Assembly (NCBI RefSeq): GCF_032062105.1
Contig: NW_026931074.1
Location: forward strand, 345,587 to 409,586
Direction of reading: 5' to 3'
Length of the DNA stretch: 64,000 nt
Source: Saccostrea cucullata
Taxonomy: Eukaryota
Both the position numbers and the translations under genes were made by a program. The notes beneath the pieces are model-generated. The model ran no database searches. It saw only the letters and a list, made by a program, of their open reading frames with translations, and had not been told where the DNA came from. This document shows, one piece after another, positions 1 to 64,000 of the stretch. The first letter of the stretch is position 1; the number at the start of each line of letters is the position of its first letter.

Positions 1-1084
1 AAAAGCTATAATACTAAGAACGTTCATAAGTTTAAAGTTTGAATTATAACTGTATGACAGAACCTAAGCTTGGCTTACCAGTGGAACTTGGAACAACTAT
101 TTTTTTAAACTTTCTAGTTCAATAAATTTAAAAAAAATTATCTCTTGCAACATTGATTCAAATCCTGAAATAAAAATTCAGAAATTAAAAAAGTAATATC
201 GTGTTTTTGGCTTCATTTGACAAAAGCTGAATTTGGAGAAAAACTCCGAAGTAATGAGAACAAATGATCATTTATAATGTATGAGTGTTGTATCCTATGA
301 AATTGCATAAGACTCTCATGTTAAGACACATCTTATATACTCTGTTACAAGTAAAGTCACTCAGTGGATCATGCATTATTGTAAAAATCTTTTCACAATT
401 CTCAATCTTTGTATACTCTAATATATCATTTTTCATGACTTAATTTTTTTTAGCTTTGTTATTTCTGAATTACGGTATAAAGATGCTAAATTGTTGTAAA
501 TTCTGAATATGCTATTAAAATGTCACTCTTGGAATATTAATTTACATATGTCAAGAAATTGACTTCTCTCTTAATATAAAATATAACTTGAAAAGGCCCA
601 GGGTCTATTATTGGATCATTTCATACCGGTAAATATTTTTTTTCACACATGTTATAATTGTTATATAAAAATAAACAAAAAGGTCCACTGTTAAGTGAAA
701 TCAAGCAGTACGTTCTTTAATAAAAGCAGATAACTTCTGTTGGGCTGAAGCTTATTATATTTTACAGGGATTATTATAATCCCCTAAATAGAAATACAAT
801 GGCTACTTCTGTCAAAATGTGGGGGTTTAAAGTACTTGTGGATTATATAAAACCTATAATACCCAGAGACTTCTATCTGAAATGGTTCCACTTCTTAGGG
901 GGCCAAATATGACCTCAATTCTCCATTTTAGTAGTAAAATCAATAAACTATTTGATTTTATGTTAAATACCCTAACAGCATAAATGTCCAGTAATTATTA
1001 CATCCTTTCTATCCATAATCAAATAGTAACAGAAGGTGACAGGTTGTTCTATCTAGATATTTAGTTGTTACACAAGTAGCTGCA

Positions 1085-1216
1085 GAACTGTAGCTCTTCA
1101 GAACAGAGCATACAGACAGACAGACAACCAGAGAAGAGGCAAAGAGGCAAATCTAGTAACAGATTGGTAGTGTGTCTGTCTGTATGTTCTGTTCTAAAGA
1201 ATTGTAGCTCTGTAGC
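1085..1216. repeat. Imperfect inverted repeat (hairpin) on (CAGA)n/(TCTG)n tracts; about 28-bp stem and about 44-nt loop
   Basis: Left arm 1098-1126 (tcagaacagagcatacagacagacagaca) is nearly the reverse complement of right arm 1171-1200 (tgtgtctgtctgtatgttctgttctaaaga). Outer ends share a direct gtagctct motif. Confidence 0.5.
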
Positions 1217-1812
1217 TATTACAGTATAGGTCCAAGATGTAGCATCACAGAATACCTGTTGTTCGAGTCGTCATTGATTCAGACCACATTGATCAAAAAA
1301 CCTTGTTATTGTTTCTTATGATGATTTCATATTTTATCAAGAAACCTCTGAGATACTGCATACAAGTATAAAAAAATTGTATAGCTGTTCCTTTGTTGAT
1401 GAAAGACGTGCTATAATACACGCAACCAGGAGATGTATCAAAGTCTTTGGTTTTTAAATTCTAAACAATTACTCAGTGACCACATTTCTTATGATGGTCA
1501 CTTTGCCTTTAATGGTTTTAAATTAATCCCTGCTCAGATTTACTGTTCTTTTATCGGTAACGCTACAGATTAAGGGCTAGAATATAGCTTTCTGACAATA
1601 GGCAGTAATTTTAGAATTTTTCAATTGGAAACCAGCACTTAGAAAATAGTCAACAATGTTGCCAATGACGTATCATTGAATGGCTTTTGAGTGACAATTT
1701 TTTTCCAACCAATTTGTCTTTGGAAATCATTTACGAGTTGTGGGATTGTAATTGTGGCTTGGCTTTTCTAGTTTTGATGGATTTTAAAAAAGCATGTAAT
1801 TGAGAAATAATT

Positions 1813-2259
1813 ATGGACTACTCAGGGAGATATAAGCGATATTCACGAACTGACTCAAAAGACAGTCGTAGTAAACTAAGTTCTAAAGATAGTGGCAATG
1901 CTTCACTACCTACCAAACCAGGCTCAATGGAAAGTTACAATACAGCATATACTAACGGCAGTCGAACCTCTCGCAAAGAAAGTGGGGAATTTAATGCAAC
2001 TTACAGAGGTAACGATTTAAACAGGAGACAGATAGAGAACAATAATGTGACCGGGCAGCAGAGACGGAGTGGTGAACTTAGTGACAAGCCGAGGGAGGCA
2101 AGAGATGTTTATCCTAACTATAGGCCCAGTAAAGGGGGTGGAGAATATAACAGCAAGCAAAGTGGAGAAAACGGCAGTGGTAAACGAGCAATGAAACCCA
2201 AAAATCAAGGAAAACAAACCAAAGAACCTGAATCAGAGAGGGGTAGGGTAACAGTATAA
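1813..2259 (+). CDS. Candidate coding exon(s): Ser/Arg/Lys/Gly-rich low-complexity polypeptide of unknown function
   Basis: 148-codon open frame is unusually long for this AT-rich context. A possible donor (acagag|gtaacg) lies near 2008. No recognisable domain. Could belong to an upstream part of SPEF1-like gene C or to an unrelated gene. Confidence 0.25.
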   Translation: MDYSGRYKRYSRTDSKDSRSKLSSKDSGNASLPTKPGSMESYNTAYTNGSRTSRKESGEFNATYRGNDLNRRQIENNNVTGQQRRSGELSDKPREARDVYPNYRPSKGGGEYNSKQSGENGSGKRAMKPKNQGKQTKEPESERGRVTV

Positions 2260-5184
2260 TTAAACGAATAAGTCACAAAGCACGAGTCAGAAAGCCTCAA
2301 TCTCAAAGTGGACTTCTTAATTGTACAAACAAATCAAACGTTAGTGGATTTCTGTCAAATAAAATCAGGGTCTTATCTGGCAGTTTGAGAATGTTTAATC
2401 TCATTTGGTTCATATGAATTCTTCCTCTACACCAGAGACCAATAAATGCTCACAATATACAGAAAGTCAAAAATTCAACTTTTTGGGAAATTTTTTGAAA
2501 GGCAGAGGAAAAATGACTATGAATGCTAAACATGGAAGCTCATATAATTATGAATTTTTGATACTTAATGTTGTTCCTCTGTTTGAGGGTTGAGGATATG
2601 GTAATATTCTCAGCAGAACTTATATAAGGACAACTGTCTGTCCTGTAAAACAAAGTGTCAGTCTCTAAAAATAAGAATGTAAAACGAAATCCTGAGTGTC
2701 AGTTGTAATCCATTATTTGTATGATATTGATCTGATGTGTCAGTGTTTAATGTTGTTAACGGTTTTTGCCACACTTATAATGAGACCAAAGGTTTAGCTG
2801 CAGTAACCCCTAGTTTCAGGTGCTGGGATTTGTACGGTAATTGTCTCTCTCCTGTTGGCTCTTCATTGATCGTACAATCCACTGGTATTCACATGTTGCT
2901 AGGTAAATCAGCATTGCCAACACTAGAAATCCTACATCTGTTATACTGTTTCTTTTTTAAGTGAAAAAAACTGAATGACTGTCAATTAAAATGATCTGAT
3001 GACTGTAGGCTATAGAGAAATTTCTTTTTGATAATTGGAAGTTTAAATTTCTCCGCTGAAGGCCATGCACTGATAAAGTGTCTAATATAAAGAAAACACA
3101 GTTTAAATTCCTTGATATTTAAGTCTGCTTAAATAAAGAAATTGACAATTCATTTTCAGAGAGTTACTTAAACAGAGAGTATCTGATTATCTTTATGATT
3201 AAAAAACTTTACCTAAATGTGAAGAGGGTTTGTTAGGCTTTAAATTTCTAAATGCACTTTAAAAGGTTCTAGTTGTGATATTCATAAATGTTGAAGTGAA
3301 AAGAATATGAAAAACTTTTCTTCTTTTGTATAAGAATTGTACAAAGGCTTCCTATAAGTGTTTGTTCATGAAAATGAAACTTTATTTATATAGACCTTAT
3401 ATTAAACAGCTCCTTGCTTAATATTCATTGACAACATAAACCCTTGTAAAATTATTCCTTTCCTTTGACTCTGTTTATTTTTGCTTTTTTTCACTTTGCT
3501 CTATTTCATATACCGGTAATATGAGGCATGTCTAAAAGTCTACATTCATGAAAGCGGCTCATAAGTGCTTAACTGCTTTATTGATTTCAAGTTCCTTGCA
3601 CTGCGCAGAAAACACTGAGCCACTTAACAAACAGTTTAAATTAATTCTGAAACTTTTAATGCATAATTTATCAAGTCTTCATTGAATGTTTTTACTGAAA
3701 ACAAATTGTTCAATAAGGTTATTAAATACAGAGTTAAAGTGCAGATATTTAATTTTAATTTTCCTCTTTCTTGCAGAGGCGTTAGTTCCAGTAAAAACAG
3801 GGAGGTCTTCACCGGGAAAACTGGCATCTCCCCGCAAACTAGGGAAGGGAGAAATCCCCCACAACCATCCAGACAGATCGTAAGTACAGACCCAATAATC
3901 CCAGGGTACAGCAATAAATCAGGGGAGGGGGATATACAATAGTTCAGAAGCTGAAGCAGGTCTATGACGAGTGTTCCCATGGAAGCTACATGACTGAGGT
4001 CAAGGTCAAGTGAATAAATGCGATATTTTCCACCCTAGTCACAGTAACCATTTTTCCTCTCAGTTTCCTTCACGGGAATGTCTGCAACATGAAAACAGTG
4101 TCAAACTTGGCTCTCTTTATGCTTCAGATAATTTCAAAATATCTTTGTTTTTTTTTAAAGAGAAATTAATAATGTAAGGGCCCTGGAACAAAGAATTCAG
4201 GTGCAGTCACAAACTATTTTTTTGTAAGTTAAAGCTTTTGGTCAGCTCTTTATGTTCTCTGAAATGTGTTGTTTTCTTGTGAAAAAAAGTATAAGATCAA
4301 AAGAGCAGAAAACATTATCACCTAATTAAAACATACAGTTTATACATGTGACAGAAAAGTGAACAGACCATTCTTCAAAGTATAAAATCTCAAAGAGAAA
4401 AATTCTAGGTATAAGGAATTTTTACTGGAGTAAATCTTATCTTTTATATATAATTCTCATTCATAATTTCTGAGCTAATTGTTCAAGGGATATAACTCTG
4501 TGTTATGTAAATTACATCAGGAAAAAGAAAGTGGAGCCAATACTTTGGTAAAATTCTGTAGTATTAATACGACACATATAAGATATATTTAGAGTTTTCC
4601 CTTCACAAATGCTTTTTTCTGCACACATTTTTTTTCAATAAAGTTCAATGATGTTAATAAGGATCAATATGTTACTTTTAATTACATTTATATACATGTA
4701 TATTAAAACATTTACTTGATTGCACACTTCTTAATGTTGTAAAGAAATTAATGAAAAAAAATTAAGCTGCTTATCATATGATTTGCTATTTAAAATAAGG
4801 TCTGTAAAAATAACAACTGTAAATTTAGGTAAAAAATAAGTGTTAATTTAAAAATTCTACCCGTGGAATCTTCTGTTTGTTTGATTGGATAATTTTCAGT
4901 TTTGAGTTTGATGCTGATATTTATCAAGAGACAGGTGAAATGCCTGAGGGCTACTTTTTTGTGTCACACTGAAATGGTTTCTGACTTGATCAGTAATTTA
5001 AGTGTCCTACCTAAATAATAGATTCAGTGTCTGTTTTAGCACTAGAACAGTGTGGTACCGGTACATGAAATTTAAATAAGTACTAGTAAATGTAATTACA
5101 AAAATCATTACCTGCGTAACTGGTTCATATTTATTATCAACAAAATAACCAATACGTAATTAAGGCTTTTATTAGCTTACCAGT

Positions 5185-5640
5185 GTGCTGAAAGCTCACT
5201 TGAGCTTTTTGATCAATGGGTGTCTGGCATCTGTCTATCTGTCTGCCAGTCCTCCTCACATTTTCAACTTTTTCCAAAAGAGAGGTCTTGTTTCAAGAAA
5301 TTTATACGAAAGCCCTACCTATTCAAAAGTTATGACCAAGGTTAAAGTTTTTAAAAAGTGGGTCCAACTCTTAGGTCAAGATCAAAAATATTTATAACAG
5401 GAAAGGTCTTTTCAAATGAATACACATGTGAAGTATGAAAGCCCCAGCTCCAACTGTTCAGAAGTTATGGCCAATGTTAAAGTCTCATATTTTTTGTAAA
5501 AGTAAATCAGACCCAAGGTCAAGAGGTTAAAATTGGTGGTACCAAAAGAAAGGTCATTCCCCAAGTAATACACCAGTGAAATATGAAAGCCATAGGAAAC
5601 TCAATACTTATGGGCTAGGTTTTTACAAAGACAGAGAGAC
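5185..5640. repeat. Copy of a dispersed repeat family (gtatgaaagcc..caactgttca.aagttatggccaa.gttaaagt..aaggtcaa..ggtaccaaaagaaaggtca)
   Basis: Related copies at 26800-27100, 27300-27496 and 30501-30650. The LTR retrotransposon at 27497-30500 sits inside one copy. 5419-5440 represents the uninterrupted (empty-site) version of the insertion point. Confidence 0.5.
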
Positions 5641-6238
5641 AAACAGATGAACAACAAACAAACCAGACAGGACAAAAACAATATACTCCCGGGATCTTTC
5701 AATTTCAGGGGCATAAAAATCTTTGAAAATCACAGAATAAGATGAAACTTAGCTAGAAGTTTTCTGAGGTATTGCAGTTTGTGAATTGTTCAGAACATGG
5801 TCCCTGAGGAGTAAGGTGGGGCCACAATAGAGAGGATTTTGTAGGGAAAACTCTTCTCAAGAACAGCATAGTCATGATAAATCATAACAGTTCTAATGGA
5901 AGCATCCTCTGATTATGAAGATTCATTTTTTTTAAATCATGACCAGTTTTAGAAGGTATGTAAGGGTGAGAGGGTGCACAAAAGGCAACCAAAATTTTAA
6001 CATAGGATCACATTTAATTTGGGAAAAAAGATTTGATGCTAAACAGTAGGGCCAAAGTGACTCATGTGGGTGTTGTGGCCCATGGGCCTCTTGTCATTTT
6101 ATAACTTTCTTTTTATTGCTCTATTCTCATCTGGCTCCTTATTTCTTTCCAAATCATTAGAACCAACTTATATGTATATACATGTATTACCACACCTAAC
6201 TATGAGATATACCTCTTTATTTAGGTACAAATTCTCTA

Positions 6239-7290
6239 CGAGGGGTTATCAAAATGTTTGTGGACTGAGCTATAGAATTAGTACTATATAGTCTGTGCTT
6301 TTAAAATTTATATGGAACATAAAACAACAAAAAATAAAGAAATGTTGAAAATTTTAGCCTGATACGTTCATTATTTGCTAAATTATTATAAAATATAAAC
6401 TACATTATATGGTCACCCGGCGCTGTCGTCGTTTTTTTTTATGACGTCCGATAACGTCATTGTTTTTTCAATGTGTTCTTCTACCCCATACACTTTTTTG
6501 ATGAGATTCCCTGGAGCTGAGTAAGGACTTAAACCTGCCTTGTTTATATGACTTTACAATGTCATGAACAGTGGCCTTCAATGAATATAATATTCCAAAT
6601 GGATTAATACATAGGGAGAGATCCGCGCTTGATTGTGCCGGCATATTTTGCTTTTGGGAGTTCAATACCTACAACACATGATCAACGTCATTTTTTGACG
6701 CGATTGATTTTTCACACCTTGACTGCAAATCGAAATAAACGGTGTATCCCTTTTCCATCTGAATCTATTGTGACATTAAAAGACAAGTACTCTGGATGCA
6801 TATTATTTCTCTGTAGCCATTTTCAAAATATTTTAGGTCTATACCATTTTTTTCAGGGGCAAAACTTTATAAAATGTTGGAAACGGAATCCCTCCCCCCT
6901 TTTTGACGTCATTTGTTTGGACATTCCGTGAAAATTTACGATAAAATTTCATAGAACATCCAGAATGAAGTGAAAATTTCATATTTTATTGAACAATTAT
7001 GTCCCTACACATACCTTAATTAACGGGATTTTTGGATGTCAAATGATTATTTCAAAAGAGTTTTTCTCAGTTCCACATAGATCGCAAAAACGTCATGTGC
7101 GAGGTAGCGCCGCCTGGACATACCATTGCTCACAAAAACATGACTAATTTATTAAAAAATAAAATCTATGATTTATGGTTTATTCTTTATAGAAAAGATG
7201 ATGCTAACTAGATATTTTAAAATTCATTGATGTGCCTAAAACGGTTTTAATTTTATGACGCTAGTCCACGAACTTTTTGATAACCCCTCG
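6239..7290. mobile_element. Non-autonomous DNA transposon (Tc1/mariner-like MITE, about 1.05 kb) with 16-bp TIRs and TA target duplication
   Basis: TIR cgaggggttatcaaaa at 6239-6254 is the reverse complement of ttttgataacccctcg at 7275-7290. TA dinucleotides flank both ends (6237-38, 7291-92). Interior is CpG-containing with recurrent tgacg/cgtca motifs, unlike the surrounding CpG-poor DNA. Confidence 0.45.
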
Positions 7291-9614
7291 TATATGTTAC
7301 TGGACTGATTATCACTGACAAAACTTTTGAATATGTGAATAACAATCAGTGATTAGAGTTACATAAACTGTTTCAGAATTACAGCAATAAGACTGAAATC
7401 ATATAGTCCTGGGAGATTTGACATAATGGAGTATCCAAGGTATATTTGTTTGGTGGAAAATGTGGGAGGGGCCGGGATTTAATATAAAAATATGCAGGTG
7501 TCTGGCCATATTGCTGCAGCAGCATCAAAAAGATAAAAACAACTTAATGCAAACATAATTGAAACCAGCACTGCTTTTGACAATAATTGTGCTAAGCAAT
7601 ATGGTGTGATTTTAGGGTAAGGTGAATTTTGAATGTTACCATGGTTACCATGCAGTGATGTAAGTTAATTATTTTGTGTGTTAATTGGCATGAGGGTGAC
7701 TGATGCTTATCAAATAATTGTACAGATTTAACAATCTTCACTCAACTATAAAACATGAAATGCATGGATATAATATATTATGTATATGTATTTGATCAAC
7801 ATAGTGAACATACCATGGGTTTCAATTGTGATGAATATTCTATAGAAATGTTATATAGTCTAGATTTCTTCTTTAGAGATCCTTTTTGTCCTTCAGAGAG
7901 ACCTTTTAATACCGGTAGTGCAAACAAATGGTTTTGAGAAATATGTATCTAAATAGTTCCATTCTTTGCCAGAGTTACTGCCCTTGCTTGATCCTTATAA
8001 ACTGAAAACTGGTCAATTCAAAGATTATTTATTAATAAAATAAAAACAAACCTTTTTTTTCATTTTTTCAGGAAAATAATTTTTGTCACGAAAAAATACC
8101 AAAACTGTTTCTGTATTTATTATTCACAAATTACTTTTCAGTTTTGGATAGCAATCTTTAAGATTTTCTTTAAAAAAAAAAATCAAAAATTAAAGCATTT
8201 ATTTATAAGTTTTATAAAACTATGTGGCTTAGCTTATATTAACCTTACATGCATTTTAAATGTTGTGTTGTGTATTTTAACATTTTTTGTAAAAGGACAT
8301 TTAATAGTTGAAAAAAAGTGAACCAAAATCATAAGTACTTAAGATTAGATTGATTCATCTAAGGCTCCGACATATATATGCTGCAGTTCATGTATACTAA
8401 AATTAAAGTAAGGTTCAGTAGAAGAAAATGATAACATTACTTTTAATTTAAAAATGTGAGTTTTTCTCTGAGATTTTGATATATTTACTCCATATTTTGA
8501 AGTATTGGTGTAAAATCAAAAAGAGGATTGGATGATATAGGGTAAGAAAACACCCGCCACCAATTAGTAGAATCATAGATCACTGTATTTAGTCAGACTG
8601 CAAATCACATCACTGGCTTATCTCCCCTTGATGTTTATATATATATATATAATCAGAATACAACTATAATATTCATTTGTTCAAAAAATATGCTTTGATA
8701 AAATATCAGTTTTTAATAGCAGGTGCTTTTAAGGAATTAGAGTTACTAAGTTACTTTATTTGTAACTGCATGACTGTATACATACTTAGTGACAAGAACT
8801 AATGGATTAGATTATTGCAAAAAAGTGCAATTCATATTTTTAATGCCTGTTTTTTGACAGACTTTATATTTTTTAAGATTTCAGTCTATCAGTCTGTACT
8901 TGTTAGCATTCTTTGGTGTCTGCCAATTCACACTGAGTCAGCTCCATCCACCAAGCCTTCTCAGTTGATGCATCTTGGGATGAAAGTATGTCACAACCTA
9001 AAAGTAGGTCACCATGACCTCATTTCAAAATTTAGTGACTGTGCAAGATCAAATTGTGTTCTTGCACCCTTAGATCTTGGAACGTCAAACTTAGTCAGCT
9101 AAAGCATCTTGGGTATTGTGTGTGATGCAACCCAGAAGAAGGTCACTTGGGGGGGGGAGGGGGCTTTCTTTTTAATGTGCCTTTACATATCAAATAGTGT
9201 CCTGATCATATCTTGCAATTTACTGTGATGCTTAGGACAACCAAACACTGACAGTTGATGCACCTTGTAGGAAAGGTGTAAAGCAATGCAGAAGTAGGTT
9301 ACCTTGGCCTTATTTTGTACATATTACTTAGTAATACATGTAAACCATGTGCAGAGCTTTATCTTACGCGAGGAATTTTATAGCTATAGATAGTCAGATA
9401 GTGTTTGGATGGGGATAACATGTACCTTAAGCTGTGTATTTCATTTTTTATCACAGAATATCTCACATTTTCATTTTTTTTGTTAGAACCCTAAGTTCAT
9501 TAATGGCTACAACAAATAGATATTATGAAATCCTAATTATCTATTTTTTCCAGTAAAAATAAAATGGACATTTTGCTATAGGATGAGTTTAAAATCAGTA
9601 TATATTCTTTTCAG

Positions 9615-9744
9615 TTCTTACCACTTTGAGGGTAAGGGATATTTTGATCCTTCGATCTACATCTACCCCACGTCAGACAATGTGCCCCGCAGTTATCTCG
9701 AGGAGAAGGAGATGGAATGCCTGGCTAAGGATGAAACAATTAGA
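9615..9744 (+). CDS. SPEF1: SPEF1-like gene C, penultimate exon (130 nt, phase 1 to 0); encodes ...NVPRSYLEEKEMECLAKDETIR
   Basis: Acceptor ttttcag at 9608-9614 and donor gtaagt at 9745. Same length and phase as exon 6 of genes A and B. Shares the motif VPR.L.EEK..ECLAKDETI(R/Q) with gene B exon 6. Confidence 0.55.
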
Positions 9745-11078
9745 GTAAGTAACAGATCATCACTGATACCCCAGTGTCTAAAGGCTGGGTAGATGTCGGA
9801 TGTTTGAGACATGTGCATTGTCTCAACAGTCCCGAGTCCACTCATATCTCAGATCTGTCCTATTTTATCAGATTATGCTTTACTCGCATTGGTCAATGAT
9901 TTAATAAGCCATGAAATTCTCGTTCTCTTATACAAACTCTGCCAGAATGGGAGAGGGTATCATACACTGTATGACTGTGGTGTGTATGAGACTTGTAGCT
10001 GATACATGTAATTGTTTAAAATATACTGTAGAAGTACTTTTTTTCCACATGGTAATGGTATTAATCTACGCTATGTATGCAGTCACAAATTTTCCGCAGA
10101 AATTTGTCCAAGCGTTCTTAACAAATGTAAGGCATAAAGTGACACTCTTTCTACCCGCGGATTTAACAAAAATTGAGATTCCGTGGAATTATGACCGGCC
10201 CGTGGAAAAAAGTATGTCTACAGTAATTTGGATCTGGTGTCTATGATGCAGTGTCACAGTAAAATTGCATAATATATTCCATGTCTACTGCAATTGAAAT
10301 GCAAGGTCAAGATTAAGTTGAGTAACTGGTAGGTATTCCTTGTATTACTTGTTAAATGCTGATAGCTAATTATTTTTACAACACTGTCTCATAATAATCA
10401 GCATTTATAGGGACCTACTACTGGTACATGTAGTTTCAAGACACTGGTACGGTAATTCACTAGAATTTATCTTAGATTTCAAACTGACTGCACATGCAAT
10501 AGATCTGTAGAGAATAACTAAATGTGTGTGATAATATTACAGAAGATGGGGTTTGTAGAATTGTTCTGCACTTATTTTGTAGATTTTAAATACTAAAGTG
10601 AAGAGATTAGAACAGCTAAACAGAATTAAAGAGGAAAGAATTACAGACATGAAATTCCAGCTTGTCAATGACTTTAAAATCATGCATTTTACCAACAGAA
10701 GACATTACCTTAAATAATTTAGTCTGATTGCACAACCTTAACCCATAATTATCTCCCTTTGATTTATTTATTTTATCTGCATATTTTTTTTTCTTTTGAT
10801 TTTTTTAATTCCAACTACTAGCAGTGACAATCACTTATATCCTTACTAATATACTGTATCCCAAATGAATGCATGAATTTTTTTTTTTTTTTTAGATTAT
10901 AAAAACAAAAAATTATTGAAGCTTATTTGGATTTTAATGCTCAGACAGATTGCAACAAAGAGAAAAAGAGAATTGCTTATCAACTGCTTCAGATTTCACA
11001 AGAAGGTGGGAGGGGATATATTTTTTTCATTTGAGAACAAAATCATTAATGAACTGAAGAATTTTCCGTTTTTTGTAG

Positions 11079-11213
11079 ATACTGAATTCCAAAATCAGGC
11101 GATTAGAACATCTTATACAGCTTAAAGATACGCGGATTCTTGAGCTCCAAGGACAATACTCTCGCGAGCAAAGACTGTATTATATGGCCGCTAGAAATAA
11201 CATCTTACGATAA
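11079..11213 (+). CDS. SPEF1: SPEF1-like gene C terminal exon, copy a (ILNSKIRRLEHLIQLKDTRILELQGQYSREQRLYYMAARNNILR*)
   Basis: Acceptor ttttgtag at 11071-11078. In phase 0 after the exon at 9615-9744. Coiled-coil motif RLEHLIQLKD.RI..LQ matches the terminal exon of gene B (60492-60608) and of gene A. Stop TAA at 11211-11213. Confidence 0.5.
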   Translation: MLNSKIRRLEHLIQLKDTRILELQGQYSREQRLYYMAARNNILR

Positions 11214-11412
11214 CCCCTCACACATTCCACTCTAACTCCCTCTAATTTCATTAACATCACTGGTTTTTATTTCAGTTTTACATTTTTTCCTCTGTATATC
11301 ATATCTTCTTTGTTTTGTTTAGTTTGTTCATTCTCAGACTTTAAATGCATATTCTGGAATCAGGGAAGCCTATTGCATGTTCACTTTTTTTTTCTCATGT
11401 CATATTTTGTAG

Positions 11413-11547
11413 ATGCTCAATTCAAAAATTCGAAGACTTGAACACCTCTTACAGTTAAAAGATACCAGAATGTCTGATCTACAAGGACAGTTAGCAAGAG
11501 AGCAGGGTTTGTACTACGTGACCAGCAGGAAGCACATTATTAAATAA
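11413..11547 (+). CDS. SPEF1: SPEF1-like gene C terminal exon, copy b (MLNSKIRRLEHLLQLKDTRMSDLQGQLAREQGLYYVTSRKHIIK*)
   Basis: Tandem duplicate of 11079-11213, 334 bp downstream, with its own acceptor (tattttgtag). Same length (135 nt) and same phase. Likely an alternative last exon or a decaying duplicate. Confidence 0.45.
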   Translation: MLNSKIRRLEHLLQLKDTRMSDLQGQLAREQGLYYVTSRKHIIK

Positions 11548-12780
11548 GATACTGCTCACCAGCATGAGCAGCATGATTCAAGCATGTAGTCAGATTGGAT
11601 TCGCAGCATGAAAACAGCATCTTGAAATATTTCATGAGACCATTCTCTCTTGCTTATGTCTTTGTATGTATTGTCTCATCATACATGTACATATTATAAG
11701 TAACCAATCACAAGTCCCCTAACAAATGGTGTGTGGGCGTCTCCTACTAACTTATAGTACAAGCATGATCAGTGGGGAAGGATTGTGCCGAATCGACTGT
11801 GATATTTTTCTGTGATAATTCAGATTATCAGTGTATATATTGCCATCGAGAGTTTGCAGTTGTGCTTATTTATTTTCTGTTTTTGTCATAGAAGTCATGT
11901 ATTAAAAATCATTTTCTTTTTCCCAAGACTATAATCAAGGTAGTCTAATCTTTTTTATGTATATAAAACTATTAGGGCAGGAATTAAGAACTGCCAGAAT
12001 TTTGTAATGATACCCAGCAGTAACCATCAATTTTAAGTCACATAGATTTTATGAGGTAAAAATATTTATTCACTTGATAACTACTGCTTAAGGGTTAAAT
12101 AGATATCCTATTTTCTGGATTTCTGGAAATATCCCCCCTCCCCCTCCTGAAATGTAAGAATTTAACCATATATATTTTTAAAACGAAATATTCCCCTCAT
12201 CCCACCTATTTTCCCCCTTTGACATTTTTGTTTCGTCAGATCCTAGAAGTATACATGCATACTTAACTATAGTATGTTTATATTTAGTTTATTTTTTTCA
12301 TTGGGAGAAGGAGGTAGGAAAGGGAAGATGCTAAAATGATAAGACTTGTGAATAATTTATCCATCTATACCTCAGTATAACAAAAGTTTTAACTAATACC
12401 AAGTAAGTTACGAAGTATTCCATGTTTGCCAAACTTTTGTACATAGAGGAACAGTGCCTAAATCTTATAACAGCTAGCGAATCTCTTTAACTGCCTTTGT
12501 TATATTCTCTAAGTACTAAATTTCCAATACCCAACAAATACTATGTGGACAGGGAATTTCTTTGTAAATATTTAATGTAATCCATTGTAGACAGCCATTT
12601 TGTTTGAACTCTCCAAGATTTGCTCACACCTTGTGTTCTCTCCCTTGTTTTGTCTGGCCTTTTGTTCAAGTTTTGTTTTAGTAGATTTTTTTAGAAATGT
12701 TACCTGCATGTTTTTATTAATTTTTACAGATTTTGTTATTATGCCCCCCTTCGAAGAAGGGAGGGCATATTGCTTTGCTG

Positions 12781-14110
12781 CTGTCTGTCGGTCTGTCGGT
12801 CGGTCTGTCGGTCCACTTAGTTTCCGTTCATTTTCTTCACAACCCTTGCACATACTGAAATGAAATTTGGTATACAGATATATCACATGAATATCTAGGT
12901 CAAGTTTTGTTTTGGGTACAATCACACCTTATTTGACAGAGTTATGCCCCTTGGACTTAGAAAAAATTTCAATTATTTGCAGTTTCCGTTCATTTTCTTC
13001 GCAACCGTTGCACACACTGAAATGAAATTTTGTATACTGATATATCACATGGATATCTAAGTCAAGTTCTGTTTTGGGTACGATAGCACCATTTTTGACA
13101 GAGTTATGCCCCTTGGACTTAGAAAAATTTCAATTATTTGCAGTTTCCGTTCATTTTCTTTGCAACAGTTGCACACATTGACATGAAATTTGGTATACAG
13201 ATTTATCAGATAAGTATCTAGGCCAAGTTCTGTTCTGGGTACGCATCATTTTTGACAGAGTTATGCCCCTTGGACTTAGAAAAATTTCAATTATTTGCAG
13301 TTTCCAGTCATTTTCTTCACAACCATTGCACACACTGAAATGAAATTTTGGATACAGATATATCACATGAATATTTAGGTCAAGTTCTGTTTTGTTTATG
13401 ATCCGCACCATTTTTGACAGAGTTATGCTCCTTGGACTTAGAAAAATTTCAATTACTTGCAGTTTCCATTCATTTTCTTCGCAATCGTTGCACATACTGA
13501 AATGAAATTTAGCGTACAGATTTATCAGAGGTATATCTAGACCAAGTTCTGTTCTGGGTACGATCGCACCATTTTTGACAGAGTTATGCCCCTTGGACTT
13601 AGAAAAATTTCAATTATTTGCAGTTTCCAGTCATTTTCTTCACAACCATTGCACACACTGAAATGAAATTTTGGATACAGATATATCACATGAATATTTA
13701 GGTCAAGTTCTGTTTTGTTTATGATCCGCACCATTTTTGACAGAGTTATGCCCCTTGGACTTAGAAAAATTTCAATTACTTGCAGTTTCCATTCATTTTC
13801 TTCGCAATCGTTGCACATACTGAAATGAAATTTAGCGTACAGATTTATCAGAGGTATATCTAGACCAAGTTCTGTTCTGGGTACGATCGCACCATTTTTG
13901 ACAGAGTTATGCCCCTTGGACTTAGAAAAATTCCAATTATTTGCAGTTTTCCTTCATTTTCTTTGTAGAGGTTGCACATACTGAGATGAAATTTGGTATA
14001 CAGATTTATCAGATAAATATCTAGATCAAGTTCTGTTTTGGGTACAATCGCACCATTTTTGATAGAGTTATGCCCTTTTGGATTTAGAAAAATTCCAATT
14101 TGGGGGGAGG
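12781..14110. repeat. Satellite array of about 8 units of about 160 bp, with a 322-bp higher-order repeat; preceded by a (GTCT/GTCG)n microsatellite at 12781-12815
   Basis: Unit cagtttccgttcattttcttc..ttgcacatactgaaatgaaattt.gtatacagat.tatca...tatctag.caagttctgttttgggtac...caccatttttgacagagttatgccccttggacttagaaaaatttcaattatttg recurs at about 12820, 12980, 13141, 13299, 13460, 13621, 13782 and 13942. 13299-13620 and 13621-13940 are near-identical. The minus-strand ORFs here are repeat artefacts. Confidence 0.85.
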
Positions 14111-14341
14111 GGGGCATAAGTGTTTTACAAACATCTCTCGTCTTTTATTATATGTTTCAAGTCTACTTTGATAAAATGTGTGCTGTTCCTAGAATCCGGG
14201 ATTTTTTCGTACTTGATGTATATTGTGAATTTATGTGGATTAAGGACATGAGGAAACACTTTCATAAAGATGTGAAATTGCACTGAAATTAAATGACATT
14301 TTGATAATTATTTTGATTATAAGATATAGACTGTTAAATTA

Positions 14342-14562
14342 CTGTAAACCAGCTTTTATTTGCGACGACTTTATTTCGCGATTTACCACGGATAAACTAG
14401 TTTGCAACGATTTATTTTCATGATCAAGCCTTTTTGGATCGGTTTTGTTAATAGACACATATACACTTTAAGGACCGGTTCACGGCGAGAAATATTCGTG
14501 ATGACGTGCCTCTCGCGAACTTCGCGAAAATTTCTCGCATGCGAATAAAAGTTGGTTTACAG
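14342..14562. mobile_element. Stowaway/Tc1-mariner-like MITE (221 bp) with about 25-bp TIRs and TA TSD
   Basis: TIR ctgtaaaccagcttttatttgcga (14342-) matches the reverse complement of tcgcatgcgaataaaagttggtttacag (-14562). TA at 14340-41 and 14563-64. Interior is CpG-rich (cgcgaacttcgcgaaaatttctcgc). Confidence 0.55.
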
Positions 14563-15715
14563 TATATGTTATTTGTTTGATTCACGTAAATGAGTTTGGC
14601 ACAACTACCGGTACCGATTCTGTTTATTGTGGAAGTGATGGCATTATAGTAAAATGTCAGAACTCTGTAAAATTCTTCAGACAGCTTCAGACTGTTCTTT
14701 CAATGACTGTTATGGTTTATTCACAGATTTTATAGGTATAAATATTATATATATATATATATATGCATCATATTATGAAATATTAATGTCTGTATTGGAC
14801 AGTTTTTCAGTCCAGGAAGAAAGTCACAGTTTTGCTATATTATAACACTTATAGGTTGTTCTCTAGAATGTAACACTAATTTTTTTTTTAGGGGTGAGAG
14901 TTTCTTTATAGAGAGGAGAGATATTTCTTTATTCTTTATTTGACTGTGATGTATTCATTATCATTATTTATGTAAAGGAGGTATATTTATTTACAAGTTC
15001 AAATAAACACTTTCTACCAGAATGTTTTATTTCTTACTTGAAGCAACTCGTATAGCTTTAACATGATCATTTTATATGCAAACTTACATGCAACAAAGTT
15101 GCAACATCTCTACAGTATCAAATGTCAGCTTAGGAATTTACAAAACATTTAAATCATATGGTGATTAGAAGTGTATGTTCTAGATGCAGCATCTAGCTAC
15201 ACTAGTTTGGTCAAGGTAGACTTCAATACTTGGGCATGCTAGATGGCTCTTAGAATCAAAAGCAAGAAAGATAATCTGTGTCCACCTTTGGGCTTATTAG
15301 GCAAGCTAGAAATTTAAAAAATTTTGAAAATCACTTTCTAGATATAATGGGATTTCTTGAAGAGAAAATAACAGTGATCAACTGCAGCATCTAGGAGCAG
15401 GTCTGCATTTTATATTCTCGAAATGTCTAAAGTTTTCCAGGCTTTTTTTTATTTTTAGTATTTTGATATTTTATGTTTTCCTAACATGTAAAATGTCAAA
15501 ATCGTTTTTTTTTAAAAAAAAAAAAAAAAGCCCCATATACATAAGATATTTCAGACTAATTTTAAAATAAAAATAAATTTCCCACTCTAAGCAATTCACA
15601 TAAATTATTCACATTCTCCCAAATCCTTAAGCCAGGGTCACACCTTTCAAATAAACATTAATGTTTGCTATTTCTCATTCAGAAGCAATCGACAATAGTT
15701 TTTTTCATCCTAACT

Positions 15716-16395
15716 GTATAAAACTAGAGGTACTGTGAGCGATGAGCTCACTAAATGATACCCCCCGCCTCGCATATGGTTATAACTGGTGAAAAAGTCC
15801 AAGTTTTCCTGTGGCCGGGAAACCCAAAATATGTGTCGGATCAAAAAGTAAAATAGGAGGTGCACAATGGCAATATGTAATAAAGATTCTGTGAAAGTTT
15901 CATCAAATTTCATTCAGTGGTATGAGAGGAGTTGCGGATAAGAGATGGGTACCCCAAAGCGTAACAGACGGACGGACGGACGGACCCACGAAATGCAGGT
16001 TATGTGATTGACAAATTTATGTGACTTTTTCCAAATTTATGTGACTTTTTCCAAAAAAATTATGTGGCGCAAAACATGATACATGGGGTAAGGGAGGTAA
16101 ATCTCAAAACCTTTTGACGGACGTCCATATACGGACAATATTGTCCGTATTTTTTTATGTGACACTTCTTTAGAGTGATTTTTAAGTCACATAACACTCA
16201 TTTCTGCTAAAAAAAATCAAATTTGTATGTGACAGTCACATAAAACAAAAGAGTCACATAAATCTTAAATGGGCACAAAAACTGTCACTTAACCATTATT
16301 TCGTGAGAACGGACGGACGGACAGACGGACGGACAGACGGACGGACGGACGGAAATCCCGATCACTATATACCCTCCCGCTTTTCAAGCGGGGGG
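15716..16395 (-). mobile_element. SINE-like element, (GTCC)n-microsatellite family, copy in reverse orientation, interrupted by a nested MITE
   Basis: 15716-15986 carries tail through microsatellite (..cctctagtt tail as aactagagg; gggaggcggggggtatc as gataccccccgcctc; cggacggacgg). 16306-16395 carries the remaining microsatellite plus the hairpin head (cccgcttttcaagcggggggtata). The two halves are separated by the insertion at 15987-16305. Confidence 0.6.
15987..16305. mobile_element. Nested MITE (about 319 bp) inserted into the (CGGA)n tract of the SINE-like copy
   Basis: Terminal inverted repeats cacgaaat..ggttatgtgattgac and gtcacttaaccattatttcgtg. Internal palindromes (gacggacgtccatatacggacaatattgtccgtat) and repeated tatgtgac motifs. 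Its flanks rejoin as a continuous (cgga)n microsatellite. Confidence 0.45.
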
Positions 16396-16737
16396 TATAA
16401 ATATGATGAAATTCTGACAGAACTGAGGAAATTCCAGAAAATGTCCTACTTCTGAACGCAACAACTTCTAGTTGCTTTCATGTAAGCTTTGAATCCAAAT
16501 TAGTGCTGGTTTTAAAGCAAGCACCATTTTAAGTTCTCAACTACAAACTATCATAATTTTACTGCAGTGATCGATCTGATTTTTACATCAATACCGGGCC
16601 AGATTTGGACGTTACCCTGCCTTGTCCTTTCTGACCCGTGTGTAGGTTGGGTTTAGAATGGAGGGACATTGGCTAAACCTTGGCACAAAGCTAGAAAAAG
16701 GTCTAAACATGCGTTATAGGTCCTTGATTTAGGGTCA

Positions 16738-17139
16738 TTATACCCCCCGCCTGAAAAGCGGGAGGGTATATAGTAATCGGTATGTCCGTCCGTCTGTACG
16801 TCCGTCCGTCCGTCCGTCCGTCTGTTACGCTTTTTCTCTTATCCGCAACTCCTCTTATACTACTGAGTGAAATTTAATGAAACTTTCACAGAATCTTTAT
16901 TACATATTGCCATTGTGCACCTCCTATTTTACTTTTTTATTCGACACGTATTTTAGGTTTCCCAGAGCAAAACATGGACATTGCCATTTTTTGTTTACCT
17001 ATGACGTCACATAATAGAAGCTTCTGGATAACATTTCATAGGACGAGTTATTACCCTAAAACTATATAAAGCAACACATCGACATTATGGGAGGCGGGGG
17101 TATCATTTAGTGAGCTCATTGCTCACAGTACCTCTAGTT
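16738..17139 (+). mobile_element. SINE-like element, (GTCC)n-microsatellite family, full copy in forward orientation
   Basis: Head ataccccccgcctgaaaagcgggagggtatatagtaatcg, then (gtcc/gtct)n, then ttacgctttttctcttatccgcaactcct...attgccattgtgcacctcctatttt body, and tail gggaggcgggggtatcatttagtgagctcattgctcacagtacctctagtt. Head-to-head with the copy at 15716-16395, forming an about 1.4-kb palindrome. Confidence 0.6.
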
Positions 17140-17569
17140 GAGATACTTTCTCTTCAGAAAATAAAGAGCACAAGCTTGCCTATCTGAGATTTTTTAATCA
17201 TAAAATGCATCTGATACTAGTTTATACAAGCTAATTCAGAGAATCTGTGTCCCCCGCTTAGGGAATTCGTAAACGCATTTCGGGGGGGAGAGGGGATCGA
17301 GTCGGATCCCCCTGACTGGATTATTATGCCATTATTGTAGAAGTATTAAATGTATACATGTATACTGAAACAAATGAAATATGCCAGTATGGATATAAAG
17401 ATTTGATTGCTTATTCTTTATTATGTGTATAGAAGATCCTTTTTATATGGAATATTTATCACACTGTAATGATGATTTTATGAGTTTGTGCAAGCCAGAC
17501 CTCATAAATTTTTCATTTCATATGCTATCATTTATTAAAAAAAAAAGTATTTCGAAAAAAAAAGAAAAT

Positions 17570-17650
17570 GGTTCGTCCGGGATTTGAATCCGGCACCTCT
17601 CACATGTGAAGCGAGAGACATACCACTAGACCACAGAGCTACTTGCCGCA
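17570..17650 (-). pseudogene. tRNA-like retro-fragment or pseudogene (canonical D-loop through 3' CCA, then a T-run); anticodon loop reads CAC (Val-like)
   Basis: Minus strand reads ...GTAGCTCTGTGGTCTAGTGGTATGTCTCTCGCTTCACATGTGAGAGGTGCCGGATTCAAATCCCGGACGAACCA followed by TTTTCTTTTTTTTT. TGGTCTAGTGG D-loop, 7-bp anticodon stem with TTCACAT loop, and GGATTCAAATCC T-arm are recognisable. The 5' acceptor strand does not pair with the 3' end and CCA is genomically encoded. Confidence 0.4.
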
Positions 17651-17861
17651 CAAGAAAATTAAATGCTAAAAATGAAGTCACATACATGTATATATTCATG
17701 TTCGATATTGTCAAAATTTTACACAATGAATGGTGTCTAATGTAACCTTTATTAAACAGTTCTAATAGATGTAATAAGAATATAAAATCCGCCGAGAACC
17801 TGTTTTATACGCAATAACTCTCCTCATGCCCCTGTACTAAAAATAGCGACATGTAAGAAAT

Positions 17862-18830
17862 CCAGTCAAAGCGTTCCCAATTAAAACCGTCCCGGTCAAA
17901 GCGTTGCCTGATTTTGGTCAAAGCGTACCATGATTTTGGTCAAAATGTCCCCAGATTTTGGTCAAAGCGCCCCCTGACATATTTTATAGAAATATGATAC
18001 TACAAAACCGCCCCCCGATTTTGGTCAAAGCGTCCCTTGATTTTGGTCAAAGCGCCCCCTGACATATTTTGATAGGAAAACATAGTTTCTAAACCGCCCC
18101 CTGATTTTGGTCAAAGCGTCCCTTGATTTTGGTCAAAGCGCCCCCTGACATATTTTATAGAAATATGATACTACGAAACCGCCCCCTGATTTTGGTCAAA
18201 GCGTCCCTTGATTTTGGTCAAAGCGCCCCCTGATTTTGGTCAAAGCGCCCCCTGACATATTTTGATAGGAAAACATAGTTTCTAAACCGCCCCCTGATTT
18301 TGGTCAAAGCGTCCCTTGATTTTGACCAAAGCGCCCCCAGATTTTGGTCAAAGCGCCCCCTGACATATTTTGACATATTTTTATAGGAAAAATAGTTTCT
18401 AAACCGCCCCCTGATTTTGGTCAAAGCGTCCCTTGATTTTGGTCAAAGCGCCCCCTGATTTTGGTCAAAGCGCCCCCTGACATATTTTGATAGTTTCTAA
18501 ACCCCCCCCAACTGATTTTGGTCAAAGCGTCTCTTGATTTTTGGTCAAAGCGCCCCCTGACATATTTTGATAGGAAAACGTAGTTTCTAAACCACCCCCT
18601 GTATGATTTTGGTCAAAGCGCCCCCACTCAAATTTGTTGTGTGAAAAAATGATGTTATTAAATTGTCCACAAAGCGCCCACTCGTTTTGGTCAAAGAGCC
18701 CCAGACATACTTTGTTTGAAAAAAAAAAATTATGTATTCAATCGCCCCCGAAATATTGGTCAAAGCGTCCCGTGATTTCGGTCTAATCGTCCCCTAATTT
18801 CGACCAAACCGTTCCCTAATATACCGGTAA
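17862..18830 (+). repeat. Left terminal satellite array of the foldback-like element (22-bp units, gattttggtcaaagcgcccc.t)
   Basis: About 40 tandem units with periodic tgacatattttataggaaaacatagtttctaaaccgcccc spacers. ORF 18218-18424 is an artefact of this array. Confidence 0.85.
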
Positions 18831-20956
18831 TTTCTAGTTTTAAACATTATGGAATGGAATGTAATATGTTGAAAAAGAATTTGAAATTTGAACTTGACGA
18901 TCGAAGTTTTCTATTAGGGAAATGCGTAAAAAAAACTTCTCCATCGTTGCACACATACATATGTAAGACTGTATATTTGCATAATTTGGATTTCAATTAT
19001 TATTACATACGGCCAAAGGATGTATTCGCTTCGACAAAAGAACTGACCTATAAGAGAGACAAATTTGAATTTCATACCTAAAATTACTTTATTACAACTT
19101 TACAATAAACCTCCAAAGTTGGTTGAAACTCAAATTTGTCCGTTTAAGCGTTGATTTTTGCATGAATTTTGGTCTAGAAGTCCTTCAGGGCAGGCCTGCC
19201 CCTAAATAAAATTGTGATATTTTGATAGGTTATGATGTAAGAAATGATTTAAGATAGGATTTTTTTAGGGGCACCCCTGCCCTAGGGTCGAAATTCACAA
19301 AAAACCTACAAAATCTAAGGAAACCAGATTTTGAAAATCTGATTCAAATTTATACCGATAATTCTTATAGACGGACTACCTCAGTTGATATATGAGTTGG
19401 TTTTACATCGTGAAGTGCTTCTTTTTAAAGTCGCTGGTTTAAAACTAGATATGTCCAAGACCCGAATCATAGACAAGAAAGAAATAACCACGGAAACCAT
19501 CCATGAAGATCATGTAATTTGATTCTTGATACAGATTGTGCAACCATCATAACAATTTCTACAATACTAATCATTTTAACAATTTCTACAATACTTATCT
19601 GAGGAGGAAGAACTGGAAAAAAATTATTTGCAGCTCTGGGGCGTATTGTGTGGTATGTTGTATAAATGTAAATTGACGATCTTTTCAATAGTTTGATAAA
19701 CATGCATTTGTAATAAATTCGGAATTTCCTTTATCCATATTTTCTTAAAATTCATTTATTTAATCAGATATGTAAAAATTTACTAATTCTGATTTTGTGG
19801 CCCTGGTTCATAATATCCCACCTCAGAGTGTGTATAGCGCACGTGCCAATCTTCTCACTTGTCATGTACCTAATTATGTAATACCACATAATATTACGCA
19901 CAGGTATACAGGAAGATCGATCATTAAGTTTCAATGAGATTTGAAGTCTGTGTATACACAGTAAACATGAATTCAGACATTCATATCATTGTAAACAAAT
20001 TTTAACAATAATGAATTTTTATAAAACAATAATATATAGCGAGAATATTTGGAACTTTCGATGGATTATTGCAGCCCGGAGGACCGGGCTGCTCTATACA
20101 TATAAGTTTAAGTGTTGGTGTATGGGGATTGGGATGGGAGTAGTTATTTAGAATTGAAGGTTTTCTCAACATTTAAAAGATTGTTAATCAAAATGTTCTT
20201 TACGTTTAAAAATTACGAGATATATAATATATTTACTTCCATAAAGTGAATCTGTAAAAAAATATATATGTTTTTCATATTTAATATATAAAGTTGCTTA
20301 TCATTTACTATCGAAAAAACGACAGGTCCCTTTTTTTAGAACATCGAATTTTACTTCTCGGATAAAAACGTACTCTGCACAGTTCGTATTTTATATTCTA
20401 AAATTGAAAATTAATACATTTTTAAATATAGGTGATGCGTGTGTTTAACTTCAATTTATATTTTATACAGCCAACATTTACTTGAGGAATTGATCAAGTT
20501 TAAAATGGTATCTTTTTTTTATTTACTTTTATCCGACTACAAGTTTTCAAAATATTCGCGACTATCGTCTCCATCAATTAGACGCATGCCTTTTCACACA
20601 CATCAAAGCGGTTTGATGATCAAGACTCATTTTCATTTTTTACTTTATATATTTCCCGGGCGACAATTGATGGTAACGTCAATGTTTTCTTGTTTTTTCT
20701 TTAAAGTCGCTTAACCCGAAACAGGCACATATCTTACACAATATCAAAAGTACGTCATTACATAGACAATATATAAAAATAAATTATAAGATTGATTTAA
20801 TGGTTTATTACAACTATCCTTACATGAAAAAGCAAATCAAAAACCTTATTGACAAACAGTAGTTCCTGACGGAAGTTAAGATCTGTTGTGAAGTCAATTT
20901 TGAATAAAATAAGTTTATCGGATATATCTAATAATGAAGATAATTCAAACCCGATT

Positions 20957-21315
20957 ATTATACCCCCCGCTTGAAAAGCGGGAGGGTATATAGTAATCGT
21001 TAATTCCGTCCGTCTGTACGTCTGTCCGTCCGTCCGTCTGTCCGTCCGTCCTTCCGTCTGTCCGTCTGTCCGTCTGTTACGCTTTGGGGTACCCATCTCT
21101 TATCCGCAACTCCTCTCATACCACTGAATGAAATTTGATGCAACTTTCACAGAATCTTTATTACATATTGCCATTGTGCACCTCCTATTTTATTTTTTGA
21201 TCTGACAAATATTTTGGGTTTCCTGGCCATCGCAAAACATGGACTTTGCCATTATAATCATATGGGAGGCGGGGGGTATCATTTAGTGAGCTCATTGCTC
21301 ACAGTACCTCTAGTT
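20957..21315 (+). mobile_element. SINE-like element, (GTCC)n-microsatellite family, full copy inside the foldback-element core
   Basis: Head ataccccccgcttgaaaagcgggagggtatatagtaatcg, then (gtcc/gtct)n at 21001-21075, then ttacgctttggggtacccatctcttatccgcaactcc... and tail ...gggaggcggggggtatcatttagtgagctcattgctcacagtacctctagtt followed by a T-run. Confidence 0.65.
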
Positions 21316-23299
21316 TTTTTTTCTCTATTAGTAGAAGCCTTAGTCATAATACATCTTTTCAAAATTAAGAAATTAATTGAATATAATCCAAAGCAATTTT
21401 TTTTATCAATATGCATATTTAAAGAATAAAGGAAAATCAGATATTTTAAATGATTTTTTTAAAGGAGCTAGAATATTGTCCGTGTACAGGTAATATATAT
21501 GCACTTTGTTGTGAAAAAAATGCTCGGGTTTGTTCTTCATGAGATAAACATGTAAGCGATAAATTTAATTTTTCGAAGGTGATTTCACGCTATATCAACA
21601 ATGATCAACAAAGGATTATTTTTTGTGTGACCTAACAAAAATTATTTTTTTAACTTTTGAATTTTGATATCTTTTAAAGGAAAAAGACTTTGGGGATATA
21701 ATTTGACAAAAGTTGAAACAATTTATGGACAATTATTTTTCAAGAAGAAAAACGAATATATATTTTTAGCGATTAGAATCGGACCAAGCGGCTTTAATTG
21801 AAATAAATGAATGAAAAATAGATTATTTTCATCACTTTTCTTAAATCATCGAGTTCTTTGCCTAGACGAAGAAATTGTGAAACGTTGAAATGTTAATTAA
21901 GATGAAAAATAACGTGTTTTATATTTTGAAAATTAGTAACTTTTTAAAAAGTTTATTATTTTCATGACAGCCCAGATCGCTTATACATGTTGCATACATG
22001 GTATAAACACATCATGCTTTCAGTAAATTTTACACTACAGACTATTCTTTGACGTTACTTATCTGAAAAAATGATAAAATAAAAACCCCATACCGAATTA
22101 TTAGGTATGGGTTTCAAGTTTGTTTGTTTGTTTTTTTTTTTCGAGATGTGTGGAACATCAGGTGCATTTATGTGTTATTTGTTTTTTCTTTAGAATTTGA
22201 TTTACCTTATGAACCTTTTCTCTAAATGAATGAATAGGAATGATTTTGAACATACAGGTATAAACGATATTTTGTACACATGTCATGTACATACTGATTT
22301 TCTTACTCATTTCGTTTATTTCCTTCTCTGCTTGATGTATACATGGATGTGTAGGAATAGTTTAATTTATACCATTTCTCTTACCTGTAAAATTTTATAT
22401 TTATTTTTATAACTTTGTTGCATATAATAAGGTAATATAACCTGAAAATCAGAAATAATAATTATTTCATTGATGTTTAAAAAGTTTAACCAGTTTAATT
22501 AACATTGAATATTTCAGATTCTGATTCAAATCAACTACGGAAACCCGTGAATCGCACAGTTTTTACTGCATGTGTGCTCCTGAGTCATTGTAAATTCTAT
22601 AAATAAATACGAAATTAATAATATTTTTATTATAAAAAAGAAAGAAAGAAAAACATGATGTCCATGGTCTTCACACAGCAGTTCCTATTGTCAAGTAAGA
22701 GTTATCTCCTTAAATGCTGTATACTCTTATATCAAACACTAAATGAATAAAATATATATTTAATTTTTTTTTTATTAATTTTTTGTCAAATGTTACCCAA
22801 ATAATTTTGAAAAGTAACATTTCAAATTGTAAAGAGAAATTAGAGAAACAACGCCGCATGCGTTTGATTTTTCGTCAGGCATGCTCCACGCCGTATGCAA
22901 ACTTTAAAACGATTAAAAACTCCATTCTGTGCTTTTAACATTATTTTTGTTTCCTAAAACATTAACTACAGGGTATGAAAAAGTAATATACCTAACAAAA
23001 AACAAATTAATTCCATTAATAACACGGCAGGCGTATACATTTTCTCGGCAGGCGCATTTTCCCCTGGCAGGCGTCGGCAGGCGTATTTTATGTGCTTGAT
23101 TAGAAATTTTTCCTTGATCGTATCCACCGTGTTTATACTTTATAGATCCTTATATTCATACACCTGTTGTATTTAAAAGAAAGTTACAGATTATGAAAAT
23201 GTGTATGTGAGCATCAACATTTATTTTTAAAATTAGCTATCATATTTTGACTCTGGGACGTCAGGAAAAAATATACATATAACAGCAAATTCCGTTTAA

Positions 23300-24390
23300 A
23301 AATCGATTTGGATGCGCTTTGAAAATTTGGGGTGGTATTCAAATATAAATTTTCTGTAAGGAGCGCTATATGTTACCAAACTTCAAACGTTGTTTTTCTA
23401 TTAAAAAATATGTCAGGGGGCGCTTTGACCAATATTTGGGGGCGCTTTGACCAAACTTCAAACGTTGTTTTTCTATTAAAAAATATATATTTTGACTAAT
23501 ATTTGGGGGCGCTTTGACCAAAATTTGGGGACGCATTGATCAATATTTGGGGGCATTTTGGAAACTTCGCTTTCTATAAAAATATGTCAGGGGGCGCTTT
23601 GACCAATATTTGGGGGCGCTTTGACCAAACTTCAAACGTTGTTTTTCTATTAAAAATATGTCAGGGGGCGCTTTGACCAAAATTTGGGGACGCATTGACC
23701 AATATTTGGGGGCATTTTGGAAACTTCGCTTTCTATAAAAATATGTCAGGGGGCGCTTTGACCAAAATTTGGGGGCGCTTTGACCAAAATTTGGGGGCGC
23801 TTTGACCAAACTTCAAACGTTGTTTTTCTATTAAAAATATGTCAGGGGGCGCTTTGACAAAATTTGGGGACGCATTGACCAATATTTGGGGGCATTTTGG
23901 AAACTTCGCTTTCTATAAAAATATGTCAGGGGGCGCTTTGACCAATATTTGGGGGCGCTTTGACCAAAATTTGGGGGCGCTTTAACCAAACCTCAAACGT
24001 TTTCTATTAAAAAATATGTCAGGGGGCGCTTTGACCAAATTTTGGGGACGCATTGACCAATATTTGGGGGCAATTCAGAAACTTCGTTTTCTATAAAAAT
24101 ATGTCAGGGGGCGCTTTGACCAAAATCAGGGGGCGCTTTGACCAATACTTGGGGGCGCTTTGACCAATATTTGGGGGCGCTTTGGAAACTTCGTTTTTCT
24201 ATAAAAATATGTCAGGGGACGCTTTGACCAAAATCAAGGGACGCTTTGACCAAAATCAGGGGGCGGTTTCGTAGTATCATATTTCTATAAAATATGTCAG
24301 GGGGCGCTTTGACCAAAATCAGGGGACATTTTGACCAAAATCATGGTACGCTTTGACCGGGACGGTTTTAATTGGGAACGCTTTGACTGG
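23300..24390 (-). repeat. Right terminal satellite array of the foldback-like element (same 22-bp unit, inverted)
   Basis: (agggggcgctttgaccaaaat)n with atatgtcag spacers, the reverse complement of the 17862-18830 array. ORF 23540-23809 is an artefact. Confidence 0.85.
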
Positions 24391-24522
24391 CTCCCATTTC
24401 ATTCAGTGGTATGAGAGGAGTTGCGGATAAGAGATGGGTACCCCAAAGCGTAACAGACGGACGGACGGAATTAACGATTACTATATACCCTCCCGCTTTT
24501 CAAGCGTGGGGTATAATAAATA
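24391..24522 (-). mobile_element. Truncated SINE-like copy (head-proximal 130 bp) abutting the right end of the foldback-like element
   Basis: catttcattcagtggtatgagaggagttgcggataagagatgggtaccccaaagcgtaacagacggacggacgg...ataccctcccgcttttcaagcgtggggtata. The body is cut exactly at the foldback terminus (gactgg|ctcccatttcattc). Confidence 0.5.
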
Positions 24523-24579
24523 CTAATAAAACAAACGGGGCGGGACACTTTGAGAGGGGTGAGAGAGGTTCTATGGAGT

Positions 24580-25067
24580 TTTGGCATAAAATTACATTGC
24601 AAAAGCTCAAAATCCTCTTGAAATATCGCCGAGAAGGGATAGTGTTATACACAGACAGAATGTATAAATTTACGACCTTGAACTTTGACCTTTTGACCTC
24701 AAAATCAATAGGGGTCTTCCTTAGGCCACAGGAAATTGTTATGTAAAATTTCATTGCAAAAGCTCAAAGGGTTCTCGAGATATCGCGCGGAAACGAAAGT
24801 GTTATAACAGACTGACTTTGCGAATTTATGACCTTGACCTTTGACCTTTTGACCCCAAAATCAATAGGGTTTATCTTTAGTCCATTGGGAGTTGCTATGC
24901 CAAATTTCATTGCGAAAGCTCAAAGGGTTCTCGAGATATCGTGTGGAAACGAAAGCGTTACAGACAGACAGAATGATGGACGGACGGACAGAGGGACAGA
25001 CGGACGGACGGACGGACAGATCCAAATTAATGTCCCCCACTTTTCAAGCGGGGGACAATAATATATA
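24580..25067 (-). mobile_element. Related element sharing the microsatellite and hairpin head (24955-25067) but with a body of 3 tandem units of about 130 bp (24580-24955)
   Basis: Units contain tttcattgc.aaagctcaaagggttctcgagatatcg...gaaacgaaag.gtta.acagac and ..tttatgaccttgacctttgaccttttgacc.caaaatcaatagggt. They end in gttacagacagacag..(ggac)n..cccccacttttcaagcgggggacaata. Confidence 0.45.
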
Positions 25068-25710
25068 AATTTGGTAGATAGGCAAGCTTGTGCTCTTTGT
25101 TTTCAGTACAAAATGTGTAAAATCGATGAAAATTTGTATAAAAATGAGAAAATTCGAAACTTGGCCTATTTTCTAACCTCACTGTGACCTCTGTGTATTC
25201 CAAATCTTAGAACCGATCGATGCTCATTTTGTGGCAAGAATGACGACAGGTTTTTATGGATAAATTATTGCATCATTCTGAAAGACACCCAAAATCAGGG
25301 GGCCAAAAACAGGTCTTAGCCTATCTTGTCCTTTAAATTTCAAATTCCTATGACATTTCACTTATTAATGACCTTGGTTCAAGGCCACTGTAAAAAAAAA
25401 AAAGATTCAATGTAGTTAAATATAGCATATTTGATCAAGGATAAACCTATAGATATTGAAAAAATGAAAACAACTTGATACATCAGGTACTTAAAGTACA
25501 GTGTATAATTTGCTATAAGAGGTTGGGGTGGAAGAGAAGCTACAAAGTACACAAGCTGGTGGCTGTGGTAAATTGATGATCCACACAGTGAAAATGTTAG
25601 ATACCTATATATGGGCATCTTTGGGCTTTCACACTTTTAAATTTATCATGCCTCTTGCATAAAACAACACACAGTTTTGTTAAAAAGAAATGATCGACCT
25701 ATTGTGATAA

Positions 25711-26110
25711 AACTAGAGGTACTGTGAGCAATGAGCTCACTAAATGATACCCCCCGCCTCCCATAATGTCCATGTGTTGCTATATATTGTTTTACGGTAA
25801 TGTGTAAAGAGGAATAACTCGTCCTATCAAATGTTATCCAGAAGCTTCTATACATATGACGTCATAGGTAAAGATATAATGGCAATGTCCATGTTTTTGC
25901 TATGGGAAACCTAAAATACGTGTGGAATAAAAAAGTAAAATAGGAGGTGCACAATGGCAATATATAATAAAGATTCTGTGAAAGTTTCATTAAATTTCAC
26001 TCAGTAGTATAAGAGGAGTTGCGGATAAGAGATAAAGCGTAACAGACGGACGGACGGACGGAAATCCCGATTACTATATACCCCCACTTTTCAAGCGGGG
26101 GGTATAATAA
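25711..26110 (-). mobile_element. SINE-like element, (GTCC)n-microsatellite family, reverse-orientation copy
   Basis: aactagaggtactgtgagcaatgagctcactaaatgataccccccgcctcccata...ggaggtgcacaatggcaatat...ggagttgcggataagagataaagcgtaacagacggacggacggacggaaatcccgattactatatacccccacttttcaagcggggggtataataaa. Small internal deletion relative to other copies. Confidence 0.6.
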
Positions 26111-26239
26111 AGTGATATCTATCGTTATTATCTCAACTTATGTAAATTTGAACTGTCACAAGGAGCTTGTTCTTTTTGTCCCCTGCTTTCACGAAAGTGA
26201 GAAGACATTAATTCTCATTTATGTCTGTCCATCTGTCAG

Positions 26240-26800
26240 TCTGTAGTTCTGTCCATTCATCACAAAAACTTTAACCTTTTGTCATATCTTTTGATTGAGA
26301 CGAGATAGGGCTTTCATATTACACATTCATATTGCCTGTGACAAGATCTTTTTAAATACAGTAAGATTTTTGACACTGTGACCATGATGTTTGACCCTTT
26401 TTTTTCTTAATTAACATTACTTAAAAGTTAAATAATTGGCCATAACTTAATTTTGAATAAGAGATAAGGCTTTCATGTTATACATGTGTATTACCTGTGA
26501 CAAAACCTTTCTAAATACACTATGAGCTTTGACCTCGAGACTATTACCTTGAATTTTGACCTACTTTTCAAAAAATCAAACTTGGTCATGACTTTGAAAA
26601 AGTAGAGATAGGGCTTTCATATTAAACCTGTGCAATGCCTGTAACTAGACCTTTCTAAATACACTATGATTTTAACCTTGTGACCTTGACCGTGAAGTTT
26701 GACCTACTTTTTAAAAATGTTAATTTTCCTTATAACTTTTGATTGAGAAGAGATAGGGCTTTCATATTTGACATGTGCATTACCTGTGACCAGAAATATA
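26240..26800. repeat. Tandem repeat of about 4 units of about 140 bp
   Basis: Recurring unit ...gacctac.ttt..aaaa....a.ttt.c.tataactt.tgattgaga.gagatagggctttcat.tt..ac.tgtgcattacctgtgaca..a.ctttctaaatacactatga..tttgacct.g.gac. Seen at about 26255, 26400, 26540 and 26690. Confidence 0.7.
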
Positions 26801-27496
26801 AAAGTCAAAGCACCAGATATATATAGCATGCAAAAATTAAAAATTTATGACCAAGCTGGTTAAAGCTTTTCAAAATATGGGTTAAACTCCAAGGTCAAAG
26901 GGTCAAATTTAAGGTACTCAGGGGTAGGCCTAATGTAAGAAATGCTAATTTAAGCTCTAGCACCAACTGTGTAAAAGTTGTGGCCAACGTTAAAGTTTTT
27001 TTTCAAAAGAATATAAAATTTCATGGTCAAAAGGTACATTTGTTGTATCCAAAGGAAGGAAAGCCAAGATTAAAGTTGGAATTACCAAGATTAAAGTTGG
27101 AATTACCAACTTTTAAAAAAATATTGCGTGGCACTAATACGCTTCCGTAGTGTAGTGTTTCACAAACACATCTTATTTTAAAATATTTTTGCATGATGTT
27201 TTTTCCCCTTAATTCTGATCTATTTGCAGGACAAACAAGATGTGTTTGTGAAACACTGATGTCCCCATATGGTAACATAGCAAAGATTAAACTTTTTTTA
27301 AATGCAAAGAATTTATTATTTTGGTACCCAAAGAAAGGGATACGTTTTTGAAAGGTCGGTCAAACTCTAGGGTCAAAGACCAGGGACCTATATTAACTTA
27401 CTATATTAGTATACATGGTATATAGGTCCCTGCAAGGACAAAGGGTAAAAGTTGTTGGTTGAGAAAGAAAGGTCTTGTCACAAGGATTATATATAC

Positions 27497-28076
27497 TGTA
27501 ACGTTTTTCTCTCCATGGGGTGTTTGTTTCTACCCGCGTCACAAAATATTGTGGATCCCGTGTATAAATTCAGGAACTCTAGATCTTTATAGATCTAACA
27601 TAAGAACAACGACAAAGTTCGTTTCAACGAGTGTATTAACAATATCCAAGAGTAGTTTTACAAATCAATTCCAAGCTATGTATATCAACTCACTAACTCT
27701 CTCTCCTTATATACCCTGTCTGACACCTAACGTGATTTAGGGCACCTAGTTAGGGCGTTAGGCTCCATCGTTAGGGCACCTGTTAAGGCGTTAGGCTCCA
27801 TCATTAGGGCACCCTGTTAGGGCAATCGGCTCCATCATTAGGGCACCTATTAGGGCAATCGGCTCCAAGTATTAGGGCCTCTGCACCATTGTTAGGTATC
27901 AAGACACTTGATACATTTAGCATCTGATAAGCGCCATATTAATTAGGACACTAATTAGACTTCCAAGATAAGGGCGCTAATCAGTTACCATGGTTAGGGC
28001 TTATCAAATAAACAAAATTCTTATCTCTGTTTTATTTATAACAATAGCATTTTTATATAAAAGCAAAAACATTACA
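27497..28076 (-). repeat. 3' LTR (element orientation) of the gag-only LTR retrotransposon
   Basis: tgtaacgtttttctctccatggggtg....aaaagcaaaaacattaca. Contains about 4 tandem subrepeats of about 27 bp (ttagggcacct.ttagggc.ttaggctccatc) at 27740-27900. Confidence 0.85.
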
Positions 28077-28080
28077 TTGG

Positions 28081-28091
28081 TCCCTCCTTTT
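28081..28091 (-). other. Polypurine tract (minus strand AAAAGGAGGGA) immediately upstream of the 3' LTR
   Basis: Plus tccctcctttt at 28081-28091. Minus-strand aaaaggaggga, then acc aa, then LTR TG. Confidence 0.6.
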
Positions 28092-28383
28092 GAAACATGA
28101 CTTCCATTGTCATTAATATTTAAAACATGAACATGAGTTATACGTAAAACAAAATTACACAAATACGAAACAAAATCAACAGAAAGACAAAAAGTAAAAG
28201 AACAAAATTATATCAAATAAAAATGTAATTAGATTAAATCAAAAGTTTATCACACTAGTAGCTTCACATTTGGATTTCCCTGGCCTTATTTTCAACCTTT
28301 TCTCTTCCCCTTTTCCTGATTTAGGCTTTTCTTCCCTAGGGTTTTTAGGCCATATAAAGTTGACTGATACCTGACCTGCGGCA

Positions 28384-29286
28384 TCAGTCATCTGAGTTAA
28401 TATAATTCCTTACAGTTTTCTTTTCAACACAATTCAGGTCTCGAGAACTGTCACTTGGTTGAAATCTTCCTCCTTCTCTCTGGTACCATGGGTTGTAAGG
28501 GCGTCCCCTCCTCCCTGGTCCTGCATTGGTACATGTACTTGGGGTTCTCACATTTTTAAAGATACTGTTGAATCCGTCACCCGCGCTTGGAGGTTTGGCA
28601 GTATCCGCAGCTGCTATTTCATTATTCCATTCCCCATCTTCAATCTCATACACAGGCCTATAGCCTGGTTTTGTCTCCTTTGGCAATTCTTTTTCTCCAA
28701 TCCGCAAGCACTCTTCTTGCATCGCATTAAGAACTGCTTCTTGAAGTGTCCTGGGTCTGGTCCGTTTCACTGCAAGTCGAAAATCCCCAGATTGTCCACA
28801 CTTATCTAAGAAGGACTGTATAGCATTTTCTTCAACTAAATCTGGATTTCCTGGATAGGCCCTTCGGTACAAATCTTCGATGGCCTGTCCTAAATCTCGC
28901 AGGGACTCACCCGGTAGTCGTCTCCTTAATTTTACATCCGCAATATATTTTTCTTTCATTGCAGAATGTCCAAATCTTTGATTCATTTTATCCTTTAGTT
29001 GCTCATAATCACTCTGTACAGTAAGGGGCATTCCATAGGCATAGCTCTCGGCCTGTCCTCGCAAGGTGCTAAGTAGAACTCTGCGAGAAGGTCCCCATGA
29101 GTTTAATTCTGAGATGTTTTCGAAATATTGTAGAAACTCATCCCAAACATCATTATTGGCCCCTGAGAAGGTCCTCCTTACTGGATATTCATTGGTTCGT
29201 TGACCAGCATTTGGTGTCGTAAGACTGTTTGTAGGTGTCCCGTCAGTAGTAGGAAATTCAAAATTGTACCCAAGTCCCTGAGGAGA
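28384..29286 (-). CDS. Retrotransposon gag-like protein, about 300 codons open with no pol
   Basis: Hand-translating the frame of ORF 28384-29064 upstream to the TAG at 29287-29289 gives ...SPQGLGYNFEFPTTDGTPTNSLTTPNAGQRTNEYPVRRTFSGANNDVWDEFLQYFENISELNSWGPSRRVLLSTLRGQAESYAYGMPLTVQSDYEQLKDKMNQRFGHSAMKEKYIADVKLRRRLPGESLRDLGQAIEDLYRRAYPGNPDLVEENAIQSFLDKCGQSGDFRLAVKRTRPRTLQEAVLNAMQEECLRIG... This fits the retrotransposon_gag pattern (W..F...F.......L.G.A..W; R.F..GL...I; PRTL.EA). It is followed directly by the PPT and LTR. Confidence 0.7.
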   Translation of the reverse strand, partial: SPQGLGYNFEFPTTDGTPTNSLTTPNAGQRTNEYPVRRTFSGANNDVWDEFLQYFENISELNSWGPSRRVLLSTLRGQAESYAYGMPLTVQSDYEQLKDKMNQRFGHSAMKEKYIADVKLRRRLPGESLRDLGQAIEDLYRRAYPGNPDLVEENAIQSFLDKCGQSGDFRLAVKRTRPRTLQEAVLNAMQEECLRIGEKELPKETKPGYRPVYEIEDGEWNNEIAAADTAKPPSAGDGFNSIFKNVRTPSTCTNAGPGRRGRPYNPWYQREGGRFQPSDSSRDLNCVEKKTVRNYINSDD

Positions 29287-29290
29287 CTAA

Positions 29291-29900
29291 TTACCCAAAT
29301 AAGGAGTATCCAGATTGCCCAGAAACTTTAGGTTCCTGACAGGTACCTGTAGGGGCGTTAGGTGCACTACCACCAGTATAGGGTGTATCACTGGATATCA
29401 AAGAAATTTCCCTTTCCTTACTGGCATTCAGCAGACCAGATCCATACTTCCATAACACTCTGATTACCGTAACAAGGAATATCATACTTGTTATCGATAT
29501 TAGAGAAATTACTGCATTTTCTTGAGATTCCTGCACGATCTTGTTTTCTGGAAAATAGATCCAGGTCATCACCATCAGGAAACATATCCTATCAAACCAA
29601 AGAGTATCCAAATACATAGGATTCTCTTTAAGCTTGGCCTTGGATCGTACTTGCTTTTAATAGAAAGACCCTGCGAGTTTTGCCCGAACTCCTGAAAGTT
29701 AGGACTGTCTGGCATTACTCGACTTGTGGGCTGCAAACTTGTTCTACACCCCGTATCGACCTCTATTCCTGAGTCATTCAGATGAGCTGGACTTTCGAAG
29801 TACTGTCCTACCTTTCTAGGCATAACTCTCTTCCTTACGATGGGTGTCTCCATTTCAAACTCTGTGCTGTCTAGTGTTACACGTAAAATAATTTCTTTGG
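29291..29900 (-). pseudogene. Frameshifted N-terminal region of the element's gag polyprotein (ORFs 29575-29940 and 29291-29617 in two other frames)
   Basis: Pro/Thr/Gly-rich tails of ORF 29291-29617 (...TGGSAPNAPTGTCQEPKVSGQSGYSLFG*) and the start of the gag frame (SPQGLGYNFEFPTTDGTPT...) look like one protein broken by a 1-nt indel near 29290. A second shift lies near 29575-29617. Contains a 22-residue hydrophobic segment (AVISLISITSMIFLVTVIRVLW). Confidence 0.4.
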
Positions 29901-29918
29901 ATCCCACCGCTGCCACCA
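29899..29918 (-). other. Primer-binding site (minus strand TGGTGGCAGCGGTGGGATCC), 2 nt after the 5' LTR
   Basis: Plus-strand GGATCCCACCGCTGCCACCA reads as a tRNA 3' end (acceptor/T-stem followed by CCA). On the minus strand the PBS begins with TGG, the classical tRNA-primed PBS configuration. Confidence 0.7.
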
Positions 29919-29920
29919 AT

Positions 29921-30500
29921 TGTAACGTTTTTCTCTCCATGGGGTGTTTGTTTCTACCCGCGTCACAAAATATTGTGGATCCCGTGTATAAATTCAGGAA
30001 CTCTAGATCTTTATAGATCTAACATAAGAACAACGACAAAGTTCGTTTCAACGAGTGTATTAACAATATTCAAGAGTAGTTTTACAAATCAATTCCAAGC
30101 TATGTATATCAACTCACTAACTCTCTCTCCTTATATACCCTGTCTGACACCTAACGTGATTTAGGGCACCTAGTTAGGGCGTTAGGCTCCCTCGTTAGGG
30201 CACCTGTTAGGGCGTTAGGCTCCATCATTAGGGCACCCTGTTAGGGCAATCGGCTCCATCATTAGGGCACCTATTAGGGCAATCGGCTCCAAGTATTAGG
30301 GCCTCTGCACCATTGTTAGGTATCAAGACACTTGATACATTTAGCATCTGATAAGCGCCATATTAATTAGGACACTAATTAGACTTCCAAGATAAGGGCG
30401 CTAATCAGTTACCATGGTTAGGGCTTATCAAATAAACAAAATTCTTATCTCTGTTTTATTTATAACAATAGCATTTTTATATAAAAGCAAAAACATTACA
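29921..30500 (-). repeat. 5' LTR (element orientation) of the gag-only LTR retrotransposon
   Basis: About 99.5% identical to 27497-28076. Differs at about 3 positions (ccatcg/ccctcg, ttaagg/ttaggg, atatcc/atattc). Confidence 0.85.
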
Positions 30501-30699
30501 ATACGAAGTATGAAAGTCATATGAGTAACTGTTCAAAAGTTAAGGCCAAGGTTAAGGTAAAAAAAAAAAATAATAATAAGTGAAACGCCAAGATCAAGGT
30601 AATAGGGTCAAAGTTTTTGGTATCCAATCAAAGGTCATGGGGGTTAACATTTACTATAGGGACACTATCCCTAGTACACTTCAGTACATCATATTACTT

Positions 30700-31900
30700 A
30701 TCTAGCTGATGTGTCTTGCTATTTCACTATCTTATAGGCTATTTTGTCCCCATGTGAGGACGTCAAAATTTATTTGTACAATTTAGCAGAAGACCGCCAA
30801 GGCGGATTAATGCTAGACCATTTGTACGTGCGTGCGTATGAAAGGAATATTACATAAGCAAAGCATGAAATATATATTATATAAAACATGAAAGCGTTTA
30901 AAAATGTTTTTGAAAAAATTAACATAATAAAAGGTTTACTTAAATATTTAAATTCAAAAGTGGATTTCTTTTCAAAACATTCAAAATCTTGAATATTTTA
31001 TATCAATAATTTTATCAGAAAAGATTGATTATTAGAATTTTGGAGTTTACAATTCCAAAACAAGGGGAATAATTCAGTACACTGCAGTAATCAAGTACGA
31101 TGTAGATCGAAGTGTCCAGTCATATTACTCGGGATTTTAGAAGCTTTTATATCAATCCCCTTTTACCACAAAAGATAATGTTTGTTTGTTTTTTTTTTTA
31201 AATATATATTTATATTATTATAAACTTGATTTCAGGTTCTTAAAACACGTGAAACGGTACTTTAGCCAGTCCCTACTCAACCAGTAATCAAGATTTACAT
31301 TTTTCATAGTTTTTTTCCATCCTTTATATTTTCGTTATTTATCCCCTAAACGGGGACATCAAAATTTCTAACAATTAGTTGTTTTAGATACTCAGATGCC
31401 CGCTAAGGCGGTTTATATGCTATCTGTTTTCGTCCGTCGTGAAGCAGCCAATGCACACGTTACCACTGGATTGATTACTGACTGTAAAACATAAAAATAT
31501 TTGAAAATGTTTAAACCAAAAAATGGCATAAAATAAGTATTTTATAAACAAGTTATAAAATAATGAGTATTTATTTTGAATGAAAATTAATATTGTAATT
31601 TTAATTTAGAAAAAAAATAAAAAAACAAATTAATAATTATACTTTTTGGGGTTATAATAGAAAAACAAGGGAAGTAATTCATTGGTAAACAAATACATTA
31701 CAGGTCTTCATTGTAGGTATACAATGAATAGATTTTTAAAAGACAGTAGAGCGACACATTCCATATTCTTTTTGCTTTACTTCTTCCATTTGATTCTTTT
31801 ATGATTGCCAATTCCACATGTTCGTATGCAATCATTGACTGAAATTCAGCCAAATTAAGAACAAGGTATAGTTTCGATCAATACAAATTAAGCCCTGTAT
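30700..31900. repeat. Two diverged tandem copies of an about 600-bp unit
   Basis: 30745-30840 (ggacgtcaaaatttatttgtacaatttagcagaagaccgccaaggcggattaatgctagacc...cgtgcgtgcg) parallels 31340-31440 (ggacatcaaaatttctaacaattagttgttttagatactcagatgcccgctaaggcggtttatatgctatc...cgtccgtcg). Further colinear similarity at 30890/31480 and 31020/31640. Confidence 0.5.
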
Positions 31901-33750
31901 TTTTCAAAAATATGAAAGTGATACAAGAAATTAAAATTTACTCTTTCTGAATCATAGGAATTCCACGCAGTAAGAATACACAAATCGTTTTTCTCATTTG
32001 ACCTCCTAAATGCTAATTATGACATGATATACTTGTGCATTTTCCCGTATTTTCTTAAAAGGTTGCAGAAGACGTACATCAATTTTTAGTGGAATTTTCT
32101 TTCACAAAACATACTCTGCCACCGTCGCCCACAAAGATTTTGAGATATGTGATTTTTCAAAGCATTTTACACAATATATCCAAAAATTGAAGCGGTTGAC
32201 AGTGGCAGACACTATTTTCTAAAGAAAAAAAAGCATAAAAATGAGTCATTCTGAGGCTTTTCTACATTAAACCTAGAAATGTACCAAATTAGTGACGTCA
32301 TATTTCCACAATAGTCCTCCTTCGTGCCATGTTCTTTAATGATTTATCATATTCATCTACTCAACTATTGTTATAGCCAATTTCATAACTTTTTTTAAGA
32401 ACATTAAATTTTTAGGGCACAATACCTTCTTCTTTCACAGCAATGTGGTAAGAAAGACAACTCTCAAAGAGAAAATGACTTATTGCTCACCAATCTTATT
32501 AAAAGTCAGGTCCAATTATAGTTAGATTGAAAGCACATACTTCAAAATTCATTTATCATTCATTAAATAGGTGTCTTTCTCATCAAAGAAGTGATACAAT
32601 ATATCTGTAAAGTGTTTATGCAAAGTTTTGGTACTGCAGATTTTCTTTTCTGGGGAAAATTTTCTGTTGAAAAAAATGTTGAAAACATAGCAATGTATAA
32701 CTCTTTTGTGTTGGTTAAAAGATTTGTTCTGGGACAGTGAACACAGTTAATGTAGACTACAAAATTGTAATGTCTAATGTGTGCTGTAATCTTTAACTGT
32801 TTTAAGTGTTCAGCCAATATCAATTGGCATGTACTTCATTGTTTATATTTATCTTATGGCAAAATTTAAGTGCAGAAATATATTTTGGCTATTAATTCGA
32901 TATAAAATTATGAAGATGAAAAAAAAAACAACTGACATTGAATTTCATACATATTCATTTTATTTATTCAAGATGAATGACATAAAAAGGAAGAATTGCT
33001 CTTTCATATAAACAACAAATTATAGGTTCTTCTACAGAAATACGTACCGATCTACCCCCTGGTACATTATTAGATACAATGAACTTAATTAACTGTATAA
33101 TGGGCAAATTTATTAGAACTTTTTTTAAAGATTTTGAGTTATCATCATCAAATGACAGTTTTGAAATTGAGAAACATGCATAAATGTAAATTCAAATGTA
33201 AGTTCAAAAAATTGTTTCTCTCTCTCTCTCTTTTAAACATAAATCAATATGCATGATGAATCAAAACTCAGTGGTTGATACAATTTAATATGTATTAATT
33301 TTTATTTGGATACAAGTTGATAATTTTAATAAACATGTTTACATGGTTTACAAGTACAGTATAATTAAGATCTACACCATAAGCAGTGACAACAAAGACA
33401 AAACACATAGAGTCTTTGGTTTCATTACATGTTTAGAATACAATATTATTCAGTTTAAAAAAAAGCATTTTTAGAAAAATCTTCATGCTGAGAAAATTTT
33501 GACAGGAATTTAACTTGCTGAATTGAGTTAATTTATAACAGAATGTTGAATATGTCTGTTCAGAGACTGAATCTTTGCTGAACTCTTGCATATTAACATA
33601 AATTGCACATTTCCAAATCCCTTCATTTTTCTAAAGATATACAGTTTGGATTTATAAGCTACCAATACAAGATCACATTTTAGGGTAAGCATACAGAGAT
33701 TCTAGACATAAATATTCTGTATGGTACTTTTTTTTACAGAGATTTTAGGT

Positions 33751-33870
33751 TCATCGCCGTACAATGCTTCCTGTTGGTCGCATGGTCTCTACTCGGTTCT
33801 GAAGGTCATCAATTCGGACATCCTTCAGGTGTATCAAATGTTCCATTCTTTTTATCTTTGCTTGTAAGAT
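33751..33870 (-). CDS. SPEF1: SPEF1-like gene A exon 8 (terminal): ILQAKIKRMEHLIHLKDVRIDDLQNRVETMRPTGSIVRR*
   Basis: Acceptor ttttag (plus 33871-33876 rc). Phase 0. Stop TGA at 33753-33751. 27/39 identical to the gene B terminal exon. Confidence 0.65.
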   Translation of the reverse strand: MLQAKIKRMEHLIHLKDVRIDDLQNRVETMRPTGSIVRR

Positions 33871-34146
33871 CTAAAATGTTAAGATTTCATTTAAATGACA
33901 GCATTCAATATAATCCCAAGATTCTTATATCAGCCAAAGAGCCAAAATTAGTTTAGGGGATTGGATTTTGTCAACTGTTGAAATGCAGTAAAAGTTTTAA
34001 GCTTTAAAATTATATTTCTTACTAAAAATTTACATGGAAAATGAATATCAGTTGTGTATGATGTCAAACATTTAATAAACTTCAGGATCTGTCAGTGCAA
34101 TTAGCAGAGACATTCAAACAAAACAACAATTAATATATTATCATTC

Positions 34147-34315
34147 ACAAGAGGCCCATGGGCCACATTGCTCACCTGAGCAAATCTGCTAGGAAAAACC
34201 ACAAATCAGCTCAGTATTGAAAACTTTACCAGGGTGGGGGTTTGAATTTTATACTACTTGAGGATGCCTCTGTATTAATATAGCATATAACTTTACTTTT
34301 CTTGAGCCTTTGGCT
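34147..34315. mobile_element. Short MITE-like member (about 170 bp) of the gctcacctgagc-terminus family, in the last intron of gene A
   Basis: caagaggcccatgggccacattgctcacctgagc.....gagcctttggctcaggtgagc. Inverted termini. The ggcccatgggcc palindrome is shared with 52205 and 6070. Confidence 0.5.
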
Positions 34316-34372
34316 CAGGTGAGCTAAAAAACAAAGAGATTTCAAAACATGTTTGATTTGATTAGAACTGAC

Positions 34373-34502
34373 CTGAATGGTTTCTTCTTTGGTCAAACTT
34401 TCCTGAACTTTTTCCTCAAATAGTATCCTGGGGACATTATCTCCCTCTAGTTTGTTAGATCCGAGGGTTTTCTGTCGAGGGGGGTCAGGATAATAATCAG
34501 GC
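34373..34502 (-). CDS. SPEF1: SPEF1-like gene A exon 7 (130 nt): (R)PDYYPDPPRQKTLGSNKLEGDNVPRILFEEKVQESLTKEETIQ
   Basis: Acceptor cattacag, donor gtcagt. Phase 1 to 0. Identical length to gene B exon 59914-60043 and gene C exon 9615-9744. Motif VPR.LFE.KVQE.L.K.ETIQ is shared. Confidence 0.6.
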
Positions 34503-35779
34503 CTGTAATGAAACCCAAATATCTATAATGTAAACCTCAGATTAGAGGGGGATAAGAAATTAAATGAAACCTTTAATAATATATTAATTATCTATACATG
34601 TAATTTCAATTGATTCTTGCTTGCATGTTCACTTGTATATTTCCCTCTTGACTTATTATTCAATGGTTATAAAAAAGGTTTATCAGATATATATATATAA
34701 AGTGATATAAAATATTAAGGATACTCCGACACACAACAAATTGACAAATTAAATTAATAAAGAATATTCAGACACATAACTATAAAAAGACAAATTAATA
34801 TACAATATAAAGGTTAGTTATTTATTGTTAGGAGATGTACACTTTATATTGCACAATGCTTTCACCCATCCTCCATTGTATCCTGATTTATATACACATG
34901 TATTAAAACAGGGTTCATTTTGCCTTATCAAATTTGCAAACAAGTCCACCCTTCATCATGTATTAAAAGAACAATACATGCAACTCTTTCTGTACAGTTT
35001 TAGCCCCCCCCCATCACGAAACTGATGACTAGGGTGAAATTGGCAAAAAATGAAAAGGGGGCAAAATTTCCTTGTTTTTATTTTGATTGAATGAACAATA
35101 CTTGTTATTGTTATAGAAACCCAAGGCTCTGATAAATCACAACAATTTAAAATCCAGATGCCATGACACCCGACACCAATGTCAGTGTTGAAGCAGTTTG
35201 CAATGATTTAGAAAAAGACTTCAAAACCAGACTTACAACTTTATTTACACATAAATTTTTAAGCTATTAAAATTTAATTTTGCTGGTTTTCTTATGTGAT
35301 CATGAAATGATCGAGCTCAATGTTCAAAAGGGAGCATCATTCAATATCCATGTGTGTGTGATAATAAAGATAAATGAAATTAAAATAGTTTTGTACCTAC
35401 ACGTATCAAGGTTTCTATTATGGTGAAATGGTTAAAAATTGGTAAATATTGTTTTCTTATGTCATGCCTGTTTAGAAATGTATTTTAAAATAGAATCACT
35501 GAATTGGGAATTTAACAGTTACCGTTAATTTACTCTGTTTTTACATCACACTTCATCTCATTAGAGAAATTTAAATTCAAAGATTAAATCTGTATTCCAT
35601 TAAAAAATTTCAAACACAAAGAATACTTCTTTTCTATATATGACAGCAGGGAAATTAAAAAATATATATATAAATAAAACAATACAGGAAGTTGTTGCAG
35701 ATTATAGGATAGGTGAAAAAAGAGTTCAAAACAGACACTGTAGATGAATGAAGATAAAGTGGTTCTCCCTGTCTGATAC

Positions 35780-35836
35780 CTGGCCAATGATTCTAATGTT
35801 ATCACTTCCTTGCTTTCAGCATGCAGCATTACATTT
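35780..35836 (-). CDS. SPEF1: SPEF1-like gene A exon 6 (57 nt): (G)NVMLHAESKEVITLESLA(R)
   Basis: Acceptor gattttcag, donor gtatcag. Same length and phase as gene B exon 59192-59248 (YIKRRADSKEVVTLDKLL). Confidence 0.55.
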
Positions 35837-36843
35837 CTGAAAATCACCAAACTCTATCAAAATTGTTGCCTTTTTAGTTTACAGAGATAATTTGTATACT
35901 AATGTCTGTTGTTATACCTAGACAAGTTATAGAATGTCTAATACATGTACTATGCTTTGTAAGAAGTGCATGCATGTGAAATACTAATGAAGAAATGTTC
36001 AAGAACAATGTATAACATAGTTTTGATGAACTTGATTAAATGTATCAATGACCTCCAATATTTTTTACACTGTGATTTAAATATATTCTTTAAAGACTGA
36101 CTGTAAAATATGGAAATTCTGATGAAAGTATTGTAAAACTGACAAGCAGATGATGACTTTTATTATTTCTAAGCTTTCCATGTTTCTTCCATGCACACAG
36201 CATATAAACATTTTAATACACAAAGCCATTGAATTAGATTTTTACTTTCAGTTAAATACTTTCAGTTGATCATTAGTAGACATGCTCTTTACTTAACATG
36301 ATCGCAGTGCATAAGACCACTGAGTGTACTGGGAGGTTTCATACAGTCCATTGTCATAATAGGACATCGTATTAAACCTAATAAAATAACAAACAATGTC
36401 AGTTATTCTGCATTTGCTTTACTAACTTGAAAACAAGAGGCCAATTGGCCATACAATTACAAATGGAAATAAACTATTCTCATTGTCTTATTAAAATCTC
36501 TCACATGCACTAATAATTTTTCCATGAAACTTCTATTTATGGTGTCAAATAAAGTTATTAGTAAAAAACATTTTAGATCTATAAATTTTTGTTTTTGTAC
36601 TTTGAGAATATTTAAGGAATGAAGCTAATTTCAACTTATATTATACGATATAACATAACTTGGGGCAGTTTACGATTTATAAACCACGTAAGGTCACAGA
36701 GCTACTTGAAGGAACATTTTCCTCAAAAGAGTTTTTAAATTTAACACAGTGTTTAAAGCAACAAACATAAACTGAACACATACCGGTATATATATTGAGT
36801 TAAAGTGAACACATAAACAATATTTGTCAAAAAATGTACCTAC

Positions 36844-36898
36844 CCTCCTCCTTTTGTGGGGTTCTGAGATTTCTTCTCTACTCCCCGACCAGGAACAG
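36844..36898 (-). CDS. SPEF1: SPEF1-like gene A exon 5 (55 nt): (A)VPGRGVEKKSQNPTKGG(G), low-complexity linker
   Basis: Acceptor tttatag, donor gtaggtac. Counterpart of gene B exon 58187-58238 (SPGRSRKGVSPTRGGGG). Phases chain correctly to the exons on both sides. Confidence 0.5.
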
Positions 36899-37069
36899 CT
36901 ATAAAGAAACAATTCTGTATGTAATTAAAGGTTAGTGAAAGATTAGAGATTTTACTATTGATAAACAACTGAAATATCTAAAGCAAAGAGCCTTAAGAGG
37001 CCCCTTAAAATTTTATTCATCAAACCTATTCTTTGTAAACATGCAGTAAAGAATTTCTAAGACACTGAC

Positions 37070-37287
37070 CCATATACTGATCAGCCTCGGGTTTGTCACT
37101 CTCGGGCCGACGTCCACCTTTGGCTCGGTGTGTCGACTGTAGAGGTTGCTTGGTCAGTTCCCATTCGGCTCGCTCGAGCTTGCGTCTGAGCATCATCAGG
37201 AACTTCTCAATCACGCCAGGTTTGGCCATGATAATATCTCCTATGACATCATCACCCAGGGTAAAATTTAGTTTGCTCAAAACTTTT
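37070..37287 (-). CDS. SPEF1: SPEF1-like gene A exon 4 (218 nt): (R)KVLSKLNFTLGDDVIGDIIMAKPGVIEKFLMMLRRKLERAEWELTKQPLQSTHRAKGGRRPESDKPEADQYM(G); C-terminal half of the CH-like domain
   Basis: Acceptor ttttatccag, donor gtcagtg. Matches SPEF1 family ..RKVLSKLNF.V.DDV...I..C.PGV.E.VL..LR..L.E... as remembered. ORF track 37026-37280(-) covers most of it. Confidence 0.65.
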
Positions 37288-39300
37288 CTGGATAAAATTT
37301 TAAAAATGAAACTTTTAATTAGAAAATATTAAACTGTATTCAAAATGTTTTCTGATATATCATAATCCTGAAGAAATAGTTCTAATATATAAAATTTAAG
37401 CACCATTTGCTCAAATGTATCGATCTCTTTTAAAACCCTTTTCATTGCAATATACTCACTGGAATTCAGTAACATTTATACTGCCTAGAGCTTAAACATA
37501 TATAAATAGTCATAGTCCTACACTATTTACAGTTCACATACACGACATACAGTGTACATTTATATTGAGAGGAGGGTGTCTAAATACATGTAAATGTAGC
37601 TAACTAAATATTTGTTATTACAGTAAAAGAAAGGACAACTTGATTATGAACTATACATATTTAATTTAGGACTATGCTAAGTATCATATGCCCATAAGAA
37701 ATATTTATGGTTTTGGTTAAAACCAAAGTAAAGATCAGAAAGCTTTGGATAAGATGAAAATTGGACTATCATTTAGGACATTTTATCAGAACAAAGTTAC
37801 TATGTTTTATTTTATATGGTTTTGTAAAATTTAATACACTCTCTATCTCTTTAATAAATGAGCTGACTGCTCAAGCAAACAAAAAGGGGGAAGGGTGTTG
37901 AAAGTTCAAGGTCACTTCTAAAATAGTTGGATTGCTCTCAAGAATCTGTATCCAGTCCAGTTCAAATCAGATCCTTAGTTGATTTAATAAGTAAGAACAA
38001 TTTCTAAAACGAGGTAAATTTATACAAACAAGTTGAAGAAACAAGAATATCAGCAGTCTTGTTTTAAGACATCACTTCATAAGTTCTATGGTTGATACAA
38101 TGACCTTGTCAGCAAATACAATATATCATTGAGTCAAATGCTGACTGATGTTTTTCATACTAATTGTTTGTCCATTATTTACACACTGAATTGACAACAA
38201 TTTTTTCTGTTATTTCTCGATCATGACTGGTCAGCAGGGGATGCTCACTCCTCAATGGCACCAGGTTCCACCTCTGATGTTTCAGAGGTCTGTGTTTGCT
38301 CTGCTCCTATTTTTTATTGTTTAATGGACTTTTGAGCTTGAATACTGTTTGTTATCTCCATATATTTCATCCTTGAAACTACTCACATAGATTGCTTCAC
38401 CTTATGTAGCAAAGCTCAGACAGGTCTTAACTTATAAATCTAATAGTAATATGATTATCTTAGTAATACTGTCAATGAGTTAAACCCATACTCTGTCACT
38501 GAAAGCTTAATTCATATCACTCATGCATTTTAATGTGATTGTAGAAAATTGATATGTGATTTGAAAATATTGTTTTAAAAAAATCAGTGCATATAAGTAA
38601 AAAGAAAGTGATATAGTCTGTACATTCAATTCATAAAGGCAAGATAGGAAAATCAGAAAGAACAATTCTAGACTTTTTATCAATTAAAAAAAAAAATTGT
38701 AACATTTAAGCTAATCAAGCAGCATGCATGCTCTTGTACAGTTCAGAGTTAGAGTAACGAGGAGAACACTGGGGGAGGGAATGCCGCCAGGTATGTAGCA
38801 CTATTTATAGATCAGAGCTGTGTAGGAGGCAAGAAAAGCACTACTTTTTATATAGTTGGGATCCCGAGGTTTCATTCCTTAAAACTATTGCCTGTATCTT
38901 TTTATCTTCAGTATTCTGTGCCATTTACCTATACAGTATAACTTGGTTATAAAGAACTTGCTTATATGGAAATCTCATTGAAATGGAAACTTTTATGAAT
39001 CCTTATTTAATTTTACTCATATGAGCTTCATTTAAATAGTTTTGGTTAAATAAGAAATTAAAATTTGAAGTGCCTGTGATATTATCTATTCAGTGCATTC
39101 TATTCAATTTAGAAATGATGTGACTTTTATTAAATGCCCGAACTTATTTCATAGAATACCAGTATATTTGGGTGATCTAACACAAAACTGGTTGTTAGAT
39201 GGACAATCACAAGAATATAAAATATTAAATAATTGGCACCCAATTAGGGTATTTTATAAAATCTGACAGATTATATGGGACCAGACACCAGTACAGTTAC

Positions 39301-39412
39301 CTGTTGAGAACTTTCCAGTTGAGCAATTTTTTGTCTGTAGAATTGGCAGTGGAGTAGTTGTGTAGGTCCACCAGAGTAGGAAACTTATTGTGAATAATCT
39401 CGGCTACCAAGA
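39301..39412 (-). CDS. SPEF1: SPEF1-like gene A exon 3, variant b (112 nt): (V)LVAEIIHNKFPTLVDLHNYSTANSTDKKLLNWKVLN(R)
   Basis: Acceptor gttttcag, donor gtaactg. Same length and phase as variant a. Closest to gene B variant b (HKFPHLVQKHNYSTANSTSKKMENW). Confidence 0.6.
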
Positions 39413-39898
39413 CTGAAAACAACCAAATATTACAGACTAATTCCAGAGCTTTAGAGAGAAAGAAAAGATTATAGAAGAGTACAGAGATGCTCAAATATTT
39501 ATACCACCTGATCATTGCTTTCAAATTATAAGTTGATAAATTCAGGAATCTATCTCTGGATTTGAACATCTCTGTAGAGAAACTCACTAGCACAGCAGAC
39601 ACACACAAGAACTGTACTGTACACTGCATTGTTCCATACATTCATCATCTGGATCAATCACATCCTATCATTTGTATCACTTTTTGGAATTAATTATTTA
39701 CAGATGAGTTATATACGTAGAAAGTTAAAGATTGATTATTTCTTGTTTGGAAAATCCAATGAAAGAAAGCCTATAATATTTATTAATATTATAAGTACAA
39801 GTAGTCAAGGAATTGGATTATGTCAAGATGATGAATGCCTGAATGAGACGTTGATATGAGTCACATCAATGTAGTTTGTGGAGACATGTGCCCTGTAC

Positions 39899-40010
39899 CT
39901 GCTGAGGACCTTCCAGTTATCCCTCTTAATACCTAGCGCACTCCCAGGAGAGTAGTTGTGCATTTGTATCAACTGTGGTTTAAAATGGCGGATAATCTCA
40001 GCTACCAACA
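39899..40010 (-). CDS. SPEF1: SPEF1-like gene A exon 3, variant a (112 nt): (V)LVAEIIRHFKPQLIQMHNYSPGSALGIKRDNWKVLS(R)
   Basis: Acceptor actactgtag, donor gtacaggg. Core of the CH-like domain (VLVAE...FP.LV..HNY.PANS...KL.NW..LNR in SPEF1). Closest to gene B variant a (VQNFFPQLVQMHNYTP). Confidence 0.6.
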
Positions 40011-40198
40011 CTACAGTAGTAACATCAACCATTCACATCTCACATTTACCATTCATATTTCAACCATCAGTAAGCATGGTAATCAAACAATATTTCAATT
40101 CAACCAAAACACTAAACATGGAAAAGCATTAGACTACTGTAAGTCGTTTTAATTCTACGGTGTTAAAATATCACGATATCTCAAAAAGTACCAATTGC

Positions 40199-40345
40199 TA
40201 TGGCTTTAATTTCACGCTGCCAGAAATTAATTCAACATTTCGTTTAAGTATTTAAATGATTTAAAAACAAATAATAACATTAACGAAGGGGTTAATTTCG
40301 CGGAAAAATTATAAATCGCGAACAGAGCGAAATTAAAACCATCGT
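40199..40345. mobile_element. Possible small MITE (about 145 bp), CpG-containing, related to the 14342-14562 family
   Basis: ggctttaatttcacgctg...cagagcgaaattaaaacc form imperfect inverted termini. The interior tttcgcggaaaaattataaatcgcgaac resembles ctcgcgaacttcgcgaaaatttctcgc in the 14.4-kb MITE. Confidence 0.25.
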
Positions 40346-41482
40346 GAATATTTGCCAATTTACAGTATCTAATGCATCACTGCTTTGTTTTCATGATCAA
40401 ATTGTAATAAATTCAAAATTAATGTCTTCTTTCAATTATGATTAAACAACAACCAATGAGATTACATGTTACATTTTATATTACTAAGTTAGTGCTGCTG
40501 TGCTGTTATATATGAAATATTCATGGGGTCGAATATTCTGAATCCATGTTCTTGGTCTTTAAACTACATGACTACATTGATAGTATGATAGAATGACTTG
40601 AGCAAGTGATTCCATAATATATCAATTAATGCTTTTTCCAGCAAGGTAGTGGATATTATCTGAGTGAAGCTAGTGTTCCATGGATGAGTTTGCAAAATAG
40701 CTGTCATTTAAGCCATGATTGTCATGCTTTCTGCATGAAAAACACTTTATAAAATACTGTCATAATTGGTTATTATCCAAGATTAAATATTTTGGTTTTG
40801 GAATGATTTTCTACCTATACAGGTCAAAACTGTCCCCTGGTGTAAAAGAACATTGAATCTGACCAGAATTATGAGGAAGACCAGTAAATTGATCTCTGGA
40901 CAGTGTTATGTATGTTCTCTATCAAACCAAATTAATACAGTCTATCCAATGGCTTTCAAAAAGCCTAAAGAATATTTTTTGATTGGATACAAAGACAAAT
41001 AAGATGTGTAAAATGGAGGTTTGAAGGGAAATTGCAATAGCAGTATGATAAGCTTTGCTAAACTCCGTGCTTAATTATTGCCATAATGTCAGTTCATTAC
41101 AAAAAAAGTCAGTTTTAATAGTAGTGAATTATTGTATGTACATTTCTATTAGGCACACCAAAAATCATTGACCAAACAAGGTTAACTAGAACAGGGCTTA
41201 CAGTCCAAATAAAATAAATATACTGTGAGCCTGTAGATTTATAATGACATCACATTTTGCAAACTCATTATGTCCCTCTTGACTGATATTCTGATATTTT
41301 GGTTTTACAACGAATTTAATGAAAAAAAAAATGGATCAGTAAATTTCTTGCCATGAAAAACTAGAAGGCAAGCATTTATGACAAACAAACTCTATATATA
41401 CCTATCTAAACTGGCAGGCAGTTAATCTATAATGCTGTCAAATCCTGACACTCTAAGATTAAATGTTTCTTTATTGATATTC

Positions 41483-42111
41483 ATGGCACGCCAAATTCAC
41501 AAAAATGAGATAAACCTAGTTTCACAATTGATAAACTAGGTTTATCGACTGTAAACTATAGTTTACAAAACGTAAACTATACTTAACGATTTGTTAAGTA
41601 TAGTTTTCATCTGTAAAACTATATTTAACGGTTGTTAACTATAGTTTACGAATGCTAATCTAAGTTTATCTGTCTGTAATAAGCGTTAACAACAGATTTT
41701 GTTGATAAACATAGATTCACATTTGTAAACTATAGTTTACAATCGAAAACAATCGTAAACTATAGTTATAGTTAAGAGTTGTTAATATAGTTTCACAAAT
41801 CGTGAAACTATATTTATCAGATCGTTAACTATAGTTAACGGTTTGTATAAACTATAGTTTACAAATCGTGAAGCTGTATTTATCAGATAATCTATGTTTT
41901 GCAATTGAAAATGATTGTTTTCGGTGTTAAGTATAGTTTACGGTTGTGAAACATAGATTATTATTATGGTTTACAGATGTAAAATATAGATTAACGTTGT
42001 TAACTATAGTTTACAGTCTGTAAACTATAGTTTACAACCGATAAACGGTTAAACCTAGTTTATCGACTGTGAAACTATGTTTAGCTCATTTTCGTGAATT
42101 TGGCGTGCCAT
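41483..42111. mobile_element. MITE (about 630 bp) with about 28-bp TIRs and an interior made of palindromic gtaaactatagtttac-type units
   Basis: TIR atggcacgccaaattcacaaaaatgag (41483-) matches the reverse complement of ctcattttcgtgaatttggcgtgccat (-42111). Possible TSD gatattc on both sides. Interior has more than 15 copies of (c)gtaaactatagtttac(aa) and gttaactatagtt variants, each itself a palindrome. Lies in intron 1 of gene A. Confidence 0.6.
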
Positions 42112-42787
42112 AGATATTCTCCACATCACTCAACAGATTTGGTCCAAACTTTTCAGAGGCCTTAATCATTATGAATTTAATTCACATAAAAATATAAAAA
42201 ATATTTACGGACTTTATTGAGGCATGAGCAATTCCAAGAATAACTTATAAGTAGTAACATCCATTTTAGATTTCTAGTTCTACATTTATAAATATAAGTA
42301 TACATGTAGCAGATATCTTACTGCATGCTTTTGGACAGCTAAATGGCATTATCATGTATGTAACAATGTTTATATACTTATGTAGGGGATTAACATCAAT
42401 AAAGAAAGTATACCAAGAAGTTGAAATGGATTCTTTTTTATGAAATGTAGAAGAGTAATAAAAATCCTTACTTGGAAGCACCAGGAGTCAAAATTCAAAA
42501 ACTATTTTTATGACTATAACTATTTAGCATATTATCATCAAGTTTGATGGAACGCTGTATTATGTAGATGTAGATGTATTTGTGAATGTATTTCAGTGCA
42601 AAAACATGACTGACAAGTATGAACTTATTCTGTTCAGCAATATGATGAATATTTACAGATAAAATAAAACTGCCACAACCAGTAGTTAGCAGAAGCAGTA
42701 CCAGATTTCAACATTAAATTTGCCATTTAATTGAAGTCTCCTTGTTTTCTTTGGGCTATCTTTAATTTGTCATTTGAAGGATCTTAC

Positions 42788-42887
42788 CTCCATCAGAGAA
42801 GTCCCTAGATATGTTTTTCTTTGGCCTGCTGAGTGGTATACTGTCGACCCAAGCATAAAGCTCCTCCAACTCCGCGTCGTCAGCCAT
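42788..42887 (-). CDS. SPEF1: SPEF1-like gene A exon 1: MADDAELEELYAWVDSIPLSRPKKNISRDFSDG
   Basis: ATG at 42887-42885 (minus). Donor gtaagat after 42788. Matches the SPEF1 N-terminal signature LY.W.D.IPLSRPK.N..RDFSDG as remembered. Confidence 0.7.
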
Positions 42888-42896
42888 GATAACCGG

Positions 42897-43120
42897 CCTG
42901 CCTAATTGAAGACCTACAGGTAATTGAAGACCTAGAGAAGACCTACGGAAGACCTACAAAAATGGGGGATATATACAGCAAAACTGATATGATATTCTGA
43001 TTAAGCATGTCCTAAATATGTAAAATACACAAAAAAGTTTTATAAAAAGAAGTTTAAATGTGTATTTTTTAAGCTCGGTAAGGGGAACTATAGACGATAC
43101 GGAAAGAACGATAACTCTGG
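42897..43120 (+). repeat. Left arm of an about 225-bp inverted repeat containing (GAAGACCTAC)x4 direct repeats, immediately upstream of the gene A start codon
   Basis: ctgcctaattgaagacctacaggtaattgaagacctagagaagacctacggaagacctacaaaaatgggggatatatacagcaaaactgatatgatattctgattaagcatgtcc... is about 90% identical to the reverse complement of 44600-44869. Confidence 0.8.
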
Positions 43121-44599
43121 CTGACTTGTCTTGTAAACACCAACACGCTCATTTATGTGAAGTTTATAGGAAGAATTATATATGTATATGACATAATAAA
43201 AAAAATGCAAATGATTTTGTTGAGTTTTTTAATTATGAATTATGATAAAGAAATCAGCTGAATGATGAATTTTGATGAAGGTAAAAATATCAATAATTAT
43301 CATTATTTCATTTATCAAATTAATATTCTACTTGAAATCTATAGTTAATATTTAATAAATATTGTAATTCTTTTAATATGTTTTATGGGATAAATATTAA
43401 GTATTCAAGTTCAAATTATTGATATGTATGCTGTGGATTTGTCTCAATTAACCAATATTACTCTGTACTAAGGGCTTCGATCTTCACTAATTTGTTGTAT
43501 TATACACAGACACCCTGAGGATATATCCGTGTTTTGATTGCAATTATCAACACATCCCACTTGCTCTGATGAATGTTAATTTGCAGTCAACAGAGCAAAG
43601 ATATAAAAAAAATATTTATTTTATATCTTAAAAATGCTAGCAAGAATAAACAAATAAAATTATTGTGCATTTATTCAGAATATAACTTTATACTAAAATG
43701 AATTACGTTTTGAATTTTTTTTTTAATATTCAAAATGGTCATCTTTTTTCAATATAACACATTTATATGACATTCACGAGGAATATTTAATAACTTAATT
43801 AAATGTATATTTCCAGATAACATGCTGTATGCCAAGAAATAGGCACTATAATATGAAACATAAGGATTTATTTCTTTTACATTTTGAGCCAAAATATACA
43901 TGTACATTATATCAAATCTTGAAGATACCAGGTATACCATTCAATAATTAAATTAAAAGAAAATACACACTTTTTAAAATTGAATAAAATAATAAACACG
44001 CATGTTATCACACATAAGAAATGCATGCATATTTTAAAAAAAAATAATGATGCTTTGACTCGGGGGAAATAAGATTTTGAAAGTGATTATGTCTATGTTC
44101 TTGAAAAATTACTTCAAATTCTTTTAACTGCAATTTTAAAATTTTCATTCTCTACATAAATGCAAATCTTATAAAAATTTCCAGATGTTATAAATGACAT
44201 TACTAGGTATTATTAATAACAAGAACACAAATCATTTATGAATTTTTATTAATGATCAACAATTCAAACCTGAACTAAATATTATACTGATCTATTTATA
44301 AACACATATAGAATACTAAATATAACGTACATGTATATACAAGTGTATGTATTTATAATGATTTTATGATTGACATAATATATTATGGTATTATAAATTA
44401 TGTACAGTGTTTACAATTTTACTGATTTTAATAAATAATTTTTTTTAACAAAAAAGAATTGTTTCTGACTGAATATTTCATTTTATTAATATTTTTTTTT
44501 TTATCTTTGATGTATATATAAAGTATCTCCAATGATTTTTTTTAACATTATTTTTTATTTACATTTTTCTGATAATTACATTTTCTTGATGTTTTGGTG

Positions 44600-44869
44600 A
44601 ACAGCTGATTTGTTATTTACGCGAGTTATCGTTCTTGCTGTAGGTCTTCTGAGAGAAGAAATAGTTCCCCTTACCGAGCTTAAAAAATACTCTTTAAAAC
44701 TTCTTTTTATAAAACTTTTTTGTGTATTTTATATATTTAAGACATGCTTAATCAGAATATTATATCAGTTTTGCTGTATATATCCCCCATTTTTGTAGGT
44801 CTTCCGTAGGTCTTCTGTAGGTCTTCAATTACCTGTAGGTCTTCAATTAGGCATGACCATGATAACTGT
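44600..44869 (-). repeat. Right arm of the inverted repeat, about 600 bp upstream of the gene B start codon
   Basis: ...ggggatatatacagcaaaactgatataatattctgattaagcatgtcttaaat...tttgtaggtcttccgtaggtcttctgtaggtcttcaattacctgtaggtcttcaattaggcatg. Flanks an extremely AT-rich 1.5-kb core (43120-44600). Confidence 0.8.
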
Positions 44870-45471
44870 ATCAATTGGTGTTATTCTGTCCAAATAAAAT
44901 CTATTTTAAGAAAATCTGAAGGTTCCCCGGCGTCATTATTTGATTAGTCAATAACATGTGTAAGATAGCAAAGGTATATATGAAAAATTAAGTTTACTTA
45001 CACTGTATATAAGAAAGGAGGACAAGATTATCACTAAATACACAAAATCATAATAAAGCGTCCGTCGCAACGAAACTCCCACAATTCCCATATACGGGAA
45101 ATACAGGATAGCTCGTTCATCAACTCGGAAAAATAACAAAACCATGCCAGCATATTGCAGATGAAATATTTACAACAATAGATAAAATATGAATTTTTAC
45201 TATGAATAACTTGACTTACTGTTATTTTAGGATAAACTATGCGTTTTTTGAAGTGTAATACCTAATTCGACTTTTTTACGGACTACTTATCAACGTAGAC
45301 AATTTTCGGAATTTATGATGCATGACGGGAAATTCGTTGACAACAAAACAGTCATGGACGCTTTCTACGATCTTCTGTGTATTTAGCGATAAAAGACGTC
45401 ATTTATTTCTGTAAAATCTATACAGTATGTCATGATTGTAACATTTTCATAGAACTAAGTGTAAAAGAACA

Positions 45472-45613
45472 ATGTCTGTAGATAAAATCCACCCAGTTGA
45501 ATCCGGCCTGGATTATTTCGACGATGCAGAGTTGGAGAATCTTTACACATGGATTGACAGCATCCCTCTTTCCAGACCGAAGAAAAACATAGCAAGAGAT
45601 TTTGCTGATGGAG
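45472..45613 (+). CDS. SPEF1: SPEF1-like gene B exon 1: MSVDKIHPVESGLDYFDDAELENLYTWIDSIPLSRPKKNIARDFADG
   Basis: ATG at 45472. Donor gtatat at 45614. Same SPEF1 N-terminal signature as gene A exon 1. Confidence 0.7.
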
Positions 45614-46096
45614 GTATATTTGATAATTAAAGTGCTAAAAGCGATCTTTTATAAAGTGTCAACTATTCTCAGTTGAATTCTGTTTCAGGTCAGACAGGTG
45701 CTCCTATCATAAATGAATTAAAAAATTATACAGTAAGGCCATCTTAACAATAATGTTTGTTTGCCTTCTCCCAACTCAGATCAGGCTAAAAGAACTGGGT
45801 CGGTAGATAGGTAAAAAAAATCAGAAAAAATCAACATTCTTGTTGATTAAGAAAATTAAATGTGAACAAAATTATTGTTTCTTCCAGCACATCTATTACT
45901 CATATGCCGACCCAAATGACTTATACTGGTTTTTCTATTTTGACATTTTGAAATGAATAAATCTTGGAGAACTTTGGCATATTTTTTAAAAACATAAATG
46001 ATGGCTCTTCATATGGGTAGCCTCCACATGGCAAGAGGTGGGCAACATTATTTAAACAGATACGTTCTAAGTATTTAAATTTTGTAAACATATCTA

Positions 46097-48918
46097 TTTA
46101 ACATAGGTCGCGGGTTTGCTGACATCATTAAAACTGGGTACGCAATTTATATGATTTGGGCGACTTTATTGTGCACATCTGATTATGACGTCACGGTGAG
46201 AAAGGGAAAAATTCAGTGCATTATTTAGCTATAACTTTTGTAAAAATGGGTAGTTTAGTGTAACAATATTCATAGAACAGGCTGAAGTTATAAAAAAATA
46301 ATGAAGGCTTATTTTGATTCGGCCATCCTTAAAAAATTGTTTTTTTGCGGTAACGCGACCGACTCACCAAAATCCACCCTACTGGATTTTTTTTATCGGT
46401 TCAAAGAATTTTTTTTTTTTTTTACGTATCCATTTTCTATTTTTATCCAATTGACATTTTTTTACGTCTCCATTGCACCTACGCTGTTTTTAAAAAAAGA
46501 ACTGATGTGTTCTGATATTTGAACAATAAAAGATTGGATTCATTAAGAATGCCTTAATTTTCTTGTTTGATTAGTAACTTAAAGTGAAATCTAAGACATA
46601 GTTAATACCTCTATATAATCGAAATTTATTTCTGACATTTTGTCTCCAAAAAAAAAAAAAATAAGCCTACCTACCTACCCACACCTAAAATGATGAGGCG
46701 CGTTACCGCAAAAAAAAATTTTTTTAAGGATGGCCTTCCAATGACCAACACTGAAAGTGTTAGAAAGCGTTTCATTATGTGTTATTAATTGCATCTTCTC
46801 GGGTCTATTCTGAGAGCACATGTACTTGTTTCGAAATAAATTTTAACCCTTGTATCATGTATAATTTATAAATATTAAATACATGTATTAAATGTGTATA
46901 ATTATAAAACAGGTTATCTAACTCCGAATTACACTCGATACCCCCTCCTCAGAAAAGCACTCATTTTAGTCACAGGCACCTGACGTTACTTATTTTTCTT
47001 TCACACACAAAAAAAAAAATATACACATACCTAATAATAAACGAGTATTATTAGGTATGTGTGTTTTTTTTCATATTAAAAGAAAAATAAAAGTCATTTT
47101 GTGATTTTAGTGTACACTTTCAGTGGAAATGCACTAACAAACTGTTTATTACCATTGTCTTCTACAATAATTTATCTACACAACCATTTATGGAATGCAT
47201 GTCTTTGTTTTCATTTATCTCCGTAAACAGCGTCAAAACTTTGCTCACCGATGGAAAGTCGAACTCAATATTTATGAAACGGTATGTGCTAATCTCGGAC
47301 GAATCTATATACAGGTTGACCACAAATTAAAAACTGCTAAGGCACTACCGGGGTAATACTACTGAAATATACATTTTTGAACGGCATTGACCTCTTGTAA
47401 ATAACCACAGACAAGTAGGATATGACCCCCTCCCTTCTTTCCATTTCTTACTTCCTAACGCGGGGGGGGGGGGGGGAATAAACGTTTTCCATTTTTTAAA
47501 ATTTCAACTCCACCCTATATGTGCATGTTGATTTAATCGAAATATTTACTAATCGGAGGCACATAAAGAATTATATAAATGGAAATCTGAAAAGGAAGAA
47601 GAGGGTTTTTCAAATTTATCAATGCCTGCATATTCCATGATTATCTACGTATTAGATAGTGATCATGCAAGTGAAGATAAAGTGAGGCATGGAGATTTTT
47701 AAGAACAAATTGCAAGCTGTCTCTTCTTATGTATCAGTCGAAAACGAAAAACATGTATTTAAAAACAGCGTAAAGAGATAAAAGGGTTACATTATTAATC
47801 ACATGCAATAGGTATTAAAAATCTAAAATAGGAAAACCCCCAGAAAAAACAGAAAGGGGGGGGGGGTCGATACTCAATTGCCTGTATAACTAACGGCATG
47901 CGTTGTTTTTAGTTACATGTACATATTTTATTTGCTGCATTGCTTTCCATATTCATTCAGTACAATTAATGTTATATGTATAAATTGAAAGTCTAAGAAC
48001 AAAATAAAATCTGCCTGTTGATTGCGCCAAACAAAGCGTAAAAACATATTTCGGGGTTGGGGTTGGGGGTGGTAGTAGTCCTTGACTTTTCAAACAAACT
48101 TAGATCACAGATCTGCGATTTCAACGGGGATGGGAAGTCTGCCTTTTCCAGAGGGGAATACAAGGTCACTTTTATTTTACAAATTCTGGCGTGAAAATCC
48201 GCGCATGAATAAAAAAAACGGAAACGGTAAGAAATAAACACATAAAGAAAATATATATATAAAAAAAAACTAAAGGACTGATTGTTGGTTTACGCCTTTT
48301 ATGTGAATTTTCACTAATATTAGAGGAAATAAGCTGAAAGGGAAAAATGTCTAATAGTTATTTTATTGAATTATTATGATACTGGTCACTTGAAAGCAGA
48401 TATACGTGAATTTCCCTTTTCTTAAAATCCGTACTTTTTTTTTTTTTTTTTTTGTGCTCTTTTTAGTTTTATTTCAACGCCAAGCATGACGTCACGATAT
48501 TTTATGACGTTGTTTTTAAAAATGCTACATTTGTCAATATCAAAGCAATTATCTACAATTAAATTACGAAAAAATGAACCCGAACACATATTAATTTTTT
48601 TACATAGATTTATTTCAAATCAATTCTATTTTTAAATACCAAAGGATAAACAAATTCATCTGCACGATTTAAAAGTTAATGATATTTTTTAAATCAAAAT
48701 GAAAACAAGCCAAAAACGACGTTTTTCCTATATAATTCAATAGAATACCATTGAAAATGTAACTACAACAATGACATCTTTGGAATTCAATTACACAAAA
48801 ACGGTGCAGACGAATTTTATAAAATTTTCAGAGAATGGAAATCAAAGGTAGAGAAATTATATAGGTAATTTTCATGGTATGTTTTCGAACACTTTTAAAA
48901 GCCCTGTAAACCCGCGAC
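46097..48918. mobile_element. Putative non-autonomous DNA transposon (about 2.8 kb) defined by 23-bp terminal inverted repeats, in intron 1 of gene B
   Basis: tttaacataggtcgcgggtttgc (46097-46119) versus gtaaacccgcgacctacgttaaa (48896-48918), 21/23 complementary. Interior has no ORF. It carries a nested MITE (46321-46737), long G homopolymers (47461 about 15 G, 47851 about 11 G) and CpG/TGACG clusters (48470-48520). Confidence 0.35.
46321..46737. mobile_element. MITE-like element (about 417 bp) with about 37-bp TIRs
   Basis: ggccatccttaaaaaattgtttttttgcggtaacgcg (46321-46357) versus cgcgttaccgcaaaaaaaaatttttttaaggatggcc (46701-46737). AT-rich interior with T-runs. Confidence 0.55.
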
Positions 48919-49060
48919 CTACGTTAAATAATGGCTTTGTAACAACCATTTTCTCTTTTATTGAATATTTTGCATATACTTTATAGCTATTGAATTATAA
49001 ATTAGGGTATCTCTGAATGCATTTGGGTTCATTTGGGTAAATCATAATCTTGACGAGATT

Positions 49061-49890
49061 CGTAGGGAATAAAATTTTGGTCTGGTGTCCTTAAGAATCT
49101 CGGAGCAATTTCATACTATGTGATTCGGGCTTTTTTGCCCCTAATTCAACCGCTCGTTTCAATCACTACCTGCTGTAATGAATTAGCTGCCCACTTCAAC
49201 TTATTCCCTTGGACATCCTTTTAAGTCTCTATCACTATAAAACAATCGTTTCTTATCTTGAAAAGGTTTAAATCCAGCAAAATATAGAGTTTATTTTTCA
49301 TGGCTGTTTGCTTTTCATTTAAACCTTGAACACTGAAGAGTTCGGCAATAGTCTGCTTCGAATAATTAATTCTGCAACTATTTCTTATAGGAGTGATCTA
49401 TTAAATAGTACTTTAGATCATGCAGAACTCTTCATCGTCGGAGTCGGAGAGTTAGGACGATTTTCCCCTTAGTTTGGACTTTCAGTAGGGCGTGGCATTC
49501 TCGGCGCTACGTAATGGCGAATACTAGTAGATTCTCATTGGTTAATAAATTAATAACATAGGTTATTTAAATTGTTGTTTACAACGATGAGACGACTTGT
49601 GCCCCACCTCTGTGCCGTGAGAGAACTTTTAATTGGCTATTTACTACACCAGTTGACATTCATCCGCATTTCTATCATATGTATATTTCAACAGTGAAGG
49701 GAAGCTGTGTAAATTTCAGAATTTACTTAGGTAACGTCGAGAATGCCACGCCTTACTGAAAGTCCACACGAAGCTTGTAATAGTCATAAATGAAAAGTAA
49801 ACAGCCATGAAAAATCCTGAATCACGTAGTATGGGATTGCTCTGAGAGTCATAGGGACACCAGACCAAAATTTTAGTCCTTAGGAATCTC
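49061..49890. repeat. Long imperfect nested palindrome (foldback structure) about 330 bp upstream of gene B exon 2a
   Basis: Three concentric arm pairs: 49061-49140 with 49811-49890 (gaatcac.tagtatg..attgctc.gaga.tc.ta.ggacaccagaccaaaatttta); 49290-49320 with 49790-49816 (tttttcatggctgtttgcttttca); 49470-49500 with 49735-49770 (ggactttcagtagggcgtggcattctcggcg). ORF 49716-50000(-) lies within it and is probably not coding. Confidence 0.6.
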
Positions 49891-50222
49891 GCCGAGTTTA
49901 GGTAAATCGATGCACCTATTTCCTCAGCTAAAAATTGAGTTGGGTCATTTTTAGTACATAGTATGTTTTTATTTGGATCTTTTACAGTACAATTTTTCAT
50001 ATGACATTACTAATTTACTATTATATTTCAGTATGTTGTAATTATGGTTGACAAAATCAAATGTTTATATATGTATAAGAAACTATTCTGGAATATGTTT
50101 TTGGTATACACTAAAATCAATGTATTCAGTTTATTGTGAAATCTGAAACCAAAGTATTTCATCCTTTGTCACACAAAAATTAAAAAAATCATTGATGGTT
50201 GTCACTGATGATTGTCCTGTAG

Positions 50223-50334
50223 TTTTGGTGGCCGAGATAGTCCAGAATTTCTTTCCTCAGCTGGTGCAAATGCACAACTACACCCCGGCGAGTTCAACCA
50301 GTCAAAAGAGGGAGAACTGGCTCCTCCTCAACAG
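50223..50334 (+). CDS. SPEF1: SPEF1-like gene B exon 2, variant a (112 nt): (V)LVAEIVQNFFPQLVQMHNYTPASSTSQKRENWLLLN(R)
   Basis: Acceptor tcctgtag, donor gtacagg. Phase 1 in, phase 2 out. Joins exon 1 (..DG|V) and exon 3 (R|KVFKKLNF). Confidence 0.6.
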
Positions 50335-51122
50335 GTACAGGAAGGTCATGCTCTGCTGCCTTTGTGGTTTTTGGTGCTGTAGTTCACTTAACATCACCTG
50401 GAAATCTCAGTGACATGTCACATACTTAAGTTCTAGTATTTGGGACTAACACTCTTGTCTATAATTATGATTATAGATATACAGCTTTTAATTTTATTTT
50501 ATATATATCTTTGAGGTTACTTTTAATTTGTAAATTTTAACCATCTTGTTTATTTTCATGCTGTTTGCCCTATGCTGAATTAATTCCTATAGTAACTGAT
50601 ATCCAGGTGATTCCCTTTGTAGCAGCTGATAGCGTCTGTATCAATGTCTTATAAATATGTCTAGGATTAATGTAGTTTATATCTATACTGTATGTTGTCC
50701 CTCAGTTCTAATGTAGTACTGAGTAGTCACCCTTTACTGTACAATTAAGACATGCTAGATCTCTCATTTTGTCATATCTGTCATATTAATCAGGGCTTTC
50801 AGAATCTGCTGAGATATGGTACTTTTACCTGAATCAAATCATGATTGTTAATTATCAGCCAAAATATTTGTTGGAGAAAATTTGATAAAATTGCTTCCAT
50901 AAGGTTCCCCTATTTTTGTCAAAGTACCATGTTTCACATCTTTTTGAAAGCACTGATTAAACTTACCTCAGTTGATATATATATATTTTTTTTACTGATT
51001 TTATTTTTTTTCTTAAAAACTAATGTAAATAATTTGATACTGTTAGTAAGCTAGGTTTTGTGTGTGTGTATTCCTGTGTTAGAACTTTGTTAGAAATGTG
51101 CTTTTCCAAAAATTCATTTATT

Positions 51123-51127
<5 letters not shown>

Positions 51128-51169
<42 letters not shown>

Positions 51170-51215
51170 CATTTTGTCCGTCGTCCGTCCGTCTGTCCGT
51201 CTGTAAACTTTTCAC

Positions 51216-51252
<37 letters not shown>

Positions 51253-52188
51253 TGACCAAACTTGGTACAAAGCATCCTTGGGTAAAGGGGAATTTAAATT
51301 GTTAAAATGAAGGGACATATCCCCTCGCAAGGGGAGATAATCAAGAAAAGACAAAAATAGGGTGGGGTCATTAAAAAATCTTCTTCTCAAGAACCACTGG
51401 GCCAGAAAAGCTGAAACTTATGTGGAAGCATCCTGGGGTAGTGTAGATTCTAAATTGTTCAAATCATGACCCCCGGGGGAAGGGCGGGGCCACAATGGGG
51501 AATCAAAGTTTTACATAGAAATATATAGGAAAAATCTTTGAAAATCTTCTTCTCAAGAACCACTGGGCCAGAAAAGCTGAAACTTATGTGGAAGCATCCT
51601 GGTATAATGTAGATTCTAAATTGTTCAAATAATGACCCCCGGGGGATGGGTGGGGCCACAATGGGGAATCAAAGTTTCATATAGAAATATATAGGAAATA
51701 TCTTTGTCAAGAACCACTGCTGAAACTTATGTGGAAGCATCCTGGTATAATGTAGATTCTAAATTGTTCAAAAAATGACACCCGGGGGGAGGGCGGGGCC
51801 ACAATGGGGAATCAAAGTTTTATATAGAAATATATAGGAAAAATCTTTGAAAATTTTCTTCTCAAGAACCACTGGGCCAGAAAAAGTGAAGCTTATGTGG
51901 AAGCATTCTTGGGTAGTGTTAATTCTAAATTGTAGGAATCATGACCCCCGGGGGAAGGGCGGGGCCATTATAGGGAATCAAAGTTTTACATAGAAATATA
52001 TAGGAAAAATCTTTGAAAATCTTCTTCTCAGGAACCACTGGGCCAAAAAAGCTGAAACATATGTGCCCATGGAAGGATCATGGGGTAGTGTAGATTTCAA
52101 AATGTCTAAATTATGATCAGTGGGGTAGGGTGGGGATGCATTATGTATAACAAGGGTGAAATCTGGTAAAGAACAGAATGGTCAAAGC

Positions 52189-52225
<37 letters not shown>
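51128..52225. mobile_element. Repetitive element (about 1.1 kb) with agctcacctgagc / gctcaggtgagc inverted termini, a (GTCC)n tract and an internal about 140-bp tandem array
   Basis: Starts tttagctcacctgagccgaaggctcaagtgagc, then gtccgtcgtccgtccgtctgtccgtctg. About 6 tandem units (cttcttctcaagaaccactgggccagaaaagctgaaacttatgtggaagcatcctgg...gacccccggggga.gg.ggggccacaatggggaatcaaagtt) span 51230-52090. Ends ...gcttctcaggtgagcgatgtggcccatgggcctcttg. The same terminus occurs at 34147-34315 and 6062-6095. Confidence 0.5.
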
Positions 52226-52229
<4 letters not shown>

Positions 52230-53065
52230 TTTTTCTCTTTTTTTTTGAAAGTATTAAAGATAAAATATTTTGATGTAGACATAGGTCATTATTTCCACAC
52301 AGTACAGTGTATGAGAAAAGGGTGGGGCGGCCCCATACTAGCCAAGTGTAGTAAAGTAAATGGATGTCAAGTACTACCACCTGAGTGTAAACTATAGCTA
52401 GCTGTTATATAGCATGTATAACTCCTAGCTTTTCCAGTTATAGCATGTAATCCATGTATAGCTCTTAGCTCTTCCAGTAAAATATCAAGTAATCCGAGTG
52501 TAAAAAAAGTCATTTAGCTCAGCATTTTGGTCATTAGATATCGAAACAATTCAGTTGTCAGGATGACAGTGGTATATAAATTCTGTGTCAGGAGTATGAT
52601 TTAATGTCATGAAGCTATACTGTAAAACAGAAAATGCCAGCGTTCTTCAGAGTTCAAGTGTATATCCAGTATAGGACTTTTGTCTGTAGCTATAACTGTT
52701 AAAGACGTTTATCTGTATGTAACTGTTGAAGACTTGTCTGTATGTAAGTGTTAAAGCATACAATATTTCACTGGCCATTACTTAAATTTAACAGAAAGAG
52801 ATTTAAATTACACTTTATGTTTCAGGTCAAGGTCAAATGTCAGTACAGATTAAGGCCACTCAGACATTGAAGGGATTATTGCTTCCAATAGATCATGTTT
52901 TATTCATATATCATTTTGAACAATTTTGATTTCAGGTCAATCAAGTGGAATTTAGGTGTATGTGTGGCAGACTCACTATGATAGCGTCATATCTGACCAG
53001 ACATACATAACATATGTATCATTTACTGGCAATATATGCTTTACATTCTGCTTAATTACTTTCAG

Positions 53066-53177
53066 TACTGGTTTCTGAGATTATGTATCATAAATTCCCC
53101 CACCTGGTGCAGAAACACAACTATAGCACGGCAAACTCCACCTCAAAAAAGATGGAGAATTGGTTTTATATGAACAG
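53066..53177 (+). CDS. SPEF1: SPEF1-like gene B exon 2, variant b (112 nt): (V)LVSEIMYHKFPHLVQKHNYSTANSTSKKMENWFYMN(R)
   Basis: Acceptor tactttcag, donor gtaacaag. Identical length and phases to variant a. Not listed as an ORF in the track because it is short, but it reads open in the exon frame. Confidence 0.55.
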
Positions 53178-54469
53178 GTAACAAGTGGAGACCCTTGTAC
53201 AGATTTAACCTGGTTTGTTTGGTTCCCTATTAAATCAGAACCTCTCCCCTCCTTATGACATATAGCTAGAACACCCCCCTATACAAACACTTCTCCGAAC
53301 CCCACTTCTTTATATCTAATTTAATTTGTCAAAGACTGATAAATTGCAAATTGTTTTGACATTCAAAATTAAACTTGAATTTAAATTTAAACATATACAT
53401 GCTTATGTAAACAGAAAACATCGTTAGAATACTCAGTAGTACATTTATCTTCTTATTAAAAGCATGCTTTACCATAAGAAAAGGAATAGTTTACAAAATT
53501 TCCAAACTCTTTTTGACATTGACAAACCACTCCCATCACTTTAAGTTTATAAATTTCAAAGCTTGTCTGAGATTAATGTTATGGAGTCCTAAAATCCAAA
53601 AGTATGAGTACTATGATCATTACATGAAGTTGTACAAGTAACTTAATTTTTTCTTAAAATGGAACATTTTGGTCTTAGACTTTCTTACTGAACATGAGTT
53701 GTTATATATTGAAAATGACACATTTGTTAGAAAAACAGAAAACAGTACCTTTTCAGCCCCACCCCCCACCCTCGCCCCTTCCTTTCAGACTCAGATGCAT
53801 GTAAATAATTTTGCATGTAAATAATTTTGTCATTAAAGAAATGTTCATCATGTAATTCACCATTTTATAAAGAAAGCTCTGAAGGTTCAATTTTAAACAT
53901 TATAGTTTTACCATATTTCATGAAATCATGTTGAAATTGAATTCACTATTTTTCCAATGCAGTGTTTTTGAAACCCAAAGCCAACACCTGGAAGATTTGT
54001 TCATTAATTTCTCTTGAATTTTAACTAAAATACTTACACTCAGTGCCACGATCATAAGCCTATCTCTGTATCAATGATCTAGTGACTGAAATGAGGAGAA
54101 TTGTTAAACACATGATACAGTATATAGGAGTTCATTACTGAGTCCTTGCAGATAAACTTAGGATATGATAAATATATGTATATCACAGATGGGTCAGTGA
54201 AGAAGTGGATATATTCTCATATACATTGTATTGTGAATTTCTTTGTGCCTTCCATATTGATATTTGTTCTTTTAGGGCAGTTACCTTTTATATGGAGTTC
54301 ATTGTTAAATACACAACACACATAATTAAAACAAAGATATTTATTTTCAGTAAAAGTATAGGTAATGATTCTCTTATAAAATTAATATCTAAATAGCTGT
54401 ATCTCACTTCCATTCTCAATGACCATGTTGTGTAGGATTGCTCCATGAAAATTAAAATTTTTATCCAGT

Positions 54470-55590
54470 CTTTGCTGGCTTAAGGCTGTGAGATTTGTAT
54501 TTAGGAGGCTTTTATTGAGTTGGTTAGATATAGGTAGGAGTCTTAAATTGAGTCATCTCAAACTAGGCTGTGAGATATTTTAGCCTTAATTTGTTTAAGA
54601 TCTCTCTGAATAGGCTGTGAGATATTTTTATATAAGAGCCTTTGTTTGAGTTATCTCAGACCAGACAGTGAGATACCCAGGAATTTATAAGCCTTAATTT
54701 GTTGAAGTCCTCTCAAACTAAGTTTGTGGGATATATTTATATATTAGCCTTTGTTGAATGTTTATAGTCCTCTCTGACTAAGGCTAAGCTGTGAGATATA
54801 TTTATTTGAGGCCTTGGTTTGAGTCATCTTTGACTAGACAGTGTGATTTATTTATAAAGGAGTCTTTGTTTAAGTTCTCTCAGATCAGGCAGTGAGATAA
54901 ATAGGATTCTGTTTGAGTTCTTTCAGACAAGACTGTGAGATATACAATTTTGTTTGAGTCCTCTCAGATCAGGCTGTGGGATATATAGGATTCTGTTTGA
55001 GTCCTCTCAGACCAGGCTGTGAGATAAACAATCCTGTTTGAGTCCTCTCAGACTAGTCTGTGAGATATATAGGATTCTTTTTGAGTCCTCTCAGACCAGG
55101 CTGTGAGATATATAGGATTCTGTTTGAGTCCTCTCAGACCAGGCTGTGAGATAAACAATTCTGTTTGAGTCCTCTCAGACCAGGCTGTGAGATATATAGG
55201 ATTCTGTTTGAGTCCTCTCAGACCAGGCTGTGAGATAAACAATTCTGTTTGAGTCCTCTCAGACTAGGCTGTGAGATATATAGGATTCTCTTTGAGTCCT
55301 CTCAGACCAGGCTGTGAGATATACAATTCTGTTTGAGTTGTCTCAGACTAGGCTGTGAGATATATAGGATTCTGTTTGAGTTCTCTCAGACTAGGCTGTG
55401 AGATATATAGGATTCTGTTTGAGTCCTCTCAGACCAGGCTGTGAGATATGTAAGATTCTGTTTGAGTCCCCTCAGACCAGGCTGTGAGATATATAGGATT
55501 CTGTTTGAGTCCTCTCAGACCAGGCTGTGAGATATATAGGATTCTGTTTGAGTCCTCTCAGACTAGGCTGTGAGATATAGGGAGTCTCTG
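54470..55590. repeat. Minisatellite of about 25 units of 41-43 bp in the gene B intron between exon 2b and exon 3
   Basis: Unit gagtcctctcagaccaggctgtgagatatataggattctgttt with variant ...gagataaacaattctgttt. Copies are degenerate at the 5' side (54470-54900) and homogenised at the 3' side. ORF 55048-55242(-) is an artefact. Confidence 0.85.
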
Positions 55591-56120
55591 TGTCATCTAA
55601 GACTAAACAGTGAGGTATAAGACATAAATAGAAAACCTGTTATTATGGACTAGGCTAGAATATAAAGCAGGACTGAGTGTTGTGTACCCAAAAACAAATC
55701 TTTTAGCTGGCTTATCCCATTCAACTTCTCTATTAAAACTAATTCATATAAATATATATTTCCCCCTTTCTAATAATTTCAGTGCTGCGTGTTATATTGT
55801 TTATTCTTTCTTTTCTGTAATTTGCAATTGTTTATGTTTCTTCTGCTTTTTTGGTGGCTATGTAATGTTTATTTAGAATAATATCATGGTACATGTATAT
55901 TACATTCTATGAATTAATGTATTCACTGACAGTTGAACTATTTTTAAACATTTGAGGAAAAGTGAGAAAAGTAAATGTGTTTCAAAAGATTTTTTCAAGA
56001 AAATATGTATTAAGAATGCTTGAACTTAAAAAATTAAGATTTATAAATTTCAAACTATTATAAATATCCATATTTTTTCCACATATGAATATTTTATAAA
56101 ATCATTCTTCGTTGCTACAG

Positions 56121-56329
56121 AAAAGTGTTTAAGAAACTGAACTTTGAACTTTCGGATGCCCTGATTCGGGATTTAGTGAATGCCAAGCCAGGAACCATTG
56201 AGTTACTTTTACGAATGCTGAAACGGAAAATAGAAATGGCAGAGTGGGAAATGAAAAGAAATCCGCCCCAACGGCAGGGAGGAGGTAGGAGAAATGAGAG
56301 TGATCAGCCGGAGGCCGACCAGAATATAG
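56121..56329 (+). CDS. SPEF1: SPEF1-like gene B exon 3 (209 nt): (R)KVFKKLNFELSDALIRDLVNAKPGTIELLLRMLKRKIEMAEWEMKRNPPQRQGGGRRNESDQPEADQNI(G)
   Basis: Acceptor gttgctacag, donor gtaggtat. ORF track 56125-56373(+). Paralogous to gene A exon 37070-37287. Confidence 0.65.
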
Positions 56330-58186
56330 GTAGGTATATAACGGGGCCACTTAACGGTAATATAGGCTTATAGAAATATTAACATAGTATGAACATATAT
56401 TATATTTGCAACAGTGAAATACTGTAATGTTTTTATTGATTAAAAATGCTATTAAGTCACAGTGTGAAAAGATATCAAAATGTGTGACAAATATCGTAAA
56501 ACTCAAGATTTTCATTACTAAAAGGAATAGTGTTCGACATGTAAATGAAAAATACTTTAAATTTGACTGCATATATAATAGAGAGTAAATACCCCATTCA
56601 GACATGAGAGACTTAATTGACTATCAATTCTGAATTTTTAATGCTTTGATTTGTCAAATTATGAATTATTAAAAAGAATGGTGAGTTTCGTGATCAAATA
56701 CAATAATTTTTGTATTATTTTTAAAAACTTAAGATATCTCCATGATCTCGTACAAAATGCAAAACACATCATTAATGAATAAAAATTATGCTATATTTTT
56801 TCAAGGTCTAGCCTCAAAGAAACACTACTTTCTCAAAAGTAAAACCTGAATGCTTTTAAGCACAGTGCTTTGGATAATGCACACATTACTGAGTGCAGTG
56901 TATCTTAGGTTAAAGGTCAAACTCAGCTTTGGCATGCATTACAAGTTTGAATTGTTTGTGGTATTTAGCTATAAGTCTGTTCTTTAGTCAATCCACTGAA
57001 ATTCCAAAATTATATCTCAAGTGAAATTCATGTACATGTATTAAAAATGTATAGAAATGATTAAATTATCATAAATTCATAATCAATAGGCATGGGCACG
57101 ATTACTGTAAAATGTAATCGATTAATAATTGATTACTTTGGCGAATGTTATGTAATCGATTAATGATCGATTATAGTCAGTTTTGTCCTGTAATCGATTA
57201 CTTTAGGCAATGTAACAGTAATTATTTGATTCTTAATATTAAGTTGGATAAAGCGGTACATGTAAAAATTTGTTTCATCTAATATTGAATTCAAGGCAAT
57301 AAACTTATAATTGCCCATTTCATTTATTTACAGATCAATATTTTCATATGTGTTGGTGATACTGTTCAAAGGAAATTATTTGTACGTCGATCGGCAAACA
57401 TATCTTGTAATAAACAGTAAGTTCTCTTGTCTTGCTAATTTCTTTTACACAAAATTTCAAGAGCTGCTCTCTCTTTGTTTTTTGCTTTAATTGTTTACCT
57501 GTCAAAGGTCATTAAAAGTATGTAAAGAAAGGACAAATCAAGCTTTTGATATACTGCATTTAGATAAAATGTGCAGCTAATATAGTAATTTTGAAATTAA
57601 ATACATTGGATATATTTTGATATACAGTGTTTATTGTACTAGGTACATGTTTACAATTCAGAAATTGTAGATATATAATATGTTATTATACCATTGTATA
57701 ATGGTGATAGCATAGGTTAAATATTGTTTTGTAAAAGAAAACTATATTGCACACATATCGATTACATTGTATATTTGATATTTAAAATAGTTGTGATAAT
57801 GGCATATATTCTATAAATTGATAAACAGTAAGTTCTCTTGTGTTGCTAATTTCTGATATCAAAGTTGACAGAAGGAAAGAGAGAAATAGACACCAACTTC
57901 TCAGGCATGCACACATAATACATGGTATATTTGATATTTAAAAATATTTGTGATGTTGGCATATATTCTATAAATTGACTATTTCAAAGTCTAGATATCA
58001 AAGCTGACATCAGAAAATAGGAAGGCATGTATAATAGTTATATATAAATAGGTAATCATCAAAAGTATTGATATTTGGTGTCATATTCTACAGTCTTATA
58101 CTGTAGATTGTTAAGTGCAAGCTGTTATAGTTTATCATGACATAAATTGCTGTATCTGATTGGATGATTTTCTCTATGAATTGTAG

Positions 58187-58238
58187 GATCCCCCGGGCGG
58201 AGTAGAAAAGGAGTAAGTCCTACTCGAGGAGGAGGAGG
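58187..58238 (+). CDS. SPEF1: SPEF1-like gene B exon 4 (52 nt): (G)SPGRSRKGVSPTRGGG(G)
   Basis: Acceptor gaattgtag, donor gtaagtg. Phases 2 in and 2 out chain exon 3 to exon 5. Followed by a 3x about 57-bp tandem repeat (58262-58440) in the intron. Confidence 0.5.
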
Positions 58239-58261
58239 GTAAGTGATTGTACACAGTATAC

Positions 58262-58440
58262 ATTTTTACATTAATGATCACCCCCCCCCCCAGTAATTTA
58301 CCTCACTCAAAACCTCTCCACATTTCTATATTAATGACCCCCCAATAATTTACCTCTCCCAAAACCTCTCCATGTTTCTAATTAATGACCCTCCCCCTCT
58401 CCATTAATTTACTTTACTCAAAACCTCTCTATTCTCACCA
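58262..58440. repeat. 3 tandem units of about 57 bp with poly-C tracts
   Basis: attaatgatcacccccccccccagtaatttacctcactcaaaacctctccacatttctat / attaatgaccccccaataatttacctctcccaaaacctctccatgtttct / aattaatgaccctccccctctccattaatttactttactcaaaacctctc. Confidence 0.7.
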
Positions 58441-59191
58441 TTTTCTGCCTTTTGACACTGCAGATTTAATTAATCTAGTTGTTTGTGTATTACCAAAGTT
58501 AAATGCCAATGTAAAATGTAGAATACATGTATTACTTGCAAAATATAAAAAAGCTTTTGCCATTAAGATTTCGAGTTATGTTAATGTTTCTTTTCAGGGT
58601 CATATAAAACAAAACGATAACGTTAATGAATGTTAAACAGGATTAGTAATAGTGTAGAATTTTTGTGGGGGTTTAATTTTCCTTGTTTTTGATGTATGGA
58701 GAAACCCATGAATTTCGTTATTACCTCCACAAAATGTAAAATTTTATATGCGTTACTAATAAACATTTCCACCCATGAAATCATATGCCCACAAACCAAA
58801 ATTTGTCCCCACGAAAACTTGTGATTTTATAGTATTCCTTATAGACTGACTATAGCTGAAACAGGTGTATGAAAAACTGTCTATTTTAATCACTTTTCAT
58901 TTCGTTTTAATGGACACATTTTATATATTTCAAGATACTTATTTGATGATCATCAAGAATATTGGTGAGAATTTCACAAAAATCGTAACTTGTAACCTAC
59001 TTTCTCTAGGACTCGGAAAGTGGCTCATATTAATCATGTTGGATTAGATGAACTGATGGGGTATAGGTTTCATGTTTGTTGTCAATGCATGCTCTATAAG
59101 TAACACTAAAAAAAATAACTAAGCATGAAATTAACTTTATAGAAAATTGATCTGATTATGTGCTTTGATAACATAGTGTGGTGATTTACAG

Positions 59192-59248
59192 GTATATTAA
59201 ACGACGTGCAGATAGCAAGGAAGTTGTAACACTTGATAAGTTATTAAG
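59192..59248 (+). CDS. SPEF1: SPEF1-like gene B exon 5 (57 nt): (G)YIKRRADSKEVVTLDKLL(R)
   Basis: Acceptor gatttacag, donor gtatcag. Same length and splice phases as gene A exon 35780-35836. Confidence 0.55.
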
Positions 59249-59913
59249 GTATCAGACAGGGAGATATTCTGTGTCCTATTGTCTTTCTTACAAAATGATG
59301 CAGTGTTTCTTGCACACAGCCTTGGTGTTATATGTGTATCTTGTTTGTAATATTTATAATTGTCTACATTTCTTTTTATGCAAATGTCTTTTTACTTCTG
59401 CTAAGCAGTATATACTCTCTTTATAACAATATCTATTTAGAATCTATTATATCTTTATGCTTTATCAATAATGGACCCAAAAGAAAATTTGCTGCTAAAG
59501 TATCTTTATATTAATCAGAGATTAATTTTTTGTGTTTATAAAAAACATCTATGTAGTACATAGACTCTGTAGCAGTAAATGCCTTAAAGCACATATTTGC
59601 ATACATACAAGTACTTATTTTACTGGATTTAGGAAAAATATACAATGCATGCATATATCGAATACACGTTGTATAATTAGGATCGAGGCAATTCGTAACT
59701 GCATGGTTAAGGTTTTTGTGTTTTTCAAAAGTAAATACATTATTTTGTTGGTGTGAAGGATTGGGTTTTACCTTAAAACATTTGCTTTATTGTATACTGA
59801 GTGTAAATGGATAACTTTCATGCTGTAATTGACCTCTTGAAAACCTTTGCTGAAGACATGGCTCACTGTTAACTGTTTTGTTCTTGATAGATTCGAATTG
59901 TTAATAATTTCAG

Positions 59914-60043
59914 GCCTAGCAACTTTACAGAGAAACCCAAACAAAGAAGGATCCCCCCACATCTAACTGAGGCAAACTCTGTACCAAGACTGCTGTTTGA
60001 GGATAAGGTCCAGGAATGTCTGGCCAAAGATGAAACCATACAG
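59914..60043 (+). CDS. SPEF1: SPEF1-like gene B exon 6 (130 nt): (R)PSNFTEKPKQRRIPPHLTEANSVPRLLFEDKVQECLAKDETIQ
   Basis: Acceptor aatttcag, donor gtaggca. Start of the C-terminal coiled-coil region. Confidence 0.6.
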
Positions 60044-60491
60044 GTAGGCAATCATTTATTAATTGTTCTTTAATGTTCTCAGCTCTCAAGGTAGCCAAAG
60101 ATGTTCCAAGCTCTCTAGGTTACAGTCAAAAGCAAAATGTAAAAAAAAAGGGTTAAATATGTAGACCATGGAAGAAGAGGGATAAGCATTTATTTTGACA
60201 ATATAAAATATTGTCAAGAGAACATTAAAGATTTAACAGTCATTCACTTATTTGCAAAGAATAAGGATAAATGAGATACATCAAGGGAAAGTGGCAGCTA
60301 TTAGCTCTACATTTAATGAAGAGCAGACTATAAGGTTAATACAGGTAATAGGTGGAATAAACAGAGAGAGATAAAACATACATTAAGATGGGAGATGTGA
60401 TATATACATGCATAGTATAATAGTGATTATATTATCTGTCAATTTAATTACTATAAATCAAAATAATGTATAACCTACATGCATTCAACAG

Positions 60492-60608
60492 ATTTTGAAA
60501 GCAAAGGTCCATCGTCTGGAACATCTCATTCAATTGAAGGATGTACGCATCGATGATCTCCAGAATCGAGTGGAGTCCATGCGACCCACAGGGAACCTGC
60601 GGCGGTGA
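60492..60608 (+). CDS. SPEF1: SPEF1-like gene B exon 7 (terminal): ILKAKVHRLEHLIQLKDVRIDDLQNRVESMRPTGNLRR*
   Basis: Acceptor ttcaacag. Stop TGA at 60606-60608. Resembles the SPEF1 C-terminal coiled coil (..KVRRLEHLLQLKNVRIEDL..) as remembered. Confidence 0.65.
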   Translation: MLKAKVHRLEHLIQLKDVRIDDLQNRVESMRPTGNLRR

Positions 60609-63600
60609 AATAGACACTGACCAGTAACTGTGTACCTGACAGAACAGGACTATAGTACTCTACCATTGTCTACGTAAAACTGTGGTGAATGGACTTTGGA
60701 CAGAACAAAAGGATTTTTTTTACTCAGATGATTTGACTAACCTTTTAACAAGGGAGTTAATTTGTACCTTAATCAAAATCACTACTAAATTTATTTATTT
60801 TTTTGTTAAATTACTGGTAAGTCATTTTAGCTATAAATGGTTTTTATTTTGAAGACTGAATTTTTTTTAATTCTAAGTTATGATTCCTCTTGCTGTTTGC
60901 TACGATTCACGATTTTAAGATTTTGTTAAGAACCGGATTGTCAGTTTAATAGCATACACTTTTTTTATTCTGGTAGACATTATAAAGAGCTTAGTAGTTT
61001 TCCAATTTTACCATACATAGTAAGCTGGAATATTTAAGGGAACAGTAGTTGAAGAAGTGTTTTTTTATGTATTGTTGTTCACTGAAATGTACTGTATTTC
61101 CTTTGTTTGTATTCCATTACAAATCGGGGATAAATATATCAACTTCTAATAGCTGGTTATTTTGTTACAAATTCAGCAATATTTGCACAAACTTTGCCAT
61201 TATTAAATGACCTGTCCCCCCCCCCCCCCCCTTTCAAAAAAAATGTTCAAATTATTTATTTTATTTAATAAAATGAATTACCTAGGGTAAATACTTGAAA
61301 CCATGTCACTTATGAAAACACTTCATAAAATTGGCAAAATTAATTTTAAGTAAACTTGATTAACATCTCTAATATGTCAAAATTGTATAATTTGTGAAAT
61401 TTCCAGTCATATGGTATCAGTACATTGTAGATACACATCATTAAACATACTGCATGCTTACATACCAAAGAAATTACTGTTGTCCATTAAACTGTACAGA
61501 CCATGTTTGGTATCCGTCCTCTAATATATCATTGTTGCCGTCCTTAAGTTATATTGTATCTGACTGTTTTGTTTCACTGCATGCACAAAGATGTATAATG
61601 TAACTAATCAGAATTATATTGATGAATAAATATTTATTAAACTGATGTACATTGTATAACATTTTTTTTAATAAATGATGTTATTCCAACAAGTGGCATA
61701 GGGTTGCAAATTGGAAGGTGTGTCAGATAAATTTTGCTTTCCTGCATGAAGATTAAAAAAAAATAAGATGTTTGTACTCTAAAAGATGTATAATAATACT
61801 ATTAACCTTGTGACTTAATTTGGTAGGATCCTACCACATGTATAATTAATCCTTCGCCATTAATTTCTTTCAGCTATTTTTCTGCAAGGACATTTCCGAA
61901 TTCTGTATTGAAATACAGTGTACAAAGTATGCATTGTGCACTCTACCAACATTGTGAAATTCATAATCTTTTATAGATTATATAGTGAAAATGTATACAT
62001 TCTAATAAAAAATCTTTTCCCATGCACATTAAGCAGACAAACTAAGAGCATGATTATGACGAGTAAAGGTACCTCTTCCAAAGAACCTTATTTGGTAATA
62101 ACCAATATTTGCCCCCCCAAATCAAACTTTGATGGAGATACATATAATTAAGTTCTTAAACGGGAGTATATGCTGACTTCAAAGCACTAAACATTTTCAT
62201 AAGTAATGACGCCATATGTACGTAATGACCTCACAAACATGACGTAAATTTCAGTTTTTTATGAATTTTACAGAAAAATGTACCTATTTCGTCAATATTT
62301 TGAGTAAAAGTCACCGAGCGCATGTGTGTTCAGGATCAATATTTTGATATAATGTGTAGAATGATAATATCAATGAAATATGTCAATATTGTTCCTGAAC
62401 AAACTTGCGCTCTATAAATTTTAAAGCTAAAATTGTTTAAATTTTGTCCATTTTGCCCTCTTTCTGAAAAAGGATATAAAATCGGACTAGTTTGTGACGT
62501 CATAAAAACAACAATTGTGAATACACTGCTTTGACACTATAATATTTTCTGTTAATTTATATTTCTCATACAATTTATTTAATTCAGCACATTTCAGTAA
62601 GTTTTCAAAATTTGACTTTTGTGGGGGCAAATATATGCAATATACCGCATATAGTTCTTTGTGAACTATTCGGCCTCATAGTTAGAGGTTCTGGTGTTAA
62701 AGATGGGCTCAACTGATCAAATACAGTGACTGTGCATTCACTAATAATAAGCCATCAAACTAAGTGATTGGTTATGAAGACGAAAAGTGCCTCTACCTAA
62801 ATTTTGAAATTCAAGACCGTAGTGTTAGGGGCTGTGTTCTAGGATAGGACTCGAATTGTCATATGAAAATTCCTTTACTAAATCAAAGGAGTGCAATGAT
62901 GCCTCTACCCAATTATGTGTGAAATTCTCGGCCTCGATGTCAGAGGTTCTGGTGTTACTGTAGACAGGGTTCCATTGATTTTGTACAAAAATTTTACTCT
63001 CTTTTGAGAGAAGTTATGCCCCTTGATTATACACCTATAAATCAGGTTACCATTAAGGTCTATCGGCCTCCTTTTCGTTTTGTACGGAAGCCCATTGAGA
63101 CCAATTCAAAGAAACACATTATTCTGTTAAACACAGTTTTGCGTTTATAACGCAATAGTCATTGCGAATTTCGTTTTTGTATTTTTTTTTGCGTGTTTGT
63201 GTGTGAAATGTCATCATGGAATTTTCATCCGAAATATTCCTTTTCCGTATCCAGTAAAAGAATCTATCTTAACCCACCACTATAAAATGGGAACAGGCGG
63301 GGTTTGTTTATAAATTTTTTGTTCAAAACAAAGTCAAGTCAGAACCTGCAAATCTTTATAACTGATAAAATGATTTTATCAAATTGATTTTTGAGTTGTT
63401 GTTGACAGAGAGGGGAATTAACCCGCTGACCTTAATGTATCGCCAGTGACCCCTGATTAAGAAAGTTGTTTTATCAACCAAGGACACCTGACCACTGTAA
63501 ATAGGGACACATTTTCCATGTGAGTCTGTAATTAATTAACCTGTATTTTGTTATTAAGCGTTTTTTGCACTTGAATTAAAACATGAATTCCGAGGAGGAA

Positions 63601-64000
63601 GACACGCTCTTTTTACCTGCCATTACCAAGGTAATTAGAATTTAGAATTTTGTATAATTGTCACCAACGCGAAATTTTGATTAACAAGTGAACAAAGTTC
63701 GCACGGCGAAAAAAAAAGGGGGGGGGGTATCATAACGTACGTAAGCAAAGCTGTCCAAGAATTAATGTTATGGGGGAAACATGACGCAGGATTTATTCAA
63801 AAACTTCTACAAAAGAAGAGAAAAACACTTGCTGTTGCCCTCATTTCGACATTTAGATATATCGACGACAGTTTTAAAATTAATTTTCATATGTCGACTC
63901 GATTCTCGACTCGATTTCTGAAACCTCTTTTTTCATGTTTTGATGTTTTACTAACTATATAGACGATAAATGTCAATAAAAATTAAATTGTATTAAAATT

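What the first reader, a model, noticed from the sequence alone, without database searches (positions are those of the whole stretch)
42897..44869. 225-bp inverted repeats with (GAAGACCTAC)n arrays bracketing an AT-rich 1.5-kb core between the two divergent start codons
The arms (42897-43120 and 44600-44869) are about 90% identical as reverse complements. Each contains four tandem 10-mers, gaagacctac. The gene A ATG sits 10 bp from the left arm. Next to the right arm, a 10-bp segment (ccatgataac) is the exact reverse complement of gene A's gttatcATGg start context, and gene B's actual first exon lies 600 bp further on. This could be the duplicated promoter of an inverted gene duplication, possibly a bidirectional regulatory module with a repeated TF-binding 10-mer. 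It could also be a foldback/MITE that inserted between the genes. The high arm identity relative to the diverged coding exons suggests gene conversion or recent origin.
Basis: seen in the sequence. Interest (0 to 1): 0.55.

Follow-up and report, generated by a model that had tools for sequence, protein, structure and literature searches.

The report
Transposon inserted before oyster SPEF1 gene
The inverted repeats are the two ends of a 2-kb non-coding "cut-and-paste" transposon that landed six bases upstream of the start codon of one of two head-to-head cilia/flagella (SPEF1) genes in an oyster-like genome; this is an ordinary mobile-element insertion, not a duplicated promoter.

Summary
Two arms of about 225 nt are 96% complementary over 193 nt, each has a GAAGACCTAC array, and they bracket a 1.5-kb core of 23% GC.

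Its fallback (foldback/MITE insertion) is right.
- "ccatgataac" is a direct repeat flanking the whole structure, i.e. a target-site duplication of 8-10 bp.
- Eleven other copies of the arm end occur in public metagenome contigs. The nine whose DNA was compared have unrelated flanks, with homology starting at the same tip.
- The orthologous locus in Magallana gigas (10 contigs) has the same head-to-head SPEF1 pair only 552 bp apart, with no trace of the element or its 10-mer.
- An M. gigas transcript shows an unspliced 105-nt 5'UTR across the equivalent site.

The true duplicated promoter is a conserved module of about 65 nt with a TATA-like box upstream of each gene, outside the arms.

The anatomy best fits a non-autonomous Foldback-like, probably Mutator-superfamily, element: long composite TIRs, two alternative 7-nt tips, an extra repeat unit at the inner arm end and a short TSD. 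Gene A's coding exons are intact. How it is now expressed is unknown. Low novelty.

The parts
42788..42887 (-). Gene A (SPEF1-like paralog) exon 1, ATG at 42887..42885, donor GT at 42787-42786
   Evidence: ORF and translation; tblastn with M. gigas SPEF1, 90% aa identity; blastn to M. gigas transcript L127
42884..42893 (.). Left copy of the flanking direct repeat CCATGATAAC (target-site duplication; minimal 8-bp reading is ATGATAAC, 42886-42893). It contains gene A's start codon.
   Evidence: Only two occurrences in the window, both on the + strand; P about 1.2e-3
42894..43117 (.). Left terminal inverted repeat: 7-nt tip CGGCCTG (42894-42900), shared CCTAATTGAAGACC..., and a 10-mer array at 42908-42957 (units at 42908, 42926 [variant], 42937, 42948)
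43118..44622 (.). AT-rich non-coding core (1505 bp, 22.6% GC). Longest ORF is 63 aa. No similarity to the interiors of other copies.
44623..44856 (.). Right terminal inverted repeat: 10-mer array at 44795-44844 (minus strand), an extra 10-mer unit at the inner end (44640-44649), and a degenerate tip (reverse complement GGTCATG, 44852-44858 if the tip is 7 nt)
44857..44866 (.). Right copy of the direct repeat CCATGATAAC. It carries an orphaned copy of gene A's ATG (44860..44858, minus strand) that opens a 5-codon uORF (MVMPN*).
44867..45003 (-). Inferred original 5'UTR of gene A, now separated from the ATG by the element
   Evidence: Colinearity with M. gigas L129 6038-6142, which is the unspliced 5'UTR of transcript L127. 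Base-level similarity is only marginal.
45013..45088 (-). Conserved promoter module of gene A (GGGAGTTTCGTTG...GGACGCTTT...TGTGTATTTAGTGATAA), 88% identical to M. gigas
45322..45400 (+). Paralogous promoter module of gene B in inverted orientation. Together with 45013-45088 this is the real relic of the inverted promoter duplication.
   Evidence: (I13)
45472..45613 (+). Gene B (SPEF1-like paralog) exon 1
   Evidence: ortholog P0017

Best explanation
Window 42894-44856 is one 1,963-bp non-autonomous class II (cut-and-paste, TIR) DNA transposon. It inserted into the 5'UTR of SPEF1 paralog A, 6 nt upstream of the ATG, and duplicated 8-10 bp of target (CCATGATAAC, which includes the ATG). The arms of about 225 nt are its terminal inverted repeats. 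The GAAGACCTAC units have a fixed layout in every copy examined (four outer units spaced 18/11/11 nt, plus one at the inner end of the arm wherever that end is preserved). By inference they are the binding sites for a transposase supplied in trans. Its anatomy is that of a Foldback-like element of the Mutator (MULE, possibly Phantom-type) superfamily. The insertion happened in the window's lineage after its split from Magallana gigas. It moved gene A's ATG about 2 kb away from its conserved TATA-containing promoter module. Shown: TIRs, flanking direct repeat, dispersed copies, empty orthologous site, lack of coding capacity, intact gene A exons. Inferred: the superfamily, the transposase-binding role of the 10-mers, and the consequences for gene A expression.
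For: (1) The 10-nt direct repeat immediately flanks the inverted repeat and occurs nowhere else in the window, P about 1.2e-3. (2) Dispersed copies: L039 came from a metagenome scan. Ten short ORFs read from unrelated flank-encoded N-termini into the same arm translation. Nine contigs were fetched (L039, L139-L146). Their arms are 77-90% identical to the window's and mostly 88-99% identical to one another (about 80-84% for the nested, diverged copy L145). Homology starts at the same tip. The 800-nt flanks of seven of them are mutually unrelated, and L145 and L146 match the other copies only within the element. Every contig breaks inside the element, as assemblers do at multi-copy repeats. (3) Empty orthologous site: 10 Logan contigs of M. 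gigas (or a very close relative) carry both SPEF1 paralogs head to head. The ATGs are 552 bp apart in L129, against 2,584 bp here and 611 bp once the element and one repeat copy are removed. There is no match to the element and no GAAGACCTAC. A conserved block lies about 115-150 nt upstream of ATG-A in both species. (4) M. gigas transcript L127 nt 1-211 maps contiguously at 100% identity to L129 6038-6248, so the ancestral 5'UTR was unspliced and uninterrupted. (5) No ORF longer than 63 aa. (6) L145 and L039 share interior sequence beyond the arm at different loci, so the arm is the end of a larger element. (7) Superfamily cues: TSD of 8-10 bp and TIRs of about 225-260 bp match the MULE definition of 8-11 bp TSD and TIRs of hundreds of bp (PMC6446971). 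Two alternative 7-nt tips (CGTCCTG type in 5 copies, GGGAATA type in 6) lie outside the shared repeat. One extra repeat unit sits at the inner arm end. Arm identity is about 90-96%. All of this parallels the Tm1 Mutator/Foldback family (PMC3169594).
Against: This is the only complete copy seen, so TSD length (8, 9 or 10 bp) and the pairing of tip types within one element are unresolved. The right tip is degenerate (GGTCATG), and both window tips look like type 1. No transposase or autonomous partner was found, so the superfamily assignment rests on structure alone, and an 8-bp TSD would also fit hAT or P-type elements. The external copies come from unidentified hosts in metagenomes. The empty site comes from a different genus (exons about 76-84% nt identical), not from an allele of the same species. 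The 5'UTR alignment across the junction is only marginal (25 of 500 shuffles reach the score). Unlike classical FB and Tm1 elements, the number of repeat units does not vary between copies.
Confidence: 0.9

Rival explanations
1. The arms are the duplicated promoters of the inverted SPEF1 gene duplication, kept similar by gene conversion, with the 10-mer acting as a transcription-factor site in a bidirectional regulatory module.
For: The two genes are inverted paralogs and the left arm abuts ATG-A.
Against: The arms are asymmetric relative to the two ATGs (6 nt versus about 615 nt). Paralogy is limited to exons at 70-77% identity while the arms are 96% identical. The element and the 10-mer are absent from the M. 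gigas ortholog, which keeps a different conserved promoter module. The arm is found at 11 or more unrelated loci. Gene conversion does not create a flanking direct repeat.
Confidence: 0.02
2. Two independent insertions of a short (about 230-260 bp) element in opposite orientations, enclosing 1.5 kb of pre-existing intergenic DNA, rather than one composite element.
For: The external contigs each show only one arm. Interiors beyond about 260 nt differ between L039, L140 and the window.
Against: No direct repeat flanks either single arm, whereas one flanks the whole structure. The 1.5-kb core has no counterpart in M. gigas, where promoter module and ATG are about 115-130 nt apart and the 5'UTR is continuous. 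L039 and L145 share interior sequence beyond the arm at different loci. Both arms have their tips facing outward.
Confidence: 0.04
3. It is a TIR transposon, but of another superfamily (hAT-like or P/Galileo-like) rather than Mutator/Foldback.
For: If the tips are 7 nt, the TSD reads as 8 bp (ATGATAAC). That is the hAT length and fits the hAT target pattern nTnnnnAn (own knowledge). Galileo shows that long, internally repetitive TIRs also occur in the P superfamily (PMC3573991).
Against: The tips CGTCCTG and GGGAATA are not the hAT YARNG ends (own knowledge), and hAT TIRs are normally short. Galileo makes 7-bp TSDs. Two non-complementary tip types outside the repeat have been described for Mutator-like elements (PMC3169594).
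Confidence: 0.3
4. Assembly artefact or a spontaneous palindromic (fold-back) duplication created by replication or repair at this locus.
For: Long inverted repeats can be produced by chimeric long reads.
Against: The arms differ by 8 substitutions and a 12-nt indel and enclose a unique core. Homologous arms exist in independent public assemblies.
Confidence: 0.01

Closest known systems
Tm1 Mutator/Foldback family of root-knot nematodes (Gross & Williamson 2011, PMC3169594)
   Same: Composite long TIRs with an outer array of short tandem units. One additional unit at the inner end of the TIR. Two different 7-nt tips lying outside the inverted repeat. TSDs of 8-10 bp. The two TIRs of one element are imperfectly identical (about 93% there, 90-96% here). 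Most copies are non-coding.
   Different: No sequence similarity. The unit is 10 nt (spaced 11/18) rather than about 14 nt. Unit number is fixed (4+1) in all 11 ends examined rather than variable. Pairing of the two tip types within one element has not been shown, and in the window both ends look like type 1. No Phantom-type transposase has been linked to this family.
Mutator-like elements (MULEs) in general, including non-autonomous MULEs (Dupeyron et al. 2019, PMC6446971); reported in all mollusc genomes analysed (Martelossi et al. 2023, PMC10294476)
   Same: TIRs hundreds of bp long, TSD within 8-11 bp, insertion close to a gene's 5' end, and a variable interior between conserved TIRs.
   Different: No MULE transposase domain is present in this copy, and none was found in the window.
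Drosophila Foldback (FB) and Galileo elements
   Same: [quoted passage not shown]
   Different: In FB the arms make up most of the element and are built largely of tandem repeats of variable number. Here the arms are 23% of the element and only about 50 nt of each arm is repetitive. Galileo is a P-superfamily element with 7-bp TSDs (PMC3573991).
Introner-type and MITE-derived introns (PMC11282704; PMC9860276)
   Same: A non-autonomous TIR element with a TSD inside a transcribed region, with splice-site-like sequences near both ends.
   Different: Splicing has not been shown. It sits in a 5'UTR, not a coding exon. There is no evidence that family members are preferentially found as introns.

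Membership tests
Class II TIR DNA transposon (non-autonomous) | Terminal inverted repeats at both ends | tested here: met
   193 nt at 96%, extending to 219/231 nt at 90.5%
Class II TIR DNA transposon (non-autonomous) | Target-site duplication directly flanking the ends | tested here: met
   CCATGATAAC occurs twice, both on the + strand, and abuts the tips. Length is 8-10 bp depending on how the right tip is read.
Class II TIR DNA transposon (non-autonomous) | Multiple copies at unrelated genomic sites, with homology ending at the same terminus | tested here: met
   11 external arm ends (L039, L139-L146, P0069, P0070). The flanks of the nine fetched copies are unrelated to each other and to the window.
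Class II TIR DNA transposon (non-autonomous) | Empty site at an orthologous or allelic locus | tested here: met
   The M. gigas-type locus lacks the element: 552 bp between the ATGs, with a conserved block and a continuous 5'UTR. The comparison is with another genus, not a same-species allele.
Class II TIR DNA transposon (non-autonomous) | No transposase ORF in the copy | tested here: met
   Longest ORF is 63 aa
Mutator/MULE superfamily | TSD of 8-11 bp (PMC6446971) | tested here: met
   8-10 bp at the single complete copy
Mutator/MULE superfamily | Long TIRs, commonly hundreds of bp (PMC6446971) | tested here: met
   About 225 nt here and about 260 nt in L039 and L140
Mutator/MULE superfamily | An autonomous family member encodes a MULE DDE transposase | not testable with these tools
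   No eukaryotic genome collection was searchable by DNA. No complete external copy was recovered. The window has only two ORFs of 130 aa or more, neither with a Pfam hit.
Foldback-like (FB / Tm1 type) | Composite TIR containing tandem short repeats | tested here: met
   Four GAAGACCTAC units spaced 18/11/11 plus an inner unit
Foldback-like (FB / Tm1 type) | Repeat-unit number varies between copies and between ends | tested here: not met
   The same 18/11/11 layout is seen in the external copies and both window arms. The exceptions are small: L145 shows three units, and L039's first unit is mutated.
Foldback-like (FB / Tm1 type) | Asymmetric short terminal motifs outside the inverted repeat, one type per end (Tm1 A1/A2) | tested here: inconclusive
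   Two 7-nt tip types occur at about 1:1 among single ends (5 CGTCCTG-like, 6 GGGAATA). Their pairing within one element was not observed, and the window copy has CGGCCTG and GGTCATG.
hAT superfamily | 8-bp TSD with short TIRs ending in YARNG (own knowledge) | tested here: not met
   An 8-bp TSD is possible, but the tips are CGTCCTG/GGGAATA and the TIRs are about 225 nt
MITE (strict sense) | Small size, typically under about 800 bp (own knowledge) | tested here: not met
   The element is 1,963 bp, so it is better called a non-autonomous element
   6 nt versus about 615 nt from the two ATGs, and absent in M. gigas. A different module of about 65 nt meets both criteria.
Introner-like spliceable transposon | The element is removed from transcripts by splicing | not testable with these tools
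   Only consensus-like sites were found: donor CAG|GTAATT at 44832 and acceptors at 42954, 42943, 42932 and 42914. No RNA data exist for the source species.

The most novel reading that the evidence does not exclude
The element behaves as a newly gained 5'UTR intron. Because the ends are inverted repeats, a transcript crossing the element in either orientation first meets CAG|GTAATT about 25 nt inside the upstream end. Just before the downstream end it meets a run of pyrimidine-rich TAG|G acceptors, which are the reverse complement of the GAAGACCTAC array. Pairing of the two arms of about 220 nt in the pre-mRNA would bring these sites together. Gene A, whose exons are intact, would then still be expressed from its original promoter. 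Only a 5-codon uORF (from the duplicated ATG) and a few dozen nt would be added to the leader. That would make this a metazoan example of a transposon family pre-equipped to be spliced out.
Probability: 0.2. Interest if true: 0.45.

Novelty: new member of a known kind. Interest (0 to 1): 0.2.

Why it matters
Mainly as a correction: the conspicuous inverted repeat is a mobile element, not regulatory architecture. The real conserved promoter modules of the head-to-head SPEF1 pair lie next to it. For genome annotation it defines the ends and repeat layout of a bivalve long-TIR transposon family, which may or may not already be catalogued. It also flags an insertion that separates a conserved ciliary gene from its promoter by 2 kb without visible decay of the gene. 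That is a natural test case for how such insertions are tolerated: by splicing, by a new promoter, or as a null allele.

Tried and rejected
- Self-BLAST of the element against the 64-kb window found no other copy.
- The metagenome scan for the paired 10-mer returned more than 120 loci, but only L039 was truly related. L047, L064, L077, L073 and L112 are unrelated minisatellite or chance matches.
- Viral-contig scans gave 6 chance hits and then none.
- Prokaryote genome scans gave none and then one chance 21-mer (L128, no extension).
- Exact look-ups of the exon-1 read-through ORFs of genes A and B were not on record, so the source species appears to be absent from the collection.
- A 766-aa chimeric translation of the arms gave no hits.
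- An X-box (RFX) motif scan of the reconstructed 611-bp intergenic region found no match, so it says nothing about promoter position.
- The M. gigas 5'UTR does not align to the window by BLAST. A local alignment test was only marginal, so the empty-site argument rests on colinearity instead.
- Literature searches for SRR4183546 and PRJEB16362 found nothing, so the host of the metagenome copies is unidentified.
- No complete external copy was recovered, despite using all 12 contig look-ups.
- Pfam found nothing on the window's two largest ORFs.

Full report
OBSERVATION

The described structure is present. The repeat finder reports arms 42899-43091 and 44661-44853 (193 nt, 96% complementary, 1,569 nt apart). 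BLAST extends them across one 12-nt indel to 42899-43117 / 44623-44853 (90.5%). GAAGACCTAC occurs 8 times in the window, all within the arms, against 0.04 expected. The left arm has three exact units plus one variant, GAAGACCTAG. The right arm has four outer units plus one at its inner end (44640-44649). Spacing is 18/11/11 nt. The core (43118-44622) is 1,505 bp at 22.6% GC.

The flanking genes are head-to-head SPEF1/CLAMP-like paralogs with the CH_2 domain PF06294. Gene A is on the minus strand, with its ATG at 42887..42885. Gene B is on the plus strand, with its ATG at 45472.

THE KEY DETAIL

On the + strand the same 10-mer sits at 42884-42893 and at 44857-44866. These are its only two occurrences in 64 kb. 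It is therefore a direct repeat flanking an inverted repeat, which is the signature of a target-site duplication. Random 25-mer pairs from this window share a word of 10 nt or more with P about 1.2e-3.

IS THE ARM MOBILE?

No second copy exists in the window. A metagenome scan for the paired 10-mer gave mostly chance hits. One contig, L039, matches the whole arm (about 240 nt, 78-79%), with homology beginning at the tip and no SPEF1 exon in its flank.

A first protein-space probe failed because of a candidate cap. The index-free representative search used the 40-aa ORF that spans the outer right arm. It returned eight short ORFs whose N-termini are unrelated but which all converge on ...LIEDLQVIEDLQKTYGRPTK(I/M)GDIYIKSDAILLIGIS. 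A focused homology search added two more.

Eight of their contigs (L139-L146) were fetched, making nine with L039.
- Each carries one arm end.
- Each contig terminates inside the element.
- Arm identity is mostly 88-99% among them and 77-90% to the window.
- The 800-nt flanks of seven of the nine are mutually unrelated, and L145 and L146 match the other copies only inside the element.
- L145 and L039 also share interior sequence beyond the arm while having different flanks. The arm is therefore the end of a larger element, not a free-standing unit.

EMPTY ORTHOLOGOUS SITE

The closest protein to gene A (P0005) belongs to a cluster that contains Crassostrea/Magallana gigas SPEF1, XP_011443091.1. 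A cluster member (P0053, an exon-3 read-through ORF identical to that protein across the exon) led to ten genomic Logan contigs, L129-L138.

L129 (12.7 kb) holds both paralogs, with all exons in the same order and orientation as the window. The two ATGs are 552 bp apart (5590 and 6143), against 2,584 bp in the window. Removing the element and one repeat copy leaves 611 bp in the window. No part of the element and no GAAGACCTAC occurs in any of the ten contigs.

A non-coding block is conserved at 88% (L129 5953-6028 = window 45088-45013). It lies about 115-150 nt upstream of ATG-A in both species, once the element is removed from the window.

The M. gigas transcript L127 maps its first 211 nt contiguously at 100% identity to L129 6038-6248. 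The ancestral exon 1 therefore had an unspliced 105-nt 5'UTR starting just downstream of that block. Base-level alignment of that UTR to the window's right flank is only marginal. The argument rests on colinearity.

THE REAL DUPLICATED PROMOTER

Within the 611-bp segment, a module of about 65 nt (GGGAAWTTCGTTG...GGACG...TGTATTTARYGATAA) is present upstream of each gene in inverted orientation. It is conserved in both species (part of it is pair I13). Its TATTTA lies about 35 nt upstream of the 5' end of the M. gigas transcript, consistent with a TATA box (inference).

By contrast, the two genes resemble each other only in exons, at 70-77% nt identity. The 96%-identical arms therefore cannot be a relic of that old duplication.

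ANATOMY AND CLASSIFICATION

Eleven termini were aligned: two from the window and nine external. Universal homology starts at CCTAATTGAAGACC. It is preceded by a 7-nt tip of two kinds.
- CGTCCTG-like: L039, L143, L144, L139 (CATCCTG), L145 (AGTCCTG), and the window's left end (CGGCCTG).
- GGGAATA: L140, L141, L142, L146, plus P0069 and P0070 by back-translation.
- The window's right tip is degenerate (GGTCATG).

With 7-nt tips, the duplication is most consistently read as 8 bp (ATGATAAC), with the two extra matching bases belonging to the right tip. Lengths of 9-10 bp cannot be excluded.

Four features parallel the Tm1 Mutator/Foldback family (PMC3169594) and meet the structural MULE criteria of an 8-11 bp TSD and TIRs of hundreds of bp (PMC6446971):
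- long composite TIRs;
- an extra repeat unit at the inner arm end;
- two tip types at about 1:1 among single ends;
- a TSD of 8-10 bp.

Galileo shows that long repetitive TIRs alone are not diagnostic: it is a P-superfamily element with 7-bp TSDs. MULEs are reported in all mollusc genomes analysed (PMC10294476).

Differences from FB and Tm1: the unit number is fixed (4+1) in all copies, and the arms make up only 23% of the element. The element has no ORF longer than 63 aa, so it is non-autonomous. No transposase could be linked to it.

CONSEQUENCE FOR GENE A

All gene A exons are present without internal stops or frameshifts. Amino-acid identity to M. gigas SPEF1 is 72-90% in the well-conserved exons and 56-68% in the divergent middle ones. 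The duplication preserved the 6 nt upstream of the ATG.

A transcript from the native promoter would have to cross 1,963 nt containing 34 ATGs. On gene A's sense strand the element offers a donor-like CAG|GTAATT at 44832. It also offers four pyrimidine-rich TAG|G acceptors at 42954-42914, with no ATG between them and the start codon.

Splicing, a transposon-borne promoter, and a null or hypomorphic allele all remain possible. None can be tested without RNA data. Transposon-derived introns with TIRs and TSDs have precedent (PMC11282704).

VERDICT

The promoter-duplication reading is rejected and the transposon reading is accepted. This is a new, or at least unnamed here, member of a known kind of element, of low general interest. 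Two by-products are useful: the true promoter modules of the SPEF1 pair, and a defined long-TIR family in bivalves.

Noticed in passing
window 45013-45088 (-) and 45322-45400 (+); L129 5940-6040 and 5635-5735: A conserved promoter module of about 65 nt with a TATA-like TATTTA sits upstream of each SPEF1 paralog in inverted orientation. It is conserved between the window species and M. gigas, and is the likely core promoter pair of the head-to-head genes.
   Followed up: yes
window 40026-39898 and 39416-39300 (gene A); 50222-50335 and 53062-53178 (gene B); L129 6891-7054, 7726-7931, 4261-4459, 2967-3092: Both paralogs carry two tandem versions of exon 2 (part of the CH domain), and both versions are conserved in M. 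gigas. The M. gigas transcript L127 uses only the second. These are candidate mutually exclusive exons that predate the gene duplication.
   Followed up: partly
window 9673-9747, 11079-11210, 11413-11493 (+): A third locus has similarity to the C-terminal coiled-coil exons of SPEF1, with the last-exon-like segment present twice in tandem. It may be another paralog or a pseudogene.
   Followed up: no
window 12819-14100; 17900-18820 and 23375-24390; 51375-52135; 54523-55619: Several satellite-like tandem arrays, e.g. with a period of about 161 bp at 12.8-14.1 kb. The 17.9-18.8 kb and 23.4-24.4 kb arrays are related to each other in opposite orientation.
   Followed up: no
window 27497-28076 and 29921-30500: A pair of 580-bp direct repeats, 99.5% identical, flanks a 226-aa ORF (28384-29064, minus strand) that has no Pfam hit. 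It looks like an LTR-type or other recently duplicated structure.
   Followed up: partly
window 41477-42117 and 46990-47090: Long imperfect palindromes (about 640 bp at about 70% identity in gene A intron 1, and about 100 bp in gene B intron 1), unrelated in sequence to the element studied. Other hairpin-type repeats appear to be common here.
   Followed up: no
window 34147-34331 and 51123-52224: Short segments of 31-34 nt, 97% identical, containing GCTCACCTGAGC and GGCCCATGGGCC palindromes are shared by introns of gene A and gene B. They are probably fragments of another interspersed repeat.
   Followed up: no
window 7087-7295 and 6237-6280; L039 380-594; window 51224-51396; L139 2622-2780: Other interspersed repeats are shared at 73-87% between the window and the metagenome contigs that carry the arm. 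This indicates that those contigs come from a related (bivalve) host genome.
   Followed up: partly
L145 425-890: One external copy of the arm is itself interrupted by a nested insert containing a 155-nt palindrome (418-572), i.e. one transposon nested inside another.
   Followed up: partly
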